In this document: positions 1 to 64,000 of the stretch, piece after piece
Position numbering within the stretch: position 1 is the first letter of the stretch
Layout: each line of letters begins with the position of its first letter
Source of the DNA: a virus
Lineage: Duplodnaviria; Caudoviricetes
Reading direction: 5' to 3' (one strand)
DNA length: 64,000 bases
Virus record (IMG/VR): IMGVR_UViG_3300010167_000010
Coordinates: 192,001 to 256,000 of that record
Translations under genes and position numbers: made by a program
The notes under the pieces: model-generated
What the model saw: the letters and a program-made list of their open reading frames with translations, nothing else
Database searches by the model: none
Told to the model about the DNA's origin: nothing

Positions 1-693
1 CATAATTATTTGAATAATGAAGATTGTGAAAGATGGATAAAAGAATGCGGGGAAAGAAAAATTGGTGTATTTATTGCTACTGGTGAACCTTTTCTTTATT
101 GGGATTGGTTAAAAGATTTTTTTATTCCATTATGTAATAAACATAACGTTATATATTTAATATCAACGAACGGTTATTGGGGATTTGATGAAAAAATTCT
201 TCAAGAAATTATAGATTATAAAGTAACAAATATTACACTTTCTGTAGATTATTGGCATCAACAATTTATTCCATTATCTACAATATATAATATATTAAAA
301 GTTTATAAAGATACTAAATGGCCAAAAATTTTTATTTCAGTAACTTGGGATAAAGAACATCCAAAAGAAGAAGTATATTTACCACCATTTGAAAGAAATT
401 TAACTATCATAGATTTTATTAGAGTAGTAGATAGATGGGATAATGATAAAAATATTTTTACTCACGATTTTAATGGAAATATATATTTTCATAAAGATAA
501 AGTTGGGACATCTATATATGATGTCAATTTTACATTAGATAAAGATAAAGCACAATTTGGAAAGGGCCCACAAGAATATTTTTACGATTTTTATAAACGT
601 AATGATATAAAGAGGAAGTTAATTTATTATAACCAAAACAAATGTTTTGTAGATAGGAGTATAATAGAAAAATGCATAGCACAGGTGATTTAA
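1..693 (+). CDS. Radical SAM protein, type A, 5'-truncated by window edge
   Basis: Frame is open from base 1 (CAT AAT TAT TTG). Has TGEPF, ISTNGYWG and LSVDYWH motifs and is collinear with 1409-2056. The CxxxCxxC motif is presumably upstream of the window. Confidence 0.8.
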   Translation, partial: HNYLNNEDCERWIKECGERKIGVFIATGEPFLYWDWLKDFFIPLCNKHNVIYLISTNGYWGFDEKILQEIIDYKVTNITLSVDYWHQQFIPLSTIYNILKVYKDTKWPKIFISVTWDKEHPKEEVYLPPFERNLTIIDFIRVVDRWDNDKNIFTHDFNGNIYFHKDKVGTSIYDVNFTLDKDKAQFGKGPQEYFYDFYKRNDIKRKLIYYNQNKCFVDRSIIEKCIAQVI

Positions 694-1433
694 TTAAAGA
701 TTTGTATAATAAATATTTTAGTACAAATAAAATGGTGGTATTCAAAGTTACTAATAAATGTAATATTGAATGTGAACATTGTAGAGAAAACTCTGGCCCG
801 GATAGAAATGATTTACTTTCATCAGATCATATTAAAAAGGTTTTTGATCAAATTGATGATTCTTGGATAATAACTTTACAAGGTGGAGAACCTTCGCTTT
901 ATTTAGATAAGTGTAAGGAGATTATAGATATAGCTAAATCTAAAAATATTCAGACAGTTTTTTATTCTAATGGTTGGTGGGCAAACAATGAAGACATGTG
1001 TAATAAAATATTTAATCTAGATACAGATATAATAGTCATATCTATAAATAAATGGACTTCAAAAATTATTCCAATAGAAAATGCCAATACTATTGCTGAT
1101 AAAATAAAAGACTTAAAACAAACCCTTATTTATAGTGAATGTTATGAATTTAATCCAGTGTCTAAACAATACTTAAATAATGATAGTTTTGTTATTGAAT
1201 ATGAAATAGATTATAGCGGGAGAGCTAAAATGTTTACTGGTACAAGACTAGTAAGATCTCTTTGCAAAAGATCTGGTTTTACTTTAGAAACAGATGGAGA
1301 AGTTTATGGTAATTGTTGTTTTTCTAGTAATGGTTGTCATTTTGGTCATATTGATAACATAAATATAAACAATTTTTTAGAAAGAAGAAACTTAGGTGGA
1401 TCAATTAAATGTTTGGGACAAGAGAAGAATTAA
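672..1433 (+). CDS. Radical SAM protein with Twitch/SPASM-like C-terminus, type B
   Basis: CNIECEHC, GGEP, SNGWW; C-terminal CKRSGFTLETDGEVYGNCC...FGHI. Confidence 0.9.
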   Translation: MHSTGDLIKDLYNKYFSTNKMVVFKVTNKCNIECEHCRENSGPDRNDLLSSDHIKKVFDQIDDSWIITLQGGEPSLYLDKCKEIIDIAKSKNIQTVFYSNGWWANNEDMCNKIFNLDTDIIVISINKWTSKIIPIENANTIADKIKDLKQTLIYSECYEFNPVSKQYLNNDSFVIEYEIDYSGRAKMFTGTRLVRSLCKRSGFTLETDGEVYGNCCFSSNGCHFGHIDNININNFLERRNLGGSIKCLGQEKN

Positions 1434-2056
1434 CTGATCTTTTTAATTTTAATACTTCAAATAATAAATTTTGTTGTATTCTTCAAATTTCTAATAAATG
1501 TAACATAAGATGTTCTTGTTGTTATAACGAATTTTTAAGAAATTTATCTAACGCTGATGAAATTTTAAGGCCGGAGGTTTTAGAAAAAATTATTAAAACT
1601 TGCGTTGAAAGAGATATTCCTATGTACACAGGTGTAGGTGAACCGTTTGCTTGGTGGGAATATACTAGAGATATTTTAATACCAATGTTAAATAAATATA
1701 ATTCTAAATATATAATTTCTACTAACGGTCTTTGGGGAAATGATAAACAAATTATTCAAGAGGCTTTAACTTCTAATATAAAAAATATGTTTATTTCACA
1801 TGATTGGTGGCATAATCAATCTGTTCCTGTTGAATATATCAATAATATTTTAGAGGCTTTTAAAGACTCTTCTACAAAAGTTTATATAGCTTCTATTTGG
1901 AATAAAGCTCATCCTAAAGGAGAATATACTTATAAATATCATGACCAAATAGAATTTATTTGGTATGATTATGGAAATCAAGTTAATGGTAATACTATTT
2001 TGTCTCATGATAGGGAGGGTAATGTTAAAGATTATAATTTAAGAGGATTAGTTTAA
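1409..2056 (+). CDS. Short radical SAM protein, type A
   Basis: CNIRCSCC, GVGEPF, ISTNGLWG, ISHDWWH; no Cys-rich C-terminal domain. Confidence 0.88.
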   Translation: MFGTREELTDLFNFNTSNNKFCCILQISNKCNIRCSCCYNEFLRNLSNADEILRPEVLEKIIKTCVERDIPMYTGVGEPFAWWEYTRDILIPMLNKYNSKYIISTNGLWGNDKQIIQEALTSNIKNMFISHDWWHNQSVPVEYINNILEAFKDSSTKVYIASIWNKAHPKGEYTYKYHDQIEFIWYDYGNQVNGNTILSHDREGNVKDYNLRGLV

Positions 2057-2913
2057 TGGCTTTTTTAAGCAAAGAAGATTCTTTTAAAATTTATAATAAA
2101 TATGTTTTAGATAGAAGAAACATTTATATAGTTGTTTCATTAAAATGTAATTTAAGTTGCAAACATTGTAGTATGGAATCTAATTCAGATTTAACAATTA
2201 TGCCAGATAATTATATAGAAAAAATAATTAATCAAATAAATAATAAGTGGTCGGTTTGTCCTTTTGGTGGAGAACCTTTTTTATTTCCAGAAAAAATGGA
2301 AAAAATTGCAAATTTATGTTATGAAAAAAATATTTTTTTCCATTTAAATACTAACGCATTTTGGGCCTTTAATAATGATATCTTAAATCTTATTTCTAAA
2401 TTAAAACAAGTTTGTATTGGGTTATCTATTGATGAGTTTCATGAAATACCTATAGAAAATTATATACAAATTTTAGATTATTTTAAAAATAATAAAAATA
2501 TAACTTTTTGGTTAGAAACAGTAAAAAATCATGAAAATGAAGAACGTTTAGATGTTTTAAAAGAAAAAGGAATAGAATATGTTTATTTGGTAGAAAATAT
2601 AAATCCAGTTGGTTATGCAAAAAAGAATTTTAAATTTGAAAATAAAATAAGAAATATTAAAACTTGTAATAATAGAGGATTTGAAATACGACCAGATGGT
2701 CAAATTTACATTTTATGTAATTATCATAAAAATTGCAAAGTTGGCCATATTGACAACGATATTTTTGAAAATTTAAGAAATAAATATTTTCGTAGAATGC
2801 CCAAATTTTTAACATCTAAACAAATAGAATTATGTTGCTTACCTGATGAAATTCATAATAAAAAATGGGATGATCGTTTTTATATTGAAGTACTTTCTGA
2901 TTCAGTTACTTGA
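2056..2913 (+). CDS. Radical SAM protein with Twitch/SPASM-like C-terminus, type B
   Basis: CNLSCKHC, GGEPF, TNAFWA, SIDEFH; C-terminal CNNRGFEIRPDGQIYILC...VGHI. Confidence 0.9.
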   Translation: MAFLSKEDSFKIYNKYVLDRRNIYIVVSLKCNLSCKHCSMESNSDLTIMPDNYIEKIINQINNKWSVCPFGGEPFLFPEKMEKIANLCYEKNIFFHLNTNAFWAFNNDILNLISKLKQVCIGLSIDEFHEIPIENYIQILDYFKNNKNITFWLETVKNHENEERLDVLKEKGIEYVYLVENINPVGYAKKNFKFENKIRNIKTCNNRGFEIRPDGQIYILCNYHKNCKVGHIDNDIFENLRNKYFRRMPKFLTSKQIELCCLPDEIHNKKWDDRFYIEVLSDSVT

Positions 2914-3356
2914 ATTTGCTCTTTTACCTGTAATTTATGAAGTAAATTCATCAAAGTATTTAATCCAACTAAAACATCTGTACTTGCAGTAGTGTTTACT
3001 TCTCTTATGTTAGTTTGCATGTATTGTGGTGATAATTCGCGTTGTTTTTGAGCTAATTCATTTTGTTGTGCAGCTGTAAGTAATTGCATTGTTGGTGCAA
3101 CAAGTTTAGATATTAAATCATTTTTATTAGTTGCAGCTGAAGTTGTTAAAGCAATGAGTTCGGTATTCTTAAAATCTGGTAATCTTTTTCTTACTTCATT
3201 TTTAAGATCTTTTTGATAATCATCTTCATCAATAGCCATTTGAAACGTATTATTAAGAAAACTGGCAAGAGTACTTTCTATAAGTTTTACAGGTGTTGAT
3301 TTTTCTGCTATTGCATGTATTTGTTCTTCTGTTACAATTAGTTCATTATCTGCCAT
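2880..3356 (-). CDS. Hypothetical protein
   Basis: 158-aa ORF with ACTAAATA 4 nt upstream of ATG. Confidence 0.7.
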   Translation of the reverse strand: MADNELIVTEEQIHAIAEKSTPVKLIESTLASFLNNTFQMAIDEDDYQKDLKNEVRKRLPDFKNTELIALTTSAATNKNDLISKLVAPTMQLLTAAQQNELAQKQRELSPQYMQTNIREVNTTASTDVLVGLNTLMNLLHKLQVKEQIQVTESESTSI

Positions 3357-3380
3357 ATAATATTTAGTTAATCTAAATAT

Positions 3381-3677
3381 ATGATAGATATGGTCAAAAA
3401 AGAGTTCAATTTTATTGCAGATAAATTAGCATTAAATATGGATTGTTCTAAAGAAATCGATGAAACTTTACAAATTATAGTTCTCATGGCTTCCGATAAT
3501 ATAGTTGGACAATTAAATAATACAGAAACAGAAAACAAAATTAAAAATTTTATGACATATATTGTAGATATATTTAATAACACTTGTGGAAATTTTCTAG
3601 GTTCTAGATTAGAAGTTGGGATATCTAGAGACATTATGGGAAATATTAGTATATCGTTCCTTTCTATTAAGAAATAA
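3381..3677 (+). CDS. Hypothetical protein
   Basis: 98-aa ORF divergent from 2880-3356, preceded by AGTTAAT. Confidence 0.6.
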   Translation: MIDMVKKEFNFIADKLALNMDCSKEIDETLQIIVLMASDNIVGQLNNTETENKIKNFMTYIVDIFNNTCGNFLGSRLEVGISRDIMGNISISFLSIKK

Positions 3678-3708
3678 TCCGACCTTTCATAACTTTAACT
3701 AATTATTT

Positions 3709-6700
3709 ATGGAACTATTTACTCCTAATTCAAAATACTATCAAAAGGTATTAGATTCTTATACTTCTTCAGATGAATTTATAGCTAACAAAAGAGTTCA
3801 TTTTAATAACGAAATTCCTCCTATAGATTTATATGATATGGTTCACTCTATGATGAGAAATGACCTTTGGAAGTGGTTTTTAGGCTCTTCGTATCTATCT
3901 TATGATATAAATTATAATGAAGCTACAAATGGTTCTGAAATTTTTGATAAAGAGGGAATGATTATGGAAGCCTCTATATCAAAACTTATGAATGGTATCA
4001 GATCTCAAGATTACGGACCAATACCTTATTACAGCCACACTAAAAATGGAACATCTCTTATAAATCCAGAATATCATAGATTAGAAATTAATGGTGTATT
4101 TTTACCTGAAGTAGATTTTATGCTTCATGAAGGATATAGATATCTTAATGTGTTATATCCAGATCATCCAGATTTTATAAATATTTTAACTACAAATGAA
4201 ATAAATGATGAAATAACTCAGGCAGCTGCATTAGTTCATTATAATCCAAATTGTATATTTTTTGATTGGCTAGCTACGGAATTAAATTTTGAATTAGATG
4301 ATTTAGATTTACCTCGTGCTGGTAGAGAAGAAGCAACTAAACTTAAAATTCGTAACTTAAAAAACAATGCTTTTAGAAGAAAACTTTATGGGGCAAAATC
4401 TGGTTATTGGCAATTTGGTAGTGAGATATTCCAACATATAACTATACATCCAGTAGCAGAATATCTTCCATTTAAACCTGTTATAAGAGAAATGTTTGCT
4501 AGATCTTTTCATGTACCTTCTAGACATATAAAATGGTTTAGTAAAATCTATAAAAAACCAGATGAATTTGTTGATAGATCTATAAATAAATTTAATTTAC
4601 TTTATAAAAAATTATTTAGACTTATAGATTGGAATAATGTTAGTTATGATTATTTAAACGAATATGTTCCACCGGAAAAAATATGGGGAACTGCATATCC
4701 AACACCTTATTCATTATATGATGTATACGAATATCCAGCTGAACGAAATGCTTATATGTCGCTATCTATTCAGAATGATTTTTATGTTGGTCAAAAAATT
4801 ACTATAAATGGAAACCCAGCCTTTATAAATGGAATGTGGTCTGAAGATTCTTATCGAGTTAAAGTTAGATTAGTTTATGAAAATGATGAACTTGTAGATC
4901 AACGTTCTTCTTGTATTCAACAAACTTTACATGAATCATTAACTAAAATTCATCTAGATAGTCCAGCATACCCAATTTATATTCCTTTTCAAGTTTATAG
5001 GGGAACTGAGTATACTTTAAATAAAATTTTAGAAATTAAAAATGAAATTAGACAAGAAAATAAAGTTATAAAAGAAAAAAATAAAGAGATAGATAATGAA
5101 GAAGAGCATTATCCATTATTAGAACGATTAGATTTAACTGATTATGAAAATGCTTTATTATCTACAAGTAACCCTTTAACTAGATCTATAAAAGAATTAT
5201 ATAAACTTCTTCCAGACCATACTATTTGTAATTTTGCTCTTAACCCATATCAAGATGGAAACTTATATTTACCTGCATCTCAATTTTTAACTTTATATCC
5301 AGAATGGTTAAATATAACTACAAATAGAGATGATATTCATAATCCATATTTAGTTTATGGTGCAACCCCAATGTCAGAAGATGGTTTTGTAAAGAAAGAA
5401 GATTTAATTATAAATGATTTAATTTATAATACTTATGTTTCTGAAATAGTTGGAATAGAACCTGGTCTTATAAAAATGAGAGTAGAGAAAGCTGAACGTC
5501 TTACTAAAACACAAACTGATATTATTGATGAGATAAATAATTTAGAAAATGCTAAATTTGGTATTATAATTCAATTTGATATTGGGAATGATTTAGTTAG
5601 AAATAAAAAAGTAGTTTTATTTGGAAAACCAAAATTTGATTATATTGCATTAGAAGGAAGAGATGATGGTTTATTTCAAATTACTTATATAACTTTTAAT
5701 ATTGTTGCTATCCCAAAAATTAAATCTCATAATTTATTAAAAGCACTTTATAGAGATTATGAAAACCAAGCTTTACATAAATTTAAAAACTTAGAAATAC
5801 TTTTTGGTGAAGAAGATGGTGAAGCAAGTGAAATATTTAAGAAAAATCATCGAAAATATAAAAACATAACTGATAATTTTGAAAATCTTAATTTTATAAG
5901 AGAAGATTATCAAACAAAGTTTAAAAATTTTAATGATAACATTTTAAGATTAAACAATAGATTTAAAAGCGAAATTTTTAGAAATGTAGAAGTAAGTGAT
6001 GGGCCGATTAGATCATTACAAACTAATTTACGTTCTTTATTAAGTAGTTTTATAAATGTTAGTAATGAATATATTACATCTAATATTGGTAATTTAGAAA
6101 ATGTTAGCTATTTTTGTGAAAGAATAAGAGTCTTAATTCAAAACTTTACATTTAATGACGCTATAACAAATGATATGGCTTTATTATATGAAGATTTAGC
6201 AAAATTAGACATAGAAATAAAAAATTTAGAAAAAGAAAATGAAACTTTAGGTGATTTAAATCAGATTATAGCTAATGCTTATGAAAATAGAAAAATAATT
6301 GAACAAATTATAGAAAAAAGAGAAATTATAATCTTATTTTTACAAGAAAAAATAAAATTAGATAACAATTTTGTATCATTTATTTCTGTTATAGATAGTT
6401 TAAATTATAATGACAATATATTTAATTTTATAGAAGAATGTAAAAAACAAGTTACTATTATAGAAACTTTTATAAATGAGTTCGAATCTAATTTCTTATT
6501 TGAACAACCACAACTTTTTAATTATTATAATGGTTTAATAACTCTTTTAAAAGACAAAATATCTTCATATGATAATCATATTATATATCTTAATGAAACT
6601 TTTAGTAATATAAAAGATTTAATTACCATAATTATAGATAATTATTATCTATCGGAAAATAAACAAAATCTCTTAAAACTTTATTTAGAAAAATTTGTTA

Positions 6701-9700
6701 AAAATGTAAATGATAATGATTTATTATTTAAAAATGTTTTATTTATAGAAGCATACAATAATTTATTATCAATAATTGAAGAATACAATAGTTATTATCT
6801 CCCATGGCTTTTCTGTGAAATTGCAATAGACTTAGACAGGGATTATTATTTAAACTTAGATTCTAATAGATTAAGTAATGAAAAGAGAATAGCTCTTAAT
6901 AATATAAATAGAATTGATTTAATTTTAGATGAATACTTACCAAATAGAGGATTTTTACTTAACCCATTACCATCTGATATTTATATGCGAACAACTGATG
7001 ATGAATTATCTTCTTATTCTTTATTGAATCATCAAGACAGATTTATTGGTACATTATCTATATCATTAGATAAATTTAATGAATTTTTAGAATATAAAAT
7101 TGAAGAATTATACGGAACAGAAGGAGTTATAGAAGATTATACTTTTGGTTCATTAAATACAGCTTCTATTGTAAATAATAATTTAGATATTATTAAACCA
7201 TCAGGAGATTTTTTCGAATCAATAGACACATCAGATAATTCTAATATTTTAGAATTATCTAATTATATTAAAAAATATGAATTGGAAAAATATCATTATT
7301 TAACTTTAAATAAAGATATTATAAAAATTGTAGATAGAACTAATAACAGAAGATTTTCTTTTGCTGTTGCTGGTTTCTTAGAATTATTTTTACCATACGA
7401 AAAAAGAAATAATTTTAGAGGCGAAGCATTTGTTCATAATAGAATAGAGATAAGAGGAATAACTACAGCTGGATCAAAAATTATAGATTTTATTGATGAT
7501 GAGTCTAGATTTAGAATGGCAGCATTATCAACAGGTGATGAAGTTATAGGACCAACAATAGAAAATGACATATTTATTGAAGCTATAAATAACGTTAGAC
7601 ATTTTATTACAGTAAGTGAACCATTAAATGTAACTGGAGATTTTGTTTTAACTTTCTTAACTAAAATGAATTTACATGCTAAAGATATAAGTAAAAACTT
7701 TTTTAGATACAGAAGAGAATTGTCTCGAAATGAACTTATAGATACTGGTTCTATATTAGATCATTATGCTTATGGTGCTGAAGGGTCAAAATATCCATTT
7801 ATATCTAGTGGTTTTGTAAATAGTGTTGTAGATACTTCAAAATATAAAGAAATAACTTTAAAGCATTTAAGAGAACAATCAGTATATAGACGTTTTTTTG
7901 AACAACACGTTTGGGATTTACACAATTTTGGTGAAGATTCAATGACACATTATACTATACCATCTGTAATAAATTCTAGTGGAGATTTATTTTTAGAAGT
8001 TGGTGCTTATAAAACTTATAAAGAATTAAATAGAGATAAACAGAATTATTTAACAGACGGAAATGGAACTTTTAAATTTACAAAAGATCGAGAATATATA
8101 ATGAAAAAAGAAATTCTAGATTATTTCCAAGATTATTTACTAGAACTTTCTAGAGCTTCTGATAAAATAAATATTGGTGTAAATATAAATGCATTTACAC
8201 ATTCAAACGGTACAATATCTCAAATTCCAGATGCAAAATATTCTGATCCAAATATTGACTTAAGATTTTTTACTTATGGTTGGACAGATCAAACAATGCC
8301 TTATTATGTTGATATTGGTATTGGAAAATTAGACGAGTTTTCTAGAACAGGACCAGTTGATGCACAAGCTAAAACATATGAACCTAGATCTTTTTGGAAT
8401 CATGATGTATATGATAATACTTATTTAACAAAATATAAAGATTTAAAATATCAATCTGAAAAAGGAGCATTATCTTATCAAGAATTAAAAGAACAGGGAA
8501 TTGATTTAAGAAAAGCTGATAGATCATTATGGGGAAAGAAAACATTTGAAATAAATAATGAAGCTGATGTTGATCCAATTTATAGTATTCATAGACCAAT
8601 AATGAGAGTTTATCTTGGCGAATATGAAGTTCAAAAATCTATAACATTTGATAATCATTTAACTAGAAGATATACAACTGTTCAATTTTCAGTTATAAAA
8701 CAAGTATTTAAAAATCTTGTTAAAATGAATGAAGAAAAATTAAAAATAGTAAATAAAAAGTTTTTTGAATTAAATATTTTTAGAAATATTTCTTTAAATA
8801 ATTTGAGAACAGTAGATGAAAATGGTGATGATTTACATGTAATTGTTGAAGGACAATATCTTAATTTTAAATATGAGGGTGTTTGGGTGCCAAGAGCTCA
8901 ATTTTATGAAAATAGAAATCAATATTATATACAATACCCACCTCCTCCAACAGATGCTAATAACATTTATTATTATTCTATTGCAGAAAGAATTCAATTA
9001 GTAGCTGTTATAGATGATCAAAATTATGGTGAAAATTCTGATATATACGAAACTACTGAAAGAACTTTTGAAACTGGAACTATTATAGTTTATGAAGATG
9101 AAAAATGGGTTGTAAAAGATTTTATATTCTCAGGTGTTTATGGTGATCAGGTCGCATTAGAAAATATTATGGTAAAGCCAGAAGGTGAAGAAGCCAGAGC
9201 AATAATTGCTAATGCTTATCCAGTATCTAATAATGATGGTTTCTTTACTAATCCAAAAATTACTACTAATAATGATGGTATTGAAGTTTCTACTATTGTA
9301 GAAGAATTAACTCTTAAACATAGATTACTTTTAAAATTACTTATAAATTTAGGTTTATTTACTGGATCAATAGCTAGAACACAATGTTATTCAGTAAAAG
9401 AATTATTAAGTATATATAATACTATCTTCACCCATAAAGAAGATTTAGAAATTATAACTGAAAAATTAAAAGAAGAAATTTTATTAAGAGTAAGAGAAGA
9501 ATTAGAATTAGAAGCACCAGATTTAACTGAAGAAGAATTTGAAGAAGAAATAATTAAAAGATTTGAAATAGAAATTGCTAAAGAAGAATTTGATTTAGAA
9601 ATACAGAGAAGATTTAGAGAAAAAGTTTTAGGAACTGATTATAATATAAACGATACTCAAATAGTAATGTTTCCTAGATCGTTCTCTAATGAATTTACTA

Positions 9701-12700
9701 ATGTTATTTCTAAAAATAATGTTTATTGGTTTAATTATGCTTTTGGGTTTGATTTATTACACGATTGTTTAATAACTCCTGGACAAAATATAGCATTAAT
9801 TTATTTAGAAAACGATTTTAAAATTATTTTATTAAATGAAAATAAATTTACATTTTTAATAGATTCAGCAAGAAAAATAAGAATTAATGAATACGAATAT
9901 TTCTTCTTTATTGGAAAATATGGTTATACAAGTTATCAAAGTGGAAATAATTTAATAACTAAGGATATATTCTTATTTGAAAAAATAGAAAAATATACTA
10001 ATGTTATAGATTTAAAATATAAAAACTTACTTAAAGGTTCAGTAGATATTAAAGTAGCGGTAATTCCACATTTTACAGTAGAGGGTTATCCTTATGATGA
10101 AAATAATGAATTAAAGTATGATGAAAATAATAATCTTGTTGAAGATATTTATGATATAACTCAAGATAATATTTATTATGATAATTTTAACGATAAACTT
10201 TATTCTTTTAATACTATTCATAATGAAAGAATAAAATTTGCTATTAAGCAAGAAGATAATTTATATTTTAAAAATTTATTATTTATATATGGCCAATATC
10301 AAAAATTAGGTGCAACCGTTGGTGGTCAGTTTGTAAATCAAGGTGTTATAACTCCAATTACTGGAATTAGATTTGATGCTGATACAGCTAGTTTATTTGA
10401 TAGAATATTAGAATTAGAACAAATAAATATTCGTTCCCAATTTAATGTAAACTTAGAATCTACTTTATTTTCTTCATATTGTAATATTGAAGGGATAATG
10501 AAAGGCATTTATATTAAAGATAGAAATGCTATAGATGATACTGATGTTTATATTAGCGTAAATTATAGAGACGATAGAGAACCAATTATTACTTCTAATA
10601 AATTAAGATTTTCTACTGAAATACAAAAATTAATGCCAGTCAGAACTTATAATAATGTAACTCAAAATTTCCCAGAATCTATAATAGATTTTGCTGATGC
10701 TAAATGGCCAGATGAACAAAAAATATATCCACCTATTATTCAGTGGGTTGATGTTACAAAATCTATATCAACTGATACAGACTCAATGGCTTTTAAATAT
10801 TTCAAAAATATGTTAGTATTAGAAGGTGAAATAAATATTTATCAACCTAATACTATAAATTTTGGAAAAAATACTAAATTAGCTGATTCATTAAATAATG
10901 TAAAAATAAGTGACGTTATAAATTCTATAGTTGGTATTTCTAATGTAAATACTACATCATATAATAATTATACTTTAACCAATTCTAGTTTTAATATTAA
11001 GTTTATAGATTTTAATAAAAATATAATGATCTTTGTAGCTGATAACGCTATTGGATTAAAATATGTAAAATCGTTACAAGGTTTAGAAAAAGAAGTAGAA
11101 TTAGATGTGCAGTTTGCTGTTCCTAATTTTACAACCGGAACAACTGTGGACTCTTTAACTTGGGATGAAAATATAGATAAATGGGTTATTAGTGTTTCTA
11201 ATCCAAACGGTACTTCTGAAATGTATTCTATTACAGTTTCATCTGAAAATAATTTAACTATAACTCATTCAGATTATTTTATTGAAGAAATATATAATGA
11301 AAAAGGTATTGATATAAATACTTATCAATTTGTAACTATAAAAGATAAAGATTTTGGTGATAATAGATGGGATAATCATAAAACAGTTTTAGCAAGAGAT
11401 GTTTCATTTATTTCAGTACCGATAAGAGATGTACAAAAAGAAACTTTCTTTGCCCCAGAAAATTTTTCTACTTCAAGTAATTTACAATTAAGTAATTCAT
11501 TAGGAAATCCATTAGGTTGGCCTGGTTTAAGAATTTCTGGTAATAGTGGTGTTATTCAAAGTAGAACAAGAATTAATGTTCCTGCAAATGATTATAAAGT
11601 ATTAAGTTTTTCTGTTAAAAAATTAGAAGGAACTGCTGGTGCTCTTATGTCAGCTAATTCTATATCTATCGGTATTCAGACACCTTCATTTAATACTCCA
11701 GCTGATATAGATCAAATTTGGGTATACGATAAAGTTATTCAACGATGGGTTGTTACTGATAATACTCAAGATTTTTATAATTTTATTTCAAATTATAATT
11801 CTACTGAAATTGCAAATGTAGTTACTTATTTAGTCGGCCATGAGTTTGGTAGATATTATGATGTTACAAATAGAGATAGTATTTTTGGTGGACAATTTTT
11901 ATGGAGATTACCAAGACCAGATGTTAATGAAAATATAATAGTTGCTGCTGTAGTTTGTAGACAAAATATAACTAATGTAACTTTAGAAATAACAGTAAAT
12001 AATGATGGAACTACTGGAATAGGACAATTTGATATATTAAATATGTTTGTTTCTACAAAGAAAGAAGTTATAACACATAATAGAACTATAACTAAACAAA
12101 TCTTTGGTGGGTTTCCGCAAGAAGGTATTTCAGAAGAAAACTTTCCCGGAACTATAACGGAGGCCGCGCCATTCTTTATTGGTGAAAGACCAGCTAATGA
12201 TATTTATAACGATAATATTTATGAAGAGGGCCCTTATAATCCTTTAATTAGAAGTGATGATACTTCTATAGAATATCTTTATGAAAAATTTAGAGCTAGA
12301 AGATGGGTAGATTATAATATATTTGATAATCAAGTTATTATTATTGGTTCAACTATATTCTTTTATACTCCAACAAATTATTATTCTCCAATAGCAAATG
12401 GGGAAGAACACTTAAATCTCGATTTAATAACTTCAGAAGGAAGAGACGTATTAGTACCAACTGGAGTAACAGAAGAAAATCATTGGAAGCGCGCTGAATT
12501 ACCTTCTGTATTTAATGGTACATATCAATTATTTAATGAGATGACATTAGATGAAGCATATACTTTAGTTAATGATCAAAGAGATATTACTTTAGCTCAA
12601 ATAACAGCAATTGCAAACGCGGCAAGAGAGGGAATGGATGCTGATTCTCAAAACGCCATCAGTATAGTTTATAAAGCTATTTCTGATTGGATAACTGCAC

Positions 12701-15700
12701 ATCCAGTACAATATTATCCAACAGATGAACTATGTCCAATAGATATTATTGAAAATGATATTACTTTTATTTATAATGAAAAAGGTAAAATACCTAGATT
12801 CTTTGAAAATAATAGTGGTTATCATGAAAAATGGAGATCATCTCAAGAAGTAAAATTTGAATTAGGTTTAACTACTTCTGTTTATTTAACTCGACAAAAT
12901 TATTTAAGATACTTAGCAGATTATTTTTCAGTAATTTGTGGTGCACAAAGATACATTTATTATTTTGAGCCAGGTGGAATAAAAGATGTTAAATTAACTA
13001 ATGCTCAACTTATTATACAAAATATTTATGATGATATTATTTCATTCCCATTAAATAAAGCAACTTGTAGAGATGAAATTGAAAATTATAATAACTGGCA
13101 TATTAGTAATATGGCGCCAGAATATGTATTTAATTCTACAGAAACTTCTTTTGAAACTAGAACGGTAATGGTTGGAAATGATACATTTACTATTGATTCA
13201 TTCCCAGTTCAAAAACCTCGAAAAGCTTTTGAAATAATGGGTAAATACATAAATAATAATGTTCAAATATATGCCGGCTATGTAATGGCTAATGAAGATG
13301 TATTAAATGTTTATAATAAATTTGGGGCCCAGGGACCTAATCCAGATTGGTCACAATTAGAACATATTATTAGATTATTCCCAAATAGAATTAAATTAAA
13401 TGGTGAATTTAATAATCCAAGTACTTCATTTATAGTATTTGGAAAAAAATATCCAGCAATATTTTATAGTGATAATAATGGACAATCATTTAATCAAGTT
13501 AGAATACCAACAAATGCTATTACTAAAAGCTCACATGACTATGAAAATAATGCGTCAGCTGATCCCCCAGATATTTGGTGTGATTCAGTTTATAAAATTG
13601 GAAATAAAATAAATGTAATATATAAATCTCCTTCTTCATCTGCTAGTGCTAATATTTTAGGTTATACTACATTTACTATAAATGAACAGGAAACAAATTC
13701 TTTAATGGCTTTTGATGGGGAAAATTTTATTTATACAGCAACTGATTTAGAAAATATTACTATAAATAATTTAGCGAATTCTTGGAAAAACTTTAATATT
13801 AATTTCTTAAATGGTGTTTTAGTAGCAAGAGACCATGTATTTCCACATTATATTGCTAATCCTGGACATAGATTTTTATTAGAAGATCAGTATAATCTAA
13901 TGCCATTATCTGGAGAACAACGAATTATAGAAATTGGTGATGATTTTATCAGATACACTAATGCAGTTGATCCAGCTGATAATGAAGAAATATTAAGAGT
14001 ATTAGTATCAATAGACCAAACTGAACTTATAGAAAATCCAACAATCTATCTCGATTATAAAGAAGAATATTTAGATTCTAATGGTTATCTTTTAGTTAAT
14101 CATATTAAAGAAGTTGATGATCCTACACAAGCTAATAGATTATATTCTCCTCGTGAAGCTATGGTTTTAAGACACCCAAGTGATGCTGATTTAAGTAATG
14201 TTTATCAACGAGAAGTTTTACCAATAAGAGGTATTCCAGCTATTTCAGAAGATGCTGGGAGATCTATTTACAGATATCATGATCCAATTGTAGATTCAAA
14301 AGGTAATGAAATATATAAATATATTGAAGCAATAAACTTTAATAATCAAACAATTTATTTATGTCAAGCTAATGGGAATTATCTCGTATTCAGAGACTCT
14401 TCTTCTAATCATAATTATTTTACATTAGAAACATTAATAAAGGAAAATATAGATTATCAAACTTTAGTTCCTGCGCCTGTTTTAGTTCCAGGTTTTAAAG
14501 CTGAGGAACATGACATATTTGGTGATTTATTAAATGATTTAGATAATAAACAAATTCAATTTTTAGATTTTGATGGTTCTAATCCAAAATTATTTATTAG
14601 TTTACCAGATATTAAAACAGTAATAGATTATCTTGTTAGTGAAGAAGATGACGAAAAACGATTATTATATAAATGGGCTTATAATTCAGACCCATCTTGG
14701 GTAGGAACACCTGTCGGTTATGTATTAGATATAAATAAAGTAGATGACGAAGGTAGAACACAATCATTTATATTAAATCCATTTAGAATTGGTGAAGATT
14801 TTATTAGAGCTGTAGATTCTGTAGAACAATTTGAAGGACCTTTTGGACCAATTTATGGTAAAAGATTATCTTCAAGATTTGCTCCATTTAGATGGAAAGA
14901 TGAATATTATGTTTACGATTTAGTAACTTCAACATTATTATTAAAAGAAAATAATAATTTCTATATGAATATTTCTATGCCATATCAATTTGCAAACGGA
15001 CAAATATCTTATGATAATATAACTTTTGAATGGGCTAATCATAAACGAAGAAGTGATGATACTGAATTCGAATATATAGAACCAATCGAAGATTTACAAC
15101 AATTTAACGGTATTTATATAAAACCTCGTGGTTATGGTGGGTCAATGCATAATGAAAACTTTATTTATGAAAGACCAGAACTTATAGATTATAGAGCATT
15201 TGAAAGAAAACTTGTAGAAAATAAATTTGAAGAATATATTTATTTAAATGATAGAAATGGAAATAAATATAATTCTAAAAATGGATTATTCTGGTTATCA
15301 ACTAATAACGATGTTAAAATAAATTATAATAATCTTATCAATAAAGTAAATAAAGTTAAATTTTATCCAGATGCAATTGGTTATGAAGGTAATGAAACCC
15401 ATCCAGATGGATTATATACTGAATATAATGTTTTCAAATTAGAGCAAGCACCAATAGAAGTATATACACCAAAAAATACTATTTGGTTTAATTCACCAAC
15501 TATTAGACAACCCGTAACAACGCAATCAGATTCTGGCCCAGAAATTTTACATTCTTCTGGAAGACATCAAATATTATTAACTTTATTTAGAATAATAAAA
15601 GCTGGTTTAACTGTAAACGAATCCTTAATTTCTGAATACGAAATTGAAATAAGAGATTATAGAAATAGACCAATTAGATTACCAGAAGGAACTTCTATTA

Positions 15701-17724
15701 TTTACGAAAATGGTAGATTATTATTTTTATATGATGATACGTTTATATATTCAGAAGAAAATCTTCCAGTATTTGACCACGATTTAATTAGAGTATTTAT
15801 TAAAGATGAGAATGGTCAAACATTTAATTATGATTTAAATGTTGCTCCAAAAGAAGAAACAGAAATTGGAAAAATATTAAATATAAATAGAATAGAGTTC
15901 GATAAAGAAGAATTATATCACTTAAATACTATTACAATAAATTTTGATGGTAGATCATTAAAATTTAGAGATAATAATGAACCTTCTTATTTTATATCTA
16001 TAGATTATACAACTAGAGAATTTATTAGATGGGAAAATAATGCTAATCAATTATTAGATTTTGAAGTTCAACTTATTGCAATAGATTATGAACAAGCAAC
16101 TAGATTTATGACTATAAATTCTCATTACGAATTTAAATTAGATGTTAGAAACTTTCATCTAGAATTATTACTAAATAGATCTTGGGCAACTACTATTAGT
16201 AACTTAAATGAAGTTCAATGTAGAATATATTCTAAAGATCAGCTTGTTTATAACCCAAATAGTACTACAAATTATTTAACAGGTCAATTACATTTTGAAT
16301 TTGATAGACAAAGAATTAGATTTGTATCTAATTATGTTAACTTAATAGAAAGTATTAAAGTTATAAATGAAATATTTGTAGATAATATAAATTTAGAAAA
16401 ATGGGTATATGTTGTAGATCAAAACGGCGAATATGAATTTAAACATACATCATTAATTATTGTTGATGGTCTTTATGGAAATATTTTATTAAATAAACCA
16501 GCATATAGAAACTTTAGAGATTTAGTAGACAAGTTAGATAATATAATTGAATATAAAGAAAGAAGAATTATTGAAACTTTTAATGGAAGAGTATTTAATG
16601 AAATTGTAAGTATTGCACCTAATTTTTCTAATATGAAATTAGGTAATTTAATAAATTACGATAAAGTAGATTTAAATACTGGTGATATTTTCTTTATTAA
16701 AATGAAATTACTCCCATTAAACACAATATATCCTCAATTAAAAACTTTAAATCATCCTGATTATATTTATCCAGTAAGTACGGTTGAAGCTAGACTTTAT
16801 GGTTTTGATAGAATATTTATTAATGAAAATTCATACGTTCCACCACCAATTACTATAAATAATATAATGTATAATTCTGAATCTTTACCATTATATTATA
16901 CAAATAATTGGCTTAACAAAGATGGTTTTATGATTTATTTAGCTGATAATGAAGGAAGATTTACTAGACCAACTGTTAGAAATAGAAGAGTAGAGTTTGA
17001 TGTATTAGGAAATGAATTAGGTGATTGTAGGGCTGATATTTATGGTAATATAGATCCTAGATTTAATCCATTAGAACCATTATATAAATCTTCAATAGAT
17101 TGGTTCAAATCAGAATTCTATATTGAAGGAAAAGAAATTAATCCATTTATTGTAAATATAAATATAAAAGATGTTTATGATGAAAAATTAAAAGACTTTG
17201 TACCTTCTGTAAATTTAACATCTCCAACAAAATTTGGTAATGATTTTATTCAACAAGAAGTAAGTAAATCTTATTTAACTAAAGTTGATAATTCTTTATT
17301 ATATCGTTATTGTAGAATAGAAGACGATTTAATTCAAAATTCTAAATTAGATATTATAGAACACAATAATGGTTTAATAAATTTAATTGTACAAGGTCCT
17401 TATGATACTTATCAATTTGAACAACATAAGTTTTTGTTTGGAATAAAATATTTTAATACGTTCTCAAGTATTGGTCCTTATAGATCAATATGGACTTCAA
17501 CTGTAGAACTTGAAAATAAAATAGATTTATCTTTTTATCTAAATACTAGAGAAAATATATTAGATAAGAATAATAGAGATTTTGGTGTTGTAGATATTAC
17601 TGAAATGGGATTATTTAATCAACGTGGTGAATTAGTTGCTTATATGACACACCCAATTGCTCAGTATCGCTCAGATACGCAGCATATTAGTTATAACTTA
17701 ATTGTAGAAGAAGTAGGTGCATAA
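3709..17724 (+). CDS. Giant (4671 aa) baseplate wedge / tail-associated structural protein
   Basis: C-terminal ITEMGLFNQRGELVAY resembles the (I)TE/REVGLF...G.LIA motif of baseplate and tail-collar proteins; Asp-box-like YSDNNGQSF; coiled-coil stretches; late-type motif upstream. Confidence 0.7.
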   Translation: MELFTPNSKYYQKVLDSYTSSDEFIANKRVHFNNEIPPIDLYDMVHSMMRNDLWKWFLGSSYLSYDINYNEATNGSEIFDKEGMIMEASISKLMNGIRSQDYGPIPYYSHTKNGTSLINPEYHRLEINGVFLPEVDFMLHEGYRYLNVLYPDHPDFINILTTNEINDEITQAAALVHYNPNCIFFDWLATELNFELDDLDLPRAGREEATKLKIRNLKNNAFRRKLYGAKSGYWQFGSEIFQHITIHPVAEYLPFKPVIREMFARSFHVPSRHIKWFSKIYKKPDEFVDRSINKFNLLYKKLFRLIDWNNVSYDYLNEYVPPEKIWGTAYPTPYSLYDVYEYPAERNAYMSLSIQNDFYVGQKITINGNPAFINGMWSEDSYRVKVRLVYENDELVDQRSSCIQQTLHESLTKIHLDSPAYPIYIPFQVYRGTEYTLNKILEIKNEIRQENKVIKEKNKEIDNEEEHYPLLERLDLTDYENALLSTSNPLTRSIKELYKLLPDHTICNFALNPYQDGNLYLPASQFLTLYPEWLNITTNRDDIHNPYLVYGATPMSEDGFVKKEDLIINDLIYNTYVSEIVGIEPGLIKMRVEKAERLTKTQTDIIDEINNLENAKFGIIIQFDIGNDLVRNKKVVLFGKPKFDYIALEGRDDGLFQITYITFNIVAIPKIKSHNLLKALYRDYENQALHKFKNLEILFGEEDGEASEIFKKNHRKYKNITDNFENLNFIREDYQTKFKNFNDNILRLNNRFKSEIFRNVEVSDGPIRSLQTNLRSLLSSFINVSNEYITSNIGNLENVSYFCERIRVLIQNFTFNDAITNDMALLYEDLAKLDIEIKNLEKENETLGDLNQIIANAYENRKIIEQIIEKREIIILFLQEKIKLDNNFVSFISVIDSLNYNDNIFNFIEECKKQVTIIETFINEFESNFLFEQPQLFNYYNGLITLLKDKISSYDNHIIYLNETFSNIKDLITIIIDNYYLSENKQNLLKLYLEKFVKNVNDNDLLFKNVLFIEAYNNLLSIIEEYNSYYLPWLFCEIAIDLDRDYYLNLDSNRLSNEKRIALNNINRIDLILDEYLPNRGFLLNPLPSDIYMRTTDDELSSYSLLNHQDRFIGTLSISLDKFNEFLEYKIEELYGTEGVIEDYTFGSLNTASIVNNNLDIIKPSGDFFESIDTSDNSNILELSNYIKKYELEKYHYLTLNKDIIKIVDRTNNRRFSFAVAGFLELFLPYEKRNNFRGEAFVHNRIEIRGITTAGSKIIDFIDDESRFRMAALSTGDEVIGPTIENDIFIEAINNVRHFITVSEPLNVTGDFVLTFLTKMNLHAKDISKNFFRYRRELSRNELIDTGSILDHYAYGAEGSKYPFISSGFVNSVVDTSKYKEITLKHLREQSVYRRFFEQHVWDLHNFGEDSMTHYTIPSVINSSGDLFLEVGAYKTYKELNRDKQNYLTDGNGTFKFTKDREYIMKKEILDYFQDYLLELSRASDKINIGVNINAFTHSNGTISQIPDAKYSDPNIDLRFFTYGWTDQTMPYYVDIGIGKLDEFSRTGPVDAQAKTYEPRSFWNHDVYDNTYLTKYKDLKYQSEKGALSYQELKEQGIDLRKADRSLWGKKTFEINNEADVDPIYSIHRPIMRVYLGEYEVQKSITFDNHLTRRYTTVQFSVIKQVFKNLVKMNEEKLKIVNKKFFELNIFRNISLNNLRTVDENGDDLHVIVEGQYLNFKYEGVWVPRAQFYENRNQYYIQYPPPPTDANNIYYYSIAERIQLVAVIDDQNYGENSDIYETTERTFETGTIIVYEDEKWVVKDFIFSGVYGDQVALENIMVKPEGEEARAIIANAYPVSNNDGFFTNPKITTNNDGIEVSTIVEELTLKHRLLLKLLINLGLFTGSIARTQCYSVKELLSIYNTIFTHKEDLEIITEKLKEEILLRVREELELEAPDLTEEEFEEEIIKRFEIEIAKEEFDLEIQRRFREKVLGTDYNINDTQIVMFPRSFSNEFTNVISKNNVYWFNYAFGFDLLHDCLITPGQNIALIYLENDFKIILLNENKFTFLIDSARKIRINEYEYFFFIGKYGYTSYQSGNNLITKDIFLFEKIEKYTNVIDLKYKNLLKGSVDIKVAVIPHFTVEGYPYDENNELKYDENNNLVEDIYDITQDNIYYDNFNDKLYSFNTIHNERIKFAIKQEDNLYFKNLLFIYGQYQKLGATVGGQFVNQGVITPITGIRFDADTASLFDRILELEQINIRSQFNVNLESTLFSSYCNIEGIMKGIYIKDRNAIDDTDVYISVNYRDDREPIITSNKLRFSTEIQKLMPVRTYNNVTQNFPESIIDFADAKWPDEQKIYPPIIQWVDVTKSISTDTDSMAFKYFKNMLVLEGEINIYQPNTINFGKNTKLADSLNNVKISDVINSIVGISNVNTTSYNNYTLTNSSFNIKFIDFNKNIMIFVADNAIGLKYVKSLQGLEKEVELDVQFAVPNFTTGTTVDSLTWDENIDKWVISVSNPNGTSEMYSITVSSENNLTITHSDYFIEEIYNEKGIDINTYQFVTIKDKDFGDNRWDNHKTVLARDVSFISVPIRDVQKETFFAPENFSTSSNLQLSNSLGNPLGWPGLRISGNSGVIQSRTRINVPANDYKVLSFSVKKLEGTAGALMSANSISIGIQTPSFNTPADIDQIWVYDKVIQRWVVTDNTQDFYNFISNYNSTEIANVVTYLVGHEFGRYYDVTNRDSIFGGQFLWRLPRPDVNENIIVAAVVCRQNITNVTLEITVNNDGTTGIGQFDILNMFVSTKKEVITHNRTITKQIFGGFPQEGISEENFPGTITEAAPFFIGERPANDIYNDNIYEEGPYNPLIRSDDTSIEYLYEKFRARRWVDYNIFDNQVIIIGSTIFFYTPTNYYSPIANGEEHLNLDLITSEGRDVLVPTGVTEENHWKRAELPSVFNGTYQLFNEMTLDEAYTLVNDQRDITLAQITAIANAAREGMDADSQNAISIVYKAISDWITAHPVQYYPTDELCPIDIIENDITFIYNEKGKIPRFFENNSGYHEKWRSSQEVKFELGLTTSVYLTRQNYLRYLADYFSVICGAQRYIYYFEPGGIKDVKLTNAQLIIQNIYDDIISFPLNKATCRDEIENYNNWHISNMAPEYVFNSTETSFETRTVMVGNDTFTIDSFPVQKPRKAFEIMGKYINNNVQIYAGYVMANEDVLNVYNKFGAQGPNPDWSQLEHIIRLFPNRIKLNGEFNNPSTSFIVFGKKYPAIFYSDNNGQSFNQVRIPTNAITKSSHDYENNASADPPDIWCDSVYKIGNKINVIYKSPSSSASANILGYTTFTINEQETNSLMAFDGENFIYTATDLENITINNLANSWKNFNINFLNGVLVARDHVFPHYIANPGHRFLLEDQYNLMPLSGEQRIIEIGDDFIRYTNAVDPADNEEILRVLVSIDQTELIENPTIYLDYKEEYLDSNGYLLVNHIKEVDDPTQANRLYSPREAMVLRHPSDADLSNVYQREVLPIRGIPAISEDAGRSIYRYHDPIVDSKGNEIYKYIEAINFNNQTIYLCQANGNYLVFRDSSSNHNYFTLETLIKENIDYQTLVPAPVLVPGFKAEEHDIFGDLLNDLDNKQIQFLDFDGSNPKLFISLPDIKTVIDYLVSEEDDEKRLLYKWAYNSDPSWVGTPVGYVLDINKVDDEGRTQSFILNPFRIGEDFIRAVDSVEQFEGPFGPIYGKRLSSRFAPFRWKDEYYVYDLVTSTLLLKENNNFYMNISMPYQFANGQISYDNITFEWANHKRRSDDTEFEYIEPIEDLQQFNGIYIKPRGYGGSMHNENFIYERPELIDYRAFERKLVENKFEEYIYLNDRNGNKYNSKNGLFWLSTNNDVKINYNNLINKVNKVKFYPDAIGYEGNETHPDGLYTEYNVFKLEQAPIEVYTPKNTIWFNSPTIRQPVTTQSDSGPEILHSSGRHQILLTLFRIIKAGLTVNESLISEYEIEIRDYRNRPIRLPEGTSIIYENGRLLFLYDDTFIYSEENLPVFDHDLIRVFIKDENGQTFNYDLNVAPKEETEIGKILNINRIEFDKEELYHLNTITINFDGRSLKFRDNNEPSYFISIDYTTREFIRWENNANQLLDFEVQLIAIDYEQATRFMTINSHYEFKLDVRNFHLELLLNRSWATTISNLNEVQCRIYSKDQLVYNPNSTTNYLTGQLHFEFDRQRIRFVSNYVNLIESIKVINEIFVDNINLEKWVYVVDQNGEYEFKHTSLIIVDGLYGNILLNKPAYRNFRDLVDKLDNIIEYKERRIIETFNGRVFNEIVSIAPNFSNMKLGNLINYDKVDLNTGDIFFIKMKLLPLNTIYPQLKTLNHPDYIYPVSTVEARLYGFDRIFINENSYVPPPITINNIMYNSESLPLYYTNNWLNKDGFMIYLADNEGRFTRPTVRNRRVEFDVLGNELGDCRADIYGNIDPRFNPLEPLYKSSIDWFKSEFYIEGKEINPFIVNINIKDVYDEKLKDFVPSVNLTSPTKFGNDFIQQEVSKSYLTKVDNSLLYRYCRIEDDLIQNSKLDIIEHNNGLINLIVQGPYDTYQFEQHKFLFGIKYFNTFSSIGPYRSIWTSTVELENKIDLSFYLNTRENILDKNNRDFGVVDITEMGLFNQRGELVAYMTHPIAQYRSDTQHISYNLIVEEVGA

Positions 17725-19085
17725 TGGAAAAAAATATTGGACAAGAAATAGCAATTAAAAGTTATTATCAATCAGTTCGTGATGCTAATATTATTGACAC
17801 TAATCTTTGTTGTAAGTTTGGTATGGAATTTTTCTTATCACAACTTTTATTTAAAGGCGATTTATCTAAAGTAGTTTATTCTAAAGAAGATATTGCTTTT
17901 AGAAGAAGAGTAGAGACTTTAGGAAGAGGTGATATTAAAAATGATACTTATAATTATATAAATCTAGATTTACCTTATGCTTGCTATTCTCAAGAAGGTC
18001 CTTATGAAGAAGATGATAGGGGCTCAACTCAAAATGCTGGTCAAATAGTTTTGGGACAAATACAACCTGATAGTGGGATAATTCTTAAAGCAGCTGCCGT
18101 TAAAACTACATATAATATGACAGCATTTTTTGCTAGAAGAGATGATGTAAATATTGCTAGTCAATTATTATATTGGGAAAAAACACCAAAATTTCCAGTT
18201 TATTTTATAGTACAACACGTATTATGTGGCTATCCTATTGATATTCCAGTTTTTATAACTTTGGAATCCATAGATAGTAATGTAAATTATGCTGAAAAAG
18301 AATGGTTAGAAAAATCTAAAATATTTCCAGTTAAATGTGAATTTACTATTAGGTCTTATCAAACTTTAATAGAAAGTATTGATGATGGAATAAAATTGCC
18401 AATGAGATTTAGCGGCCTTTATGGTTATAATGATCAAAAAATTGTTTATACTCAAAAAACATCTTTAATTTGGGCTGATAGTAAATGGACGCCTAATGAA
18501 TTTAATAAATTTATGTCTAGAAAACCTCAAGTTGATAGTATGGGTAATGTTATTCATTTACCACAAGATTTTGATCCATATTATAAAGAAACATGGGATG
18601 ATAGTGTTGAGAGTACTTTTAGTCTCGAATTAAAAAATAATGGACAATTTTTTGAGAGTCCAATTTTAGTTGAAGAAGATAATGAAATTAATGTTGTAGT
18701 TGCTGATGCTGTAGCTGGTTATTTTCAAGAAGAAAGAGATTGTGTTTTAGATGAATATCATCAATGTGACGATAAAACTACTGAAACTTCATTATTTATA
18801 GAATGGAAAATAAAAGAAGCTGATTTAATTCATTTTGATAATATTTCTCTTTATATTCCAGGTATATTAAGAACTCAAATAAATGATATTCATATAAATA
18901 CATTTGAGCTCACTAACTTATATCCAGGGTCTGAATACGATTGTACTTTAGTTGTAACATCTAAAAATTTTACAAAATTAACTTATAAACTAACTTTAAA
19001 GACTAAAGGTGAACCAGTATTAGGTAAAAAATTAAGTGATAACTTAGTTGGCCGCACTTTTAGTAATCAAGTTTTGGATAACTAA
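17724..19085 (+). CDS. Putative tail completion/terminator-like structural protein with C-terminal fibronectin type III domain
   Basis: FN3-like TSLFIEW...FELTNLYPGSEYDCTLVV. Coupled to the giant gene (TAATG). The N-terminal assignment is tentative. Confidence 0.5.
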   Translation: MEKNIGQEIAIKSYYQSVRDANIIDTNLCCKFGMEFFLSQLLFKGDLSKVVYSKEDIAFRRRVETLGRGDIKNDTYNYINLDLPYACYSQEGPYEEDDRGSTQNAGQIVLGQIQPDSGIILKAAAVKTTYNMTAFFARRDDVNIASQLLYWEKTPKFPVYFIVQHVLCGYPIDIPVFITLESIDSNVNYAEKEWLEKSKIFPVKCEFTIRSYQTLIESIDDGIKLPMRFSGLYGYNDQKIVYTQKTSLIWADSKWTPNEFNKFMSRKPQVDSMGNVIHLPQDFDPYYKETWDDSVESTFSLELKNNGQFFESPILVEEDNEINVVVADAVAGYFQEERDCVLDEYHQCDDKTTETSLFIEWKIKEADLIHFDNISLYIPGILRTQINDIHINTFELTNLYPGSEYDCTLVVTSKNFTKLTYKLTLKTKGEPVLGKKLSDNLVGRTFSNQVLDN

Positions 19086-19091
19086 ATAATT

Positions 19092-19643
19092 ATGGCAGAT
19101 AAAAACGAAGAAGAACAAAAACCTTTTAATCCTCATCCAATAGATGATAATAATCAACCAAAACTCACAGACGAGCAGTTAACCCCAGTAAGAGATGGGG
19201 CCGTACCACAAAATGCAGAAGGAATTGCTTCTGGTCAATTTGATGCTTTAGATCCAGTTGGGAATGCTGAAATAAAATTTAACCAGGGTAATTATCAAAC
19301 TATAATGGGATTACCAAAAGTAGCTGCGGATAAAGTAGCTCAATTAGTTCAAACTTTAGTTCCTCTTTTAGAAATATCTATGATAGAATTATTAGGTGCT
19401 AATAATTTATATCAAAGAGCATTAGGTCAATGTATGCCATCATTCGATAGTCAAGGGAAAATGGGAATAGAGTTTACTTTTCAATATATAGTAGAACAGT
19501 GGATAGGTCAAGATATAGATCAGCAAGCTATTCAACATGATGCTAATTATGTATTAGAAAGAATTAAACCTGTCAAAGCTAATATCACAAAATGTGAAAT
19601 TAATGTCGGAGAAGGAACCCTTATCGTTATGGGCTCGATATAG
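19092..19643 (+). CDS. Hypothetical protein, probably late/structural
   Basis: 183-aa ORF; ACTAAATA 3 nt upstream; immediately upstream of the capsid gene. Confidence 0.65.
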   Translation: MADKNEEEQKPFNPHPIDDNNQPKLTDEQLTPVRDGAVPQNAEGIASGQFDALDPVGNAEIKFNQGNYQTIMGLPKVAADKVAQLVQTLVPLLEISMIELLGANNLYQRALGQCMPSFDSQGKMGIEFTFQYIVEQWIGQDIDQQAIQHDANYVLERIKPVKANITKCEINVGEGTLIVMGSI

Positions 19644-19678
19644 AAAATAATAAAAGTGTAGTCATTTAAAATAAAATA

Positions 19679-19686
19679 ACTAAATA
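19679..19686 (+). promoter_or_regulatory. Putative late promoter (ACTAAATA) for major capsid gene
   Basis: Same motif precedes many structural genes; resembles the T4 late TATAAATA. Confidence 0.55.
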
Positions 19687-19836
19687 ATCATAAAGGTAAG
19701 AAAGAAGTTATACTAATATGCAAATTTTTAAGTTTAATATGCTTATAATGATTTTTAATATGATCGCAATAAAGTTCAAAAACTAATTTCTTCTAAATAA
19801 TTTCGAGAACAAAAACATTTTTATAGGAGAAAAACG

Positions 19837-21798
19837 ATGTCTTTAAAAGAAAGAATTGCACAAAAAGAAACAGACAATAGACTCCGCGAAAGTGCAGCAA
19901 TGCAACTTTACAAGGAAGATAAAAAGTTTCGTGCAGATAGATTAGTTGAAGCATGGTCAAGAATTCCAGAAATTGGAGCAGGCCTCAAGCAAATGCCAAT
20001 TTCTGATGCCAGAAACGTAGCTATCAACTTAGATAGACAAACTGCTTTCATGCAGGGTCTTCGTGAGTCACAACTCGCAACAGCGCTTAATGATTTCACA
20101 CCAGAAAATATGTTAAGACTTGTTAGATTAGCAATGCCTAACATAATTAGAAATAAAGTTTTCACAGAGTTCGCTCTTGAAACAACAAAAGATAGTATTA
20201 AATACATCAGACCATTCTTCAGCAAAACTGCAAGTGGACATCCACAATTAGACAGATCAGCTGATTATGATGGTTTCAATGACAGAGACGCTGCTGGTCA
20301 ACCACAAGATTATGATCCATGGGGATACAGCCTCGGTGGTGAATTTAATGGTGACGATTTTAGAAAAGCTCTTTATGAAGATACAAGAGACAGACATAAC
20401 ATGGAACTTGCAAATGCTATCGTAGTAAATGCCGATGGTCTTACAGGTCCTGCACCAGCTCTTGGTGACGATACAATTGAATATGGTCTTATTTTCAAGA
20501 GAGTTACATCAGCTGATATTTCTGGCATTTCTGACGAAACAGCTTTCCAATCAGGAAAGTGGGGCGTTGACGGTGCATTATTCATGGATGGATATACAAA
20601 CTTATACGGCTTTAATCCTGGCGATAAACCAGAAAGAGCAGAACAACAAGTAATTGCTGTTCAAGATAAGGGAAGCGGACAATTCTTTGCAGCACCTGGA
20701 TTTAAGGTAACAATTCTTAAATCAGCACAAGTAAGAGATAAGTTCTTAGTAGCACCTCCAAAAATTGGTCCAGGTAATAGCGCACATTGGGATGATCCAG
20801 TTGGAACTAGAGATATGACTATCCCTGGAGTTACTCCACCTGTAGCAAGTGCAAATTTAGCACCTGTTCTTGCATCAACTGGTACATTTATTATTAAAAT
20901 TGAAATTGAAGGCCAAACACCATCATGGTTCGAAGCTGGTAAAACTCAATTAAGAGCTTTCGGTAGATTTAATTCAGAAAGCGATTTCGAAGGAAATTAC
21001 TTAGGTGAAGTAGAACTCAGAATGGATGAATATATGTTTAGACCAAGTCCTACAACAATCGGTGTTTCTTGGAGTCAATTAACTGAAATCACATTAGATA
21101 CAAGCTTTAACATCAGTGCAGAAGAATATCTTGTTAGCTATGCTTCACAAGAAATCAGAAGTGCTCTTGACTATCGTGCAATTAGATTAGCATACGCAGT
21201 AGCAAAGACAAATGCAAAACATAATCCTAATTACTACTATGTATTCGATGCTGCATATAACACAACAAATGCTGGCGAAGGAGTACCTCCAACAAATCCA
21301 GTAACTAATGGAACAAAAGATGGTTATAGAGACAATGCTCAAACATTCGTTAATGCTATTGATGCTATCGGCGATATTATCTACGATGAACTCAATAGAG
21401 GAGGCGTAAGCAGACTCGTAGCTGGTCCATCAGCTTGTTCATACATGCACTTAAATGCAGGTTATAGTCCAAAAGGTAAACAAAATCAAACTGGTTCACA
21501 CCAATTTGGTGAACTCGACGGAATTCCACTTTTCAAAGTACCAAGTAATATTATTCCAACAAATGAATTACTTTGTGTATGGAAAAACGACCAAGTAGAA
21601 AATGACGTAAGTATCGCTTTCGGTACTCTCATACCATTCTTCTCAACAGGTATTATCCAAAGAAAGAACTTCTACAAAGAAGCAGGAATTGCAACTTATG
21701 GTGACTGGGCAGTCCTTAACAGAAGATATCTTGCTATTATTGCAATTGATAATCTTAAGGATCACAATCAAAGAGCAGGTAATAGAGCTCGTCCATAA
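19837..21798 (+). CDS. Major capsid protein, T4 gp23-like, with large insertion
   Basis: LVRLAMPNII, VELRM...IGVSWS...AEEYLVSYASQEIRSALD, GIATYG; AGGAG Shine-Dalgarno (SD); strong terminator downstream; N-terminal LRE putative maturation sites. Confidence 0.88.
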   Translation: MSLKERIAQKETDNRLRESAAMQLYKEDKKFRADRLVEAWSRIPEIGAGLKQMPISDARNVAINLDRQTAFMQGLRESQLATALNDFTPENMLRLVRLAMPNIIRNKVFTEFALETTKDSIKYIRPFFSKTASGHPQLDRSADYDGFNDRDAAGQPQDYDPWGYSLGGEFNGDDFRKALYEDTRDRHNMELANAIVVNADGLTGPAPALGDDTIEYGLIFKRVTSADISGISDETAFQSGKWGVDGALFMDGYTNLYGFNPGDKPERAEQQVIAVQDKGSGQFFAAPGFKVTILKSAQVRDKFLVAPPKIGPGNSAHWDDPVGTRDMTIPGVTPPVASANLAPVLASTGTFIIKIEIEGQTPSWFEAGKTQLRAFGRFNSESDFEGNYLGEVELRMDEYMFRPSPTTIGVSWSQLTEITLDTSFNISAEEYLVSYASQEIRSALDYRAIRLAYAVAKTNAKHNPNYYYVFDAAYNTTNAGEGVPPTNPVTNGTKDGYRDNAQTFVNAIDAIGDIIYDELNRGGVSRLVAGPSACSYMHLNAGYSPKGKQNQTGSHQFGELDGIPLFKVPSNIIPTNELLCVWKNDQVENDVSIAFGTLIPFFSTGIIQRKNFYKEAGIATYGDWAVLNRRYLAIIAIDNLKDHNQRAGNRARP

Positions 21799-21813
21799 TC
21801 TTAGATTAAATAT

Positions 21814-21842
21814 AATCCCGCCATTCGGCGGGATTTTTTTTT
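21814..21842 (+). terminator. Rho-independent terminator after capsid gene
   Basis: AATCCCGCC-ATTC-GGCGGGATT followed by a T run. Confidence 0.92.
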
Positions 21843-21858
21843 GTTAATATAAATAATA

Positions 21859-22056
21859 ATGATAAACTCTTTAGAATCAGTACGAGAAGAATTAGAAGAT
21901 GTTTTCGATTTTGAAAGCATTTGGAAAAGAAATGAAGCAACTGATAATAATATTGCAGAACTTCAATCTATATTAGATAATATAAGTAAAGAATTATATT
22001 TTATAAAAGATGAAATACAAAAATTAAAAAAAGAACAAAATTTTTTATTGGATTAA
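21859..22056 (+). CDS. Small coiled-coil protein ending NFLLD
   Basis: 65-aa ORF with heptad pattern. Confidence 0.6.
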   Translation: MINSLESVREELEDVFDFESIWKRNEATDNNIAELQSILDNISKELYFIKDEIQKLKKEQNFLLD

Positions 22057-22060
22057 AATT

Positions 22061-22306
22061 ATGGGAACATATAATATAGCTGAAGGTGGAATCGGTAAAA
22101 TTGTTGGTGTTCAAGGAATGTCAGGACCGGGCCCAATTTCTATTGATACAGGTATGGGTACATCAAGTTATTTTGATGATATAATACATAAAATAACAAA
22201 CTTTGAAGAACAACTTCAAGAAATGGCTGAACTTAAACATAGAATATCTAGATTAGAAAAAGAACTTTTACTTTTAAAGAAAAATAGTAATTTATTATTC
22301 GATTGA
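22061..22306 (+). CDS. Small coiled-coil protein ending NLLFD
   Basis: 81-aa ORF; Gly-rich N-terminus, coiled-coil C-terminus. Confidence 0.6.
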   Translation: MGTYNIAEGGIGKIVGVQGMSGPGPISIDTGMGTSSYFDDIIHKITNFEEQLQEMAELKHRISRLEKELLLLKKNSNLLFD

Positions 22307-22822
22307 TTCATTATAAATATCTTCAAAAGATTCAGCATAACGTATTTTCTTTTGAATCCATTTAATGTCAGGAATTATTTTAATTTGTTCTGATTTACTT
22401 TGTATTTTTAAATTTAAAAAATTTATAATTTCATTTATTTCAAAAATCATTTTATCTATAGTTTCTTTTACATTATCTAAAGTTTTTCCTGGAATTTTTT
22501 TATTCCAATATTCTTGAGTTATTCGTCTAGCTGCATGAGCTGAAGTTTTATGAGTATCTTCTGAAATTAATCTAAAAAATTTTAAATATCTATTCTGAAT
22601 AAATCTGGTAGCAAATATATCTTTAATAAAATGATGAGCTATTCTTAATATCTTTTTTAAATTTTTAAGTAGTGGTAATGATTCAAAATCTCTAATGATT
22701 ACAGAAGCTTTATTTCCATTTATTTCTATTTCTTCTTGAATTTTATTTTGTTCAAATTCTTTTATAAGACTATCGAAAGAATTTATTGTGTCATCTAGTC
22801 TATTTATAATATTAGGTCTCAT
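22295..22822 (-). CDS. Hypothetical protein, last gene of putative internal-protein array
   Basis: 175 aa; overlaps upstream gene; C-terminal SFEDIYNE. Confidence 0.6.
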   Translation of the reverse strand: MRPNIINRLDDTINSFDSLIKEFEQNKIQEEIEINGNKASVIIRDFESLPLLKNLKKILRIAHHFIKDIFATRFIQNRYLKFFRLISEDTHKTSAHAARRITQEYWNKKIPGKTLDNVKETIDKMIFEINEIINFLNLKIQSKSEQIKIIPDIKWIQKKIRYAESFEDIYNESIE

Positions 22823-23363
22823 TTAAGTTATCCTTAAGATTTTTTCTTGTCACTGTATAAAGAGTTGTAGAATCTGGTCCTTTTTCTATTTTTCCGCCCC
22901 ATTTACTGACTAATTTATTATAAGCTTCTTTAATTGGATTTTCATATAATACTGACCATTCTAATTTACCGTTTTGTTTAATTTTTAATTTCATTAAGTT
23001 TATAATATCTTTTATAAATGTTATATTATTTTGTTGAAATGCAACTGTATATATATCTCCTCGTGTTTTAAGAAGAGAATTACCTGATTTAAATCTTATA
23101 TGACCAATTGGTATTTCACCATCATTTGATAATATTAAATAACATTCATTATTCCCAAATAAAGAATCTTCTACTAATTCTAAAGCATTATTATAATTTC
23201 TTTTTGGATCAAATAATTTCCAATTAGATTTTCTTTTTATTTTAAATAATTTTTCATTTAATTCATCAGAAATTTTTTCTTGGCCAATCATTAAAACTTC
23301 ATTTTCTTTTTTTATAGAAAGAGATTTTTCATTTAAAAGATATATTTCATTAAATGTTTTCAC
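22812..23363 (-). CDS. Putative internal head protein, GNAT-like
   Basis: N-terminus MKTFNEIYLLNE; IGHIRF and LEWSVLYENPIKEAYNKLVSKWGG resemble GNAT motifs. Confidence 0.5.
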   Translation of the reverse strand: MKTFNEIYLLNEKSLSIKKENEVLMIGQEKISDELNEKLFKIKRKSNWKLFDPKRNYNNALELVEDSLFGNNECYLILSNDGEIPIGHIRFKSGNSLLKTRGDIYTVAFQQNNITFIKDIINLMKLKIKQNGKLEWSVLYENPIKEAYNKLVSKWGGKIEKGPDSTTLYTVTRKNLKDNLNET

Positions 23364-23759
23364 TTAATCGTCTCCAAGTAAATATTTATAACCGTTTTCT
23401 ATATCTTCTTTTTCTAAACTAATATAAGCTTTAGTTAAAATGTCTACAGTATCACTTAAAGAATAACCAGAATGGGCCATGCGTCTTAACATTGGTATAT
23501 AATTTACTGTTCTAAAAGAATCTGGACTAAATCTTGGAACTAATGGAGAATCTGTATATCCGGTACCTGTTGGCAATCTTCTAGTATCATTTGGATTTTC
23601 TGCTTCTCTAACATAATTAACCCAATCAGCTAAATGAGATTCTTTCCATTTCATAAAAGGAGTATCTTTCCAATGTTTTTCTTTTCCCCAAGTTGATAAA
23701 CCCTTTAATAAAGTTTTTCGTGGATCTTTACTTTCATATATTTGTTTAAATGTTTTCAT
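23364..23759 (-). CDS. Putative internal head protein
   Basis: N-terminus MKTFKQIYE. Confidence 0.6.
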   Translation of the reverse strand: MKTFKQIYESKDPRKTLLKGLSTWGKEKHWKDTPFMKWKESHLADWVNYVREAENPNDTRRLPTGTGYTDSPLVPRFSPDSFRTVNYIPMLRRMAHSGYSLSDTVDILTKAYISLEKEDIENGYKYLLGDD

Positions 23760-24475
23760 TTATTTACCCTTTGTATTTTTTCAACATCAATTATTTTAAC
23801 ATCTTCAGCATTAAAAATACCAAGATTCTCATCACCACCTTCTCGTAATACTACACCATCGTATCCTAATTTTTTAACTATTTTTAATACGTCTGGTTTT
23901 TCTATATCTAAATAAGTATTACCAAATTCTTTAAGAGCCCAAGCTCTTCCTCTTGATAATTTCTTTTTAGTTTTTTCATACTCTTTTTTCCAAAATAAAT
24001 ATTGACGTTCAGCATCCCAATGTTTATTTTTTTTCATTTTTTCTTCCCAATTATTCATTATTTTTAAGTAATTTTCTTGTAAATAATTTTCACACCACTT
24101 TTCATAATCTTCATCATTTCTTAAAAAATTATAACCTTCTAAAGATTTAGGAATTTTAATACCAGATGATAATAAATTATCCCAGTCATCTATATCTAAT
24201 AAATCGAATAAATTTAAATTTCTAGTTAACTTTACTTTATAAACATATTTTCCATTTTTTCTTTTTCCATAATATTCAGCAAATTTTTTATTAGTTGCTA
24301 AAAATATCATTTTAATTTGTTTGTCTGCGTCTTTATCAGCAGCTTTTATTTGTGAACTAGGTGAATAAAAATTATCTTTAATATAATCACCCCTAGCTTC
24401 AAGTGTTTTAAATTTTGTATCTGAACCATGATAATATGTTTTACTTGATTTAAACACTCGTTCAAATAATTTCAT
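23756..24475 (-). CDS. Putative ADP-ribosyltransferase (HYE clade, ART-PolyVal-like), probable internal protein
   Basis: YYHGS, IFLATNKKFAEYY, VYKVKL, LGYDGVVL...ENLGIF; N-terminus MKLFE. Confidence 0.7.
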   Translation of the reverse strand: MKLFERVFKSSKTYYHGSDTKFKTLEARGDYIKDNFYSPSSQIKAADKDADKQIKMIFLATNKKFAEYYGKRKNGKYVYKVKLTRNLNLFDLLDIDDWDNLLSSGIKIPKSLEGYNFLRNDEDYEKWCENYLQENYLKIMNNWEEKMKKNKHWDAERQYLFWKKEYEKTKKKLSRGRAWALKEFGNTYLDIEKPDVLKIVKKLGYDGVVLREGGDENLGIFNAEDVKIIDVEKIQRVNK

Positions 24476-24909
24476 CTTTCTCTACCAATTTCTTCTATTT
24501 CTTCATCAGTTATTCTATTACTTTGTCGATCTTCATAAGAATCCATTGCCCAAGAACCAAAATCATACTTATCACATGGATCACCATAATTTTGTTTGTG
24601 AAAATCATTTAAATATTTTTTGAATTTTTCTCTAACTTGATCTAAAGATAATTTATCTTCTTTGCTTTGTAAAAAGTTTTTAAGAAGTCTTCTCATACCT
24701 CTAACAAAATGTGAAAAACGAGTATTTATTTTATCTTCTCTTTTAAATCTGGCTGGTTCGTCTCCTATGAAATTTCGTGGAGGATGATATCCAGGTTCTC
24801 CTTTTTTTCGATAACATTCATAACCTAAGAAATTTAAATGCGAAGTATAAATATCTTCTAATTTATATTTATTTTTTGCTTCTTTTAATATTTCATTAAA
24901 TGTTTTCAT
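24472..24909 (-). CDS. Putative internal head protein (start corrected to 24909)
   Basis: ATG at 24909 overlaps upstream stop (ATGA) and gives MKTFNEILKE. Confidence 0.65.
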   Translation of the reverse strand: MKTFNEILKEAKNKYKLEDIYTSHLNFLGYECYRKKGEPGYHPPRNFIGDEPARFKREDKINTRFSHFVRGMRRLLKNFLQSKEDKLSLDQVREKFKKYLNDFHKQNYGDPCDKYDFGSWAMDSYEDRQSNRITDEEIEEIGRER

Positions 24910-25109
24910 AATTTTGCCCAAAACTCCTTTAATTCACCGTATATTTCACCTAATCTATTCCATTCATCTAAATGGTCTTCTTCTAAATTTTTAATTTCTT
25001 GTGCAGCTGATCCAATATATTCTAATGCATCCCCTAATAATGATCGAGCTCTTGGTAATCCAGATTGATAATCAGCTATTGATTCAAATATTTGTTCAAA
25101 TGTTTTCAT
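24906..25109 (-). CDS. Putative internal head protein
   Basis: N-terminus MKTFEQIFE; ATGA overlap with 25106-27028. Confidence 0.65.
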   Translation of the reverse strand: MKTFEQIFESIADYQSGLPRARSLLGDALEYIGSAAQEIKNLEEDHLDEWNRLGEIYGELKEFWAKL

Positions 25110-27028
25110 GTAACTCTTCCTATTTTTGGTTGTTTTATTTCTCTTTTAAATATTGGTATATGTCTATGCCATTGTCGTCTAGATTTTTTATTATATGGAT
25201 TGCATAAATCAGCATAGGTGTATAAAGTATCTTTACTTTTAATTGGCTCATCCGGCATCATATCATAAAATGAATCATATTTTTCTCTATCTCTAATTTC
25301 TCTATTTCTAGTAGCGTCCCAATCTATCTCATCATCTTCATCCCAATAATATTCATTATCTTCAAATGTTTCGTGATGTTTAAATTGATTTATTGGTTTT
25401 TCAGATTCTTTTATTTTTTTCATTCTAATATAATCATTAATTTTTCCATCATCAAGACAATCTTGACATTGAGGTTCTCCTGATTCTAAATAATCATCAT
25501 TTTTTATTTCTTCATAAGTAATTCGTTTTCCGCATGTCCAACACCAAGTTCCACCATCTTTAATCCAATCTTCAGAAGATTCTTTTATCCCCTTACTCAT
25601 TTTTAATATTTTTTCAAAATCATCTTCATCATATCCTAATTCTATACAAAGTTGTTTTGCTTCATCTAAAGAAATATCACCTTTTCTAATTTGTTGTGCT
25701 AAACATTTATCCCAATAAGGTAAATTTTCTTTTAAATTTTTCTTTTCATCACATCTTTTTGCCCAACATACATCGCAATATCCATCGCGAACTTCATTTC
25801 CAGGTTTTTCTCCATCTTTTAATCCGCAAACTTTACAAATATTTTTCTCTAAAGAACTTATATAAGGTTTTTCGCATCCAAAAGTTGGGTAACTAGATGC
25901 TGTAATAGGTGGATTCCAATGTTCATTTAATCTATTTTTTACAATATCTACAAAAGCCATAATGCATTCAGTAAGATTACCTTTCTTCTCTTCATAAATA
26001 TATTCAGCTTCTTGAGGGTCAATTTCATATTCTACAACTAGATAATCTAATAATTCATCATTTGGTCCGTTATAATTATCAATAGTTTTTTCAAAATCAT
26101 CTTCAACTTCATCTGGTTCTATACATTCGCGTGGTTCAATATCTGTTTCATCTAAAAATTTTTCCATCGCACAAACAGCAAATTCTTCAGCATCTTCATC
26201 AGATAATTCATAATTGCTTTTTAAAGTTTCAGCAATGTTGTCTACATCATCATGTATAAAGCCCAATGCCCTATTTATAATTTCATCTTTTAGAGTTGGA
26301 TCTATATCTAAATAATTTTCATCTTCATAATTTTCCATTTCATATTCTATATCATTTATTTCAGCATTGTCACCTAGAGATCTTAATTCATCAAATGTAA
26401 CAATACGAGGATCTTGAACTTTTCTTCCCAATTCTCTTAATTCATCTTCCATAAAAAGTCGTTCAGTTAATTTATTTTCTCGTAAATATGGCTGTAAAAT
26501 CGGATGAAGTTCTAATAAAGAATTTTTTATTTTTTCTTCTAATATTTTATCTTTTACATCTTCAAATTCTTCTCTAGCTTCTGCAGCTTTAGCTTGATCT
26601 CCAATATTATCTGATTGATTTATTGCATTTGCAGCTGCAATCTGATCTGTTGCTTGTTGTTCAGCTTGATCTTCCTTTGGAGTTTCTAATCCAGCTTTTT
26701 CTGCCATGTCCATTGCTGAATTAGTGAAATCTTTTAAAGTTTTTGAGTCTACTTTTGATGGATCTATTTTTTTATCTTTTAATGCATTATTTACTAAATC
26801 ACTAAAATTATCAATATCAGGAAGTAGACTTTCTTCTTCATATAAGAGTACTCCAGTTCTTTTAACACTTTCTAAATCTGATAATTTTTTCCAAGATTTA
26901 TTTTCATTTAAAACTACTTTAGTGCCATCTGAACGAATTATTATCTTACCTTCCCAAATTTTGTTAGAATTTTTTATAAAAGCAGAGACTTCTTGACCCT
27001 CTGGAAACATTTTATTGTAATCTTTCAT
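25106..27028 (-). CDS. Acidic prohead core / internal protein with repeated (I/L)xE sites and two CxxC modules
   Basis: Very D/E-rich; LYE, LRE, LTE, LNE, LKE, IKES; CKVC..CDVC and CWTC..CQDC; ACTAATTA 2 nt upstream. Confidence 0.55.
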   Translation of the reverse strand: MKDYNKMFPEGQEVSAFIKNSNKIWEGKIIIRSDGTKVVLNENKSWKKLSDLESVKRTGVLLYEEESLLPDIDNFSDLVNNALKDKKIDPSKVDSKTLKDFTNSAMDMAEKAGLETPKEDQAEQQATDQIAAANAINQSDNIGDQAKAAEAREEFEDVKDKILEEKIKNSLLELHPILQPYLRENKLTERLFMEDELRELGRKVQDPRIVTFDELRSLGDNAEINDIEYEMENYEDENYLDIDPTLKDEIINRALGFIHDDVDNIAETLKSNYELSDEDAEEFAVCAMEKFLDETDIEPRECIEPDEVEDDFEKTIDNYNGPNDELLDYLVVEYEIDPQEAEYIYEEKKGNLTECIMAFVDIVKNRLNEHWNPPITASSYPTFGCEKPYISSLEKNICKVCGLKDGEKPGNEVRDGYCDVCWAKRCDEKKNLKENLPYWDKCLAQQIRKGDISLDEAKQLCIELGYDEDDFEKILKMSKGIKESSEDWIKDGGTWCWTCGKRITYEEIKNDDYLESGEPQCQDCLDDGKINDYIRMKKIKESEKPINQFKHHETFEDNEYYWDEDDEIDWDATRNREIRDREKYDSFYDMMPDEPIKSKDTLYTYADLCNPYNKKSRRQWHRHIPIFKREIKQPKIGRVT

Positions 27029-27064
27029 AATAATTAGTTTACAATATGAGAAATACTAATTATT

Positions 27065-27364
27065 ATGAAGAAAGAATTAAACTTAAAAACTAAATATAAA
27101 ACAAATAACGGTGAACTTACAGGAGAACAAATTTTACAAGAAGTTTGTGGTCCTTCTTGGGCAGGAAGGGAAGTAAAGAATGGTGATAAAGTTAAACTTC
27201 TTCCTTCACGACTTTTTATAGATGATGAAGGCTATACTTTACGACAATCTATAAGTACTGGTCAATGGTGGTGGGTAAAAGCTAAAAGAGATTTTGGCTA
27301 TCAAGTTAATTATAATCAGAATAATAAATACGCTCACAACAAATGGTATCGTAATTATCATTAA
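27065..27364 (+). CDS. Hypothetical protein
   Basis: 99 aa; ACTAATTA 2 nt upstream. Confidence 0.6.
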   Translation: MKKELNLKTKYKTNNGELTGEQILQEVCGPSWAGREVKNGDKVKLLPSRLFIDDEGYTLRQSISTGQWWWVKAKRDFGYQVNYNQNNKYAHNKWYRNYH

Positions 27365-27974
27365 AAATAGACCAACTTAGCATCATAGCATGTGGTTTAA
27401 AATTATCAGGATAATCTAAATAAAAAATAACATAATCAGCCTTAGAATTTTTTATAAAGTCTATAGTATGTCTAATTGGCAGATAAGTAAATTTATGTAA
27501 TTTATCAAAATCTTCTTTTTCTATTTTATAATAAATTCGATCTAAATTAGAATTTTTAGTTCTATAAATTATACTTAATTCTATATCATTAAAATATATT
27601 ATATCTTTTAAAAAATAAATATGTTCAATTTTTTTATCTATTAAATTAAAAGAAGCATACGGAATATGATTTTTATAACAAGTAAAACTATTGACTTTAT
27701 CTTTTATATTTGGCATAAATTTTTTAAATGACCAATCTTTATCAATAGAGGGATATATCTCTAATAAATTACCATTCTTATCTACTTTTATATGTGGATT
27801 ATACTGTTCTCCAATTTTCTTTATTTGTAAGTATAAATTATCTTTTTCTTCAATTTTATCTAAGATAGAGTATTGAATATCTATTGATGATGTAAGTTGA
27901 TTATCATTCATACAAACTTTAAAATCTGGGATATGTTCTTGTAATTGTTTATTTACGTAACTAATATCTATCAC
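27306..27974 (-). CDS. Hypothetical protein
   Basis: 222 aa, GTG start, AGTTAAT 8 nt upstream. Confidence 0.6.
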   Translation of the reverse strand: MIDISYVNKQLQEHIPDFKVCMNDNQLTSSIDIQYSILDKIEEKDNLYLQIKKIGEQYNPHIKVDKNGNLLEIYPSIDKDWSFKKFMPNIKDKVNSFTCYKNHIPYASFNLIDKKIEHIYFLKDIIYFNDIELSIIYRTKNSNLDRIYYKIEKEDFDKLHKFTYLPIRHTIDFIKNSKADYVIFYLDYPDNFKPHAMMLSWSIFNDNYDTICCERIYYSDYN

Positions 27975-28095
27975 ATAAATATATTAACTTTTATGTATAA
28001 TATCATCGATCTCAGGAATCCTTTCCTTTTTAAAGATAAATTTAAAAAGGAAACAAAATCAGAGATCAGAGTTAATATCTAATTAAGGAGAATAA

Positions 28096-28581
28096 ATGAA
28101 AAAATATGTTTTAATTATTTTTTTGGTTTTTCTAACTAGCTTTATTTCAGCACAAGAATGGAGTATAGGTGGAAATTTTGAAATGGATTTAAATCCAGAA
28201 GATAAAACTTTTTCTGGTGAAATATCTGTAAGTTACGATTTTACAGATCGATTATGGGCATCTACAGGTTTTGGAATAGTTTATGAAGATCGTGTAGAAA
28301 AACTTATTCCTAGTTTAACCGTTGGTTATGGAGTTGCAAATATTGGTCCAATGGGAGTCAGTATTTTTGCTGGTGGGTATTATTCTATTTTATTACACGA
28401 AAAAGATGCTCATAATTATGGTTTTTATTTAGGTTTTGGGTCACTCTTTCAATTATCTGAAAGAGTCTTTTTTGGTGTTACTTTAATGAGTGTTACATTT
28501 GATATTTATGATAACGATTTAAGTATATTTGCTTCAGTTTTTCCAATGAATCCCAGTTTTAGTTTAAGTTTCTATTTCTAA
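28096..28581 (+). CDS. Outer-membrane beta-barrel protein
   Basis: Sec signal MKKYVLIIFLVFLTSFISA; amphipathic Gly/aromatic strands; C-terminal SFSLSFYF; AAGGAG SD. Confidence 0.75.
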   Translation: MKKYVLIIFLVFLTSFISAQEWSIGGNFEMDLNPEDKTFSGEISVSYDFTDRLWASTGFGIVYEDRVEKLIPSLTVGYGVANIGPMGVSIFAGGYYSILLHEKDAHNYGFYLGFGSLFQLSERVFFGVTLMSVTFDIYDNDLSIFASVFPMNPSFSLSFYF

Positions 28582-28606
28582 GGTTTTGAACAAATAATCT
28601 ACCCTT

Positions 28607-28617
28607 CTTATATAATA
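28607..28617 (+). promoter_or_regulatory. Putative early (sigma70-like -10) promoter CTTATATAATA
   Basis: Identical 11-mer at 30880 and 43977; TTGAAC upstream at 28586. Confidence 0.5.
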
Positions 28618-28635
28618 TATGTAAGGGAGATTATT

Positions 28636-29109
28636 ATGAACGATTTAGAATTAAGAGAAAAGTTTAATACAGATTATAAATGGTTATTCAGAGGCGTTTT
28701 AGCAGTTAACATGCAACAAACAGCTGATGAAAGACTTCAAGAAACAGTAAAATTTCATAATAATCGAGGATTTACTCCTGCCGATGCAAAGTTTCTTTGC
28801 TCAATAGCAAAACAGATTTTAAAGGGTTATGGTCTCTCTGAAAAACAGCTTTATGTAACTCGTAAAAAAATGCATAAATATGCCGGTCAATGTTTACGTT
28901 TGGCAAAGGCCGGGATAAAAGTTGAAAATGTTGGAAAACTTGAAGACGCAATTCATTGGACTATTTCAAAAAATAATATAGCAATAGGTGTAAAATTAGG
29001 GCCTTCTCCTTCTGAAGTAATTGCTGAGGCCAGAAGGCAAGATAATGCCATTGCAAATTATTTTTCCAGAAATTTTGATGCTGATGGTAGAGTGAAGGAT
29101 TTTTCATGA
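28636..29109 (+). CDS. Phage hypothetical protein
   Basis: QTADE..NNRGFT.AD..LSEKQ..KYAGQ pattern that I recall from phage hypothetical proteins; GGGAG SD. Confidence 0.65.
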   Translation: MNDLELREKFNTDYKWLFRGVLAVNMQQTADERLQETVKFHNNRGFTPADAKFLCSIAKQILKGYGLSEKQLYVTRKKMHKYAGQCLRLAKAGIKVENVGKLEDAIHWTISKNNIAIGVKLGPSPSEVIAEARRQDNAIANYFSRNFDADGRVKDFS

Positions 29110-29198
29110 ACTTTGTAGAAATTGTTGGTTGTTTAACTATATCATTTTTTATTGGCGGAGGCGCATTTTTAATCTGTGCCTTTAAGGATTGGATATGA
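29106..29198 (+). CDS. 30-aa single-pass membrane microprotein (not in ORF track)
   Basis: MNFVEIVGCLTISFFIGGGAFLICAFKDWI; ATGA overlap with upstream gene. Confidence 0.6.
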   Translation: MNFVEIVGCLTISFFIGGGAFLICAFKDWI

Positions 29199-29287
29199 TT
29201 ATCGAGAAAATTCTTTTAACTGGAATTATTATGTGTTTTCTTATGTATTTTGTCCCGTGGGCATATACAAAATTAAGGAGTAGATAA
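29195..29287 (+). CDS. 30-aa single-pass membrane microprotein (not in ORF track)
   Basis: MIIEKILLTGIIMCFLMYFVPWAYTKLRSR; ATGA and TAATG overlaps on both sides. Confidence 0.6.
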   Translation: MIIEKILLTGIIMCFLMYFVPWAYTKLRSR

Positions 29288-29532
29288 TGAAATTTGTTCT
29301 AAGCGATAATGCACAAAAACAACTAAACAATATGATGGAAAGAAAAGGCGTCAATACTGATTGTGATGATGTCATTGTCGTTGAACTCACTTCGTATGGA
29401 AAATATGACGATACTGGAATGATGAGCGGACCCTCCTTTTGCGGTGATAAAATTACTAGCCCAAAAGTTATTGCTACTACACATATTCAGTTCAGTTTTG
29501 ATGTTGGCCCAGATTATGGAAGGGATAGTTAA
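29287..29532 (+). CDS. Hypothetical protein
   Basis: AAGGAG SD; coupled. Confidence 0.6.
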   Translation: MKFVLSDNAQKQLNNMMERKGVNTDCDDVIVVELTSYGKYDDTGMMSGPSFCGDKITSPKVIATTHIQFSFDVGPDYGRDS

Positions 29533-29787
29533 ATGAATGATTTTGATATGAATATTGAAGATTTTTTTAATTTAGCCGGAAAAAATGCGGCTGGTGATTT
29601 ACTTTATCAAATAAGCAAAAGCAAAAATGTTGATGAGCAAATTGAAACTGTTAGGCAGTTTCTTTTAGATACTACATTGCGAGCAGAGGCTTGGGGAAAA
29701 ATTCAGGCCATCGAGCATGCTGTTAGCATGTATGAAGAAGCCCTCAAAGATAGGGTTTTGAATTTTAAGGAAAGAGGAATAGAATAA
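29533..29787 (+). CDS. Hypothetical protein
   Basis: Abuts neighbours in operon. Confidence 0.6.
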   Translation: MNDFDMNIEDFFNLAGKNAAGDLLYQISKSKNVDEQIETVRQFLLDTTLRAEAWGKIQAIEHAVSMYEEALKDRVLNFKERGIE

Positions 29788-30224
29788 TGCCTACAATTAA
29801 TGAAATTTTAAGTGCAAGCGGAAACCCAGAAGGAATTGAAAAGAGAATGGAAGATATGCCTGAAAATATCCAGCATATTCTTTCACGTGGAAATCGTTTA
29901 ATGCGGAATTGGTGGGATGCTTATTTTCCCCTTGCTCAAGCTAATGATGATCGAAATTTCGGTCGTAGGAATCCAAATAACAATAATTTTAAGCGCAGAT
30001 CACTTCGTGGGAAAATGATAAAAGCTAGGGAAGCAATCGAAGCTGCCGGTTATGAACCGCGTGGTGGGGAAGGAAGTGGTCCAAAGTGTGTTATCAAGCG
30101 CATTGAAAATACTACAGAACTTTTTCCAGAATATACTGTTATTGTAATTGGTCAATTTAATGCAGATTTTGGAAATTGGGATAATGAAGGACATTTTCAA
30201 AAAACATTTTCAGTAAAGTTTTAA
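29787..30224 (+). CDS. Hypothetical protein
   Basis: 145 aa, coupled (TAATG). Confidence 0.65.
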   Translation: MPTINEILSASGNPEGIEKRMEDMPENIQHILSRGNRLMRNWWDAYFPLAQANDDRNFGRRNPNNNNFKRRSLRGKMIKAREAIEAAGYEPRGGEGSGPKCVIKRIENTTELFPEYTVIVIGQFNADFGNWDNEGHFQKTFSVKF

Positions 30225-30235
30225 GGGAAATTAAA

Positions 30236-30631
30236 ATGATTATTAGAAGTGGACGTGTAAAAGAAATTATTGAAGAAAGGTTTGATCAGTTATTCAGTAA
30301 TTGGGAAAATTTAAGCTTAAATGATAATTTTGATTTATCAGTATTTTCAGAAGATGAATTTAAAATTATAAAAGAAAAAATAATGCTAACTGTTATTTAT
30401 AGTGTTTCTTTTGGTGAAGTTAGAAAAATCCATGAAAGTATTATTCTTGAAAGATTCAGAAGTCATTTTAAATTAATGTCAGATGAATTTTTTGAAAAGA
30501 TAGAATTAAGTTATAAAAGTTTTGCACCAAAAATTAGAACTCTTATTAGATATACAGTAGAAAGTATTTTATCAGAAAAAATATTTGACTTAAATCTTTT
30601 AGTATTTCCAGATAAGTGGGAGAATATATAA
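30236..30631 (+). CDS. Hypothetical protein
   Basis: 131 aa in operon. Confidence 0.6.
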   Translation: MIIRSGRVKEIIEERFDQLFSNWENLSLNDNFDLSVFSEDEFKIIKEKIMLTVIYSVSFGEVRKIHESIILERFRSHFKLMSDEFFEKIELSYKSFAPKIRTLIRYTVESILSEKIFDLNLLVFPDKWENI

Positions 30632-30888
30632 TGGCAGTTGATCTTTATGGAAATGAAGTCCAAATTGGAGATTATATTATAGTAACTCCACCTCATTATA
30701 GAGATATACCTTTTATCACAAAAGCTATAAATGTTGGTCCAATTGCAATTACAATAGAATTTTGTTATCATGAAATCTTTGGTAAGAATGCATGTAAGAA
30801 AATTAGAAAATCAGTAAGAAAAGGGTTTGTTAGAATAACAGAAGAAATGGCTAAAAATATAATGGGCGATAAATTTAATCTTATATAA
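30631..30888 (+). CDS. Hypothetical protein, possibly SH3/KOW-like
   Basis: MAVDLYGNEVQIGDYII; ATG at 30631 overlaps upstream TAA, GGAG SD. Confidence 0.55.
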   Translation: MAVDLYGNEVQIGDYIIVTPPHYRDIPFITKAINVGPIAITIEFCYHEIFGKNACKKIRKSVRKGFVRITEEMAKNIMGDKFNLI

Positions 30889-30892
30889 TAAT

Positions 30893-31165
30893 ATGTTAAA
30901 GCGTGAGTATAATTTAACACAAGTTGTAAAAGCAATAAATAATAAAGAAGCAATTGCAATTTATAACGAAATAGAATATCATAATGCTGAATATGAAAAT
31001 AAAATGATTTCTTTATATAATGAAGGATTTTTGATAGTTTCAATTCCATTAGAAAAATTTAATCTTATAGAAATAAAATTTTGGGATGAAGATTTTCGTG
31101 AAAATATTTATGCCGGTACTTTAGATGAAGCAATTCAATATAAAATGGACGGGAGTATTAGATGA
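30893..31165 (+). CDS. Hypothetical protein
   Basis: 90 aa; CTTATATAATA just upstream. Confidence 0.6.
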   Translation: MLKREYNLTQVVKAINNKEAIAIYNEIEYHNAEYENKMISLYNEGFLIVSIPLEKFNLIEIKFWDEDFRENIYAGTLDEAIQYKMDGSIR

Positions 31166-31626
31166 GTTTACTTATGAAATTAGTAGATAAATCAGATCTT
31201 TTTAAATTAAATGCATATCAAATTAAAAACTGGCTAGAAGATGGTTTAACTGAAGAAGAAGTTATAGGTAGAATGTTTTTAAGACAACTTTCTAATTTTA
31301 TTTGGAATAAACATAATGAAGGTAATTTAGTTGATGAATTATATTTTAAAGAAGTAAAACAAGAATTAGAAAATTATAGAATTACTTATGTATCTTATAA
31401 TAATGAAACACAAAAATTTATATTAAAATCAGCTAGACCTGGTGTTATAATTGGAGTTAGAGGTTCTAATATAGATAAAATAGATAAACATCTTTTTAAT
31501 TGGGCTAAAGAAGAAAAAATTCCATATTCTGGAATTGCTCTTAAGGAAGATAGAAATCCACTTGAAAATGATATTAATTATTCTTTGAATATGTTTAGTT
31601 TGTTACATTCAGATCCAGATTTTTAA
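31162..31626 (+). CDS. Type II KH-domain protein resembling ribosomal protein uS3 N-terminal domain
   Basis: LKSARPGVIIGVRGSNIDKI...IALKEDRNP compared with uS3 [20 protein letters not shown]...INIAEVRKP. Confidence 0.7.
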   Translation: MSLLMKLVDKSDLFKLNAYQIKNWLEDGLTEEEVIGRMFLRQLSNFIWNKHNEGNLVDELYFKEVKQELENYRITYVSYNNETQKFILKSARPGVIIGVRGSNIDKIDKHLFNWAKEEKIPYSGIALKEDRNPLENDINYSLNMFSLLHSDPDF

Positions 31627-31635
31627 GGAGTAAAT

Positions 31636-32034
31636 ATGAATTTTAATGAAAATGTAGAGCTGTATTTTGAAGATGAAGTAGCAAGAATTCATAGGTTTAT
31701 GAATGAAAAAAGACACACAGGAATTGCAAGAAATATTTTTGGAGAAGATTATCATGAGATAATGAATGTAATAAAAAATACAGCAAAAGAATGTTTAATA
31801 AATGATGAAATTTATAAAATGCATGTAGATATTGTTGGAGATAAAATAGAAAAAAATCTTCCAAAAAAATATAGCGAAATATATGCAGCAGAAAGAAAAG
31901 ATAAAAAATATGTCCCATATAAATGGGATTGTGTTTATAATATTATTAAGACGTCTGTAGAGTCTATAATTAGGAATACAGCAGCAAATGAATTTACATT
32001 TAATTTTAAAGAACTCAGTGGTATGACAAGTTAA
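31636..32034 (+). CDS. Hypothetical protein
   Basis: AAGGAG SD; 132 aa. Confidence 0.6.
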   Translation: MNFNENVELYFEDEVARIHRFMNEKRHTGIARNIFGEDYHEIMNVIKNTAKECLINDEIYKMHVDIVGDKIEKNLPKKYSEIYAAERKDKKYVPYKWDCVYNIIKTSVESIIRNTAANEFTFNFKELSGMTS

Positions 32035-32074
32035 TTGGAAGACACAAATATTTATTTTGTGTGTACTAATTATT

Positions 32075-32689
32075 ATGAAAAAAACATATAAAAATTCAAG
32101 AGAATGGGTTTGCGATGTTTGTGGATTAAAATTTTTTGGTCGTGCAAAATTATTACAACATAAAAAAGAAATTGGTCATAAAAGAAACTTAACTTTTGGT
32201 ACCGATATTCCTTTTAAAGGAACTTGTAATTTTTGTGGTTATTTAAGTACATCAAAATATGGTTTAACAAATCATATAAATTGTTGTAAATTAAACCCAA
32301 ATAGAAAAGATGGAAATTGGAAAGGAAGAAAACATAAAAAAGAAAGTATTGAAAAAGTAAGATTAGGTTTTGTTAAAAGTGGAAAATGTAAAACAAACTT
32401 TAATAAAATTGGATGTAATTATATTGATAAATTAAATAAAGAGAGGGGTTGGAATTTACAACATGCCTTAAAAGGAGGTGAATTCACTATATGTGGATTT
32501 TATTTAGATGGTTATGATTGTGAAAAAAATATTGTTTTTGAATATGATGAAGAAAAACATTATTTGAATTATGAAGTTAATTTATTACAAGAGAGAGATA
32601 TTAAAAGACAAAATAGAATTATAGAAAAATTAAATTGTGAATTTTGGCGATATAATGAAAAGAAAAATGAATTATATCGTGTAAATTAA
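32075..32689 (+). CDS. Putative free-standing homing endonuclease (zinc fingers + NUMOD3 + DUF559/Vsr-like nuclease)
   Basis: CDVC..H..H and CNFC..H..C; KGRKHKKESIEK (NUMOD3-like); FYLDGYD..NIVFEYDEEKH..DIKRQ; ATG at 32075 after ACTAATTA. Confidence 0.7.
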   Translation: MKKTYKNSREWVCDVCGLKFFGRAKLLQHKKEIGHKRNLTFGTDIPFKGTCNFCGYLSTSKYGLTNHINCCKLNPNRKDGNWKGRKHKKESIEKVRLGFVKSGKCKTNFNKIGCNYIDKLNKERGWNLQHALKGGEFTICGFYLDGYDCEKNIVFEYDEEKHYLNYEVNLLQERDIKRQNRIIEKLNCEFWRYNEKKNELYRVN

Positions 32690-32695
32690 AATTAT

Positions 32696-32780
32696 GGCCG
32701 AGTGATGTAATTGGTAGTACATAGCAGACTTAAAATCTGCCGCCCGTAAGGGCGTGAGGGTTCAAGTCCCTCCTCGGCCA
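32696..32780 (+). tRNA. tRNA-Leu (anticodon UAA)
   Basis: Acceptor GGCCGAG/CTCGGCC, D arm ATGT/ACAT, anticodon arm GCAGA-CTTAAAA-TCTGC, long variable arm, T arm GAGGG-TTCAAGT-CCCTC; no encoded CCA. Confidence 0.95.
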
Positions 32781-32784
32781 ATTT

Positions 32785-33018
32785 ATGGGATTTAAAGTAG
32801 AATTAAAAGGATTTCCAGGAGTTGGATATTATACAATTAGATTAGAAAATGGACTCACCGTTTGTTACTTAGGAGATCCGAAGAATCAAAAAATAGAACT
32901 AGTTTGTGAAAATTCGTTTGAAGCTAAAGAATTTTGTACAAAAAAGTTAAAAGAAAAATTAAAAGGATTATTAAAGAAGAACAAATATGCCGATGATAAG
33001 CCCCTCAATAAAATTTGA
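32785..33018 (+). CDS. Hypothetical protein
   Basis: 77 aa directly after the tRNA. Confidence 0.5.
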   Translation: MGFKVELKGFPGVGYYTIRLENGLTVCYLGDPKNQKIELVCENSFEAKEFCTKKLKEKLKGLLKKNKYADDKPLNKI

Positions 33019-33229
33019 TGCTGAAAATAATGTAATAATAAGTTCTAATGGAGCTTCTATTTCATTAGACGATCTTAAATTACAGGGTCCAATGGGTATT
33101 CATATTAAAAATGAAAACGGTGAATATGAACTTACTTATGCTTTACATAAAATTAAAGAAATGGAAAGTGAAATTACAAGATTAAAAGCTGAAAATAAAT
33201 ACTTAAAAGAAAATATATTATTTGATTAG
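32987..33229 (+). CDS. Small coiled-coil protein ending NILFD
   Basis: 80 aa; C-terminal heptads. Confidence 0.55.
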   Translation: MPMISPSIKFDAENNVIISSNGASISLDDLKLQGPMGIHIKNENGEYELTYALHKIKEMESEITRLKAENKYLKENILFD

Positions 33230-33239
33230 GAGATACAAT

Positions 33240-34082
33240 ATGTCATCATATTATATAAAAGAAATAACTAAAAATTGGGAAACTGGTCCTTATTATTATC
33301 CAAATAGTATAGAAGAAAAAGATCTTCCACAAGAACAGTGGACTAAAGGATATTGGTGGGATGAAGATATTGGAGAAATTTATTTTGAAAATGATTCACA
33401 AAAAGCAATTTGGATGGCATTACAAGGACAACTTTCAGATGGAAATTGGGAAAACAGAAACGTCGATTGGAGATTTTGGACTCAACTAAAACCAATAATT
33501 GATAAAAATAAATTAGGTTGGAAAGTTAATGGAGATTATATCCCATACGGAGAATGGCCAATAGATATTTACGAATTAGAATGTGTTTGGGATGAATATT
33601 ACGAAGTAGCAAAACATTTTTCTGGAAATACTAATTATGAAAAAGAAAATTTTAATGACGATATAAATCAAGTTGCCAAATCAATGGGCATATCACTACG
33701 ACCTATTGGTTATATTGATCAAACTGTTTCTGATACAATAAAAAAATATGAAGAGATAAAAAATTCAGATTGGTTTGAACAAGCATATAAAAATAAAAGT
33801 ATTTGTCCTAAAGAAGAATTAGATCAAATTCCGATGCGCATCAAACTTCTAATGGAACGATGCGATGCTGGAAAACATGTTTGGAAAGAATATGATGACA
33901 ATCAATGTGTAGATGATTTAAGTTTTGAACCCATTGGTTCAATAACACTTCAAGGTTATATTGGTGGTGTACCACGTAGAAGAGGTTGTGTTATTTGTGG
34001 AAAGATAGAAATTAAAAAAGAAGAATGGGTCGAAAAAACTCATCCAAAAGGAACTATAACTAAAATTATAGTAGGAGAATAA
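33240..34082 (+). CDS. Hypothetical phage protein (GQLSDGxWEN motif)
   Basis: AGGAG SD supports ATG at 33240; C-terminal CVIC. Confidence 0.6.
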   Translation: MSSYYIKEITKNWETGPYYYPNSIEEKDLPQEQWTKGYWWDEDIGEIYFENDSQKAIWMALQGQLSDGNWENRNVDWRFWTQLKPIIDKNKLGWKVNGDYIPYGEWPIDIYELECVWDEYYEVAKHFSGNTNYEKENFNDDINQVAKSMGISLRPIGYIDQTVSDTIKKYEEIKNSDWFEQAYKNKSICPKEELDQIPMRIKLLMERCDAGKHVWKEYDDNQCVDDLSFEPIGSITLQGYIGGVPRRRGCVICGKIEIKKEEWVEKTHPKGTITKIIVGE

Positions 34083-34084
34083 AT

Positions 34085-35284
34085 ATGTCAGATAAAAAAA
34101 TGGCTTACGTCGTTGAAATAAAAGACCTCGAACCAATAGAAGGAAAAGATAGAATTGTTTTAGCTTCATTTACGAATTCAGGTTGGAGAGTTATTGTTCA
34201 GAAGGACCAATTCCAAATTGGAGACAAAGCAATTTATGTTGAAACAGATTCTATTCTTCCAATGTGGGAAGAATTTCAATTTCTAGAAAAGCGATGTTAT
34301 AGTACAAAACGAAAAGGATATCGTATTCGAACTATGAAACTTGGAGATGTATATTCTGAAGGTATTTGTTTTGATTTAAAAGGTTTTTATGGTCCACCAG
34401 GTTCTAAAATAGGTGTTCCAATTGACGCACCTCTTGATAGGGACTTAACTGAAATATTAAAAATACGAAGAATTGAAGATGAAGTTCCTCAAGATCCACC
34501 ACCAACGAAATCTAAATTTCAAAACTTTGTAAATAAATGGCTTTATAGATTATTTAGATTTAAATTTAAGAGATACGGTTTTATTGCTCAAGATTTTCCA
34601 TCTTATTTAATTAAAACAGATGAAACACAAGCACAATCTATTCCACAATTATTTGAAAAAATGAAAGGAAGAGATGTTTATATAACTTTAAAAATGGATG
34701 GTCAGTCTGTAACTATGGCAAATTATAAAGGAGTATTTTCTATATCTACTCGTAACAGAATGATTTATCAAAATAAGATTAAAAAGGCAGCAAGAGTATT
34801 AATTCCTAAATCAGCAGATTATTTTAGACAACATAATGTTCATGCATATCTTGCAGCAAAATACAATATTCCTCTTATTTTAAGTAAATATGATAATGTA
34901 GCAATTCAAGGTGAATGTTGTGGTCCCGGAATACAGAAAAATAGAATTGGATTAAAAGATTACGAATATTATATTTTTAGTTTCTTTGATATTTCTAAAA
35001 GAGAATATTTTAGCGGCCAAAAAATGATGAATTTTTGTTTAGAGAATAAGTTAATTACAGTTCCATTTATTGAAATGAAAACTTTTAATTGGGATTCTAT
35101 AAAAGAATTAGAAGAATATGCTCAAAGAGATTATGCTAGTGGTACTCCAGCTGAAGGTATTGTAATTAGGGGTTATGAACATTATAATGAATATATGCCA
35201 CAACCCCATAATAAGATGCATGCAATGTGTTCACTTAAGATGATTAATCCAAAATTTAAATTAAAATATCAGCAGGACGAATAG
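34085..35284 (+). CDS. RNA ligase, Rnl2 / DRB0094-like, with N-terminal OB-like domain
   Basis: KMDG (motif I), IQGE, PGIQKN, EGIVIR, LKMIN; N-terminal PIEGKDRI...GDKAIYVETDS. Confidence 0.88.
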   Translation: MSDKKMAYVVEIKDLEPIEGKDRIVLASFTNSGWRVIVQKDQFQIGDKAIYVETDSILPMWEEFQFLEKRCYSTKRKGYRIRTMKLGDVYSEGICFDLKGFYGPPGSKIGVPIDAPLDRDLTEILKIRRIEDEVPQDPPPTKSKFQNFVNKWLYRLFRFKFKRYGFIAQDFPSYLIKTDETQAQSIPQLFEKMKGRDVYITLKMDGQSVTMANYKGVFSISTRNRMIYQNKIKKAARVLIPKSADYFRQHNVHAYLAAKYNIPLILSKYDNVAIQGECCGPGIQKNRIGLKDYEYYIFSFFDISKREYFSGQKMMNFCLENKLITVPFIEMKTFNWDSIKELEEYAQRDYASGTPAEGIVIRGYEHYNEYMPQPHNKMHAMCSLKMINPKFKLKYQQDE

Positions 35285-35886
35285 TGGAATATAAATCTAA
35301 TAAAACTATTTATATTCAGAATCATCGTAAACCTAAAGCAGAAAGAAAAGAATTCGACTTTTACGCTACTCATCCAAAAAGTGTAATATCATTTTTGGAT
35401 GAGTTTTTAAAAGGTCATTCAATAAATACAGCTTGGGAACCTGCTTGTGGTAATGGGAATATATCAGAAGTTTTAAAAGAATACGGAATTAATGTTCATT
35501 CAACTGATTTAGTCAATAGAGGGTATGGACATGCATTTTTTGATTTTTTAGAACCGCAATTAGTATCACCCCAAGTTGATGCAATTATAACTAATCCTCC
35601 GTTTATATTAGCAGAACAATTTATTAAGAGAGCAATAGAATTAAAACCGAAACGATTTGTAATAATGTATTTAAAACTTACTTTTTTAGAGGGAAAGAAA
35701 AGATATAAATTATTTCAAAAATATCAACCATCAGAAATTTATGTTCATTCGTCTAGGCAAGGTTGTTCTCCTTTTGGGGAAACAGATTTTCAAAATGGTG
35801 GAAGTGTAGCTTATGCGTGGTATGTTTGGAGAACAGATAGAATGGGCCCAGCTCATCCTTATTTATTTTGGCTTCCTCCAAATTAA
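35284..35886 (+). CDS. Orphan amino (N6A/N4C) DNA methyltransferase
   Basis: DFYAT, WEPACGNG, IITNPPF, YAWYVW. Confidence 0.85.
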   Translation: MEYKSNKTIYIQNHRKPKAERKEFDFYATHPKSVISFLDEFLKGHSINTAWEPACGNGNISEVLKEYGINVHSTDLVNRGYGHAFFDFLEPQLVSPQVDAIITNPPFILAEQFIKRAIELKPKRFVIMYLKLTFLEGKKRYKLFQKYQPSEIYVHSSRQGCSPFGETDFQNGGSVAYAWYVWRTDRMGPAHPYLFWLPPN

Positions 35887-36123
35887 ATGAAAAGTTATAA
35901 TGTTAAATTTTCTTTTAAAAATTATCCAATAGATAATTTAAAAGAACCGTATAATAATTTTAAAGGGTGTAATTTTACTAATATATGTATGAATTATAAA
36001 CTTCCGTTTGATGGATTAATAATAGAAGAATCTCTTCTTTGCGTTCATCAAGTTTATTTTTCTAATGATAAATGTGGATTATATTTAGAAAAACCAATTT
36101 TTAAGGAAGAATTATTTGATTAA
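35887..36123 (+). CDS. Hypothetical protein ending EELFD
   Basis: 78 aa abutting the methyltransferase. Confidence 0.5.
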   Translation: MKSYNVKFSFKNYPIDNLKEPYNNFKGCNFTNICMNYKLPFDGLIIEESLLCVHQVYFSNDKCGLYLEKPIFKEELFD

Positions 36124-36590
36124 AATTTAACGTTTTCACCTAAATAATTTATTTGATTTATGTTTTGAAATGATGCCATTTGATAATAATCTTCATCTAT
36201 TTTTATAATTAAACTTTTATCTTGAAGTTCTTCTGATAATTGAAATATACTTCTTTCACCTAATAAAAAAACGAAATCAAACCAATTTTTCCAAGCTTCT
36301 TTATAGGCATTAATTTCATCTTCTGTAAATGCTTCTTTTAATTTAGCCTTTTTAAAAAAATAATGAATCAAATTAAGATTTACGAAATTGTTATATTTAT
36401 TGATAATTAAATTAAAATCTAAAATGTCTAATCTTTTTTTAGATATTGGAGTCATATCTCCTGTCATTACTGTTTGTGCATCTTGTAATGAAAGACCTAA
36501 ATTTCCTAAAATTTCTAAAGGATCTATATCATTTAACTTTTTTCTTAAAATTTTTGGATCTATACTTTTAGCTATTTTATTAATGTCCAT
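36120..36590 (-). CDS. Hypothetical protein
   Basis: 156 aa; TCTAATTA 2 nt upstream. Confidence 0.6.
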   Translation of the reverse strand: MDINKIAKSIDPKILRKKLNDIDPLEILGNLGLSLQDAQTVMTGDMTPISKKRLDILDFNLIINKYNNFVNLNLIHYFFKKAKLKEAFTEDEINAYKEAWKNWFDFVFLLGERSIFQLSEELQDKSLIIKIDEDYYQMASFQNINQINYLGENVKF

Positions 36591-36640
36591 AATAATTAGA
36601 TTTTTTTTAAGTTATTGAAATTTTAGTTAATTTATATATA

Positions 36641-37210
36641 ATGGCGCATAGTATATCAGCAGCTACTGGAAAAGGTAAAAAGAATGACGAACTTTATACA
36701 CCGCAAATATTAGTAGAACCAATAAATAAATATCTCCAATTATGGGCTAGAAAATATAAAATATATCCTACTGTATTATGTCCTTTCGATAATAAAAAAT
36801 CAGAGTTTGTTAAATTATTGAAAAATTGGAATGTTAAAGTAAAATATGGTCATATAGAATCTGGACAAGATTTTTTTACTCACGATTACGGTGAATGGGA
36901 CATATGTATAAGTAATCCACCATTTAGTAAAAAATTAGAAGTATTTAAAAAATTAGATGAAATAGGAAAACCTTGGGCAATGATTTGTAATGTTATGATG
37001 TGGAATTATCACGAAATTGTAGATTACTTTATAGATAATGAGCCTGAACTTCTTTTCTTCAATAAAAGAGTAAGTTTTGATGGTAATCCTTCATCTTTTG
37101 GAAGTCATTATATATGCCGAAATTTATTACCAAGAAAGTTAATATGTGAATCATTAGAGAACAATAACGCTGGCAAGTACTTCGTACCCAGTGGAATGTA
37201 TACTAAATAA
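36641..37210 (+). CDS. Orphan adenine-specific DNA methyltransferase
   Basis: NDELYTP, LCPFD, GQDFF, ISNPPFS. Confidence 0.85.
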   Translation: MAHSISAATGKGKKNDELYTPQILVEPINKYLQLWARKYKIYPTVLCPFDNKKSEFVKLLKNWNVKVKYGHIESGQDFFTHDYGEWDICISNPPFSKKLEVFKKLDEIGKPWAMICNVMMWNYHEIVDYFIDNEPELLFFNKRVSFDGNPSSFGSHYICRNLLPRKLICESLENNNAGKYFVPSGMYTK

Positions 37211-37227
37211 AATAGGAGAAAAACAGG

Positions 37228-38262
37228 GTGAAGAGATTAGTATTTTTATTATTGGTTATATTTTGTTTATCAAGCTGTAGTAACAGATCAGATAGACTTT
37301 ATATTTTTAACTGGACTTATTATATTCCACAGAGCATTCTAACTCAATTTGAGCAAGAATATGGTATTCGTATTATATACGATGAATATGCAAGTAATGA
37401 AGAAATGTATGCTAAATTAGTTGCCTCACGAAGAGCAACATATGATATAGTATTCCCCTCAGAAGATTATGTAGAAATTATGATGAGAAGCAATATGCTC
37501 TCAAGATTAGATCATTCTAAACTTCCAAATTTAAGATATATAAATCCAAGAATCCAAGCTAAATTAACATTTGATCCAGGAATGAATTATTCAGTTCCAT
37601 ATTTTATGGGAACAGCTGGAATTATTGTTAATACTTTACAAGTACCAGAATTTCCAAGAAGTTGGAGTATTTTTGCTGATACTACTTTAGCTGGTAGAAT
37701 GACGATGCTTGATGATATGAGAGAAACTATGGGTGCCGCTCTAATGTATTTAGGTTATTCAGCAAGCACTAGAAATGCTGCAGAAATAGAGAGAGCAACA
37801 GAACATATCAGAAATGTATGGAGACCTAATTTAGTTCGCTTTGATGCAGAAGCTTTTGGTAAGGCTTATGCAATGGGAGATTTTTGGGTAGTTCATGGTT
37901 ATCCAGAAGTTGTGTTTGAAGAGATTGCAGATAATCCAGAATTATTTTTTAATACTTATTTCTTTATTCCAGAAGAAGGTGGAACATCTTACTTAGACAG
38001 TATGGTAATTTTACGTAATGCTAGAAATAAAGATGCTGCTCATAAATTTATAAATTTTATTCATAGACCAGATATTTATGCACAATTTGTAGATTCGTTT
38101 AATTTTCCAGCAGACTTAAATTTAGGTGCAATAGAATTAAAAGAGGGTTGGGCTATGTTTGAATTAGAAGATATTATTTATAATGAATTAAAATATTGTT
38201 TAGGAGAGTACTTAGATCTATACACCAATGCTTGGTTTAATAGAATACGTCTAGGCCTATAA
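37228..38262 (+). CDS. potD: Spermidine/putrescine ABC transporter substrate-binding lipoprotein
   Basis: Lipobox LSSC; IFNWTYYI, YASNEEMYAKL, YDIVFPS, YSVPYFMGTAGI, PEEG, AHKFINF. Confidence 0.88.
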   Translation: MKRLVFLLLVIFCLSSCSNRSDRLYIFNWTYYIPQSILTQFEQEYGIRIIYDEYASNEEMYAKLVASRRATYDIVFPSEDYVEIMMRSNMLSRLDHSKLPNLRYINPRIQAKLTFDPGMNYSVPYFMGTAGIIVNTLQVPEFPRSWSIFADTTLAGRMTMLDDMRETMGAALMYLGYSASTRNAAEIERATEHIRNVWRPNLVRFDAEAFGKAYAMGDFWVVHGYPEVVFEEIADNPELFFNTYFFIPEEGGTSYLDSMVILRNARNKDAAHKFINFIHRPDIYAQFVDSFNFPADLNLGAIELKEGWAMFELEDIIYNELKYCLGEYLDLYTNAWFNRIRLGL

Positions 38263-38732
38263 TGAAAAAGAAAATTGCTACTCGAGTAATAATTCATAAT
38301 CCAATAAAAAATTCTGTTTTGGCTTGTCATCCGACCGGCCGGAAATGGAAAAGTAGAGACGGCGGGATAGCTACCGGAGTATATAATATTCCTGGCGGCG
38401 AGATTGATGAAGGAGAAGATAAACTTGAATGTATAATTCGAGAAGCAAAAGAAGAAACTGATTTAGATTTAAAGAAAAGTAATTTAAAATATTTAGGATT
38501 TTATAAATATTCAGAATATAAAGACTTACACTTTTATTACTATCCAATTGAAGATCTAGAAATATCTAAATTAAAATGCGAATCATATTTTGAAAATCAG
38601 GATGGAAAAATGCTTCCTGAAATAAATGGTTATGAAATGTTTAATTTAGAGTCTGATTTAGAAATGTTTTTTCCCGTCTTACAGAATGTCTTAAAAAAGG
38701 TTATAAAAGATTATCCAGAATTATTTAATTAA
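38262..38732 (+). CDS. Nudix hydrolase
   Basis: Nudix box GGEIDEGEDKLECIIREAKEETDL. Confidence 0.9.
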   Translation: MKKKIATRVIIHNPIKNSVLACHPTGRKWKSRDGGIATGVYNIPGGEIDEGEDKLECIIREAKEETDLDLKKSNLKYLGFYKYSEYKDLHFYYYPIEDLEISKLKCESYFENQDGKMLPEINGYEMFNLESDLEMFFPVLQNVLKKVIKDYPELFN

Positions 38733-38741
38733 GAGAAATAT

Positions 38742-39806
38742 ATGTTTAATTTTGGCCTGAAGGAGAAAGAAAAAGTGAGCACGAACAGAGTTGTTCAAAA
38801 AACGCATCAGGGGAATTTTAAAAGTCCTCAACCCCAAACACCACCACCAAAACCTAGCAATAGAAAAATATCAGAATCTACTAAAACGTTTTTATCAAAA
38901 CATATGTTTATTGGTTGGATAGGTTTATTTATTTGTTTATGTGTAATTGCAGGATTTATTTTTGTCGGTTATAATATTATTGGAAGTGTCAAACAAGATT
39001 TTATAGAATTAAAATTAGAAACAGATAATCTTGTCGGTACTTGGAAAAATTCATTGGACGATTCGTTCGATTATTATAAATCATTACAGAGAGAAGAGGG
39101 CGCAGCAACAGCATTCAGATTATTCGGCCAAAATGCTATAGAAACATTTTATAGAAATAGACCTCCCTTTGGTAATTCTAGAAGATTGACTAATTCTGAA
39201 ATTGCAACTGTATTAGATTTAATTTGGAATTTATCTCGAAATGATAATTTTGTATTATCTGATCCAACATTAGCTTTAGCTTATATGATTGTAGAATCTG
39301 GTTTTGGCCCGACTGCAGTATCGCATGCGGGCGCGATGGGATTATTTCAATTTATGCCTTTTACAGCTGACGCAATGATGAGAGAATATTTTCCAAATGA
39401 ATATGATGAACGAATGAGAAGAAATATATTACATAATCCTAGAAATAGTATTTTATTTGATCCAGTGTGGTCTACACGATTATTTTTTGCTCATTACGAT
39501 TATTTATTCCGAATACATGATCATGCATTTGGTAATTCTGATTATGCAATAGAATATATCGCTTTAGCTTATAATGGTGGTCCAAATAGAGACACTATGG
39601 TTAGATTCGCTAGAGATAATAGACATCCAGATCAATTTGTTGCAACAGGTTTATGGCGCGGAGATGGAAATTCTTATAGATATGATCGCCTTATAAGACA
39701 GTGGTATGATAGATATAGACATGCTTGGGATGAAAGAAGAGTATCAATGTTAGAAGAATTTAATTATAGAGAAATAGAAATACTTATACTTTTTGATGTA
39801 GAATAA
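38742..39806 (+). CDS. Membrane-anchored lytic transglycosylase (SLT family)
   Basis: Transmembrane segment near aa 57-81; VESGF, GAMGLFQFMP, AYNGG. Confidence 0.88.
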   Translation: MFNFGLKEKEKVSTNRVVQKTHQGNFKSPQPQTPPPKPSNRKISESTKTFLSKHMFIGWIGLFICLCVIAGFIFVGYNIIGSVKQDFIELKLETDNLVGTWKNSLDDSFDYYKSLQREEGAATAFRLFGQNAIETFYRNRPPFGNSRRLTNSEIATVLDLIWNLSRNDNFVLSDPTLALAYMIVESGFGPTAVSHAGAMGLFQFMPFTADAMMREYFPNEYDERMRRNILHNPRNSILFDPVWSTRLFFAHYDYLFRIHDHAFGNSDYAIEYIALAYNGGPNRDTMVRFARDNRHPDQFVATGLWRGDGNSYRYDRLIRQWYDRYRHAWDERRVSMLEEFNYREIEILILFDVE

Positions 39807-39820
39807 GTTAATTTATATTT

Positions 39821-40123
39821 ATGAGATTAGAAGGAATATGGAATATAGAATATGTTCAAAAATTAGGCATTCTGGATCATTGTAATGAAATTAAAGTTAT
39901 TAATGATGAAATTATAAAAGCAAAAAATGGAGTCGGTACACCTCTTTTGATAAAAGAATTAAATGAATCTTTTGAAAAAGAGTGTATGGATTTATTATTA
40001 ATTTTATCTACTCATTTTGGGGTATGTCAACATATTACTTATAATATGGATAAAACTACCCCCCATAGAAATTTACTTGATGATAGATTAAAAAAATTCA
40101 AAGAAAAGGCCCTTAATGATTAA
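39821..40123 (+). CDS. Hypothetical protein
   Basis: 100 aa; AGTTAAT 8 nt upstream. Confidence 0.6.
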   Translation: MRLEGIWNIEYVQKLGILDHCNEIKVINDEIIKAKNGVGTPLLIKELNESFEKECMDLLLILSTHFGVCQHITYNMDKTTPHRNLLDDRLKKFKEKALND

Positions 40124-42272
40124 ATTACTTTCTCTAAATATAGAGAATTTTATGAACATAAAATCTGCCCAATTTGACTTTGATAAAAATATTATTATTT
40201 TAAGTGGTAAAAGTGGGCAAGGTAAATCAGCTGTATTTGACGCGATAGCTTTATGTATTTCTCAAAAGAAACGATCATCAACATATTCAGAATATGTAAA
40301 ACAAGGTTGTACCCATTCTAAAATTGTGCTTGATTGTATTATAAATAATGAATCAGTAAATTTTAATCTTCAAATAAATTTAATAAGAGGAACTCCTTAT
40401 CAAATGGAGTTAACTTATAAAGGAGAAAAATATCATAATACTGAAGCTGATGCAATATTAAAATCTTTTGATATAGAATATTATAGTGATATAATTTTTT
40501 CAATGCAATCAGACGATTATAGAGATATAACACAATTAAGTCCAACACAACGATCTCATTATTTACAACGATTATTAAATTTTGATTTTCAAAAACAGAA
40601 AGAAAAAATAAATAAAAGTTTAGAAGAGTTTAAAATTCAATTAACTAAAATTTCTACTGATATTTCTATTAAAGAACAATTTATAAAAAGAGAAAATGAA
40701 GAAAAAGAAGATTTGATAGAAATAATTTTAACAGATTCTGATATTAAAAAGTTACAAAATAGAATAATAGAAAAACAAGAAAAAATAAATTTATATCAAA
40801 AAAATCAAAACCAAGTTAATGAATTAAACAGTCAGAATAATAAAATATCTAATGAAATTTTACAATTAAATTTAAATAAAAATAAAATAAAGAATAAAAT
40901 AAATTTAATAAAAGAAAAAAAAGAACAATTTGAAGAAACAGAAAAAAAACTTATCAATACAAATAGTGAAATATTATCTTTAGAAACTAAAATTGAAGAT
41001 TTAATAAATCGTTTAGAAAAAAATGAATCGAGTGCATTTGAAGATAGGCAGGTCGAGTTTGAAGCAGCTAGACACATAACTTATTATAACAAACTTTTAA
41101 ACGAATACAAAAATTATGCTGTTTTAGAAGAACAAGATAAATGCCCAATGTGTGGTCAACAATTACAAGAACATTTACAAGAAGAATATAAAAGAATATT
41201 TTTAAATAAAGAAGATTATATTCACGGCTCAGGAAATGAAACTTTTACTGGTTCTACATTTAAAGAAAAAGTAGAAAGTATAACAGAATTATTACAAAAA
41301 TATACTACAGAAAAAGCTGAATATGAACTTAAAAAAGAATTACATCTTACACTAAATACTACACACGAAAAAGATAGAATAATTTCTGTTACTAAATTAG
41401 AAAAATTAAAAGAAGAAAAAATTATATTAGAAAAACAATTAAAAATTATAGAAGATAATTTTGATGATTCTTTAGATTTAGATTCAGAATTAAAAGTTAT
41501 AACTACTGAAATAAGTAATAAAAATAAAAAATTAGAAGAAATAGAAAAAGAAATAAATAATTTTAAAGTAGAAGATGTTACTCTTTTATCTAATGAAATA
41601 GTAAATGATACTAACATTATAAATAAATATTTTTCTGATCTTAAGATTAATGAGGATATTAAAAAACGAAATGATAAAAGATTAGAAAATATCAAATTAT
41701 TTGGAAGAGAGATAGAAAAGTTTAATTCTGAATCTAAAAATATAATTTCTGAACAAAATGTTTATGAGGATGCTCTTAATATATTAGAAAAAACTTTACC
41801 AAATTATATGGTAGTAAAGACATGCTCATCTTTACAAACAGAAATGAATACTTTTATTCAATCTATTTTTCCAAATTATGAAGTTCAATTAATCAATTCT
41901 AAAAAAGGATGCGAATTTTTTTATACTAAAGATAATACTATTGTAGAAAATACTAAGAAAAGAAATAATGCTTGGATAAATTCTAAAATGAGTTCAGGTT
42001 TTGAAAAAGCTCTTTTAACTACTTCGTTTAAAGTATCTCTTGCACAATTATATGGAATAAATATATTTATTGGGGATGAATTAGATGGAGCAGCTGATGA
42101 TGAATCTTCTGAAAAGTTTTTTGAAGAGCTTATAACTAATAATAATTTTGATCAATTATTTTTAATATCACATAAAAAGTTTATATGTCAACTTATTTCA
42201 GATAATGCTGAAAATAGTATTATATATACGGCTAATCAAGGAAAATTTACTATTACAGAAAATATTGATTAG
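40116..42272 (+). CDS. SbcC/Rad50/gp46-like recombination ATPase
   Basis: GKSGQGKS, long coiled coil with CPMC hook, SSGFEK signature, GDELDG, ISH. Confidence 0.92.
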   Translation: MIKLLSLNIENFMNIKSAQFDFDKNIIILSGKSGQGKSAVFDAIALCISQKKRSSTYSEYVKQGCTHSKIVLDCIINNESVNFNLQINLIRGTPYQMELTYKGEKYHNTEADAILKSFDIEYYSDIIFSMQSDDYRDITQLSPTQRSHYLQRLLNFDFQKQKEKINKSLEEFKIQLTKISTDISIKEQFIKRENEEKEDLIEIILTDSDIKKLQNRIIEKQEKINLYQKNQNQVNELNSQNNKISNEILQLNLNKNKIKNKINLIKEKKEQFEETEKKLINTNSEILSLETKIEDLINRLEKNESSAFEDRQVEFEAARHITYYNKLLNEYKNYAVLEEQDKCPMCGQQLQEHLQEEYKRIFLNKEDYIHGSGNETFTGSTFKEKVESITELLQKYTTEKAEYELKKELHLTLNTTHEKDRIISVTKLEKLKEEKIILEKQLKIIEDNFDDSLDLDSELKVITTEISNKNKKLEEIEKEINNFKVEDVTLLSNEIVNDTNIINKYFSDLKINEDIKKRNDKRLENIKLFGREIEKFNSESKNIISEQNVYEDALNILEKTLPNYMVVKTCSSLQTEMNTFIQSIFPNYEVQLINSKKGCEFFYTKDNTIVENTKKRNNAWINSKMSSGFEKALLTTSFKVSLAQLYGINIFIGDELDGAADDESSEKFFEELITNNNFDQLFLISHKKFICQLISDNAENSIIYTANQGKFTITENID

Positions 42273-42298
42273 TTAATGTAATAATATAGGAGTTTATA

Positions 42299-43279
42299 AT
42301 GATTATTACTAGAGCACCCTTCAGAATTTCTTTTTGTGGTGGTGGTTCTGATATACCTTATTTTTATAAAGAACATGGACCTGGTGCTGTTGTTTCAACA
42401 TCCATAAATAAATATATGTATTGTTCAGCACACCCATTATTTTTTAATGATGGATATCTTCTAAAATATAGCGAAATAGAAAATTGTTCTGATGTAAATA
42501 AAATAAATCATAAAATTATTAAAGAAGTATTTAAAGATTTTGGAATTAAAGGGATAGATTTTAATTCTTCAGCTGACATTCCAGCAGGTACTGGATTATC
42601 TTCTTCCTCTGCATTTACTTGTGCTATTATTCAATTATGTTCTGCATTGACAGAAAGATATTTGAAAAAAGAAGAAATTGCTGAAATGGCTTTTAATATT
42701 GAAGCTAATAAATTAGGTGCACCAATTGGTAAACAAGATCAATATGCTTCAGCTTTTGGTGGTTTAAATTATATAGAGTTTGGAAGAAACGGTCACGTTA
42801 TTGTAGAAAAGTTATTTATTTCAAAATTTGGTTTAGAACGATTACAAAACAATTTAAAATTATTTTATGTTGGAATGCCAAGAGATACGAATAAAGTTTT
42901 GTCTAAACAAAAAGATGAAGTTAAAAAAGACATAAATAAAATTAAACAACTTCGAGATATGGTAATATTAGCAAAAGAATTAAAAGACGAATTATTACAA
43001 AATAATATTGATGCTATGGGTGATTATCTTCATAGAAATTGGTTATTAAAACAACAATTAAACGGAGATTCTAAAAACGATTTAATAAATGAAATATATT
43101 TAGAAGGATTAAATGCAGGTGCATCTGGTGGTAAATTACTAGGTGCCGGTGGAGGTGGATTCATGTTATTTTATATAAAAGAACAATATCATAAATCTGT
43201 AAAAACTAAATTACAAAAATATTCAGAATTAGAATTTAAATTTGATTTTAAAGGTACTCAAACTATATTTTATGATTAA
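42299..43279 (+). CDS. hddA: GHMP sugar kinase, D-glycero-D-manno-heptose-7-phosphate kinase-like
   Basis: RAPFRISFCGGGSD, PAGTGLSSSSA, GKQDQY, KLLGAGGGGF. Confidence 0.85.
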   Translation: MIITRAPFRISFCGGGSDIPYFYKEHGPGAVVSTSINKYMYCSAHPLFFNDGYLLKYSEIENCSDVNKINHKIIKEVFKDFGIKGIDFNSSADIPAGTGLSSSSAFTCAIIQLCSALTERYLKKEEIAEMAFNIEANKLGAPIGKQDQYASAFGGLNYIEFGRNGHVIVEKLFISKFGLERLQNNLKLFYVGMPRDTNKVLSKQKDEVKKDINKIKQLRDMVILAKELKDELLQNNIDAMGDYLHRNWLLKQQLNGDSKNDLINEIYLEGLNAGASGGKLLGAGGGGFMLFYIKEQYHKSVKTKLQKYSELEFKFDFKGTQTIFYD

Positions 43280-43970
43280 ATCTATTCCTAAAATAATCCA
43301 TTATATTTGGATGGGTGATCAATCTAAATTAGAAAAATATTCTCAAAATATTGAAACTTGGAAAATCAAAAATCCAGATTATAATTTAATTTTATGGGAC
43401 GAAACACAGTTTTTAAAATATGACAATGCTAAGTTTTATATAGACAGAGGTTATTTTTCACAAGCTTCAGATTTAATGAGATTTAGCATATTAAAAGATC
43501 ACGGCGGTTGGTATTTAGATACAGATGTTATTTGTCATAAATCTTTAAACGATTTTTTAAATAAAGAATTTGTTATAGGTTATTCAGCTTTTAATTTTAT
43601 AAATTTTACTATAATTGGTGCAGTTCCAAATAATGAATATATAACTGAATTATTTAATTGTTTTAATAAATATACTATCCCTACTGAAAGATTAGAAATA
43701 GAATTAAATTATAAAAATAAAAAATACATAATACCAAATTCGAGTGATTTTATTGGGACTAAGTTTTTAGAAATATATGATCCCAATTTTAAAGCTTACC
43801 CAGAAGATTATTTTTTAAATAATGACGGAAATAAACAAATAACACATAATACGTATTGTGAGCATATATTAGAAAAAATAGAAATATTTGATAAAATAGA
43901 TATTTCTCAATTACAAAAATCTAATATGACTTTAAGAGACATCAAAGAATATTATATGAAAATGGGTTGA
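43272..43970 (+). CDS. Glycosyltransferase family 32 (DxD)
   Basis: IPKIIHYIW, SDLMRFSIL, GGWYLDTDV; ATG at 43272. Confidence 0.85.
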   Translation: MIKSIPKIIHYIWMGDQSKLEKYSQNIETWKIKNPDYNLILWDETQFLKYDNAKFYIDRGYFSQASDLMRFSILKDHGGWYLDTDVICHKSLNDFLNKEFVIGYSAFNFINFTIIGAVPNNEYITELFNCFNKYTIPTERLEIELNYKNKKYIIPNSSDFIGTKFLEIYDPNFKAYPEDYFLNNDGNKQITHNTYCEHILEKIEIFDKIDISQLQKSNMTLRDIKEYYMKMG

Positions 43971-44003
43971 AATAATCTTATATAATATTATAGGAGAAAT
44001 GTT

Positions 44004-44582
44004 ATGAAAAAGTATTTTATTTTCTTAATTTTAATTGTTGTCGCATATTTTTGTTTTCTTTTCTATTCTACAAATAATAAACAAGAACAAATTATTATAT
44101 CACATAATGTAATTGAACGTTCATTTCCAGTTTTTAGAATGGCTTCATATCAAATTAATTATACTGGAAGAATCTATGTAAATGGAACAGATAGAATTGT
44201 ATTCAATATTCCAACCGGTGGGTATACAGTTCGTATAGATTATGATGCAGAAATTTTAATTGGAACTAAAACACATCCTCGTGTCAACATGAGAGATAAT
44301 ATAATAGAATTAGATTTTACAGATGTAAGATTAGAAGTATTAGCTGTTACCCCGACTAGAATGGAATTAGTAAATAGTGGAGTATCTGGGTGGAGATGGG
44401 TAAGAGGCGGCGGTATACCAATTCAAGCTGGATTATTCGACCCTTTTATTGAAACTATAAATAATGCCCCTGAAGTTTTAAATTATAATGAAGAAATACA
44501 ACAACGAGCTTTAGAAAGTTTAATTCAATCTTTTTTAGATTTTTATTCAATATTTAATTTTGAGGTAGAAATTGTCAATTAA
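44004..44582 (+). CDS. Membrane-anchored protein, DUF4230-like
   Basis: N-terminal transmembrane segment; IDYDAEILIG pattern; AGGAG SD. Confidence 0.45.
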   Translation: MKKYFIFLILIVVAYFCFLFYSTNNKQEQIIISHNVIERSFPVFRMASYQINYTGRIYVNGTDRIVFNIPTGGYTVRIDYDAEILIGTKTHPRVNMRDNIIELDFTDVRLEVLAVTPTRMELVNSGVSGWRWVRGGGIPIQAGLFDPFIETINNAPEVLNYNEEIQQRALESLIQSFLDFYSIFNFEVEIVN

Positions 44583-44907
44583 ATTAGGAGATAAATTTTA
44601 TAAATTCGAATTATTAGATAAAAAAGATAATTATGATTTTAAATTATATTTTGTAACTTATATTGTAACCCATAAAGATAATGTTAGATGCACATTACAA
44701 AATTCTGTTACATTAAAACATCGAATAAGTTTATTAGATATAGATAAAATAAAAGAAGAATATGGGACAAATATGGAAGAAGCTTTTCGGCTCTTTGAAG
44801 AAGAATGTGATTGGAGAATTAAAGACTATTATGATAAAATCAACGAATATAAAGATAAGCTTTATGAAGCTTTAGAAATTACTTTAAAAAGTGTTAATTT
44901 AAAATAA
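44572..44907 (+). CDS. Hypothetical protein
   Basis: 111 aa, TTG start with GAGG SD. Confidence 0.55.
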   Translation: MSIKLGDKFYKFELLDKKDNYDFKLYFVTYIVTHKDNVRCTLQNSVTLKHRISLLDIDKIKEEYGTNMEEAFRLFEEECDWRIKDYYDKINEYKDKLYEALEITLKSVNLK

Positions 44908-46239
44908 ATGAATAACAATATACAACTTCCAAACGAATTTTCTTGGATAGATTTATCAAATAAAGCCTTTACTGATGCTTTAGATTTATGTCTTAATTCT
45001 CAACGAAATCTTTTTATTCAAGGAAAAGCTGGAGTAGGAAAATCGCAACTTATTAAAATAATAGCATCAATGTGTAAAAATGTAGTAGTATTAAGTACTA
45101 CCGGTACAACTGCAATAGAATTATGTTCAGATCAAATAGCAGCAAAAACTATTCACTCATTTTTATCTATTCCCCCGAGACCAATATTTGAGCATTCTGA
45201 TCTTCAATTTATTAGTAATAAACATCGTCAAATATTAAATAAAGCTGAAATAATAATTATAGATGAAGTATCAATGATGAGTAATAATCTTTTCGATTTT
45301 TTATGTAAAAAAATATTATATAAAAGATACGATAAACAAATACCTAGGATGATTTTATTTGGTGATGTAATGCAATTACCACCAGTCATAGAAAACAATC
45401 AAATAATTGTAGATTTTTATAAAAATAATTATAATGGAAAAATTATGTTTTTTAATAGTGATTCTTTTAAAGATTTAAACTTTAAAACTGTTATGTTAAG
45501 AAAATCTTTCCGACAAAAAGATGAAGAATTTGCTGAACGGCTATTAGAAGTTGGGTTTAGAGATCATACCCAAGAAACTCTCGAATATTTTAATCAAAAA
45601 GTAATGTCTTTAAATCAATATGAAAAAAATATTAAACAGTATATGTATATGGCTCCAGCTAATAGAATTGTAGATAAAATGAATGAAGATTATATTAGGC
45701 AATTAAAGGGAAAAAGTCAAAAATATAAAGCTGAAATGTCTAAAACTTATCCAAAAGAAAAAGCTGCCAATAATGACAATGTAGAAATAAAAGTTGGCTC
45801 ACAAGTAATGTGTGTAACGAATTCTTTAGATACAAAAAATTCTGAATTAAATTATACTAATGGGATGATTGGAGAAGTTCTTGATTTAGATCTAACAAGT
45901 GTAACTATACAATTAGCAGATGGTACAACTAGAAATATTGGACGAACTACAATATATCATTATGATTTACAATTAGATTCCGCAGGTAATATAGAATATG
46001 TTCCAACTGGATGGTATAAACAAATAGATTGTAAAATAGCTAGAGGAATTACTATTCATAAAAGTCAAGGAAAAACATTAGATAACGCCTATATATCTTT
46101 ACAAAATTGGACACCTCCAGGTTTAGTATACGTTGGTCTTTCAAGACTTAGAACTTTTAATGGATTGGGTTTATCGAGACCACTAAAAGAAAGTGATATA
46201 ATAGTTAATCAAGAGTCGTACGATTTCTTAACAAATTAA
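44908..46239 (+). CDS. Pif1/RecD-like SF1B helicase
   Basis: GKAGVGKS, TIHSFL, IDEVSM, GDVMQLPPV, TIHKSQGKTL, YVGLSR. Confidence 0.93.
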   Translation: MNNNIQLPNEFSWIDLSNKAFTDALDLCLNSQRNLFIQGKAGVGKSQLIKIIASMCKNVVVLSTTGTTAIELCSDQIAAKTIHSFLSIPPRPIFEHSDLQFISNKHRQILNKAEIIIIDEVSMMSNNLFDFLCKKILYKRYDKQIPRMILFGDVMQLPPVIENNQIIVDFYKNNYNGKIMFFNSDSFKDLNFKTVMLRKSFRQKDEEFAERLLEVGFRDHTQETLEYFNQKVMSLNQYEKNIKQYMYMAPANRIVDKMNEDYIRQLKGKSQKYKAEMSKTYPKEKAANNDNVEIKVGSQVMCVTNSLDTKNSELNYTNGMIGEVLDLDLTSVTIQLADGTTRNIGRTTIYHYDLQLDSAGNIEYVPTGWYKQIDCKIARGITIHKSQGKTLDNAYISLQNWTPPGLVYVGLSRLRTFNGLGLSRPLKESDIIVNQESYDFLTN

Positions 46240-46249
46240 AGGATAAATT

Positions 46250-46675
46250 ATGGGAATAGAAGAAGACTTTGTTGAAGATAAATCAATACCAGTTTTTTCT
46301 GGTTATGCAATTAGAGTACGATTACCTGATCAACCAAGTTTAAGTCCTCAGGGAAAACATATTGTAATTCAAGGTGAACCACAATATGATGCTTGTTTTA
46401 CTATTACATTTCCAGAATGGGCTCACAAAATTTATATGGGTAAAAATCAAGAATTAGAAGTTTTAGGTGCTGATTTAGAAAAAGATATGATAGTATTATT
46501 TAATAATTATCATGCTAAAATTTGGGAAATAAATAAAGAACAATTATATCATGGAATGATGACTCAACAAATAGAAATAGGTTATCCTACTTCTGAAAAA
46601 ATACCTCGATATAAATTTACTAAAAAATATTTAGATAATAATATTGAATGGAGTTATGAAGTAATTTCAAAATAG
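46250..46675 (+). CDS. Hypothetical protein
   Basis: 141 aa; AGGA SD. Confidence 0.6.
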   Translation: MGIEEDFVEDKSIPVFSGYAIRVRLPDQPSLSPQGKHIVIQGEPQYDACFTITFPEWAHKIYMGKNQELEVLGADLEKDMIVLFNNYHAKIWEINKEQLYHGMMTQQIEIGYPTSEKIPRYKFTKKYLDNNIEWSYEVISK

Positions 46676-46694
46676 AATTACTTCACTAAATAAT

Positions 46695-49025
46695 ATGAAA
46701 ATTTCTATTATAACTCCAGTTAAAGACATAAAAAAATCTTTTTTAGAAGGTGCTATTCATTCTGTATTAAATCAATCATTTGAAGATTATGAATTACTTA
46801 TTATTTATGATAAAAATGATAATAAATCTAAAGAAGACTTAGAAGAATATAAAAAATTTAAAAAAATTAAAATTTTAGAGTCTCCTGGTAACGAATTAAC
46901 TACTGCATTAAATTTTGGTATAGAAAATGCTGAAGGTGATTTAATTGCTCGTTTTGATGCAGATGATATAATGTTATCTGAAAGACTATTATTACAACAT
47001 AATTTATTTGAACAAAATCCGCAGCTTAATTTATGTGCTGGAGATGCAGCAATTATTGATGATACTTCTAATTTAACTGGCTCTGGATTATTATCTACAC
47101 CTAATTTAGAAAGATTATATGAAAGATGTTGTATAGTTCATCCAACTGTAATGTGGAGAAAAAAATATTTTAATGATAATAATCTAAAATATAGAAAAGA
47201 ATATGAACATGCAGAAGATTATGATTTATGGTTCCAATATATTAAAACTTCTAACCCAACTTATATAGCTATAAATAAACCTTTAATTCATTATAGATTA
47301 AGAAGTAATAATTCTACAGCTAAAAATTTTCAAAAAGGAAAAGAATGTAGTAGAAAAATTTTAAAAGATAATAATGTAACTCCTTATGTATCTGTTATAT
47401 TTATTGGTGAAGAAAGTAACAAGCAAGCCAGTATTGATTCTTTAGAAAATGGAAATTATTTTAATTATGAAATAGTAAAAACTATGAATGAAGCAAAAGG
47501 AAAATATATTTCATTTTTAAAATATAAAAATGCTATAAATAGATTAGATAGACAAATTCAAATATTGGAAAGAGATAAAAAATTAGTTGGTGTAGGTTCT
47601 TTTATAAAAACGGAAAAAGGTACATTTTTTTATACTTCAGAACCACATGTTATAGAATCTGAATTATTAAAAGGTCATATTGTAATAGAACCAGGAACTT
47701 TTACTTTTAGGAATGTATTAAATCTTCATGGTGGATTTTCTGATGATAATATATTCAGCTTTTATTGTAGTTTATTAGAATTTGGAAAATTAGGAAATTG
47801 TCCAGAATTATTAGTAGAAGAAAAAAATTATAAACCAATACCAAATGATAATTTAGTAGAAAGAATTAAATTTGCTAAAAGTAAATATAAAGATATAATA
47901 AATATTGTTCATCTTAATATAACGTCTGAAGGAAATATTTCTGGTGTTGATAGATATATTAAAACTTTAGAAGATAATTATCCAAACTATGTTAGATCTT
48001 CTCGAATTACATTTGTTTCATCTAATAAGATTGAATGGAAATTAAACCCATACCATACTTTAATTTATTATAATCCAGATAAAACTAAATTAGAAAACTT
48101 ATACGATCAATTTTGGGATAATCTTGCCGACTTATTTACTAATAGACATAACTTAATTATTCAATCTAATTGTTTAAATCTTTATTCTTTAATAACTTAT
48201 ATTAAAAGAAAAATTAGATGTGTGCATTTATGCGCAATGCATTGTGTTCCTTTTAGGGAAGTTATTAGATTTGATAGAAAAAAATATGAAGAATTAAATA
48301 TTTTATATGAAGATATTAGTAAAGATTTTATAGAAACTCCAGAACATATTGCAGCCTTATCATTAGCAGATCATGTTATTTTAAATACTAAAGATTCAGA
48401 ACAATATTTTAATAGGGTAGGATTTTTAACTCCTTATACTGTTATCCATAATGGGATAGAAAAAATAGAACGTAAACAACATAATTCTGAATTTAAATTT
48501 ATATTTGTTGGTCATGGTTCGCCCCTTAAAGGACTTGACCAATTATTACCAATTATAGAAGAAGTATCTCAAACACATAAATTTAAAGTAATTTGGGTTG
48601 GTAGTCCGGACCAAAAATTATTAGAAATAATTAAAAAGAAAAACTTGCCAATAGAAGTTAAAGGAGTTATTTCACCAGAAGAATTAAATAAATTGTATTC
48701 TGAAGTAGATTGTTCTTTAATAGCTTCAGCTTGTGAAACATGTTCTTATGCAGCAATAGAAGCATTAAGTGCTGAATTACCAATTATATCTACAAAATCC
48801 CCAGGGCTTACAGAAATAGTAGAAAATGTTGGTCTTTTAATTGATATAGATAAATCTGGAATATTAAATAAAGATCAATATAAAAAAGCTATGATTAGTG
48901 TTTTAGAAAATGAGCAATTAAGATTAGATATGTCAGCAGCATCGCTTAAAAAGTATCAACAGTATTCAGTTAGAAATTTAATCAATAATTCAGTTAAGCT
49001 TTATGAAGAATTATTAGGAAAATAA
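46695..49025 (+). CDS. Multidomain glycosyltransferase (GT2 + degenerate GT2 + GT4/GT-B)
   Basis: ISIITPV, ARFDADD, HPTVM, EDYDLW; second SVI..RLDRQ; SGVDRY, IHNGI, ETCSYAAIEALS. Confidence 0.88.
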   Translation: MKISIITPVKDIKKSFLEGAIHSVLNQSFEDYELLIIYDKNDNKSKEDLEEYKKFKKIKILESPGNELTTALNFGIENAEGDLIARFDADDIMLSERLLLQHNLFEQNPQLNLCAGDAAIIDDTSNLTGSGLLSTPNLERLYERCCIVHPTVMWRKKYFNDNNLKYRKEYEHAEDYDLWFQYIKTSNPTYIAINKPLIHYRLRSNNSTAKNFQKGKECSRKILKDNNVTPYVSVIFIGEESNKQASIDSLENGNYFNYEIVKTMNEAKGKYISFLKYKNAINRLDRQIQILERDKKLVGVGSFIKTEKGTFFYTSEPHVIESELLKGHIVIEPGTFTFRNVLNLHGGFSDDNIFSFYCSLLEFGKLGNCPELLVEEKNYKPIPNDNLVERIKFAKSKYKDIINIVHLNITSEGNISGVDRYIKTLEDNYPNYVRSSRITFVSSNKIEWKLNPYHTLIYYNPDKTKLENLYDQFWDNLADLFTNRHNLIIQSNCLNLYSLITYIKRKIRCVHLCAMHCVPFREVIRFDRKKYEELNILYEDISKDFIETPEHIAALSLADHVILNTKDSEQYFNRVGFLTPYTVIHNGIEKIERKQHNSEFKFIFVGHGSPLKGLDQLLPIIEEVSQTHKFKVIWVGSPDQKLLEIIKKKNLPIEVKGVISPEELNKLYSEVDCSLIASACETCSYAAIEALSAELPIISTKSPGLTEIVENVGLLIDIDKSGILNKDQYKKAMISVLENEQLRLDMSAASLKKYQQYSVRNLINNSVKLYEELLGK

Positions 49026-49026
49026 T

Positions 49027-49377
49027 ATGGATTTAAATGACTTCAAAGAAGATTTAGGAATAGAATTAAATAAAGAAACTAAAATACGATCAGAAAAACG
49101 ATATACTGTTGTAGTAGAACTGGTTCATAAAAATAAAAGATATGCTTTCAATTCTGGAACACCAATAATAGATCCAGAAAAAGCAAAAGAAAGTGTATTA
49201 TCTAAAATAAATTTTAATATTACTGATGATGATGATTTGATAACTTTTAGATGTATTGAAATTATTTATGCTACTGTACCAATTGAAACTGTGCTTACTG
49301 GTACAAAATATGAGATGCAGGCAATTGCATCTAAATGGTTATCTCCTGAAGAATTAAAAAGTTTAATTAAAAGCTAA
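49027..49377 (+). CDS. Hypothetical protein
   Basis: 116 aa in operon. Confidence 0.6.
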   Translation: MDLNDFKEDLGIELNKETKIRSEKRYTVVVELVHKNKRYAFNSGTPIIDPEKAKESVLSKINFNITDDDDLITFRCIEIIYATVPIETVLTGTKYEMQAIASKWLSPEELKSLIKS

Positions 49378-49388
49378 ACTAAATATAC

Positions 49389-49925
49389 ATGAGGCTACAA
49401 GAACTTCACCCACAAGGTAGAAATAAAGAATTCGCTAAAATATGGAGTCAATTAGTTTATGACGAATATGTACCAAATAGAAAAGGTTCTAATGCTCCTT
49501 ATCATACTCATCCACAGACAGTAGAACAGATAGTAGATGCTTATGGAGGTTCTAATGAAGAATCTATTGCAGCGCATTGTCATGATATCGTTGAAGATAC
49601 GCCTATTAGTGTTAGTAAAATTAAAGATTTATATGGAGAAGATGTTGCAGAAATAGTTGCAGAACTTACTAATTCTAAAGATTTAGACGGTATGAAAAAA
49701 GAAGATTACATGAATAAGAAATTAATATACTTATCACCAGAAGCTCTAACAGTTAAAATAGCTGATATGCTTCATAATCTTCTTGATAAACCTAGAAAAG
49801 AACAAGTTGAAAGAATGAATAATAATATTCAATTTTTAAAACGTAATAGAAAAATTACTAAAGAAATACACCAAGACCTTGTAGATGCATTTGAATCTGG
49901 ATACGAATTGTTTAAAGCTAAGTAA
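49389..49925 (+). CDS. Mesh1/SpoT-like HD hydrolase (small alarmone hydrolase)
   Basis: RKGSNAPYHTHP, HDIVEDT, VAELT, VKIADMLHNL. Confidence 0.88.
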   Translation: MRLQELHPQGRNKEFAKIWSQLVYDEYVPNRKGSNAPYHTHPQTVEQIVDAYGGSNEESIAAHCHDIVEDTPISVSKIKDLYGEDVAEIVAELTNSKDLDGMKKEDYMNKKLIYLSPEALTVKIADMLHNLLDKPRKEQVERMNNNIQFLKRNRKITKEIHQDLVDAFESGYELFKAK

Positions 49926-49960
49926 GTTAATATAAATTAAAATGATTATGGAGATTATAT

Positions 49961-51115
49961 ATGTCAGAGTTAAAATTTAGTGATTGGTATATTGTAGATG
50001 CGCCCAAAAGTGCCGATGAAGTTTATGGTCAAGAAACTATTGTAAATCATATTAAAACTAAACAAAAAGATCAATCTTTTGATAAGTCTACGCTTTTTCA
50101 GGGAAAATTTGGATCTGGAAAAACTATATTAGCTAAAATATGGGCTAAGTCTATTGCATGCAAAAATTGTAATAAAGATGGAGAACCTTGTAATGAATGC
50201 CCAACGTGTCAAGCTGTAAATAATGAAACATGGGATAGAGATGTTGTTTATTTAAATGGGGAGCAAATGTCAGCACAAGAAGTAGATAATATTTTAGATA
50301 AATGTTTTATTACACCAGCAATTAGGGATAGGGCCAAAGTATTTATAGTTGATGAAACTCAAGGATTATCTCCAGCAGCAATTCAAAAGTTTCTAGGTGC
50401 AACACAATCTCCAAAAAAAGGTTTCTTTTTCGTATTTACTGCAATGTCAAAACTTCAGGGAAAAAATCCGGGCGCTTTAATGTCAAGATGTAAAGTTTGG
50501 AAAATGAAAGAACCAAAAAATGAAGAAATATATCAATATCTTGGTTCTATAGTAATAAAGAAAAAATTACAATGTCCAAAAGAATTTTTAACTAAAGGTT
50601 TACAATTTATTGCTGAAAACAGTCAAGCATCATATAGACTAGCTATTCAAATGTTAGAGCAATGTTATGATAGTAAAATATTTGATATTCAACAAATAAA
50701 AGAAACTTTTGGAATAGAATCTTATGATGATGCCGCAGCTGTTTTAACTGATATATCTAATGGTAATGTAACTGAAGCAGTTTTTAATTCTATTATTGGT
50801 TCAGATTATCAAGATAAGTTTGGTTTACTTATGAAAATAATTGGTGATGCTTCAACGTATCAAACATTTGGAACTAGTTTTGTTGATGAAACAGAAAAAT
50901 GGAAATGGAAATATCCAGCACAAGTAGCATCTGGAGTACACTTTAATGAGCTTTGTAAAGTATTTTCTCGTTTAGCTCAAAATGCTTATATAAAACGTGG
51001 TGAATGGCAAATGGAAATATCTAAATTTTTATATGATATTAAAGAACAAAAAAATTTAGTAAAAGGTGTAACAGAAGAAAAAAAAGTTGTTAGACGAGCC
51101 ATTGAAGTAAAATGA
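49961..51115 (+). CDS. dnaX: DNA polymerase III gamma/tau-like clamp loader ATPase
   Basis: VYGQE, GKFGSGKT, C..PCNECPTC zinc module, VFIVDE, SRC motif. Confidence 0.82.
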   Translation: MSELKFSDWYIVDAPKSADEVYGQETIVNHIKTKQKDQSFDKSTLFQGKFGSGKTILAKIWAKSIACKNCNKDGEPCNECPTCQAVNNETWDRDVVYLNGEQMSAQEVDNILDKCFITPAIRDRAKVFIVDETQGLSPAAIQKFLGATQSPKKGFFFVFTAMSKLQGKNPGALMSRCKVWKMKEPKNEEIYQYLGSIVIKKKLQCPKEFLTKGLQFIAENSQASYRLAIQMLEQCYDSKIFDIQQIKETFGIESYDDAAAVLTDISNGNVTEAVFNSIIGSDYQDKFGLLMKIIGDASTYQTFGTSFVDETEKWKWKYPAQVASGVHFNELCKVFSRLAQNAYIKRGEWQMEISKFLYDIKEQKNLVKGVTEEKKVVRRAIEVK

Positions 51116-51510
51116 AAGAACCTCTTTATGTGCTAATAGCAGGTAGTAGAAATATTCCAGAAAATTTCGATTATTTTTATTTAATAGACGAATTATTAAA
51201 AGTACTTACAGTAAATAAAAAATGGGATTACGATAAAATTATAGAAATATGCGGAACAGCAAAAGGTGCTGATACTATTGGAAAAAAATGGGCATTAGAA
51301 AGAGGTTACGAAGTTATAGAATTTCCAGCTGATTGGGATAAACATGGTAAGGCTGCAGGACCAATTCGTAATGAAGAAATGGTTAAGTTTATAAAAGATA
51401 AAAAACAAAATATAGTAATTTTATTTTGGGATGGTACTAGTTCTGGAACTAAAAATACATACGATTTATGTAAAAAGTATGAAATTAATTATCATCTTTT
51501 TTCCGTTTAG
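51112..51510 (+). CDS. SLOG-family protein (DUF2493/YspA-like)
   Basis: IAGSR, GTAKGAD, ADWDKHGKAAGPIRNEEM, FWDGTSSGT. Confidence 0.85.
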   Translation: MKEPLYVLIAGSRNIPENFDYFYLIDELLKVLTVNKKWDYDKIIEICGTAKGADTIGKKWALERGYEVIEFPADWDKHGKAAGPIRNEEMVKFIKDKKQNIVILFWDGTSSGTKNTYDLCKKYEINYHLFSV

Positions 51511-51543
51511 AACTATGTTTTAAAAATTGTTTTATATATATCA

Positions 51544-51573
51544 ATACTAGACTAAAAATATCTGGTCTAGTAT
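51544..51573. terminator. Hairpin between convergent operons
   Basis: ATACTAGAC...GTCTAGTAT inverted repeat. Confidence 0.4.
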
Positions 51574-51626
51574 ATGATTCTACATTATTTAAATCTTTTT
51601 GAAGTTTAAGAAGCTCTTTATAATTT

Positions 51627-52058
51627 TTATCCGTTTCCAATCTTCGCCGCCGTCTCTGTTATAAATTGATTTAATTTGTTACAATTGATTCCATATTTTA
51701 TTGATGATACTTCATCGTCTTGTAATAATTCTTTTATTTCGTCCCATTTTTTATGTTTAATATATTTAAAATAATAACATAAGGCAATTTGAACCGTTTC
51801 TTTAAATGATTCTCTATCTGGAAACTGTACAGTTCTGCCATTTATAGTCTCTATAAGCTCAGCAAATAATTCTGATCCCAATAAATTATATATCTCAACT
51901 AGAACCATTTGATCTTCATTTTTAGAAGCTAGTCGCAAATAATGAAGTTTAATTAAATCTTTAATTACTTCTTCAATAGGGTTTTCTTTTAAAATAGTGT
52001 TTATCTTTTTTTGAAATAAAGATTTTTCTTCATTAATTATAAGTGTATCGTTTTCCAT
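51627..52058 (-). CDS. Mor/C-family-like transcription regulator
   Basis: LVEIYNLLGSELFAELIETINGRTVQFP resembles the Mor dimerisation motif (..IG.E....L....GG..IYIP), followed by a helical region. Confidence 0.55.
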   Translation of the reverse strand: MENDTLIINEEKSLFQKKINTILKENPIEEVIKDLIKLHYLRLASKNEDQMVLVEIYNLLGSELFAELIETINGRTVQFPDRESFKETVQIALCYYFKYIKHKKWDEIKELLQDDEVSSIKYGINCNKLNQFITETAAKIGNG

Positions 52059-52093
52059 TATTTAAATAGTTTTGAATCTAATTTCTTAAAATC

Positions 52094-54730
52094 TTAAGTA
52101 GCTTTTAGATAATTTTTTTGTATAAGTATATTATCTCTATTGCTAAATATAATATCGAACTCATTTTCACATTCTAATTTTTCTTCTAATGGTTGAGCAT
52201 ATACATTTATTGTAACCAGATCTTCTAAAAGTACTTCAATATTATCAGCAATAGAAATTAAATTTTGACTAAATCTAGTTTTTTCTATTAGGTCTTCTCT
52301 CTGACTTTCATCAGTCATAAAATGTAAAGGAATAATTAAATGACCATTAGCATATTGAATAGAAAGTGGATTATTATAATTTTCATTAAACATAATTTTA
52401 CAATTATCTATGAATTGAGTATTTACTCTATAACATTGTTGTCCTAATATATTTCTATTAAAATTAAATGAAAGTTGTTCTTCTGGTGGGATATCATCTT
52501 TATTAAATATTTTATTCTTTCCGTTTTCATCTACAAATAATGGTCTATGTTCATAAGGTTCTATATTAAATTGTTTCATTTGATAAAAATATGATGGGGA
52601 AACAATTCTATCTATAAAATTAAATTGTGCTGTTCTAACTTGTTGATTAAAGAAAAATTCTGAAAAACTATTAAAAAAGTTAACATCAAAGAAATTAGAA
52701 TAACTTCTTTTTTCACTTAATACTCTTTGCTTTTCTTCGTCAATAACTAAAATTTCAGCTTCTTCTAAAGTTTTAACATTTTGTAAGTCAGTTCTTTCAT
52801 CTAATAAAAATATTGATTTATTTTTAGTTGGAAACTCTCTAAATAAAACATCTACTCTTATAACGTAAGGATGTTTAACTTTAAAATTCTTAAAGCCAGC
52901 ATTCAATTGGTTTTGAGCAAATATTTTATCAAATTTAAAAGGAAATGCTAGTAAAGTTCTTCTATCATTTATAATTACATTATTTCCACTCTCTTCTCCA
53001 ACTTCAATTAAAATAGTTGGATTTAAACTAGCTTTAGTTCTAGCTTCTAAAAATACTTGTGTAAATTTATTAAAAGAAAAATTTTGAGCAATATTTATTA
53101 TATCAGATTTAAAATATGGTTTATTAAAATCGGTGTTAAAAATACTATACTTAGCTAATACTTCTGGCATTATACTATTTCGTATTTCAACTTCAGTTAA
53201 AGAATCAGGTGTATTTACTATTACGTTCGGTCTTATTTCTATAAAGTTTGGTTCAATATAATCGAATGAATCATTAGGTGATTTCATATCTTGAAAAGCT
53301 TTTATAAGAGGTTCTATTAAACCAGATTGGGGATTAACTATTTTTTCTCCATTTGATCTAATTGCTGTAATCAATAAAGTACTTCTATTCATACTTATTT
53401 CTTGTAATACAGAATTTTCTATATTAGAAACAAAACTATCAAATAAAGGATCTGCACCATAAGAATTTGTAGTATAAACATCTGACTGAAATACTTTACA
53501 ATGTAATAAATTTATTGGACTATTTTTTAATATTTGTTCATAATAACTAGCTCTTGTTGCAATGGAATAAGATTGTAAATAAGATGGTGGTGCATTTACT
53601 CTTATATCATCTTCATTTTCTATATCTTTACCACCCATTATTGGAACAATATTTGTACAAGATAAAAAGTTTGTCTGAACATTAAAACGATGGTCTACTT
53701 GTGCAAAATCTGAAGGAAATATCATTTGAGTTATTTGAAATCTCTCAGCAACATTTCCATTTAATCCTCTTGTTTCTAAATACTCTACAGATATATTAGC
53801 ACCAGGTGGTAACATTCGACCAGTAATCCCATCACCAAATTTAATTAAAACTCTATTTTCATTATTTAATATTAGTGCTTCAAATACTCTATCGTATGGA
53901 CCAGCCAATCTAATATTTTCAATTTTTTCCCAAACTTCGGTATTCATATCAGTCTGTTGGCCATTTATAAGTTGTCTAGGTGTTACTTTAACTTTAAAAA
54001 ATTGTTCAGAAATTATATTACTAGCATTTTCTATATTTATAGCATCAATAGAAAAAGATTCGAATCGAGTTCCTCTTGCTGTTCCAAATTCTACTGTTAC
54101 TTTTTCACCTTGAATTACTGGAACTTTTAGATACTTAATTCCATTCCAACCGCCAGCTTTTATAAAGTCGCTATATTTAATTGGATTATTTCTAATTGCA
54201 CTAAACGGTTCTTTTAATGCTCTAGACTCGACATCTTCAAAAGAAATATAAGAAACACCTCTATTAGTTTTAAATATTGTATCTTTAGGAATTAAATAAT
54301 TTAAGTCAGATGTCCATGGAACTAACGCACTTCTTTCAGTAAAAGTTGCTTGAGGATTTTGAATTAAATCATCAAAATCTGAGGCATGATCCAAATCAAA
54401 AAATGTAACACCAAAGTTTGGTAATCTTTCTATACCGTTTAAATCAGTATGGGATATCACAATATAACCAATAGAAGACTTAGGTAAGGCTCTTTTATAA
54501 GCTATTAAATCAGCTGAGTGTGTAAGTGACGACATGTTTCTAGCATTTCGCCACTTCTTTTCATTATATAGATATTCTAAATATCTAGCTATTTCTGAAT
54601 TACCCTCTGAAATTACATCTAATAAATTACCAATAGTTCCTACACCAAGAATATTAGCCCAGTCTTCATGAATTTGAAGACGTTGTGTCATTCTTTGTTT
54701 GATTGATAACTGGTCAAACCTTTTACTCAT
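52094..54730 (-). CDS. Baseplate wedge protein, T4 gp6 / baseplate J-like
   Basis: IKFGDGITGRMLPPGANISVEYLETRGLNGN, GGKDIENEDDIRVNAP; ACTAAATA upstream. Confidence 0.85.
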   Translation of the reverse strand: MSKRFDQLSIKQRMTQRLQIHEDWANILGVGTIGNLLDVISEGNSEIARYLEYLYNEKKWRNARNMSSLTHSADLIAYKRALPKSSIGYIVISHTDLNGIERLPNFGVTFFDLDHASDFDDLIQNPQATFTERSALVPWTSDLNYLIPKDTIFKTNRGVSYISFEDVESRALKEPFSAIRNNPIKYSDFIKAGGWNGIKYLKVPVIQGEKVTVEFGTARGTRFESFSIDAINIENASNIISEQFFKVKVTPRQLINGQQTDMNTEVWEKIENIRLAGPYDRVFEALILNNENRVLIKFGDGITGRMLPPGANISVEYLETRGLNGNVAERFQITQMIFPSDFAQVDHRFNVQTNFLSCTNIVPIMGGKDIENEDDIRVNAPPSYLQSYSIATRASYYEQILKNSPINLLHCKVFQSDVYTTNSYGADPLFDSFVSNIENSVLQEISMNRSTLLITAIRSNGEKIVNPQSGLIEPLIKAFQDMKSPNDSFDYIEPNFIEIRPNVIVNTPDSLTEVEIRNSIMPEVLAKYSIFNTDFNKPYFKSDIINIAQNFSFNKFTQVFLEARTKASLNPTILIEVGEESGNNVIINDRRTLLAFPFKFDKIFAQNQLNAGFKNFKVKHPYVIRVDVLFREFPTKNKSIFLLDERTDLQNVKTLEEAEILVIDEEKQRVLSEKRSYSNFFDVNFFNSFSEFFFNQQVRTAQFNFIDRIVSPSYFYQMKQFNIEPYEHRPLFVDENGKNKIFNKDDIPPEEQLSFNFNRNILGQQCYRVNTQFIDNCKIMFNENYNNPLSIQYANGHLIIPLHFMTDESQREDLIEKTRFSQNLISIADNIEVLLEDLVTINVYAQPLEEKLECENEFDIIFSNRDNILIQKNYLKAT

Positions 54731-54765
54731 ATTTATTTAGTTAGTAAATGGAAAAGACGATAATT

Positions 54766-56409
54766 TTATTTTAATTTTGGTAATTGCACTTCAGAATTCC
54801 ATTCCCAAGTAGTATTTAAGTCCCACCCTAACGTATTTCTAATAAAAGTTTCTGTTAATGGTAATTGTAATAAAGACCCGTGTCTAGAACCAAATAAATT
54901 AGATGCAAAACTATTTTGTACATTACCGCTTTCTCTGGCTCCAACTATTCCTCCATAAGAATCTGAATCAATATTATTACTTAAATCTATTATTGAAAAA
55001 CAATTTCTTACTAAATCAGTAGACCATTGCATTATTCCAATTATTCCACCGATAATGCTATCTTTACTTCCATTATTTATATTTGTTTTAGAATAACAAT
55101 TTTCTATTCTAGTACTTCTATCATTAGATATCCCAACTATACCGCCTATTGAAAATGCATTTTTACTAGAAATATTTATTATTACATAACAATCTTTTAT
55201 AGTAGTATCTTTAACAACCCTACCAATTATTCCACCAATTTGTAAATTGGGGCTCCAATTATCGGGAGTAATAATAATTCCAGAAAAACTACAATTTTCT
55301 ATTGAAACTTCATAAGAAAGTCCAAATAAACCACCTGTTATAGCTGATGAATTAAGTTTGCCATTTATTACGTGACAATTTATAATATTAGTTTCTTCTA
55401 AAGTTGTTGAAAAACAAGCCGCAGAAAATCCAGTAAAATCGCAATTATCTAAAATTAAATTTTTTATAGCGCCGCCAGCTGCACATTGTTTAATAAAAGC
55501 TACTTCATTATCATGATCTATAGTTTTTAAATTTTTAATATATTTATTATTTCCATTAAATGATCCAGTAAATACACTATCCCAACCTTCTAAATGGCTT
55601 CCAATTGGAGACCAATTACTTTCTTCTGTAATTGCTAAAGTTATATTATCCATTAAAATATAATGATCACTTAAAACCCAATTACCGTGGCCAATTCTTT
55701 TTAAATCTTGTTCATTAAATATTTGCCACGGATCTTCAGAAGTTCCAGAACCAAAAGTTTCTATTTTTTCTTCTTTTAATATTTTAATATTTTCTTCAAT
55801 ATCAAATATACGCTCATTCATAGATGTCATTAATTCTTTTATATCTTTAATATCATTTCGTACTTCATTTACATTATATTCTATAAATGTATTTACTAAT
55901 TCTTTAAAATTTTCTATGTCAAGTTCTACATCTTTTAATTTTTCTTTTACTGCTTCTTTATCTTTATTATGTGTTTGCTTTAAAGAATTAAGATCTTCTC
56001 GTAATTTTGTATATTCTTCTATAAGCTCACCATTATCTTCTAAACTATAAATTTGTTGTTGTAAATCTAATAATAATTGATCTAGATCTTCTTCAAGAGC
56101 TAATATTGCTTCTTTTAATTCTTTTTTAGTAGTTGCTTTTTCTACCGCTACTTTAATTTCAAATATATCTGTTTCTAATTCATTTAATTGACTTTCAATT
56201 ACTCTTAATTTTCCGTTCTTTTCATCAAATAAAAGATTTAATTTTTCTTTAATAGAATGTAATTCATTATTTTCTATATCGTTTTCTATAAATTTAGAAA
56301 TACTTCTCAAAGAAATGTTTTTTGTTTCATTATTTTGAACTAATGGTAATATTTCATTACCACTTAATTCATTAGCCATTTCTAGTTGACTAATTCTTTT
56401 AGGTTCCAT
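54766..56409 (-). CDS. Tail fibre/adhesin: attachment N-terminus, coiled coil, GLUG-repeat domain
   Basis: KRISQL...LSGNEILPLVQ; heptads; GSGTSEDPWQI, FTGSFNGN, repeated IGGIIG/IENCYS. Confidence 0.7.
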   Translation of the reverse strand: MEPKRISQLEMANELSGNEILPLVQNNETKNISLRSISKFIENDIENNELHSIKEKLNLLFDEKNGKLRVIESQLNELETDIFEIKVAVEKATTKKELKEAILALEEDLDQLLLDLQQQIYSLEDNGELIEEYTKLREDLNSLKQTHNKDKEAVKEKLKDVELDIENFKELVNTFIEYNVNEVRNDIKDIKELMTSMNERIFDIEENIKILKEEKIETFGSGTSEDPWQIFNEQDLKRIGHGNWVLSDHYILMDNITLAITEESNWSPIGSHLEGWDSVFTGSFNGNNKYIKNLKTIDHDNEVAFIKQCAAGGAIKNLILDNCDFTGFSAACFSTTLEETNIINCHVINGKLNSSAITGGLFGLSYEVSIENCSFSGIIITPDNWSPNLQIGGIIGRVVKDTTIKDCYVIINISSKNAFSIGGIVGISNDRSTRIENCYSKTNINNGSKDSIIGGIIGIMQWSTDLVRNCFSIIDLSNNIDSDSYGGIVGARESGNVQNSFASNLFGSRHGSLLQLPLTETFIRNTLGWDLNTTWEWNSEVQLPKLK

Positions 56410-56419
56410 TATTTTCTCC

Positions 56420-56674
56420 TTAAACTATTAAATAATTAAAATTTTCTGTAATTAATCTTTCATCATTTTCTGTTAGCAAAAATGAATGAGATATCTGGCT
56501 TAAGTTTAAAAAATTTATCCACTCCTCCCCATCCCATCTCTGTAGAATCCCATCTTTTAAAGTTACAGCATTTAATCTGTATTTTTGACTAGAATTATAA
56601 TCTGGAATGATTGAATATGGTAAATTAACTTCAGCTACCAACTTTACTTGTCCATTTAAAATTTGATAAACCAT
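56420..56674 (-). CDS. Small tail-associated protein
   Basis: LLTENDERLITEN repeat; TCTAAATA upstream. Confidence 0.5.
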   Translation of the reverse strand: MVYQILNGQVKLVAEVNLPYSIIPDYNSSQKYRLNAVTLKDGILQRWDGEEWINFLNLSQISHSFLLTENDERLITENFNYLIV

Positions 56675-56778
56675 ATATATTTAGATAGAAGCAAGTTGTA
56701 AAATTTTAAGAAAAAGGCCTATTTTTAAGAAAGTTATGTTATTAAATTATAATTTTTATTATTAAAATAAAATAAAAT

Positions 56779-57855
56779 TTAAACAGATCTATATTCGTAT
56801 AAATCTTTATCTAATACTGAATAATCTACTGTATAACCAATATCTTCTAAACTAGCAATAGTAAACTTGCTCATCCAAGAATTTATAAAAGATGAACTAG
56901 TAAAAATTTCAGTAGATAATTGTCTTCCTCTATTATCTCTAATATCAGTCCGTTGGGCCCAATGGGAAAGAGCACTCCCACCAGCATTTACCATTGTAAC
57001 ATTTTGATCTAATGTTGGATGAATAGGAATATTTCCAGTTTGATTCATAGTTTCTCTATAAGCCTGTCGACCAATATTAGCAGTATAAAATGGATTATTG
57101 GTGTTTCCTGTTCCAATAAAATTAGTTCTTCCATTTAATCTTCTTCCTATATTTGAGTTTAAAACAGTAATAAAGTCATTAAAACCTGGAATTAAATTTC
57201 CTATTCCAGGTAAATTACTAAAAAGATCTATTAAAAATCTTTGATCTAAAAGTCTTGGCAAAGTAATAACACCCAAAAAGGGTAATGATTCGACGATTCT
57301 AAAATCAGCATTCCACAGTGCTCCTAAACCTAAAGCATGTAAACATTCATGAATAGCTAAATTAAAAAATGATTCATTGGGATTATTTGGATTAAAATGA
57401 TTAGAAGAAAATTTAATAGAGGCTTCCATCGGAGTCATATAACGATCATTACTACATAAGTCTATAATATCTATTGCTTCAATTATTTTAGTAAAATCAA
57501 AATTAGTTTCAACATCAGCAGTATTTCCTGGACCAGCTTGTCCAATAATACCTGGCATAAGTTGACCAAAATATATTTTTATTTTTAAATTTCTTTTTTC
57601 ATTCGAATATCTTAATCCAGTTACAGCTTTTTCAAAATATTTCTTCATATCTTGAATACAAGTATTATAAAAATGACTATTAGCATAAGATTGTGTTATC
57701 GGGTCGTTATTATATATTATTTCTATACTAAAGTTATTTTGAGGAGGTTGTTCTATATAAGGAATAATTTCATAGAATAATTTATTATCTATCTTATCTA
57801 AAAACCGAGTATCATATCTTACAAGTTCGCCGTTTTTATTTTTAAATACTTTCAC
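56779..57855 (-). CDS. Zinc metalloprotease, leishmanolysin (M8)-like
   Basis: HECLHALG, SHW, EIFT, TIASLEDIGYTVDY. Confidence 0.78.
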   Translation of the reverse strand: MKVFKNKNGELVRYDTRFLDKIDNKLFYEIIPYIEQPPQNNFSIEIIYNNDPITQSYANSHFYNTCIQDMKKYFEKAVTGLRYSNEKRNLKIKIYFGQLMPGIIGQAGPGNTADVETNFDFTKIIEAIDIIDLCSNDRYMTPMEASIKFSSNHFNPNNPNESFFNLAIHECLHALGLGALWNADFRIVESLPFLGVITLPRLLDQRFLIDLFSNLPGIGNLIPGFNDFITVLNSNIGRRLNGRTNFIGTGNTNNPFYTANIGRQAYRETMNQTGNIPIHPTLDQNVTMVNAGGSALSHWAQRTDIRDNRGRQLSTEIFTSSSFINSWMSKFTIASLEDIGYTVDYSVLDKDLYEYRSV

Positions 57856-57869
57856 AATAATTAGTCAAT

Positions 57870-57899
57870 AAAAAAGGCGATATTATAAAAATATCGCCT
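57870..57899 (-). terminator. Rho-independent terminator after tail sheath gene
   Basis: Minus strand AGGCGATATT-TTTAT-AATATCGCCT followed by a T run. Confidence 0.8.
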
Positions 57900-57920
57900 G
57901 TAATTTTATTTTAATTTCAA

Positions 57921-60635
57921 TTAAATTTGTGGAAGATTTTCTAAAATTAAAGTAACAGTTTCACTGAATACATTAACTCTAATATCAACCTTCATAACAA
58001 AGTTTCTTTGAGCCTTAGTCATTGGAGTATTTTGTCCAGTAATATCACAAGTTGCCATTGCCCAAATTGGTGATGAACCACCCGTTCTTCTAGCTAAAAT
58101 ACTTTCAACTTGAGTTTGTCTTAATCCCATCCAATATTCGTTTATCGGTTTCATAATTTGTGGTCTCATTACATTATCTCTAATTTCTCTCTTAACAAGT
58201 TGGAAAGATAATGAGTGTCCTAAGAATGACCAGTCAGATAAGAAATTTGGATCTTGTGTAGTTTTTTGAGATACAATCATTAAACCATCATCAGATGTAA
58301 ATACGATTGGGTTAATTCCCTTAGTATCTAAAGTTTTTGTTGCTTCATCTTCAAATTGATATCTTGATCTTAATACGCTTCTCTTTAATTGTCCACCTAA
58401 ATCACCGGCAATATTATACCAAGCTGGTGCCCAACCACCGTATTTTCTTTCTACAATTCTCATTAAGTTACATCCAATATCACCTACTGGTTGACACCAA
58501 TACTTCTTAAATGTAATTGGATCATACATTTCAAATTCACCACAATATTGTGCATTAGAACGAGTTGCAACTCTTCCTGATACAATTGCTCTTTGTGCAA
58601 TTTGATCTGTTACTACACCTTTATTATTAGGTGTCATAAGTTTTGGAGAGATAACAGCAGCTAATTCTTGTTGTTGACTTATTGTTGCTAAATCACCTTT
58701 GAATTGTTCTTGACCAGTTAATTCCATAAAAATATAAACGTCATCATATTCTGGTAAAAGAGCTTCTTGTAAACCTTCTCTGATAATTGGACCAAATTCT
58801 GGTCTCCATGCTCCACCTACTTTTTGTTCGAGTAAGTTCATAGTTACGAGAAGAGTCATATATCTATCACCTTCAATAGTGAAACCTCTTTCAGTAAATA
58901 TATTTCCATCACCGTCCATATCGAAAGGATCTACAATTCTTCTATGTGTCCAAAAACCTGTTCCGTCTAAATCGTCTGCATCATCGCCGAATTTCTTTAA
59001 TACTCTAACTTCAATAAATGATACGTCATCGTCTTGAAGTATTTCTGGGAAATAAATATTACTTCCAAATGAGTCAACACCTCTTTCATCAAGAGAACCA
59101 GTAAACTCACCGCCAGATGTTCTTCTGCCAATATAAACTTCTTCTGAACAACCAACTGTTAAAGCATTAAACCAAATATTTTTTGGTGCACTATCACCAG
59201 TTGACATCCCTCTTACGTATGCGTTTGGACCATCTTGACCAAACTTAGCAATATACTCTTCTTCAGTTAAAAGATGTTTAATAGATGTTGCTGTTTCAAC
59301 ATAAAATATTTTATGGAATAAATCATTATTAGTAACATTAATTATAGAATTTTGACAAGTAAAGTATTGTGTTGCAAATTGTCCAGTAACAACACTATGG
59401 AAAGGTGTTGCACCTTCTTCATTTAATTGACCAATATAAGCAACTCTTTCTGGTCTAGCAGGATCAAAGAATGCAATAAATTCATTATCTAAAACTGCTT
59501 GTCTTATAGCTTGTTGTTGATCTTGTGGAATTCCAGAAGGCATTTGTACTACAAGTCTTCCAGTATTATCGAACTCAGTTCTATTAAATGGTGCATAAGC
59601 GAATAATCTATCATATCGATATTTATCGTAACCCATCATAGAAATACGAATATCAGTTGGAATTTCAGTTGGACCTTTTTGCATAAAATAACAATATGTG
59701 TCATTTCTTAAAGTTACTAAGAATGTAATTATATCTTGTAAACCAAATGGGATATTATAAGTTACACTACCAACTTGAACAAAACCGTCAACTAAAAGTT
59801 TCATTAAACTAGAAAGCATTGGTTGCGGATTACTTTCGTCGCCGTTTCCAATTACTAATGCATCATAATTTACTTGACCAATAAAATCTCTTAATGGGAT
59901 TCTATCATCACCCATATTATATTTAAATCCAAAATCTGCCATAGAAGCTGTTTGGCTTGAGAATGACCAGAAATCACCGTCATTATCTCCCCAGAAAGTT
60001 TTGACTGTCCCAACGCCAGAAACTAAACCGTCTCTCATTACGTCATAATCAATATCAGTTACATTTAATCTTCTATCTTTAGTTAAGATAAGAGCACTGT
60101 TATCATCTTTCTTAAATTCAAATACTCCATATCCAGGTTCACCAACATCTGGTGTAAAATCTTCTAGTTCAGGTGCTTGTATAATTATTCTGGTAAGTCT
60201 GTTACTAAAGTCAGCATTGAACATATGTTCTCTACCAGGTTCGACTGCTACTTTATAAGCGTTACCAACATTGTCAGCTAATTCTTGTTTATCAGATATA
60301 TTATAAAATTTATAAAGTCCGTTTTTTGTTACATAAAAACCACCAAGGTATGATGGATATGCAGCACTAGTTCCAGGAGGCGCAGATATATATAATGGAT
60401 ATTCGTCATTGAAGGCCTTTGCTTCTACAAGATCTGGCCAATGTGCTGAACCTACACCACCTAATGCATCAATCGCTTGTGCACTACCTTGTGGAAAATA
60501 AGTTGGTCTTTGATTTCCTTTAGGAGCTCTACAAACCATGTACCCATTGAGTGGGCTCTCAGCTGTTGATAAAACAAATGAAGAATCTATATCTATAAAT
60601 TTTAATCTCCAAGATCTTCTATTATTAAATGCCAT
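57921..60635 (-). CDS. Contractile tail sheath protein
   Basis: IDIDSS..RAPKG N-terminus; GGWAPAW, GINPI, SQKT and C-terminal sheath-like segment; AAGGAG SD. Confidence 0.85.
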   Translation of the reverse strand: MAFNNRRSWRLKFIDIDSSFVLSTAESPLNGYMVCRAPKGNQRPTYFPQGSAQAIDALGGVGSAHWPDLVEAKAFNDEYPLYISAPPGTSAAYPSYLGGFYVTKNGLYKFYNISDKQELADNVGNAYKVAVEPGREHMFNADFSNRLTRIIIQAPELEDFTPDVGEPGYGVFEFKKDDNSALILTKDRRLNVTDIDYDVMRDGLVSGVGTVKTFWGDNDGDFWSFSSQTASMADFGFKYNMGDDRIPLRDFIGQVNYDALVIGNGDESNPQPMLSSLMKLLVDGFVQVGSVTYNIPFGLQDIITFLVTLRNDTYCYFMQKGPTEIPTDIRISMMGYDKYRYDRLFAYAPFNRTEFDNTGRLVVQMPSGIPQDQQQAIRQAVLDNEFIAFFDPARPERVAYIGQLNEEGATPFHSVVTGQFATQYFTCQNSIINVTNNDLFHKIFYVETATSIKHLLTEEEYIAKFGQDGPNAYVRGMSTGDSAPKNIWFNALTVGCSEEVYIGRRTSGGEFTGSLDERGVDSFGSNIYFPEILQDDDVSFIEVRVLKKFGDDADDLDGTGFWTHRRIVDPFDMDGDGNIFTERGFTIEGDRYMTLLVTMNLLEQKVGGAWRPEFGPIIREGLQEALLPEYDDVYIFMELTGQEQFKGDLATISQQQELAAVISPKLMTPNNKGVVTDQIAQRAIVSGRVATRSNAQYCGEFEMYDPITFKKYWCQPVGDIGCNLMRIVERKYGGWAPAWYNIAGDLGGQLKRSVLRSRYQFEDEATKTLDTKGINPIVFTSDDGLMIVSQKTTQDPNFLSDWSFLGHSLSFQLVKREIRDNVMRPQIMKPINEYWMGLRQTQVESILARRTGGSSPIWAMATCDITGQNTPMTKAQRNFVMKVDIRVNVFSETVTLILENLPQI

Positions 60636-60666
60636 ATTTTATCTCCTTATTTTGAGCTTTTTTCAT
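60625..60666 (-). CDS. 13-aa upstream leader ORF overlapping sheath start
   Basis: AGGAG-N7-ATG giving MKKAQNKEIKYGI*; contains the sheath SD. Confidence 0.4.
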   Translation of the reverse strand: MKKAQNKEIKYGI

Positions 60667-60710
60667 TAAAATTCTCCTATATAAAATTTAGTAAAGTAAT
60701 TAGTCATATC

Positions 60711-62384
60711 TTACCAATTCTTTTTTCCTTCTGCTGGATAATAAATTGGACTCTTAAAGTTTTTAGGGTCCTCTTCATAATCAGCTCGTCTCTTTGCATT
60801 ATCGGCATATAGATTAGTCCTCATTTTTATATAATCTAAAAAATCATCTTCTCTTTTTCCAAATTTTTTCTGGTACCATTTATCTTGCATTAATTCATCT
60901 AATACTTCTTCCGGGCCCATTCCACCTTTCCAAAGTTCTATAATATCTTCATCCATTTCAGTATTAGCATGTGGAATAAAATTACATGTTTCTGTATCAG
61001 TATTTATACTAACATCACTTCCTAATAAAAAATTATGAAGAAATCCTTTCTTTTTAGTTAAAGATTCATGTAATATTCGAAGTTCGTCTGTTATATCTTC
61101 TCTATTGTTAACTCTATCAAAATAATCTTCAAATTCTTCTTCAGTAATTTTTCCTTCATCAACTAATTTTTCTAATTTATCAAATAAATCCATTCTGAAT
61201 TTATCATCACCTTTGAAAAATTTTCTTATTGAACTGCCAGCTTTACTTCTAAATTGATTAGTTGGGAGATATTCTTGATATTTTGGATCATCTTTAAAAT
61301 ATTTCATAAGTATACGATCAACTTCTTTTGAACCAACATAAGACCTAGCCGTAGCTGTCCCACTTGATCGTATTACTTCACAAATTTCTTCATCTGCTAT
61401 ATCAGGGTCTCCTAATGATTCTTCTAATTCACCTGTAAACTTACCAACTGTTCCATCATATATTTTATCGAATATTGATTGTGTATTTGTATCTCTTCTA
61501 AACTTTCTGGCAAACTTATTTCGTTCATCTGTTTTATGATCATCATCTAAATCATCTCTGAATTTATGATATGCTTTTTTATATGCTTCTGATCCCTCTG
61601 GTTCATGTCTAACCATAGGTCTATCTTTATTTTCTATTTTACTCCAACCTTTATTTCTAGGATCACCTAAATCATCAATAGAGTCACTCAATCCTGAATT
61701 ATTTACATCATTAAAAAATAAATTTCCTAAAGTACTTCCTATATTATTTCCTGGTCTTACACCACGAGGAAGACGTGATACAGCAAAATCATTTATCGCG
61801 CCTTCTTTTATATTTGGTTTCCCCCAATTCTCTGGTACTTCTTGAGGATCTTTTCTCCCGGGATCATTTTTACCTTCTTCTGATGCAGACCATTTTTTTA
61901 AGTCGTCAAATACTGAACTACTTTGAGTTTGACCAATTCCAGTTTCAGATAATCTATTTGGAATACAATGAAATAAAGTATGTTTTGGAAACGGACCAAA
62001 ATCTTCTAATAATTGAATATCAGTTCCATAAGTTTTATTTTCACTTAAAACTTTAACAAACGGACATCCTAATTCTTGTTCTCCAGGGTCTGTTACATCT
62101 GGAAGAATATTAGGTGTTGGTTGTCTTCTAGCAAGTGGTCCTAAATTCCAATGAGAAAGTTCTGCTGGAGTTGTAGCTTGATCTATTTTTTGTATAGGAG
62201 GATTCATTATATAAACTTGTGATTCGTCTGGTGGAACATCTTTCATTTGTTGTATATGACTATTTTCTGGCATATTTATTTGACCAGGAGTTACAAAATA
62301 AGCAACATTCATCCCTTGTGGTGGAATAAAACTTATAGCCTTTAAAAAATCTTCTATATTATATTCTTTATTAGTTAAAAACAT
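60711..62384 (-). CDS. Hypothetical charged protein, possible head-internal protein
   Basis: 557 aa; IKE, LEE, LHE sites; AGGAG SD. Confidence 0.55.
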   Translation of the reverse strand: MFLTNKEYNIEDFLKAISFIPPQGMNVAYFVTPGQINMPENSHIQQMKDVPPDESQVYIMNPPIQKIDQATTPAELSHWNLGPLARRQPTPNILPDVTDPGEQELGCPFVKVLSENKTYGTDIQLLEDFGPFPKHTLFHCIPNRLSETGIGQTQSSSVFDDLKKWSASEEGKNDPGRKDPQEVPENWGKPNIKEGAINDFAVSRLPRGVRPGNNIGSTLGNLFFNDVNNSGLSDSIDDLGDPRNKGWSKIENKDRPMVRHEPEGSEAYKKAYHKFRDDLDDDHKTDERNKFARKFRRDTNTQSIFDKIYDGTVGKFTGELEESLGDPDIADEEICEVIRSSGTATARSYVGSKEVDRILMKYFKDDPKYQEYLPTNQFRSKAGSSIRKFFKGDDKFRMDLFDKLEKLVDEGKITEEEFEDYFDRVNNREDITDELRILHESLTKKKGFLHNFLLGSDVSINTDTETCNFIPHANTEMDEDIIELWKGGMGPEEVLDELMQDKWYQKKFGKREDDFLDYIKMRTNLYADNAKRRADYEEDPKNFKSPIYYPAEGKKNW

Positions 62385-62393
62385 TTATTTCTC

Positions 62394-62954
62394 CTATTTT
62401 GTTCCTGTTGGTGATCCAACCCAAGATACTTCTCTTTGTGCACCAGCTTTTAAAGCATCTGAAGTATGTTGTACTACTTGAGATTCTTTATCACTTTTTT
62501 TACCTGATTTTAATTCAGCATCTAAATTATCCCAATCATTACTATTCATTGGTTTTCCTAATTTCCAACCATTTTTTTCTAATTGTTTTCTATAATCATG
62601 TGATTCATTTTGGTCCATATAAAGATAAACATTAAATGATGTATCCTTTTCATTTTTAAAATCCTTAAAAGATGGGGGATTTATACGTGTTGAAACAGCT
62701 GTAACTGGTTCTGTAAAAGATCTTATATGTCTAGGATCTCCATCAATAATAAAAGCTTTACGTACTTCATTTGTTTTTTCCGCTACTACTAATAAAGCAT
62801 CTGATGCTTTAAATTTTATTTTATATTTATTAAAAATTGGAATAAATCCACTTATTATATCATTTATATTATCAGAATTTTCTCTTAATTTAATACCACC
62901 AAAAGGTTCACTTTCTTGTAATTTTTGTAAGTAATCATCATTCCAATATTTCAT
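62394..62954 (-). CDS. Hypothetical protein, possible head-internal protein
   Basis: N-terminal LQES and LRENS. Confidence 0.55.
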   Translation of the reverse strand: MKYWNDDYLQKLQESEPFGGIKLRENSDNINDIISGFIPIFNKYKIKFKASDALLVVAEKTNEVRKAFIIDGDPRHIRSFTEPVTAVSTRINPPSFKDFKNEKDTSFNVYLYMDQNESHDYRKQLEKNGWKLGKPMNSNDWDNLDAELKSGKKSDKESQVVQHTSDALKAGAQREVSWVGSPTGTK

Positions 62955-64000
62955 TATTTTTTAACCCCTTCAATAAAAGCTTGGGGATCATCAAAACATG
63001 CTGCAAAATCTTTAAAATTAGCATGAGATATAATTGAAGATATTTTTGATTCTTCTTCTTTATTTTCTTCTTTATTTTTCATTGCATCAGAAATAACTTC
63101 AGTTGCACCTTGTAAAATATCTACTGCTGCTCCCATCCCCATTCCGGTAAGATTGCCAGCGACACCTTCTAAATCTTTATAAACACCTGCTTTATCTAAT
63201 AATTTATCTAATAAATCATTTCCTTTTGCAGAAGTAACATCATTTGGATTTTCTTTTGCCCATTGAATGTCAGATAAACATCTGACTAAAAAATTTAATT
63301 TATGGGTATTTTCTTTACTGTTCCATTCTTCTACTGCTTTTTGATCTATATTATCTTTATTTAAATTTCCCATAATAGTAGAACCATGCTTAAAAGCTGC
63401 AGCAGCTATAGCTTGGTCGAATTGAAAAACAGTATCATTAGCTATTAAAATATCTTTATCTACACCCATAGATGTTGCCATTCCTGATGGTGCAATAACC
63501 ATTTGTAATTTTGGATATGCAGTTCGCAAACCTGCAAAAGTTCTACCAAATGCATAATTATCATCTTTAATTTTATTATGACCATTAGCTAATAATGAAC
63601 ATATTTTAGTTCCAGACATTCCCCAATATCCTGTCGTTGCACAGTCTAATGTGGATACGTTTGCAATTATCATATTTTCCATACTAAAATTTTGTAATTT
63701 ATTAGCATTAACTTTATTTTTATCATTAAGAATTTCTTGAATATTTGAATCAAAAGTATAATTACTAAAAGCCTTATTAGCGTCTGCAATAAGTGGATTC
63801 ATAGGAAATACATATAAAAAAGAAGCATTTTGACCAGCTTCACCTTCGTTACCTCGTTCAACAGTTCCACCAGTTTGTGTTATATTAGTTTGTTTAAGTT
63901 CATATAATCTATCTTTACTAAAGTCTACTCCAATTTCAACTTCAAATAAATGATTATATTCTGCATGGGCAGCACTTTCAAATCGATCAATATTTTTATC
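62954..64000 (-). CDS. Hypothetical protein, 5'-truncated by window edge
   Basis: Frame stays open for 66 codons upstream of ATG 63802, up to base 64000. Confidence 0.65.
   Translation of the reverse strand, partial: DKNIDRFESAAHAEYNHLFEVEIGVDFSKDRLYELKQTNITQTGGTVERGNEGEAGQNASFLYVFPMNPLIADANKAFSNYTFDSNIQEILNDKNKVNANKLQNFSMENMIIANVSTLDCATTGYWGMSGTKICSLLANGHNKIKDDNYAFGRTFAGLRTAYPKLQMVIAPSGMATSMGVDKDILIANDTVFQFDQAIAAAAFKHGSTIMGNLNKDNIDQKAVEEWNSKENTHKLNFLVRCLSDIQWAKENPNDVTSAKGNDLLDKLLDKAGVYKDLEGVAGNLTGMGMGAAVDILQGATEVISDAMKNKEENKEEESKISSIISHANFKDFAACFDDPQAFIEGVKK

Follow-up and report, generated by a model that had tools for sequence, protein, structure and literature searches.

What a virus does with a row of diverged radical SAM (rSAM) genes, and on which substrate their products act, is the question raised by the left end of the stretch analysed here, a 64-kb window of the 329-kb genome of an uncultured jumbo phage (IMGVR_UViG_3300010167_000010, G0). 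A genome-wide profile search found 12 matches to PF04055 in G0, seven of them contiguous. The seven-gene cassette is cut by the left edge of the window, with three genes beyond it: R1 (genome positions 188738–189949, minus strand), an rSAM enzyme, putatively of the B12-binding type; R2 (189946–190857, minus strand); and R3 (190880–191866, plus strand), the latter two being of the B type described below. The window holds the right-hand end, all on the plus strand: A1 (ORF1; window positions 1–693, cut at its 5' end), B1 (ORF2; 672–1433, 253 aa), A2 (ORF3; 1409–2056, 215 aa) and B2 (ORF4; 2056–2913, 285 aa). A1 and A2 are A-type rSAM enzymes, B1 is a twitch-like B-type enzyme and B2 is also of the B type. 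The full A1 gene (genome positions 191866–192693, 275 aa) has its start codon 135 nt left of the window edge. Overlaps of 1–25 nt occur at all junctions. A sequence-only reading had described at least four overlapping rSAM genes, possibly continuing to the left, and both points hold. A lone EpeE-like paralogue of the cassette genes is located at 40.8 kb in G0.

The same reading had seen no precursor peptide, and none was found when the ORF list and the cassette junctions were checked; because the cassette genes overlap or abut, the block has no space for such a gene. Likewise, neither a leader-recognition domain nor an epe/yyd-type protease or exporter was detected in or beside the cassette from the ORFs or by Pfam and PHROG searches. 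These absences count against a peptide or protein substrate. The gene p158 (2880–3356, minus strand, 158 aa), which is convergent with B2 and overlaps it by 34 nt, has no match in Pfam or PHROG, nor do p98 and the upstream genes of 371 and 97 aa.

All four rSAM proteins encoded in the window, including full-length A1, carry the superfamily motif CxxxCxxC, which reads CxxxCxCC in A1. Full-length A1 (43.9 bits; 31.2 for the window fragment), B1 (44.8) and B2 (47.5) exceed the 29.5-bit cut-off of PF04055, and A2 falls slightly below it at 27.9 bits but passes Fer4_12 (24.2 versus 22). Two types can be distinguished among them. ORF1 and ORF3, which the sequence-only reading had called closely alike on the strength of motifs that we also find, are 39% identical by blastp (E = 5e-37), and ORF2 and ORF4 32% identical (E = 6e-28), while cross pairs between the types reach only E = 1e-7 to 1e-13. 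In trees, ORF1, ORF3 and their orthologues form an A clade with support of 100/99. The SAM-binding GGE-type motif that follows strand 2 is GGEP or GGEA in alignments of the B type and xGEP or xGDP in those of the A type.

The main difference between the types lies in the C-terminal part. The tail shared by ORF2 and ORF4, correctly recognised as twitch-like from the sequence, consists of a C-x10-G-x5-C hairpin and two more conserved cysteines, as in enzymes of the single auxiliary-cluster type; in B1 numbering, two of these positions, C198 and C215, never vary, and C222 and C247 vary only rarely. B1 has a Cys-Cys pair (C215-C216) after the hairpin and B2 one Cys. No match to the SPASM domain PF13186 was obtained, and the second auxiliary motif CxxCx5Cx3C is absent from the alignment. 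From its sequence, the B type is predicted to have an extended twitch domain that binds a single auxiliary [4Fe-4S] cluster. In the A type the hairpin is kept as FTHDxxGNI, aligned with that of the B type, but the flanking cysteines are missing from all 15 A proteins, A1 included, which bears out the reported lack of a C-terminal Cys-rich tail; A2 terminates straight after the degenerate hairpin (HDREGN). An intact SAM-cluster motif is found in 14 of the 15, so A proteins probably function as enzymes themselves. As judged from these alignments, the A type is a derived lineage in which the auxiliary-cluster cysteines have been lost, while the twitch hairpin and the motif for the SAM cluster persist.

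The six cassette genes other than R1, together with the paralogue at 40.8 kb, form a radiation confined to phages. Among characterised enzymes, its nearest relative is the peptide epimerase EpeE/YydG of Bacillus subtilis (PDB 8AI1–8AI6; TIGR04078), the best profile and fold match for both types. Besides the rSAM cluster, EpeE contains an extended twitch domain with a single auxiliary [4Fe-4S] cluster. Against PDB sequences, the B-type profile matches EpeE at E = 2e-23 over positions 12–275 of 284, followed by CteB at E = 3e-14 over the N-terminal part only, and the A-type profile matches EpeE at E = 9e-15 over the N-terminal half. The predicted structure of B1 (pLDDT 91.5) has EpeE (8AI1–8AI6) as its best Foldseek match (E = 2e-14, TM 0.73), with SkfB as the runner-up (E = 2e-7), and that of A1 (pLDDT 89.6) has its best fold match in EpeE over residues -1 to 251 (Z = 16.3). 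Look-alikes of A1 in the ESM Atlas were generic viral rSAM clusters only. Both types share with EpeE the N-terminal CxxxCxxC and the S-x-D-x-x-H strand motif, and the B type also has the single-cluster twitch hairpin.

In EpeE, a hydrogen is abstracted from the C-alpha atom and Cys223 hands a hydrogen back, with Asp210 as a proton relay (PMC13012085). In HMMER and MAFFT alignments, Cys223 falls in the invariant loop column of B-type cysteines (C215 of B1), and an adjacent second Cys, as in the C222-C223 pair of EpeE, is found only in the B1 group. In contrast to EpeE, B-type proteins have a conserved Gly at the position of Asp210, the arrangement of the auxiliary-cluster cysteines differs, and the A type lacks an auxiliary cluster. 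No cassette protein qualifies as a YydG equivalog: all score 32–53 bits with TIGR04078, versus a cut-off of 300, and match the N-terminal half of the model only. These low scores and the Asp210 replacement are further points against a peptide or protein substrate.

R1 stands apart from the other six genes. It scores 72.8 bits with PF04055 and only 16.9 with PF02310 (cut-off 32.1); its best NCBIfam matches are B12-rSAM families, at 35–49 bits well under their cut-offs, and PDB sequences returned only generic methylthiotransferase and B12-rSAM cores.

Arrays of EpeE-like rSAM genes in phages were not encountered in a literature search. By tblastn, neither A2 nor B2 had a match among GenBank phages, and single-sequence scans of IMG/VR found no relatives; a profile scan of IMG/VR gave distant N-terminal matches only, which were left out of the comparisons. 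The close relatives that have a readable context are all on phage-like contigs. In trees that include these relatives, A1, A2, B1, B2, R2 and R3 each represent a separate, old orthologous group kept in divergent phages (support for the B2 group, 100/99). A relative of 41% GC (locus L005) retains the order R3-A1-B1-A2-B2, with R3 and A1 present in double, and other relatives have subsets such as R3-A1-B1, B1-A2-B2 or A2 plus B1. B1 is the paralogue found in nearly all related loci, whereas B2 is missing from two related cassettes (a 17-kb ENA contig and L010). A2 orthologues adjoin B1-type genes in L005, L010, L012 and the ENA contig, and in L012 a homologue of p158 (tblastn, 51% identity, E = 3e-37) follows the B2 orthologue. 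A gene of 201 or 205 aa between A1 and B1 in L007 and L008 was considered as a further cassette gene and rejected: its G0 homologue is 110 kb away, so the gene is not cassette-specific. Neither Pfam nor PHROG gave a match for the 201-aa insert of L008.

The A-B-A-B order suggested to the sequence-only reading a duplicated two-gene unit, possibly heterodimeric, and a more demanding version of this idea is that A and B proteins are obligate heterodimers, the array stemming from duplication of one A-B pair and an A protein without an auxiliary cluster relying on B, or the reverse. Several observations are consistent with such pairing. No locus has an A gene without a B-type gene, down to the smallest sets, A2 plus B1 in L010 and an R3-like enzyme with an A-like protein in L013; the latter A-like protein lacks CxxxCxxC, as expected for a non-catalytic partner. 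In addition, all junctions overlap, and the A family is tiny: among 5.8 billion proteins it has about 16 members, every one of them encoded in an array of this kind. However, the trees do not resolve B1 and B2 as sisters relative to R3, R2 and the 40.8-kb paralogue, and an AU test of a B1+B2 clade (p = 0.44) neither rejects nor supports it. The recurrent neighbours in relatives are R3 followed by A1 and B1 followed by A2, not A1-B1 and A2-B2, and the stoichiometry is variable, as seen from the absence of B2 in two relatives and the doubling of R3 and A1 in L005. The intact SAM-cluster motif of nearly all A proteins also argues against a mere partner role, and tandem rSAM paralogues in other systems usually act in sequence. 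A predicted complex of B1 and A2 scored 0.00, which weighs neither for nor against binding. The kinship of ORF1 and ORF3 stands; duplication of an A-B unit is neither shown nor rejected, and we consider the model of an obligate heterodimer with this origin unlikely.

Small-molecule substrates have to be weighed as well. The cassette might tailor a glycoside, sugar nucleotide or glycan by radical epimerisation, dehydrogenation or methylation, the product maybe being attached later to the virion or DNA. A glycoside-pentoside-hexuronide (GPH) symporter (TIGR00792, E = 1e-62 and 5e-21) is encoded inside the rSAM cluster of two relatives, at different positions, and a more distant array, P0035, is located beside genes for a GT2 glycosyltransferase, a carbamoyltransferase and kinase-like proteins; both contexts point towards a sugar-like substrate. 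The gene for a 776-aa glycosyltransferase in G0 is preceded by the same start motif as some of the cassette genes (see below), and twitch rSAM enzymes that act on sugars do exist, two of which, BtrN and BlsE, are among the fold matches of B1. Nevertheless, G0 has no MFS_2 gene, Pfam and PHROG reveal no sugar enzyme in or adjoining the cassette, and in both sequence and fold the similarity to EpeE exceeds that to BtrN and BlsE by at least seven orders of magnitude. We regard a small-molecule substrate of this kind as rather unlikely. Modification of nucleotides or phage DNA, whether by viperin-like or hypermodification chemistry or through the supply of modified precursors, appears improbable. 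Related cassettes do adjoin genes for dUTPase, nucleoside phosphorylase-like and methyltransferase-like proteins, ligase, NrdD, topoisomerase and clamp loader, a thymidylate synthase-like gene is found near the P0035 array, and among the fold classes matched by A1 the viperin-like enzymes rank second (Z = 13.8). On the other hand, gene neighbourhoods of jumbo phages are mosaic, the viperin-like family NF038283 scores only 20–51 bits (cut-off 180) and matches the N-terminal core with the C-terminal extension unmatched, and EpeE is clearly the better match across the full length.

The genomic setting provides some indication of timing. R2, R3, p158 and p98 all start directly behind the motif ACTAAATA(A/T)TATG. 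Promoter-like CTAAATA motifs stand back-to-back at 3357–3380, immediately before the start codons of p158 and p98, and this arrangement is repeated between R2 and R3 (genome positions 190858–190879); by chance, the exact 13-mer is expected 0.02 times per 64 kb. The motif ACTAAATA(A/T)TATG also precedes a baseplate-wedge homologue, and it is on this one homologue with the same start motif that the label 'late' rests; a search with the Gp23 capsid profile PF07068 gave no match, its controls being equally silent. Related arrays L037 and L039 adjoin baseplate-wedge homologues, and L038 adjoins Gp10_C tail genes and a gene for a protein of more than 2100 aa. Several related cassettes, however, are surrounded by genes for replication and nucleotides in place of virion genes, which speaks against a late protein substrate.

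Adjacent to the G0 cassette is an ORF for a protein of 4671 aa (3709–17724, plus strand). The sequence-only reading had placed a giant structural gene close by: the giant gene is there, but nothing in Pfam or PHROG backs the word 'structural'. We considered a giant protein as the neighbour common to the arrays and rejected it, because tblastn with the 4671-aa ORF matched nothing in the related loci, including the giant ORFs beside L037 and L038. The lack of a family and of a homologue next to related arrays speaks against a peptide or protein substrate as far as this neighbour is concerned; the ORF is retained as a candidate substrate or virion protein. A search for Ser/Cys-rich tails yielded no convincing candidate in G0.

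Each paralogue being a separate conserved orthologous group, the set is most likely a multi-step or multi-site tailoring machine and not a collection of redundant copies. Our preferred explanation, to which we tentatively assign a probability of about 0.45, is a late-expressed, multi-enzyme set for tailoring a peptide or protein, combining C-H chemistry of the epimerisation type with B12-type methylation and acting on a substrate encoded outside the cassette. From the architecture and the family relationship established here we infer chemistry, timing and substrate as follows. Each enzyme would cleave SAM to the 5'-deoxyadenosyl radical, which would attack a polypeptide at C-alpha or another unactivated C-H and remove the hydrogen there; in the B type, the loop cysteine may quench the substrate radical, resulting in epimerisation or a related change, and R1 may then add a methyl group. 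The substrate would be a late protein or peptide, possibly from the tail or baseplate region.

Partial precedents for such a set exist in bacteria. The HxsB/HxsC enzymes of the His-Xaa-Ser system are rSAM paralogues encoded side by side, of which only one has a SPASM-type domain, although the cassette proteins score only 25–35 bits with TIGR03978 and TIGR03977 (cut-offs 268–370) and no HxsA- or HxsD-like genes are present. PoyB and PoyC are B12-dependent rSAM C-methyltransferases of proteusin maturation, which in joining them to PoyD/OspD likewise combines an epimerase-type with a B12-binding rSAM enzyme; no gene for a nitrile hydratase-like leader peptide, as used there, is found at the phage cassette. 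PoyD and OspD are epimerases without a twitch auxiliary cluster, as in the phage A type (PMC13012085).

A more specific proposal, which we regard as doubtful, is that the six EpeE-like enzymes, among them a subfamily that occurs only in phages and lacks the auxiliary cluster, and the B12-type enzyme are a set dedicated to the virion or baseplate proteins of a clade of jumbo phages. Late in infection, it would introduce D-amino acids, C-methyl groups or cross-links straight into these proteins. If true, this would amount to a system for post-translational 'hardening' or for host range, of a kind not described for any virus. In the bacterial RiPP pathways from which rSAM peptide epimerases are known, a single enzyme serves a single small precursor. 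In contrast, this virus keeps as many as seven diverged copies, the order of which is fixed, with no visible precursor and with no counterpart of EpeX/YydF, the EpeP protease or the EpeAB transporter. Should the substrates be phage proteins, the cassette would represent the first viral system of radical, irreversible protein tailoring; should they be sugars or nucleotides, the chemistry reachable from the EpeE scaffold would be widened. A subfamily without the auxiliary cluster has evolved here, and in either case the A/B set is a compact natural experiment on the purpose of the twitch cluster.

At its left edge the window carries four overlapping plus-strand ORFs: A1 (1–693, cut at its 5' end; 275 aa in full), B1 (672–1433; 253 aa), A2 (1409–2056; 215 aa) and B2 (2056–2913; 285 aa). 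All four match the radical SAM (rSAM) family PF04055, A2 marginally below the cut-off, yet A2 passes Fer4_12. In the complete virus record (329,018 bp, direct terminal repeats, GC ~25%), of which the window covers bases 192001–256000, A1 starts at genome position 191866, 135 nt left of the window, and the array does extend leftwards, as the sequence-only reading had suspected: A1 is preceded by three further rSAM genes, R3 (genome 190880–191866, plus strand, 328 aa), R2 (189946–190857, minus strand, 303 aa) and R1 (188738–189949, minus strand, 403 aa), the last encoding an rSAM core and a weak B12-binding domain. Because the genes overlap or abut (1–25 nt) and the R2–R3 gap is only 22 nt, inspection of the junctions revealed no space within the cassette for a precursor peptide gene. 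Directly upstream of R1 lie a 371-aa ORF (genome 187376–188491) and an overlapping 97-aa ORF (188430–188723), both conserved in the related locus L005 (70% and 48% identity, respectively) and possibly the two parts of a single gene linked by a frameshift. The PF04055 scan found 12 rSAM genes in this genome, five of them outside the cassette: a second B12-type gene (12397–13683), a lone EpeE-like paralogue of the same family as the cassette genes (40798–41652), two orphans without an NCBIfam match (121038–122246 and 176977–177849) and an NrdG-like activase (278740–279501).

In pairwise blastp comparisons, A1 and A2 share 39% identity (E 5e-37) and B1 and B2 share 32% (E 6e-28), as against E values of 1e-7 to 1e-13 at best for A–B pairs; alignments also recovered all the sequence motifs quoted earlier for the four ORFs. 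A maximum-likelihood tree built from the paralogues together with orthologous proteins encoded on related contigs, and rooted on YydG-like proteins, contains a single phage clade (support 94/93) with well-supported A, B1, B2, R2, R3 and 40-kb paralogue groups, the branching order of which the tree does not resolve. The proposed division into ORFs 1 and 3 versus ORFs 2 and 4 thus stands for the former, which form the A group (100/99, dividing into A1 and A2), but the sisterhood of B1 and B2 is unsupported by the tree, while not being rejected by the AU test (p 0.44). The A type derives from the B type: in the alignment, FTHDxxGNI of the A type falls on GFxxxxDGxxY, the twitch hairpin of the B type, the cysteines on either side have been lost, and A2 ends directly after the hairpin. 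The A family comprises ~16 proteins in 5.8 billion; the B-type profile retrieves, among 1.84 billion, 59 representatives at E < 1e-30 and 5259 at E < 1e-10.

The closest characterised enzyme is the epimerase EpeE/YydG (8AI1–8AI6), which the B-type profile matches over nearly its full length (E 2e-23), with other rSAM families all far behind, and the A-type profile matches over its N-terminal half (E 9e-15). Confident AlphaFold models (pLDDT 91.5 for B1, 89.6 for A1) likewise have EpeE as their best PDB match, for B1 at E 2e-14 and TM 0.73 (next SkfB, 2e-7) and for A1 at Z 16.3 across EpeE residues −1 to 251, the second-best fold class being viperin-like enzymes (Z 13.8). In EpeE a single auxiliary cluster sits in an extended twitch domain, Cys223 donates the hydrogen and Asp210 is proposed to relay protons; PoyD and OspD, which are epimerases of proteusins, have no auxiliary cluster (PMC13012085). 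In the phage B type the alignment column of C223 always holds a cysteine, a pair of neighbouring cysteines like C222–C223 of EpeE is confined to the B1 group, and Gly takes the place of Asp210. With TIGR04078 scores of 32–53 bits against a cut-off of 300, all the phage proteins form a sister radiation outside the YydG equivalog.

The gene order of the cassette is old and has been retained over a broad span of GC content (22–41%). L005 (41% GC) has R2, a glycoside-pentoside-hexuronide (GPH) symporter, two R3, two A1, B1, A2 and B2; an ENA 17-kb contig has R1, R2, R3, A1, B1 and A2 without B2; L007/L008, on a 261-kb contig, has R3, A1, an unrelated 201-aa gene and B1; L012 has B1, A2, B2 and a homologue of p158, the 158-aa minus-strand gene convergent with B2; and L010 has A2, a GPH symporter and B1. 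The symporter genes (L005:6052–7293, minus strand, TIGR00792 E 1e-62, in the position of R1; L010:6521–7666, minus strand, E 5e-21) lie inside the rSAM clusters. In L013 an R3-like enzyme is directly followed by a 272-aa A-type homologue that has lost CxxxCxxC (5331–6149, plus strand), probably a pseudo-radical-SAM protein. Other genes on these phages include an inserted GIY-YIG/NUMOD3 homing-endonuclease gene that closely follows the B2 orthologue (L005:13223–13984, minus strand), a gene for the spirochaete flagellar sheath protein FlaA (L010:2878–3594, plus strand) and eukaryote-type topoisomerase I domains (Topoisom_I_N, Topoisom_I; L012:4554–6188, plus strand; L039:17860–18780, minus strand), with a homologue at about 273280–274182 of the present genome.

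A stereotyped motif, ACTAAATA(A/T)TATG, directly precedes the starts of R2, R3, p158 and p98, the divergent neighbour of p158. Genome-wide, 35 ORFs have a variant of it leading directly into their start codon, and in 21 of these the 13-mer is exact (chance expectation ~0.02 per 64 kb); two back-to-back divergent pairs, 22–24 nt apart, occur at window positions 3357–3380 and, left of the window, at genome positions 190858–190879. With almost no room for a 5' leader, this spacing points to a single promoter class whose transcripts would be leaderless or nearly so. The motif-led ORFs include one baseplate-wedge homologue and a 776-aa protein (window 46695–49025, plus strand) that matches a glycosyltransferase PHROG (E 1e-23).

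A B-type gene is present at every locus with an A gene, which, together with the conserved order, fits a functional A–B partnership or pathway. Whether A and B form a heterodimer, or a duplicated A–B unit as originally proposed, is a separate, architectural question; we consider this unlikely, and the tree does not support it. The pairs that recur among relatives are R3–A1 and B1–A2; A1–B1 and A2–B2 are not singled out. Four metagenomic proteins of 1107–1324 aa (P0060, P0073, P0083 and P0116) have three or four fused rSAM domains, one of them YydG-like, and set a precedent for several rSAM modules working as one unit.

As for the substrate, the more distant array L038 adjoins tail genes of the Gp10_C type as well as the gene for a >2100-aa protein, and L037 and L039 adjoin baseplate-wedge homologues. 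The giant ORFs beside the distant arrays have no detectable relation to the 4671-aa ORF of this phage (window 3709–17724), which has no family match. Against a purely protein-directed role, the symporters lie within the cassettes of two relatives, another array adjoins GT2 and carbamoyltransferase genes, and several related cassettes sit amid nucleotide and replication genes; this genome has no MFS_2 gene. A sugar-type substrate, which is somewhat doubtful, and a nucleotide-type one, which seems quite improbable, are live competitors. The cassette is best seen as a conserved, phage-specific, multi-enzyme set built on the EpeE scaffold, and our tentative preference for its substrate (probability about 0.45) is a polypeptide whose gene lies in another part of the phage genome.

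Follow-up and report, generated by a model that had tools for sequence, protein, structure and literature searches.

The window, a stretch of 64,000 nucleotides, belongs to the 329-kb genome of a termite-gut phage with a T4-like head, the host of which is probably a spirochaete. It encodes a gp23-like major capsid protein of 653 aa (positions 19837-21798, plus strand) and, convergent with it, an operon on the minus strand. Within this operon, five consecutive genes form one coupled run (22812-25109), as read from the ORF listing and the DNA, and their products begin, in order, with MKTFEQIFE, MKTFNEILKE, MKLFERVF, MKTFKQIYE and, after a GTG start, MKTFNEIYLLNE. The DNA of this N-terminal tag reads ATGAAAACATTT in three genes and GTGAAAACATTT in one, which fits RTGAAAACATTT in four of the five. 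Every junction is either an ATGA overlap or a TAA with a GTG directly after it, so the genes are translationally coupled. Outside the tag, the five proteins show no similarity in an all-against-all BLASTP comparison (best E 0.005, for a stretch that includes the tag). The initial annotation had described five coupled, otherwise unrelated minus-strand genes with these N-termini, common DNA in four of the tags and a capsid gene as neighbour, and all of this holds. The interval that it assigned to the array (22295-27028) is too wide in one respect, as the outer genes at 25106-27028 and 22295-22822 lack an N-terminal tag.

The first operon gene, X640 (25106-27028, minus strand), encodes an acidic protein of 640 aa with four CxxC pairs that starts with MKDYNKMF and shows no canonical tag; a family search gave no match for it, and a homologue lies at the same position in the relative L001. 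The tagged genes follow on the same strand. T67 (24906-25109) encodes a 67-aa cargo with the tag MKTFEQIFE followed by S, and T145 (24472-24909), which starts at an internal ATG in an ATGA overlap with T67, a 145-aa cargo with MKTFNEILKE followed by A. T239 (23756-24475) encodes a 239-aa cargo with a predicted ADP-ribosyltransferase (ART) fold and the degenerate tag MKLFERVF, followed by YYHGS. T131 (23364-23759; 131 aa) carries MKTFKQIYE followed by S; the C-terminal part of this protein has a homologue in L001, where it stands behind MKSFNQIYES, and a search for a functional lead on T131 gave none. T183 (22812-23363; 183 aa, GTG start) carries (M)KTFNEIYLLNE followed by K. The operon ends with X175 (22295-22822, minus strand; 175 aa), which shares 51% identity with residues 1-165 of a 481-aa ORF in L001. 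Its C-terminus contains a fossil tag, ESFEDIYNESIE (22298-22333, minus strand), and at the aligned position in L001 stands KMKTFEQILRE, heading an in-frame 316-aa cargo. A low-depth contig lacks T67, the gap running almost exactly from one tag start to the next. Together, the fossil tag and this contig suggest, at the level of sequence, that recombination occurs at the tags.

The array is real, as the initial annotation had it, and the tag extends well beyond it: about 16 genes carry it genome-wide, and the array in the window is the largest single one. The consensus is M-K-[T/S]-F-x-[E/Q]-I-[L/Y/F]-(x)-E. A genome-wide motif scan, suggested by the initial annotation, confirmed the family, with MK[TSL]F.[EQ]I seen four times at the called ATG N-termini of 407 genes where 0.024 are expected (Poisson P of about 1e-8), and de novo clustering of N-termini recovered the same family. 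In a six-frame scan with a scoring matrix built from the tags themselves, the top 14 matches were all in long ORFs and 12 of them lay at, or at most three residues from, an N-terminus; the reversed motif gave three matches, similar to the three forward matches in junk ORFs. Across two genomes, Phe4 and Ile7 are present in all 23 tags and Thr or Ser occupies position 3 in 20 of 23, with Ser codons of both the TCN and the AGY type. By these sequences, selection acts on the tag at the protein level. Most tags end with [LI]-x-E (IFE, IYE, ILE, LKE or LNE, within residues 7-12; L-F-E5 in T239). Tags are also found away from a Met start, one internally in a 426-aa protein and one after 37 residues with no in-frame ATG just before it, and the tag heads small, non-enzyme-like proteins of 66-145 aa as well.

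Tagged genes cluster with head genes. The capsid gene is flanked by five of them, the portal gene has two upstream and two in the operon just downstream, and the protease gene is flanked by one. A promoter-like motif is common to tagged genes and the portal, baseplate and protease genes. In the window, CTAATTA, within ACTAATTATT (27031-27037, minus strand), ends 2 nt before the ATG of X640. Genome-wide, ACTAA[AT]TA is enriched about 17- to 25-fold in regions upstream of genes, usually with this 2-nt spacing to the ATG, and the genes that it heads include those for the portal, the baseplate wedge, a giant 4671-aa protein and other structural proteins. Operons headed by CTAA[AT]TA hold 13 of the 15 scored tagged genes (14 when T183 is taken to start at its GTG), versus 153 of all 407 genes. 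The array had been placed behind one late-type motif; such a motif does precede the cassette head, and its lateness is deduced solely from the genes that it precedes.

The head genes are of T4 type, at a considerable evolutionary distance. The capsid protein has 398 homologues, many with a precomputed match to PF07068 (Gp23); the protein itself gave no Pfam, PHROG or PDB sequence match and is too distant from T4 gp23 to be linked by BLAST or phmmer. The gp20-like portal matches PF07230 and phrog_213 weakly. A search with Pfam Peptidase_S77 (PF03420) at E<=1 found nothing in this genome or in any of four relatives, so the protease was assigned by profile and fold comparison. The N-terminal domain of a 723-aa protein (genome positions 52741-54912), to which a coiled-coil region is fused, aligns with T4 gp21 (hhalign E 3.6e-5), with DHP opposite NHP (H85), SSSG opposite SSRG (S140) and LADLV opposite GVDAV (D168). 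H122, S178-180 and D204 thus align with T4 H85, S140 and D168, the last being the catalytic acid according to the triad description in PMC5694885 and not to a numbered source, and they are invariant or nearly so in 25 homologues. The domain was modelled with a pLDDT of about 90 over its residues 20-150, and three chains of 5JBL (T4 gp21) were the sole PDB matches to the model at E<=0.001 (8.6e-5 to 3e-4, probability 1.0), with herpesvirus proteases among the weak ones. In nr, one homologue bears the name 'prohead core protein serine protease'. The 723-aa protein is therefore predicted to have a gp21 fold with conserved catalytic His, Ser and acidic residues, and its coiled-coil part is probably a scaffold-like core.

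Among the cargos, the ART family has three paralogous copies in the genome, T239 and two others. T239 matches Pfam ART-PolyVal (PF18760) with E 0.008 and 17.4 bits, below the gathering cut-off of 31.2; of 43 family members, eight reach E<=0.001 against it (8.6e-9 for the best), and no family other than this one was matched. All top structure matches of the T239 model (pLDDT 77) are ART folds, led by MbcT (Z 8.7) and including diphtheria toxin, PARP1/2, ParT and a cyanophage pre-ejectosome chain (Z 7.2-7.7), values near 7-8 being moderate. H16, Y79 and E212 are conserved in at least 90% of the 43 sequences, and the model thus points to an H-Y-E ADP-ribosyltransferase fold for the family. In this family, the tag runs straight into YYHGS, the first catalytic motif, and Glu5 of the tag is conserved in at least 90% of the 43 members. 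In many metagenomic homologues, a tag of this kind stands immediately before YYHGS, and the internal ART domains of large polyvalent protein matches are without it.

The shared N-terminus closely resembles the capsid-targeting sequences of T4, which are found on IPI, IPII, IPIII, Alt and gp24 and are removed by gp21. In the T4 genome (NC_000866), ipI begins with MKTFKEF, ipII and ipIII with MKTYQEFIAE, as the initial annotation had quoted them, and gp24 with MAKINELLRE followed by S; the tags of this phage read MKTF[NEKD][EQ]I[LYF].E. In both phages, a near-identical N-terminal tag of about ten residues is carried by unrelated proteins and ends with [LI]-x-E, and a gp23-like capsid, a gp20-like portal and a gp21-fold protease are encoded. 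The gp21 cleavage sites in Alt are ITE-6 and LTE-619 (PMC5694885). Unrelated internal proteins that have only this tag in common, and were found by it, have been published for T-even phages, and the cargo loci studied here are hyperplastic like the T-even ip loci (PMC3012670, PMC12373910). [quoted passage not shown]

In our estimation, the shared N-terminus is a T4-type capsid-targeting sequence, with cargo that is packaged, relieved of its tag and injected, at a probability of roughly 0.7. Because a near-T4 tag stands on about 16 otherwise unrelated genes, an enzyme set is probably packaged and injected with the DNA. Late in infection, the tag of about ten residues would recruit cargo to the scaffolding core of the assembling prohead, probably formed by the coiled-coil part of the protease-scaffold fusion. 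Next, the gp21-type protease would remove the tag by cleavage behind the Glu of [L/I]-x-E, leaving mature cargo that would remain in the head and pass into the host along with the DNA. The short common tag probably doubles as a joint for the gain, loss and fusion of cassettes. We infer core binding, cleavage, packaging and injection, as well as the roles of the cargos, from these likenesses; an anti-defence role for most cargos would be a guess. The features that this reading predicts and that can be computed are all present, namely T4-type head genes, T4-like tags, [LI]-x-E ends, clustering with head genes, cargo turnover and an ART cargo. Turnover is seen in the relative G001, whose capsid is 82% identical: it has at least 12 tagged ORFs, and its capsid-adjacent locus holds a cargo different from that of this phage, so that between close relatives the tag is kept while the cargo changes, a comparison that had likewise been proposed. 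The complete relative G003 (capsid 59% identical) has no comparable tag family; the tag set is therefore a lineage-specific expansion and not universal.

Other readings of the tag would dispense with the capsid. The shared start could work at the level of DNA, as a context for translation initiation or a site of recombination that travels with the cassettes and does not target proteins, and the sharing of RTGAAAACATTT by four of the five local tags, the coupling of the tagged genes and the signs of recombination in X175 and around T67 would all suit it. Recombination at tags fits capsid targeting too, however, and the codons vary (ACN, TCN and AGY at position 3; ATA, ATT and ATC for Ile7) while the residues stay constant. 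Moreover, the conserved stretch is 9-12 residues long with a Glu at its end, tags also occur inside proteins, where an initiation context has no bearing, and the nearly identical tags of the T4 internal proteins have a proven targeting role, which leaves a purely DNA-level function very improbable.

A role as an address or recognition peptide that is read outside the prohead core, for example by a modifying enzyme, by a chaperone or in export, is a little easier to entertain and still unlikely. N-terminus clustering did reveal a second common leader in this genome, the Ser-rich MKIRNGFVSNSSSSSF on seven genes; yet the tag matches those that target T4 proteins to the capsid and none of the known leaders of other systems, lacks the hydrophobic core of a signal peptide, lies on genes in and beside head-gene operons, and ends with a Glu-terminated motif that suits the gp21-type protease encoded by the phage. 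We attach equally little weight as to the DNA-level module to the idea that the tag is mainly a protease-removable propeptide keeping toxic enzymes, e.g. ARTs, inactive up to the time of processing without directing them to the capsid. The ART-family tag, with its conserved Glu5 abutting YYHGS, would fit such a role, but the same tag stands on the small non-enzyme-like proteins. Besides, the gp21-type protease acts within proheads in T4 (PMC5694885), so that processing would itself imply a location in the head.

With capsid targeting as the preferred reading, this is a T4-type system that extends the known T4 mechanism and no new kind of system or principle. In T4, the anti-restriction proteins Ip1-3 and Alt, an enzyme of host takeover, belong to the packaged class. 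By analogy, the ART cargo may be a functional parallel of packaged Alt: both have the ART fold and start with a short propeptide of the gp21 type, both lie among late or virion genes, and both presumably reach the host together with the DNA. Alt is a member of the R-S-E clade, whereas T239 and its two paralogues have conserved H, Y and E positions and match ART-PolyVal, MbcT, diphtheria toxin and PARP-type folds. The closest sequence family is ART-PolyVal of phage polyvalent proteins, for which packaging in the virion and an early effector role have been predicted (Iyer et al., 2017; PMC5512222); there the domain is embedded in a giant multidomain protein, whereas here a T4-type tag is followed by the ART domain, alone or accompanied by one further domain. 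The ejection and inner-body proteins of the giant phages phiKZ and SPN3US likewise comprise many head-internal proteins that are cut by a gp21-related protease at x-x-E motifs (PMC5694885), but their propeptides are mostly longer than 100 residues, share no common short tag and are cleaved at S/A/G-x-E.

If the capsid-targeting reading is true, the proteins delivered by an uncultured giant phage at the onset of infection can be listed from a motif of 7-10 residues alone, and the findings suggest that the T4 packaging tag might function in T4-like heads that are very distant from one another. More tentatively, and at somewhat less than even odds, an ancient T4 capsid address, kept nearly letter for letter in this termite-gut jumbo-phage lineage, may have become a general module that serves some 16 cargos, a cleavable interdomain linker and a gene-exchange joint; the injected protein set of uncultured T4-like phages would then be readable directly from sequence. 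The resulting candidate list for defence and counter-defence screens holds about ten orphans alongside the three predicted ART-fold enzymes and a possible acetyltransferase. The possible acetyltransferase is T183, for which a GNAT assignment is a lead only: its look-alikes in the atlas carry the name N-acetyltransferase, and its homologue in G001 begins with MQTFSEI.

The candidate cassette of effector proteins is made up of seven coupled minus-strand genes, delineated from the ORF listing and the DNA. It opens with X640 (25106-27028), a gene without N-terminal tag, and continues with five tagged genes named after the length of their products in amino acids: T67 (24906-25109; N-terminus MKTFEQIFE), T145 (24472-24909; MKTFNEILKE), T239 (23756-24475; MKLFERVF), T131 (23364-23759; MKTFKQIYE), and T183 (22812-23363), which has a GTG start followed by KTFNEIYLLNE. 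The likewise untagged X175 (22295-22822) closes the operon. Neighboring genes are joined by ATGA overlaps or by a TAA directly followed by GTG. The initial annotation had described five coupled minus-strand genes with nearly the same start that are otherwise unrelated, a description borne out by the ORFs, the DNA, and an all-against-all BLASTP comparison, in which the five proteins shared no similarity outside the tag. Pfam and PHROGs gave almost nothing for the seven cassette proteins and their neighbors. Two small plus-strand ORFs that separate the cassette from the capsid gene (21859-22056 and 22061-22306) code for coiled coils and end in ...NFLLD and ...NLLFD, respectively.

The tag is found genome-wide. 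Four of the 407 called genes start with MK[TSL]F.[EQ]I, whereas 0.024 are expected from position-specific N-terminal composition (P about 1e-8; the observed count stems from ATG-only gene calling). A genome-wide scan of the kind proposed in the initial annotation was run in all six frames with a tag scoring matrix; the top 14 matches all fall in long ORFs, 12 of them at the N-terminus or at most three residues from it, and matches in short junk ORFs reach lower scores only. The reversed motif yielded three matches, equal to the number of forward matches in junk ORFs. Outside the cassette, tagged genes are located at genome positions 20293-20913 (MKDFNQIYE), 55285-55812 (TTG start, KTFDEIYKLNE; directly upstream of the protease gene), 134854-135129 (MEKTFDQIYNE), 136259-136636 (IKSFDDILNE, preceded by 37 residues), 136690-137370 (MIKLFEEIYQQ), 147308-147808 (MKTFNEILKE), 147808-148023 (MKEFNEVLNE), 162226-162915 (MLRTFEEILKE), 162908-164188 (MKSFEKILE, with a second, internal KTFDDIYRLNE at residues 91-101), 172903-174027 (MKTFDNILEE), and 174033-174233 (MEKLFEEIYKLKE), and the genome holds several weaker variants. 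Unsupervised clustering of all N-termini of the genome returned two leader families, the tag and a Ser-rich MKIRNGFVSNSSSSSF leader; the latter is borne by seven unrelated genes (among them, outside the window, those at genome 122332-124580, 151728, 287639, and 297112) and by six genes of the close relative G001. The same clustering assigned a weak tag variant, MPTINEILSAS, to the start of a 145-aa protein (window 29787-30224, plus strand).

On the evidence of residues and codons, selection acts on the tag peptide. All 23 tags from this genome and the close relative have Phe4 and Ile7, and 20 of them have Thr or Ser at position 3. The Thr codons are ACA, ACT, and ACG, the Ile codons ATA, ATT, and ATC, and Ser is encoded by TCT, TCA, and AGT, i.e. 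by both Ser codon families.

In its anatomy, this arrangement corresponds to the T4 capsid-targeting system feature by feature. In T4, a capsid-targeting sequence (CTS) of 10-20 residues is known from the literature to lead internal head proteins to the core and to be removed by gp21. The T4 tags quoted in the initial annotation could be read directly from NC_000866, where ipI starts with MKTFKEF and both ipII and ipIII with MKTYQEFIAE; gp24 starts with MAKINELLRE, followed by S. T-even internal proteins are highly diverse with only the CTS in common, a signal that led to the discovery of many ip genes (PMC3012670; PMC12373910). The cleavage sites of T4 Alt are ITE-6 and LTE-619 (PMC5694885). 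The tags of this phage end in IFE, IYE, ILE, LKE, or LNE, and L-F-E5 of T239 is comparable to the six-residue Alt propeptide. We infer that the tagged proteins are packaged, cleaved, and injected. The principle has already been published for T-even phages and is here extended to a T4-like jumbo phage that is very distantly related and differs from T4 in its more numerous and different cargo, its internal tags, and the fusion of protease and scaffold.

The head machinery is of the T4 type. The 653-aa capsid protein (19837-21798) has no Pfam, PHROG, or PDB match of its own; tblastn against GenBank phages gave no match, and a phmmer search of PDB left it unmatched and returned for the 453-aa neighbor nothing beyond a fibronectin row at chance level (E 0.61). 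Among its 398 homologues, many carry a precomputed match to PF07068 (Gp23). An L-R-E77 followed by S is nearly invariant in 13 homologues and lies 18 residues before a block resembling T4 MVRRAIPN, as against 33 residues for T4 LTE65; it is a possible capsid maturation site, its fit to the T4 spacing being suggestive only. The portal gene (genome 169994-172243) shows weak PF07230 and phrog_213 matches, and the genome also encodes an RIIA homologue.

A phmmer comparison of T4 gp20-24, gp67, gp68, inh, and the internal proteins with the proteome stayed at noise level, with gp21 against a 723-aa protein as the best row (E 0.05), and Peptidase_S77 (PF03420) was found neither in this genome nor in four relatives. 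The protease was traced via relatives with a 581-aa gene between the portal and capsid genes. The homologue of this gene encodes the 723-aa protein and lies outside the window at genome 52741-54912 (minus strand; 12741-14912 of stretch L034). The motifs NGNKRIYP, CDHP, GTSSSG, and IERLADLVLNPSQ stand in its N-terminal domain, which precedes a long coiled coil. Aligned to T4 gp21 by hhalign (E 3.6e-5, probability 71%), this domain pairs H122 with H85, S178-180 with S140, and D204 with D168, all of them fully or almost fully conserved in 25 homologues. The AlphaFold model of this domain is confident in the core and has T4 gp21 (5JBL) as its sole clear structure match (E 8.6e-5 to 3e-4, probability 1.0), with herpesvirus proteases among the weak rows, and one homologue bears the nr name 'prohead core protein serine protease'. 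A search of PDB with the whole protease-scaffold profile was swamped by coiled-coil matches. The coiled coil fused to the predicted protease spans about 400 residues and looks scaffold-like; the protein contains 27 [LI]-x-E motifs, six within the first 70 residues, and metagenomes contain many homologues of 600-840 aa. A 161-aa gene downstream of the portal gene and a 187-aa gene near the capsid gene of relatives were dropped as protease candidates for lack of matches.

Most tagged genes stand in operons headed by a promoter-like motif. No other upstream word is as enriched as ACTAA[AT]TA[AT]TA, which occurs in 20 upstream regions as against about one expected for either of its two variants, and in about 50 genes its end usually lies 2 nt before the ATG (e.g. 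window 27031-27037 and 54734-54740, minus strand, and 3699-3705, plus strand). It lies at this short distance upstream of the portal, baseplate-wedge, and X640 genes and a gene for a 4671-aa protein, and 37-40 nt upstream of the protease-scaffold and capsid genes, the latter having in addition a strong GGAG. These genes suggest that the motif is a late one. Motif-headed operons hold 13 of the 15 scored tagged genes (14 with the GTG start of T183), compared with 153 of all 407 genes. Should the motif be a -10-like late element, it would leave many late mRNAs with little or no leader. The first gene of the operon that directly follows the portal gene encodes an 832-aa protein (L033:11346-13844, minus strand; genome 166346-168844). 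About residue 170, this protein contains a tag-like ESFNQIYE followed by K, which may be another cleavable joint. The same operon encodes a 705-aa hybrid sensor kinase with dCache, HisKA, HATPase_c, and receiver domains (L033:9185-11302, minus strand; genome 164185-166302), immediately upstream of two tagged genes of the ADP-ribosyltransferase (ART) family.

The comparison of cargo among relatives, likewise proposed in the initial annotation, revealed that G001 (capsid 82% identical) keeps the tag on at least 12 ORFs (e.g. MKSFNQIYES, MKSFNQICES, MKTFEQILRE, MRTFKQILRE, and MKSFSEILQE) and has a different capsid-adjacent array. The latter opens with an X640 homologue, followed by an X175 homologue fused in frame to MKTFEQILRE and a 316-aa cargo, a 212-aa protein with a C-terminus resembling T131, and a 270-aa cargo. 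The C-terminus of X175 in the window, ...AESFEDIYNESIE-stop, aligns with the tag at this fusion joint and is therefore regarded as a fossil tag left after cargo loss. One DNA contig from termite gut, of low depth (2.5; run X1), skips 24908-25116, with seven other letters between the sides and 35 letters on the shorter one. The skipped stretch runs from one tag start to the next and corresponds almost exactly to T67, which a variant would then lack; this is a weak hint that tags serve as recombination joints. Most contig joints found are unreliable, their sides being 21-35 letters long. Only the closest relative shares the synteny next to the capsid gene; other capsid-bearing loci have different neighbors. 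Relatives with at most 59% capsid identity show zero to three strict tag matches, and de novo clustering of N-termini detected no tag family in the complete genome of one of them (G003, 59%); the tag expansion is therefore considered lineage-specific.

Among the cargo, one family comprises T239, the 229-aa product of genome 162226-162915, the C-terminal part of a 426-aa protein, and a G001 orthologue. A word-based search with T239 retrieved T239 itself only; the family profile retrieved 180 representatives, among them multi-kilodalton proteins of the polyvalent type. Of 43 members, eight match ART-PolyVal and none matches another Pfam family; conservation is 90% or more at H16, Y79, and E212. 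The T239 model (pLDDT 77) matches ART-fold structures, the best being MbcT (Z 8.7), followed at Z 7.2-7.7 by diphtheria toxin, PARP1/2, ParT, and an ART domain of the cyanophage A4 pre-ejectosome. Many metagenomic members carry a similar tag just before YYHGS, e.g. MKTFDEIYQLNE, MIKTFNEILQE, or MKSFIEVLNE, and the internal ART domains of large polyvalent proteins have none; it follows that the tag is an addition to the ART domain and does not belong to it. T67, T145, and T131 remain orphans in Pfam and PHROGs, and an atlas search with T131 gave no usable match. Look-alikes of T183 are named acetyltransferase, a lead only as to its possible activity.

The IMG/VR phage record, of which the window covers bases 192001-256000, comprises 329,018 bp with direct terminal repeats and a G+C content of about 28%, and near-identical DNA was found in termite-gut metagenomes only. 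Termite-gut RNA libraries appear to contain relatives of the phage; their contigs are heavy on the capsid gene of these relatives and thin on the cassette, a depth that can neither rank nor time genes. Metatranscriptome contigs from this habitat are 85-95% alike to the capsid gene (window 19837-21798), with summed word depths of 130-450.

Follow-up and report, generated by a model that had tools for sequence, protein, structure and literature searches.

A phage protein family built on a KH domain resembling that of ribosomal protein uS3, and its linkage to RNA ligase genes

Introduction

Viruses of bacteria are known to encode homologues of ribosomal proteins. Those reported include bS21, bL12, HPF and the N-terminal domain of bL9 (Mizuno et al., 2019; PMC6375957), and the huge phages add S4, S1, S21 and L7/L12 (PMC7162821). 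The main text of neither paper has uS3 among its ribosomal proteins. Such homologues are usually read as tools for the hijacking of host translation. A small gene in the genome of a tailed jumbo phage from the termite gut encodes a protein with a sequence signature of the uS3 KH domain, and this raises the question of whether the phage carries a part of the ribosome or has put a ribosomal fold to some other use.

The gene lies in a virus record of 329,018 bp that has direct terminal repeats and a G+C content of 28%. The stretch analysed here, termed the window, is 64,000 nucleotides long and corresponds to bases 192001–256000 of that record; coordinates below are those of the window. From the sequence signature, the original prediction was of a uS3-like KH domain with an unrelated N-terminus and no uS3 C-terminal domain, in an RNA-binding or ribosome-modulating factor.

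The gene and its surroundings

The coding sequence (31162..31626, plus strand) specifies a protein of 154 amino acids, P0001, and its ATG overlaps the stop codon of an upstream 90-aa open reading frame (ATGA). Reading the sequence directly, a Shine–Dalgarno-like GGGAG is found at 31151..31155 on the same strand, ending 6 nt 5′ of the ATG. In a crude call of 397 open reading frames, 53% have a Shine–Dalgarno-like motif, vs. 10% for the background. The suggestion that ribosome modulation would suit a phage with many apparently leaderless genes thus loses its premise, because the KH gene has its own GGGAG and such motifs are more common than background. A scan for sigma-70 promoters gave 69 sites where 64.5 were expected and is uninformative in this AT-rich DNA.

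The KH family is present as a single copy in the 329-kb genome. The surroundings consist of many small genes of unknown function, as in early/middle regions of phages, and no translation genes were found near the KH gene. In related contigs the immediate neighbours, RNA ligase genes apart, are not conserved.

Sequence and predicted fold of the 154-aa protein

At the amino acid level, the signature comprises residues 90–101, SARPGVIIGVRG, and a downstream segment, I125-A-L-K-E129-D-R-N-P133. Pfam KH_2 matches the protein with 25.8 bits (E 9.7e-6), above its gathering cut-off of 22, and no Pfam domain besides KH_2 was found in it.

An AlphaFold2 model computed with the family alignment (28 homologues) has a mean pLDDT of 93.4 and a pTM of 0.86; a single-sequence model was poor (pLDDT 54), and the alignment-based model was used instead. 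In it the protein is confidently predicted to have a central type II KH domain, with a helical region on its N-terminal side and further helices on its C-terminal side. The N-terminal region (residues 1–58; 31162..31335, plus strand) has predicted helices at 3–10, 12–16, 18–26 and 31–52 and carries the family motif GRxFLRxxS. The KH domain (residues 59–132; 31336..31557, plus strand) corresponds to about residues 35–110 of uS3 according to Pfam, the structure model, hhalign and Foldseek. Its secondary structure elements, H62–71, E74–80, E85–90, H93–97, H99–117 and E124–129, give the order alpha-beta-beta-alpha-alpha-beta. The GxxG loop, G98-V-R-G101 (31453..31464, plus strand), is conserved in the family alignment. 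Two helices within residues 134–149 follow the KH core, and the modelled chain ends with a short, low-confidence acidic tail whose last residue is Phe (..DPDF); helices and tail together are encoded by 31558..31623 on the plus strand. The pI of the protein is 5.4.

Extent and conservation of the family

HMMER, run exhaustively over 1.84 billion cluster representatives, supplied the homologues. At E ≤ 0.001 there are 30 matching proteins, 22 of them at E ≤ 1e-10, with one (P0027) a true uS3 fragment. All 30 are 84–219 aa in length, with no fused or long form among them. The family is small, with about 30 clusters that are 28–48% identical and conserved over the full length; the gene is therefore real and under selection, and a chance open reading frame or annotation artefact can be rejected. 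All members are short proteins from termite-gut phage contigs.

The family consensus shows four motifs: GRxFLRxxS near the N-terminus, ELxxYxITDIxY, RPGIxIGVKGxNI and IKLxEDxxPLxxDL. The most conserved segment is RPG-x3-GxxG. Among 29–30 sequences, I97 and G98 do not vary, and conservation is 90% or more at P93, G94, G101, E129 and D130; G36, R37, F39, L40 and S44 are invariant in the eight closest members. The third residue of the GxxG loop is K or R in most members, 20 of 29 having GV[KR]G as the loop sequence. An aromatic residue (F, W or Y) ends the protein in 20/29, often preceded by acidic residues. The conserved GxxG loop with its basic third residue makes the original label of an RNA-binding factor plausible. 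Pfam KH_2 itself matches 23 of the 29 members at E ≤ 0.01.

A word-index protein search with the single sequence returned the query only, and with a profile P0031 was the sole addition to the known members. Searches of 50,697 deposited phage genomes, by tblastn with the protein and by megablast with the region, gave neither a family member nor any match to the region. In 101 Spirochaetota genomes, a profile search found no family member and matched uS3 itself alone, at 21–47 bits. PHROGs gave a weak match to a family of unknown function only. A locus search with eight family sequences added one further jumbo-phage contig, of 261 kb.

Relationship to uS3 and to other KH domains

By every measure tried, the closest known relative of the phage KH domain is the N-terminal KH domain of bacterial uS3. 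At the sequence level, almost all matches of the 154-aa protein in the PDB are uS3. A profile of 29 members matches bacterial uS3 chains in the PDB with up to 40.5 bits (E 2e-9), and the alignments span uS3 residues from about 19–33 to 109–112. Comparison by hhalign with 32 spirochaete uS3 N-domains gives a probability of 98.4% and an E value of 8.5e-15 over 75 columns (phage residues 59–136, uS3 residues 35–114). Residues 1–58 lie outside this alignment, in agreement with the expectation that the N-terminus is unrelated to uS3. Against 13 Era KH domains, the probability is 26% over 19 columns; uS3 N-domains and Era KH domains compared with one another reach 74%. At the level of individual members, the bacterial uS3 model matches 28 of 29, two other uS3 models, NF003219 and TIGR01008, match 19 and 16, and the models of aCPSF1, Jag/EloR and Era match seven, five and none, respectively. 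The Jag_EloR matches have values of 0.015 or worse, PF13083 (KhpA-B) matches one of the 29 at 0.0093, and uS3 is stronger in every member. At the structural level, the best 40 PDB matches found by Foldseek are all uS3.

A uS3-type KH_2 domain in this open reading frame is thus borne out by Pfam, by the PDB and hhalign comparisons and by Foldseek. Clustering of the domain with non-ribosomal KH families would have spoken against the original prediction; uS3 proved the closest, with the second KH domain of aCPSF1 nearly equal to it on the family profile (36 vs. 40 bits).

The resemblance to the archaeal aCPSF1/FttA, a beta-CASP ribonuclease, lies in the ItdI-Yd..t..v-I...-PG-hhIG-x-G segment of the second KH domain. 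The match, however, ends before the last beta-strand, and the phage protein has neither the beta-CASP nor the metallo-beta-lactamase domain. Moreover, aCPSF1 is archaeal and the phage is one of bacteria, and the aCPSF1 model is reached by far fewer members than that of uS3. The likeness to the uS3 N-domain includes the type II KH fold, the motif (A)RPG-hhIG-x-[KR]-G-x-x-I and the strand I-K-h-K-E that follows it, with the two proteins colinear over uS3 residues of about 35–114.

Differences from ribosomal protein S3

The 154-aa protein is not a ribosomal protein, as it fails every feature of uS3 membership except the KH core. Its best NCBIfam match is the bacterial uS3 model TIGR01009, but at 21.9 bits this falls far short of the cut-off of 114.5, and only model positions 41–100 of 212 are matched. 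As predicted, the uS3 C-terminal domain is missing: PF00189 (Ribosomal_S3_C) has no match in the protein or in the whole 329-kb genome at E ≤ 1, and all 14 control genomes do match. A split uS3 gene can accordingly be rejected, there being no C-domain anywhere in the genome. The uS3 C-domain carries most of the rRNA contacts and the mRNA-entry residues in 30S structures. The uS3 N-terminus, MGQK..P.G.R.G....W.S.W, is present in 33/33 full-length spirochaete uS3 sequences (34 were extracted, that of L120 being 5′-truncated) and absent from the phage family.

The overall character of the proteins differs as well. The uS3 N-domain has a median pI of 9.9 and a charge of +9, vs. a median pI of 5.6 and a charge of −3 in the phage family. 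The phage KH core is about 29% identical to uS3, and the family forms a single clade (SH-aLRT 99), separated from uS3 by a stem of about two substitutions per site. In place of the ribosomal features there are 58 N-terminal residues of helical character peculiar to the phage protein and an acidic tail that ends in an aromatic residue, and the gene adjoins RNA ligases among phage genes, not a ribosomal operon.

Compared with known viral ribosomal homologues, the phage gene is alike in corresponding to part of a ribosomal protein and, as in phage bL9, to an N-terminal domain alone. The viral homologues are, however, near-full copies of exchangeable proteins, whereas the phage KH domain has diverged far and does not qualify as uS3. 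Mizuno et al. (2019; PMC6375957) set aside the S1 domain for its lack of specificity to ribosomal proteins, and KH_2, which is equally unspecific, calls for similar caution.

Proteins of this kind are already in the databases. The two best matches in BFVD are uncultivated-phage proteins, A0A8S5M7P8 and A0A8S5RY19, of 134 and 174 aa, which are automatically named 'ribosomal protein S3', and the ESM Atlas has several viral clusters of 129–162 aa named 'KH domain-containing' or 'S3 family'. These entries are similar to the termite-gut family in size class and viral origin and are its best structural or feature matches in the viral libraries. As tblastn found no family member in the deposited phage genomes, any kinship with these entries may be distant. 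The family described here is a phage family on a uS3-type KH domain and is not evidence for ribosome takeover, and the automatic label 'ribosomal protein S3' should be viewed with caution for similar short phage proteins.

Linkage to RNA ligase genes

The new lead at this locus is the linkage of the KH gene to RNA ligase genes. A 399-aa RNA ligase of the nick-sealing Rnl5 type (NgrRnl/DraRnl-like) is encoded 2.46 kb downstream of the KH gene (34085..35284, plus strand; Pfam PF21189 and PF09414). It has a PHA02142 OB domain and an RNA_ligase domain and matches Naegleria NgrRnl (PDB 5cot, E 7.5e-20). An RNA ligase gene is found within 3.5 kb of the KH gene in all seven contexts that have this much flanking sequence and in two shorter ones; five further contexts have no ligase, all of them on contigs of 3.2 kb or less. 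Rnl5-type genes follow the KH gene at +3.3 kb in L007, +1.6 kb in L002, +0.2 kb in L010, +0.19 kb in L011 and +13 nt in L008/L009. In L012 the order is changed, with the ligase upstream: Rnl5-type ligase, a 67-aa gene, KH.

A divergent subclade (P0012, P0014, P0022 and P0024) has an Rnl1-type instead of an Rnl5-type ligase. In L174, a metallophosphoesterase gene comes first, then KH and, after a gap of 9 nt, an Rnl1-type ligase; on the P0012 contig the Rnl1-type gene lies 2.4 kb downstream of KH, and in L175 a metallophosphoesterase is found 0.3 kb downstream of KH, after which the contig ends. L174 is collinear with the 329-kb genome at 302–310 kb, where an unrelated 183-aa open reading frame occupies the slot of KH and Rnl1. 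The 329-kb genome itself has the KH gene at 223 kb and an Rnl1-type ligase at 324.5 kb. The KH gene is therefore juxtaposed with two ligase families at different positions in the phage backbone. In all, the phage has three RNA ligases: an Rnl2-like one with a kinase-like gene, an Rnl5-like one and an Rnl1-like one.

The contigs come from related phages, and so the linkage is in part inherited synteny. In addition, the T4-like phage IME13 has its Rnl5-like ligase about 2.3 kb from rnlA, the pair lying within 4.6 kb of a single block; the two ligase associations may thus descend from one ancestral region and not be fully independent. No family member was found near the Rnl5-like ligases of IME13 and of a 735-kb phage, which indicates that the ligase does not need the KH protein. 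A predicted complex of the KH protein with the Rnl5-type ligase scored 0.00 in both runs and speaks neither way.

Possible functions

The most likely role, which we put forward tentatively from the fold, the homology and the gene linkage, is that of an RNA-binding accessory of phage RNA ligation or repair. The protein would be a stand-alone nucleic acid-binding protein on a type II KH core, to which phage-specific N-terminal helices and an acidic, aromatic-ended tail were added. The GxxG cleft may hold single-stranded or broken RNA, for example a nuclease-cut tRNA or another RNA, and the protein might present this RNA to the adjoining ligase or otherwise cooperate with it. The C-terminal tail would be a candidate docking peptide for a partner. 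The acidity of the family (median pI 5.6, KH core net charge about −3) is unusual for a strong RNA binder, though NusA and other acidic KH proteins do bind it. The part of the linkage that is inherited synteny also speaks against an accessory role.

RNA repair cassettes pair a ligase with end-healing enzymes, as in T4 Pnkp with Rnl1, or bacterial Pnkp with a calcineurin-type phosphatase module. By analogy, the metallophosphoesterase–KH–Rnl1 arrangement of L174 and the placement of KH beside Rnl5 may be seen as resembling healing and sealing plus an RNA-binding subunit, although a kinase is not adjacent to the phage KH gene. We know of no described RNA repair cassette with a KH subunit. Rnl5 ligases seal nicks, and their physiological functions have been called 'uncharted' (PMC5397189; PMC4408790); the KH protein is a candidate partner for ligases of this type. 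A uS3 KH domain stripped of all ribosomal features and placed repeatedly beside two ligase families suggests that phages can recruit ribosomal RNA-binding modules for RNA repair or processing.

It is rather unlikely, in comparison, that the protein is a general RNA-binding regulator or chaperone, comparable to KhpA/KhpB or the NusA KH domains and functionally unrelated to the ligases, that controls the stability or expression of phage or host transcripts or small RNAs. A KH_2 fold with a conserved GxxG loop would suit such a regulator, as would the weak Jag/EloR and KhpA-B matches and a position among many small genes of unknown function. The proximity of the ligases would then be synteny. Yet the KH gene has moved relative to the backbone and is nevertheless found 9–13 nt from a ligase in two subclades and beside two ligase families, which is hard to explain by synteny alone.

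Still less probable is a ribosome-modulating mimic of uS3, which would bind the head of the 30S subunit or a partner of the uS3 N-domain and would either stand in for part of uS3 or, as a decoy, bias translation in favour of phage mRNAs. The proximity to uS3 in sequence, profile and structure argues for it, as do the GV[KR]G loop in common with the Treponema-type uS3 of the probable host group (46–47 bits) and the precedent of phages that carry ribosomal proteins, including the domain-only bL9 (PMC6375957). The protein, however, lacks the C-domain and the MGQK..W.S.W N-terminus, is acidic where the uS3 N-domain has a pI of about 9.9, and has diverged to about 29% identity. Its conserved neighbours are RNA ligases and not translation genes, the leaderless premise fails, and uS3 is outside the exchangeable ribosomal proteins typical of viruses (PMC6375957). 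What stands of the original interpretation is a type II KH domain nearest to the uS3 N-domain and, as a plausible role, RNA binding; the idea of ribosome modulation is weakened.

A protein–protein adaptor, in which a KH-like fold without nucleic acid binding would make contacts as DnaA domain I and DciA do with helicases, and the acidic-aromatic tip would dock a replication or recombination partner, seems quite improbable. It is suggested by a comparison with VIA-align, which detects the general type II KH fold in 4tps chain D, uS3, Era, NusA, aCPSF1 and RbfA, and also in DciA. The best match is 4tps chain D, from the complex of SirA with DnaA domain I, with a Z-score of 6.6 and an rmsd of 2.7 over 81 residues; we take this chain to be DnaA domain I. 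The acidity of the protein and its aromatic terminal residue are in keeping with an adaptor, and the acidic-aromatic C-terminus recalls the acidic tip of SSB. The equivalent region of T4-like phages adjoins gp32 and gp59. However, all the VIA-align Z-scores are 5–6.6, a range that the tool calls common, the sequence homology is to the KH domains of uS3 and aCPSF1 and not to DnaA or DciA, and the best conserved residues are GxxG and the preceding RPG, which is unexpected if nucleic acid binding had been lost.

Highly improbable, and drawn by analogy, is the further thought that the uS3-derived KH domain could be a module for recognition of the ribosome or rRNA that steers the adjoining ligase to damaged translation machinery, the targets being perhaps rRNA, or tRNA on the ribosome, that host defence nucleases have cut. 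The same logic is found in the bacterial PrfH–RtcB2 system, where an RNA ligase has a ribosome-binding factor as its partner. If true, such a 'ribosome repair' pair would provide the first physiological context for the Rnl5-family ligases.

Host and origin

The phage has a flagellin gene 63–68% identical to FlaB of Treponema and other Spirochaetota. From this identity a spirochaete host is likely, and Treponema is probable. The best-scoring uS3 sequences are of the Treponema type (46–47 bits) and have in common with the phage an unusual GVKG loop and the IKIKE strand; the GVKG loop is found in 11 of 42 distinct uS3 sequences. Judging from these sequence relationships, the phage KH domain is probably derived ultimately from the N-terminal KH domain of bacterial uS3, and the GVKG/IKIKE likeness fits a capture from the host lineage.

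Such a capture is something the trees, which sampled Spirochaetota uS3 alone, cannot show. FastTree places the phage clade among spirochaete uS3 with a weak support of 0.65. Union with the GVKG (Treponema-type) uS3 is not rejected by the AU test (treekit, p 0.865), and five free or constrained maximum likelihood trees are within 2.2 lnL of one another with AU p values of 0.27–0.63, no placement being rejected.

The region has been found in termite-gut metagenomes of three studies. The samples that have family contigs partly overlap with these, and one of them, Ga0123356, is the source of Treponema MAGs as well as of a related viral contig of 261 kb.

RNA ligases of the phage

Three RNA ligases from different families are found in the one phage genome. 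The Rnl2-like ligase, followed by a weak AAA_33 kinase-like open reading frame, is at genome positions 124726–125687 (loci L013/L015), the Rnl5-like ligase at 34085–35284 of the window (L014), and the Rnl1-like ligase at genome positions 324507–325820 (L017). The presence of three ligases of different families suggests that the RNA repair repertoire of this phage is unusually large.

Arrangement of the KH and ligase genes

In the window, a 210-aa open reading frame and a tRNA-Leu(TAA) gene are both located between the KH gene and the Rnl5-like ligase. The open reading frame (within 32057–32781) gives two matches to C2H2-type zinc fingers and one weak match to a phage endonuclease, and the tRNA gene (32695–32781) directly follows it. 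This segment looks like a homing-endonuclease-type insertion that separates KH from ligase in this genome. The related phage contig L008/L009, 214 kb long, carries a resolvase together with two genes of the IS605/TnpB type (Cas12f1-like_TNB) at 1316–4863, immediately upstream of its KH–ligase pair. Y1 transposase fragments accompany the two IS605/TnpB-type genes, and the segment represents the insertion of a mobile element into a jumbo phage genome.

In two divergent related contigs, L012 and L174, KH and the ligase are accompanied by a small Phage_T4_Y07B-like gene (1484–1687 in L012; 7749–8006 in L174). In T4, Y07B is located in the frd–gp32 region. The T4-like phage IME13 has an Rnl5-like ligase in this region, between gp32 and frd, which hints at an old syntenic block.

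In the Rnl1-linked subclade, DUF488 ('active N3a subclade') genes adjoin or neighbour the KH gene (10399–10477 in L174; 938–1339 in the related contig L175). The calcineurin-type phosphoesterase gene that precedes KH and the Rnl1-type ligase in L174 has its homologue in the present genome at 307384–308061, where it comes after a phage flagellin gene (L018:1495–2349, genome about 306.5–307.3 kb). The flagellin shares 63–68% identity with FlaB from Treponema and other members of the Spirochaetota.

C-termini of the KH family

The terminal residue is F, W or Y in 20 of the 29 KH family members aligned (alignment A2), and is often preceded by D or E; examples are ..DPDF, ..EDWW and ..DDEF. The aromatic-ended C-terminus resembles a C-terminal docking peptide and is a putative element of this type.

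Other observations

P0027, a 214-aa uS3-like protein from the representative library, has ∼90 residues of the N-domain exactly duplicated internally and then ends; this structure probably arose through an error of assembly or gene calling. Elsewhere in the window, a single open reading frame of 4671 aa is found at 3709–17724 on the plus strand.
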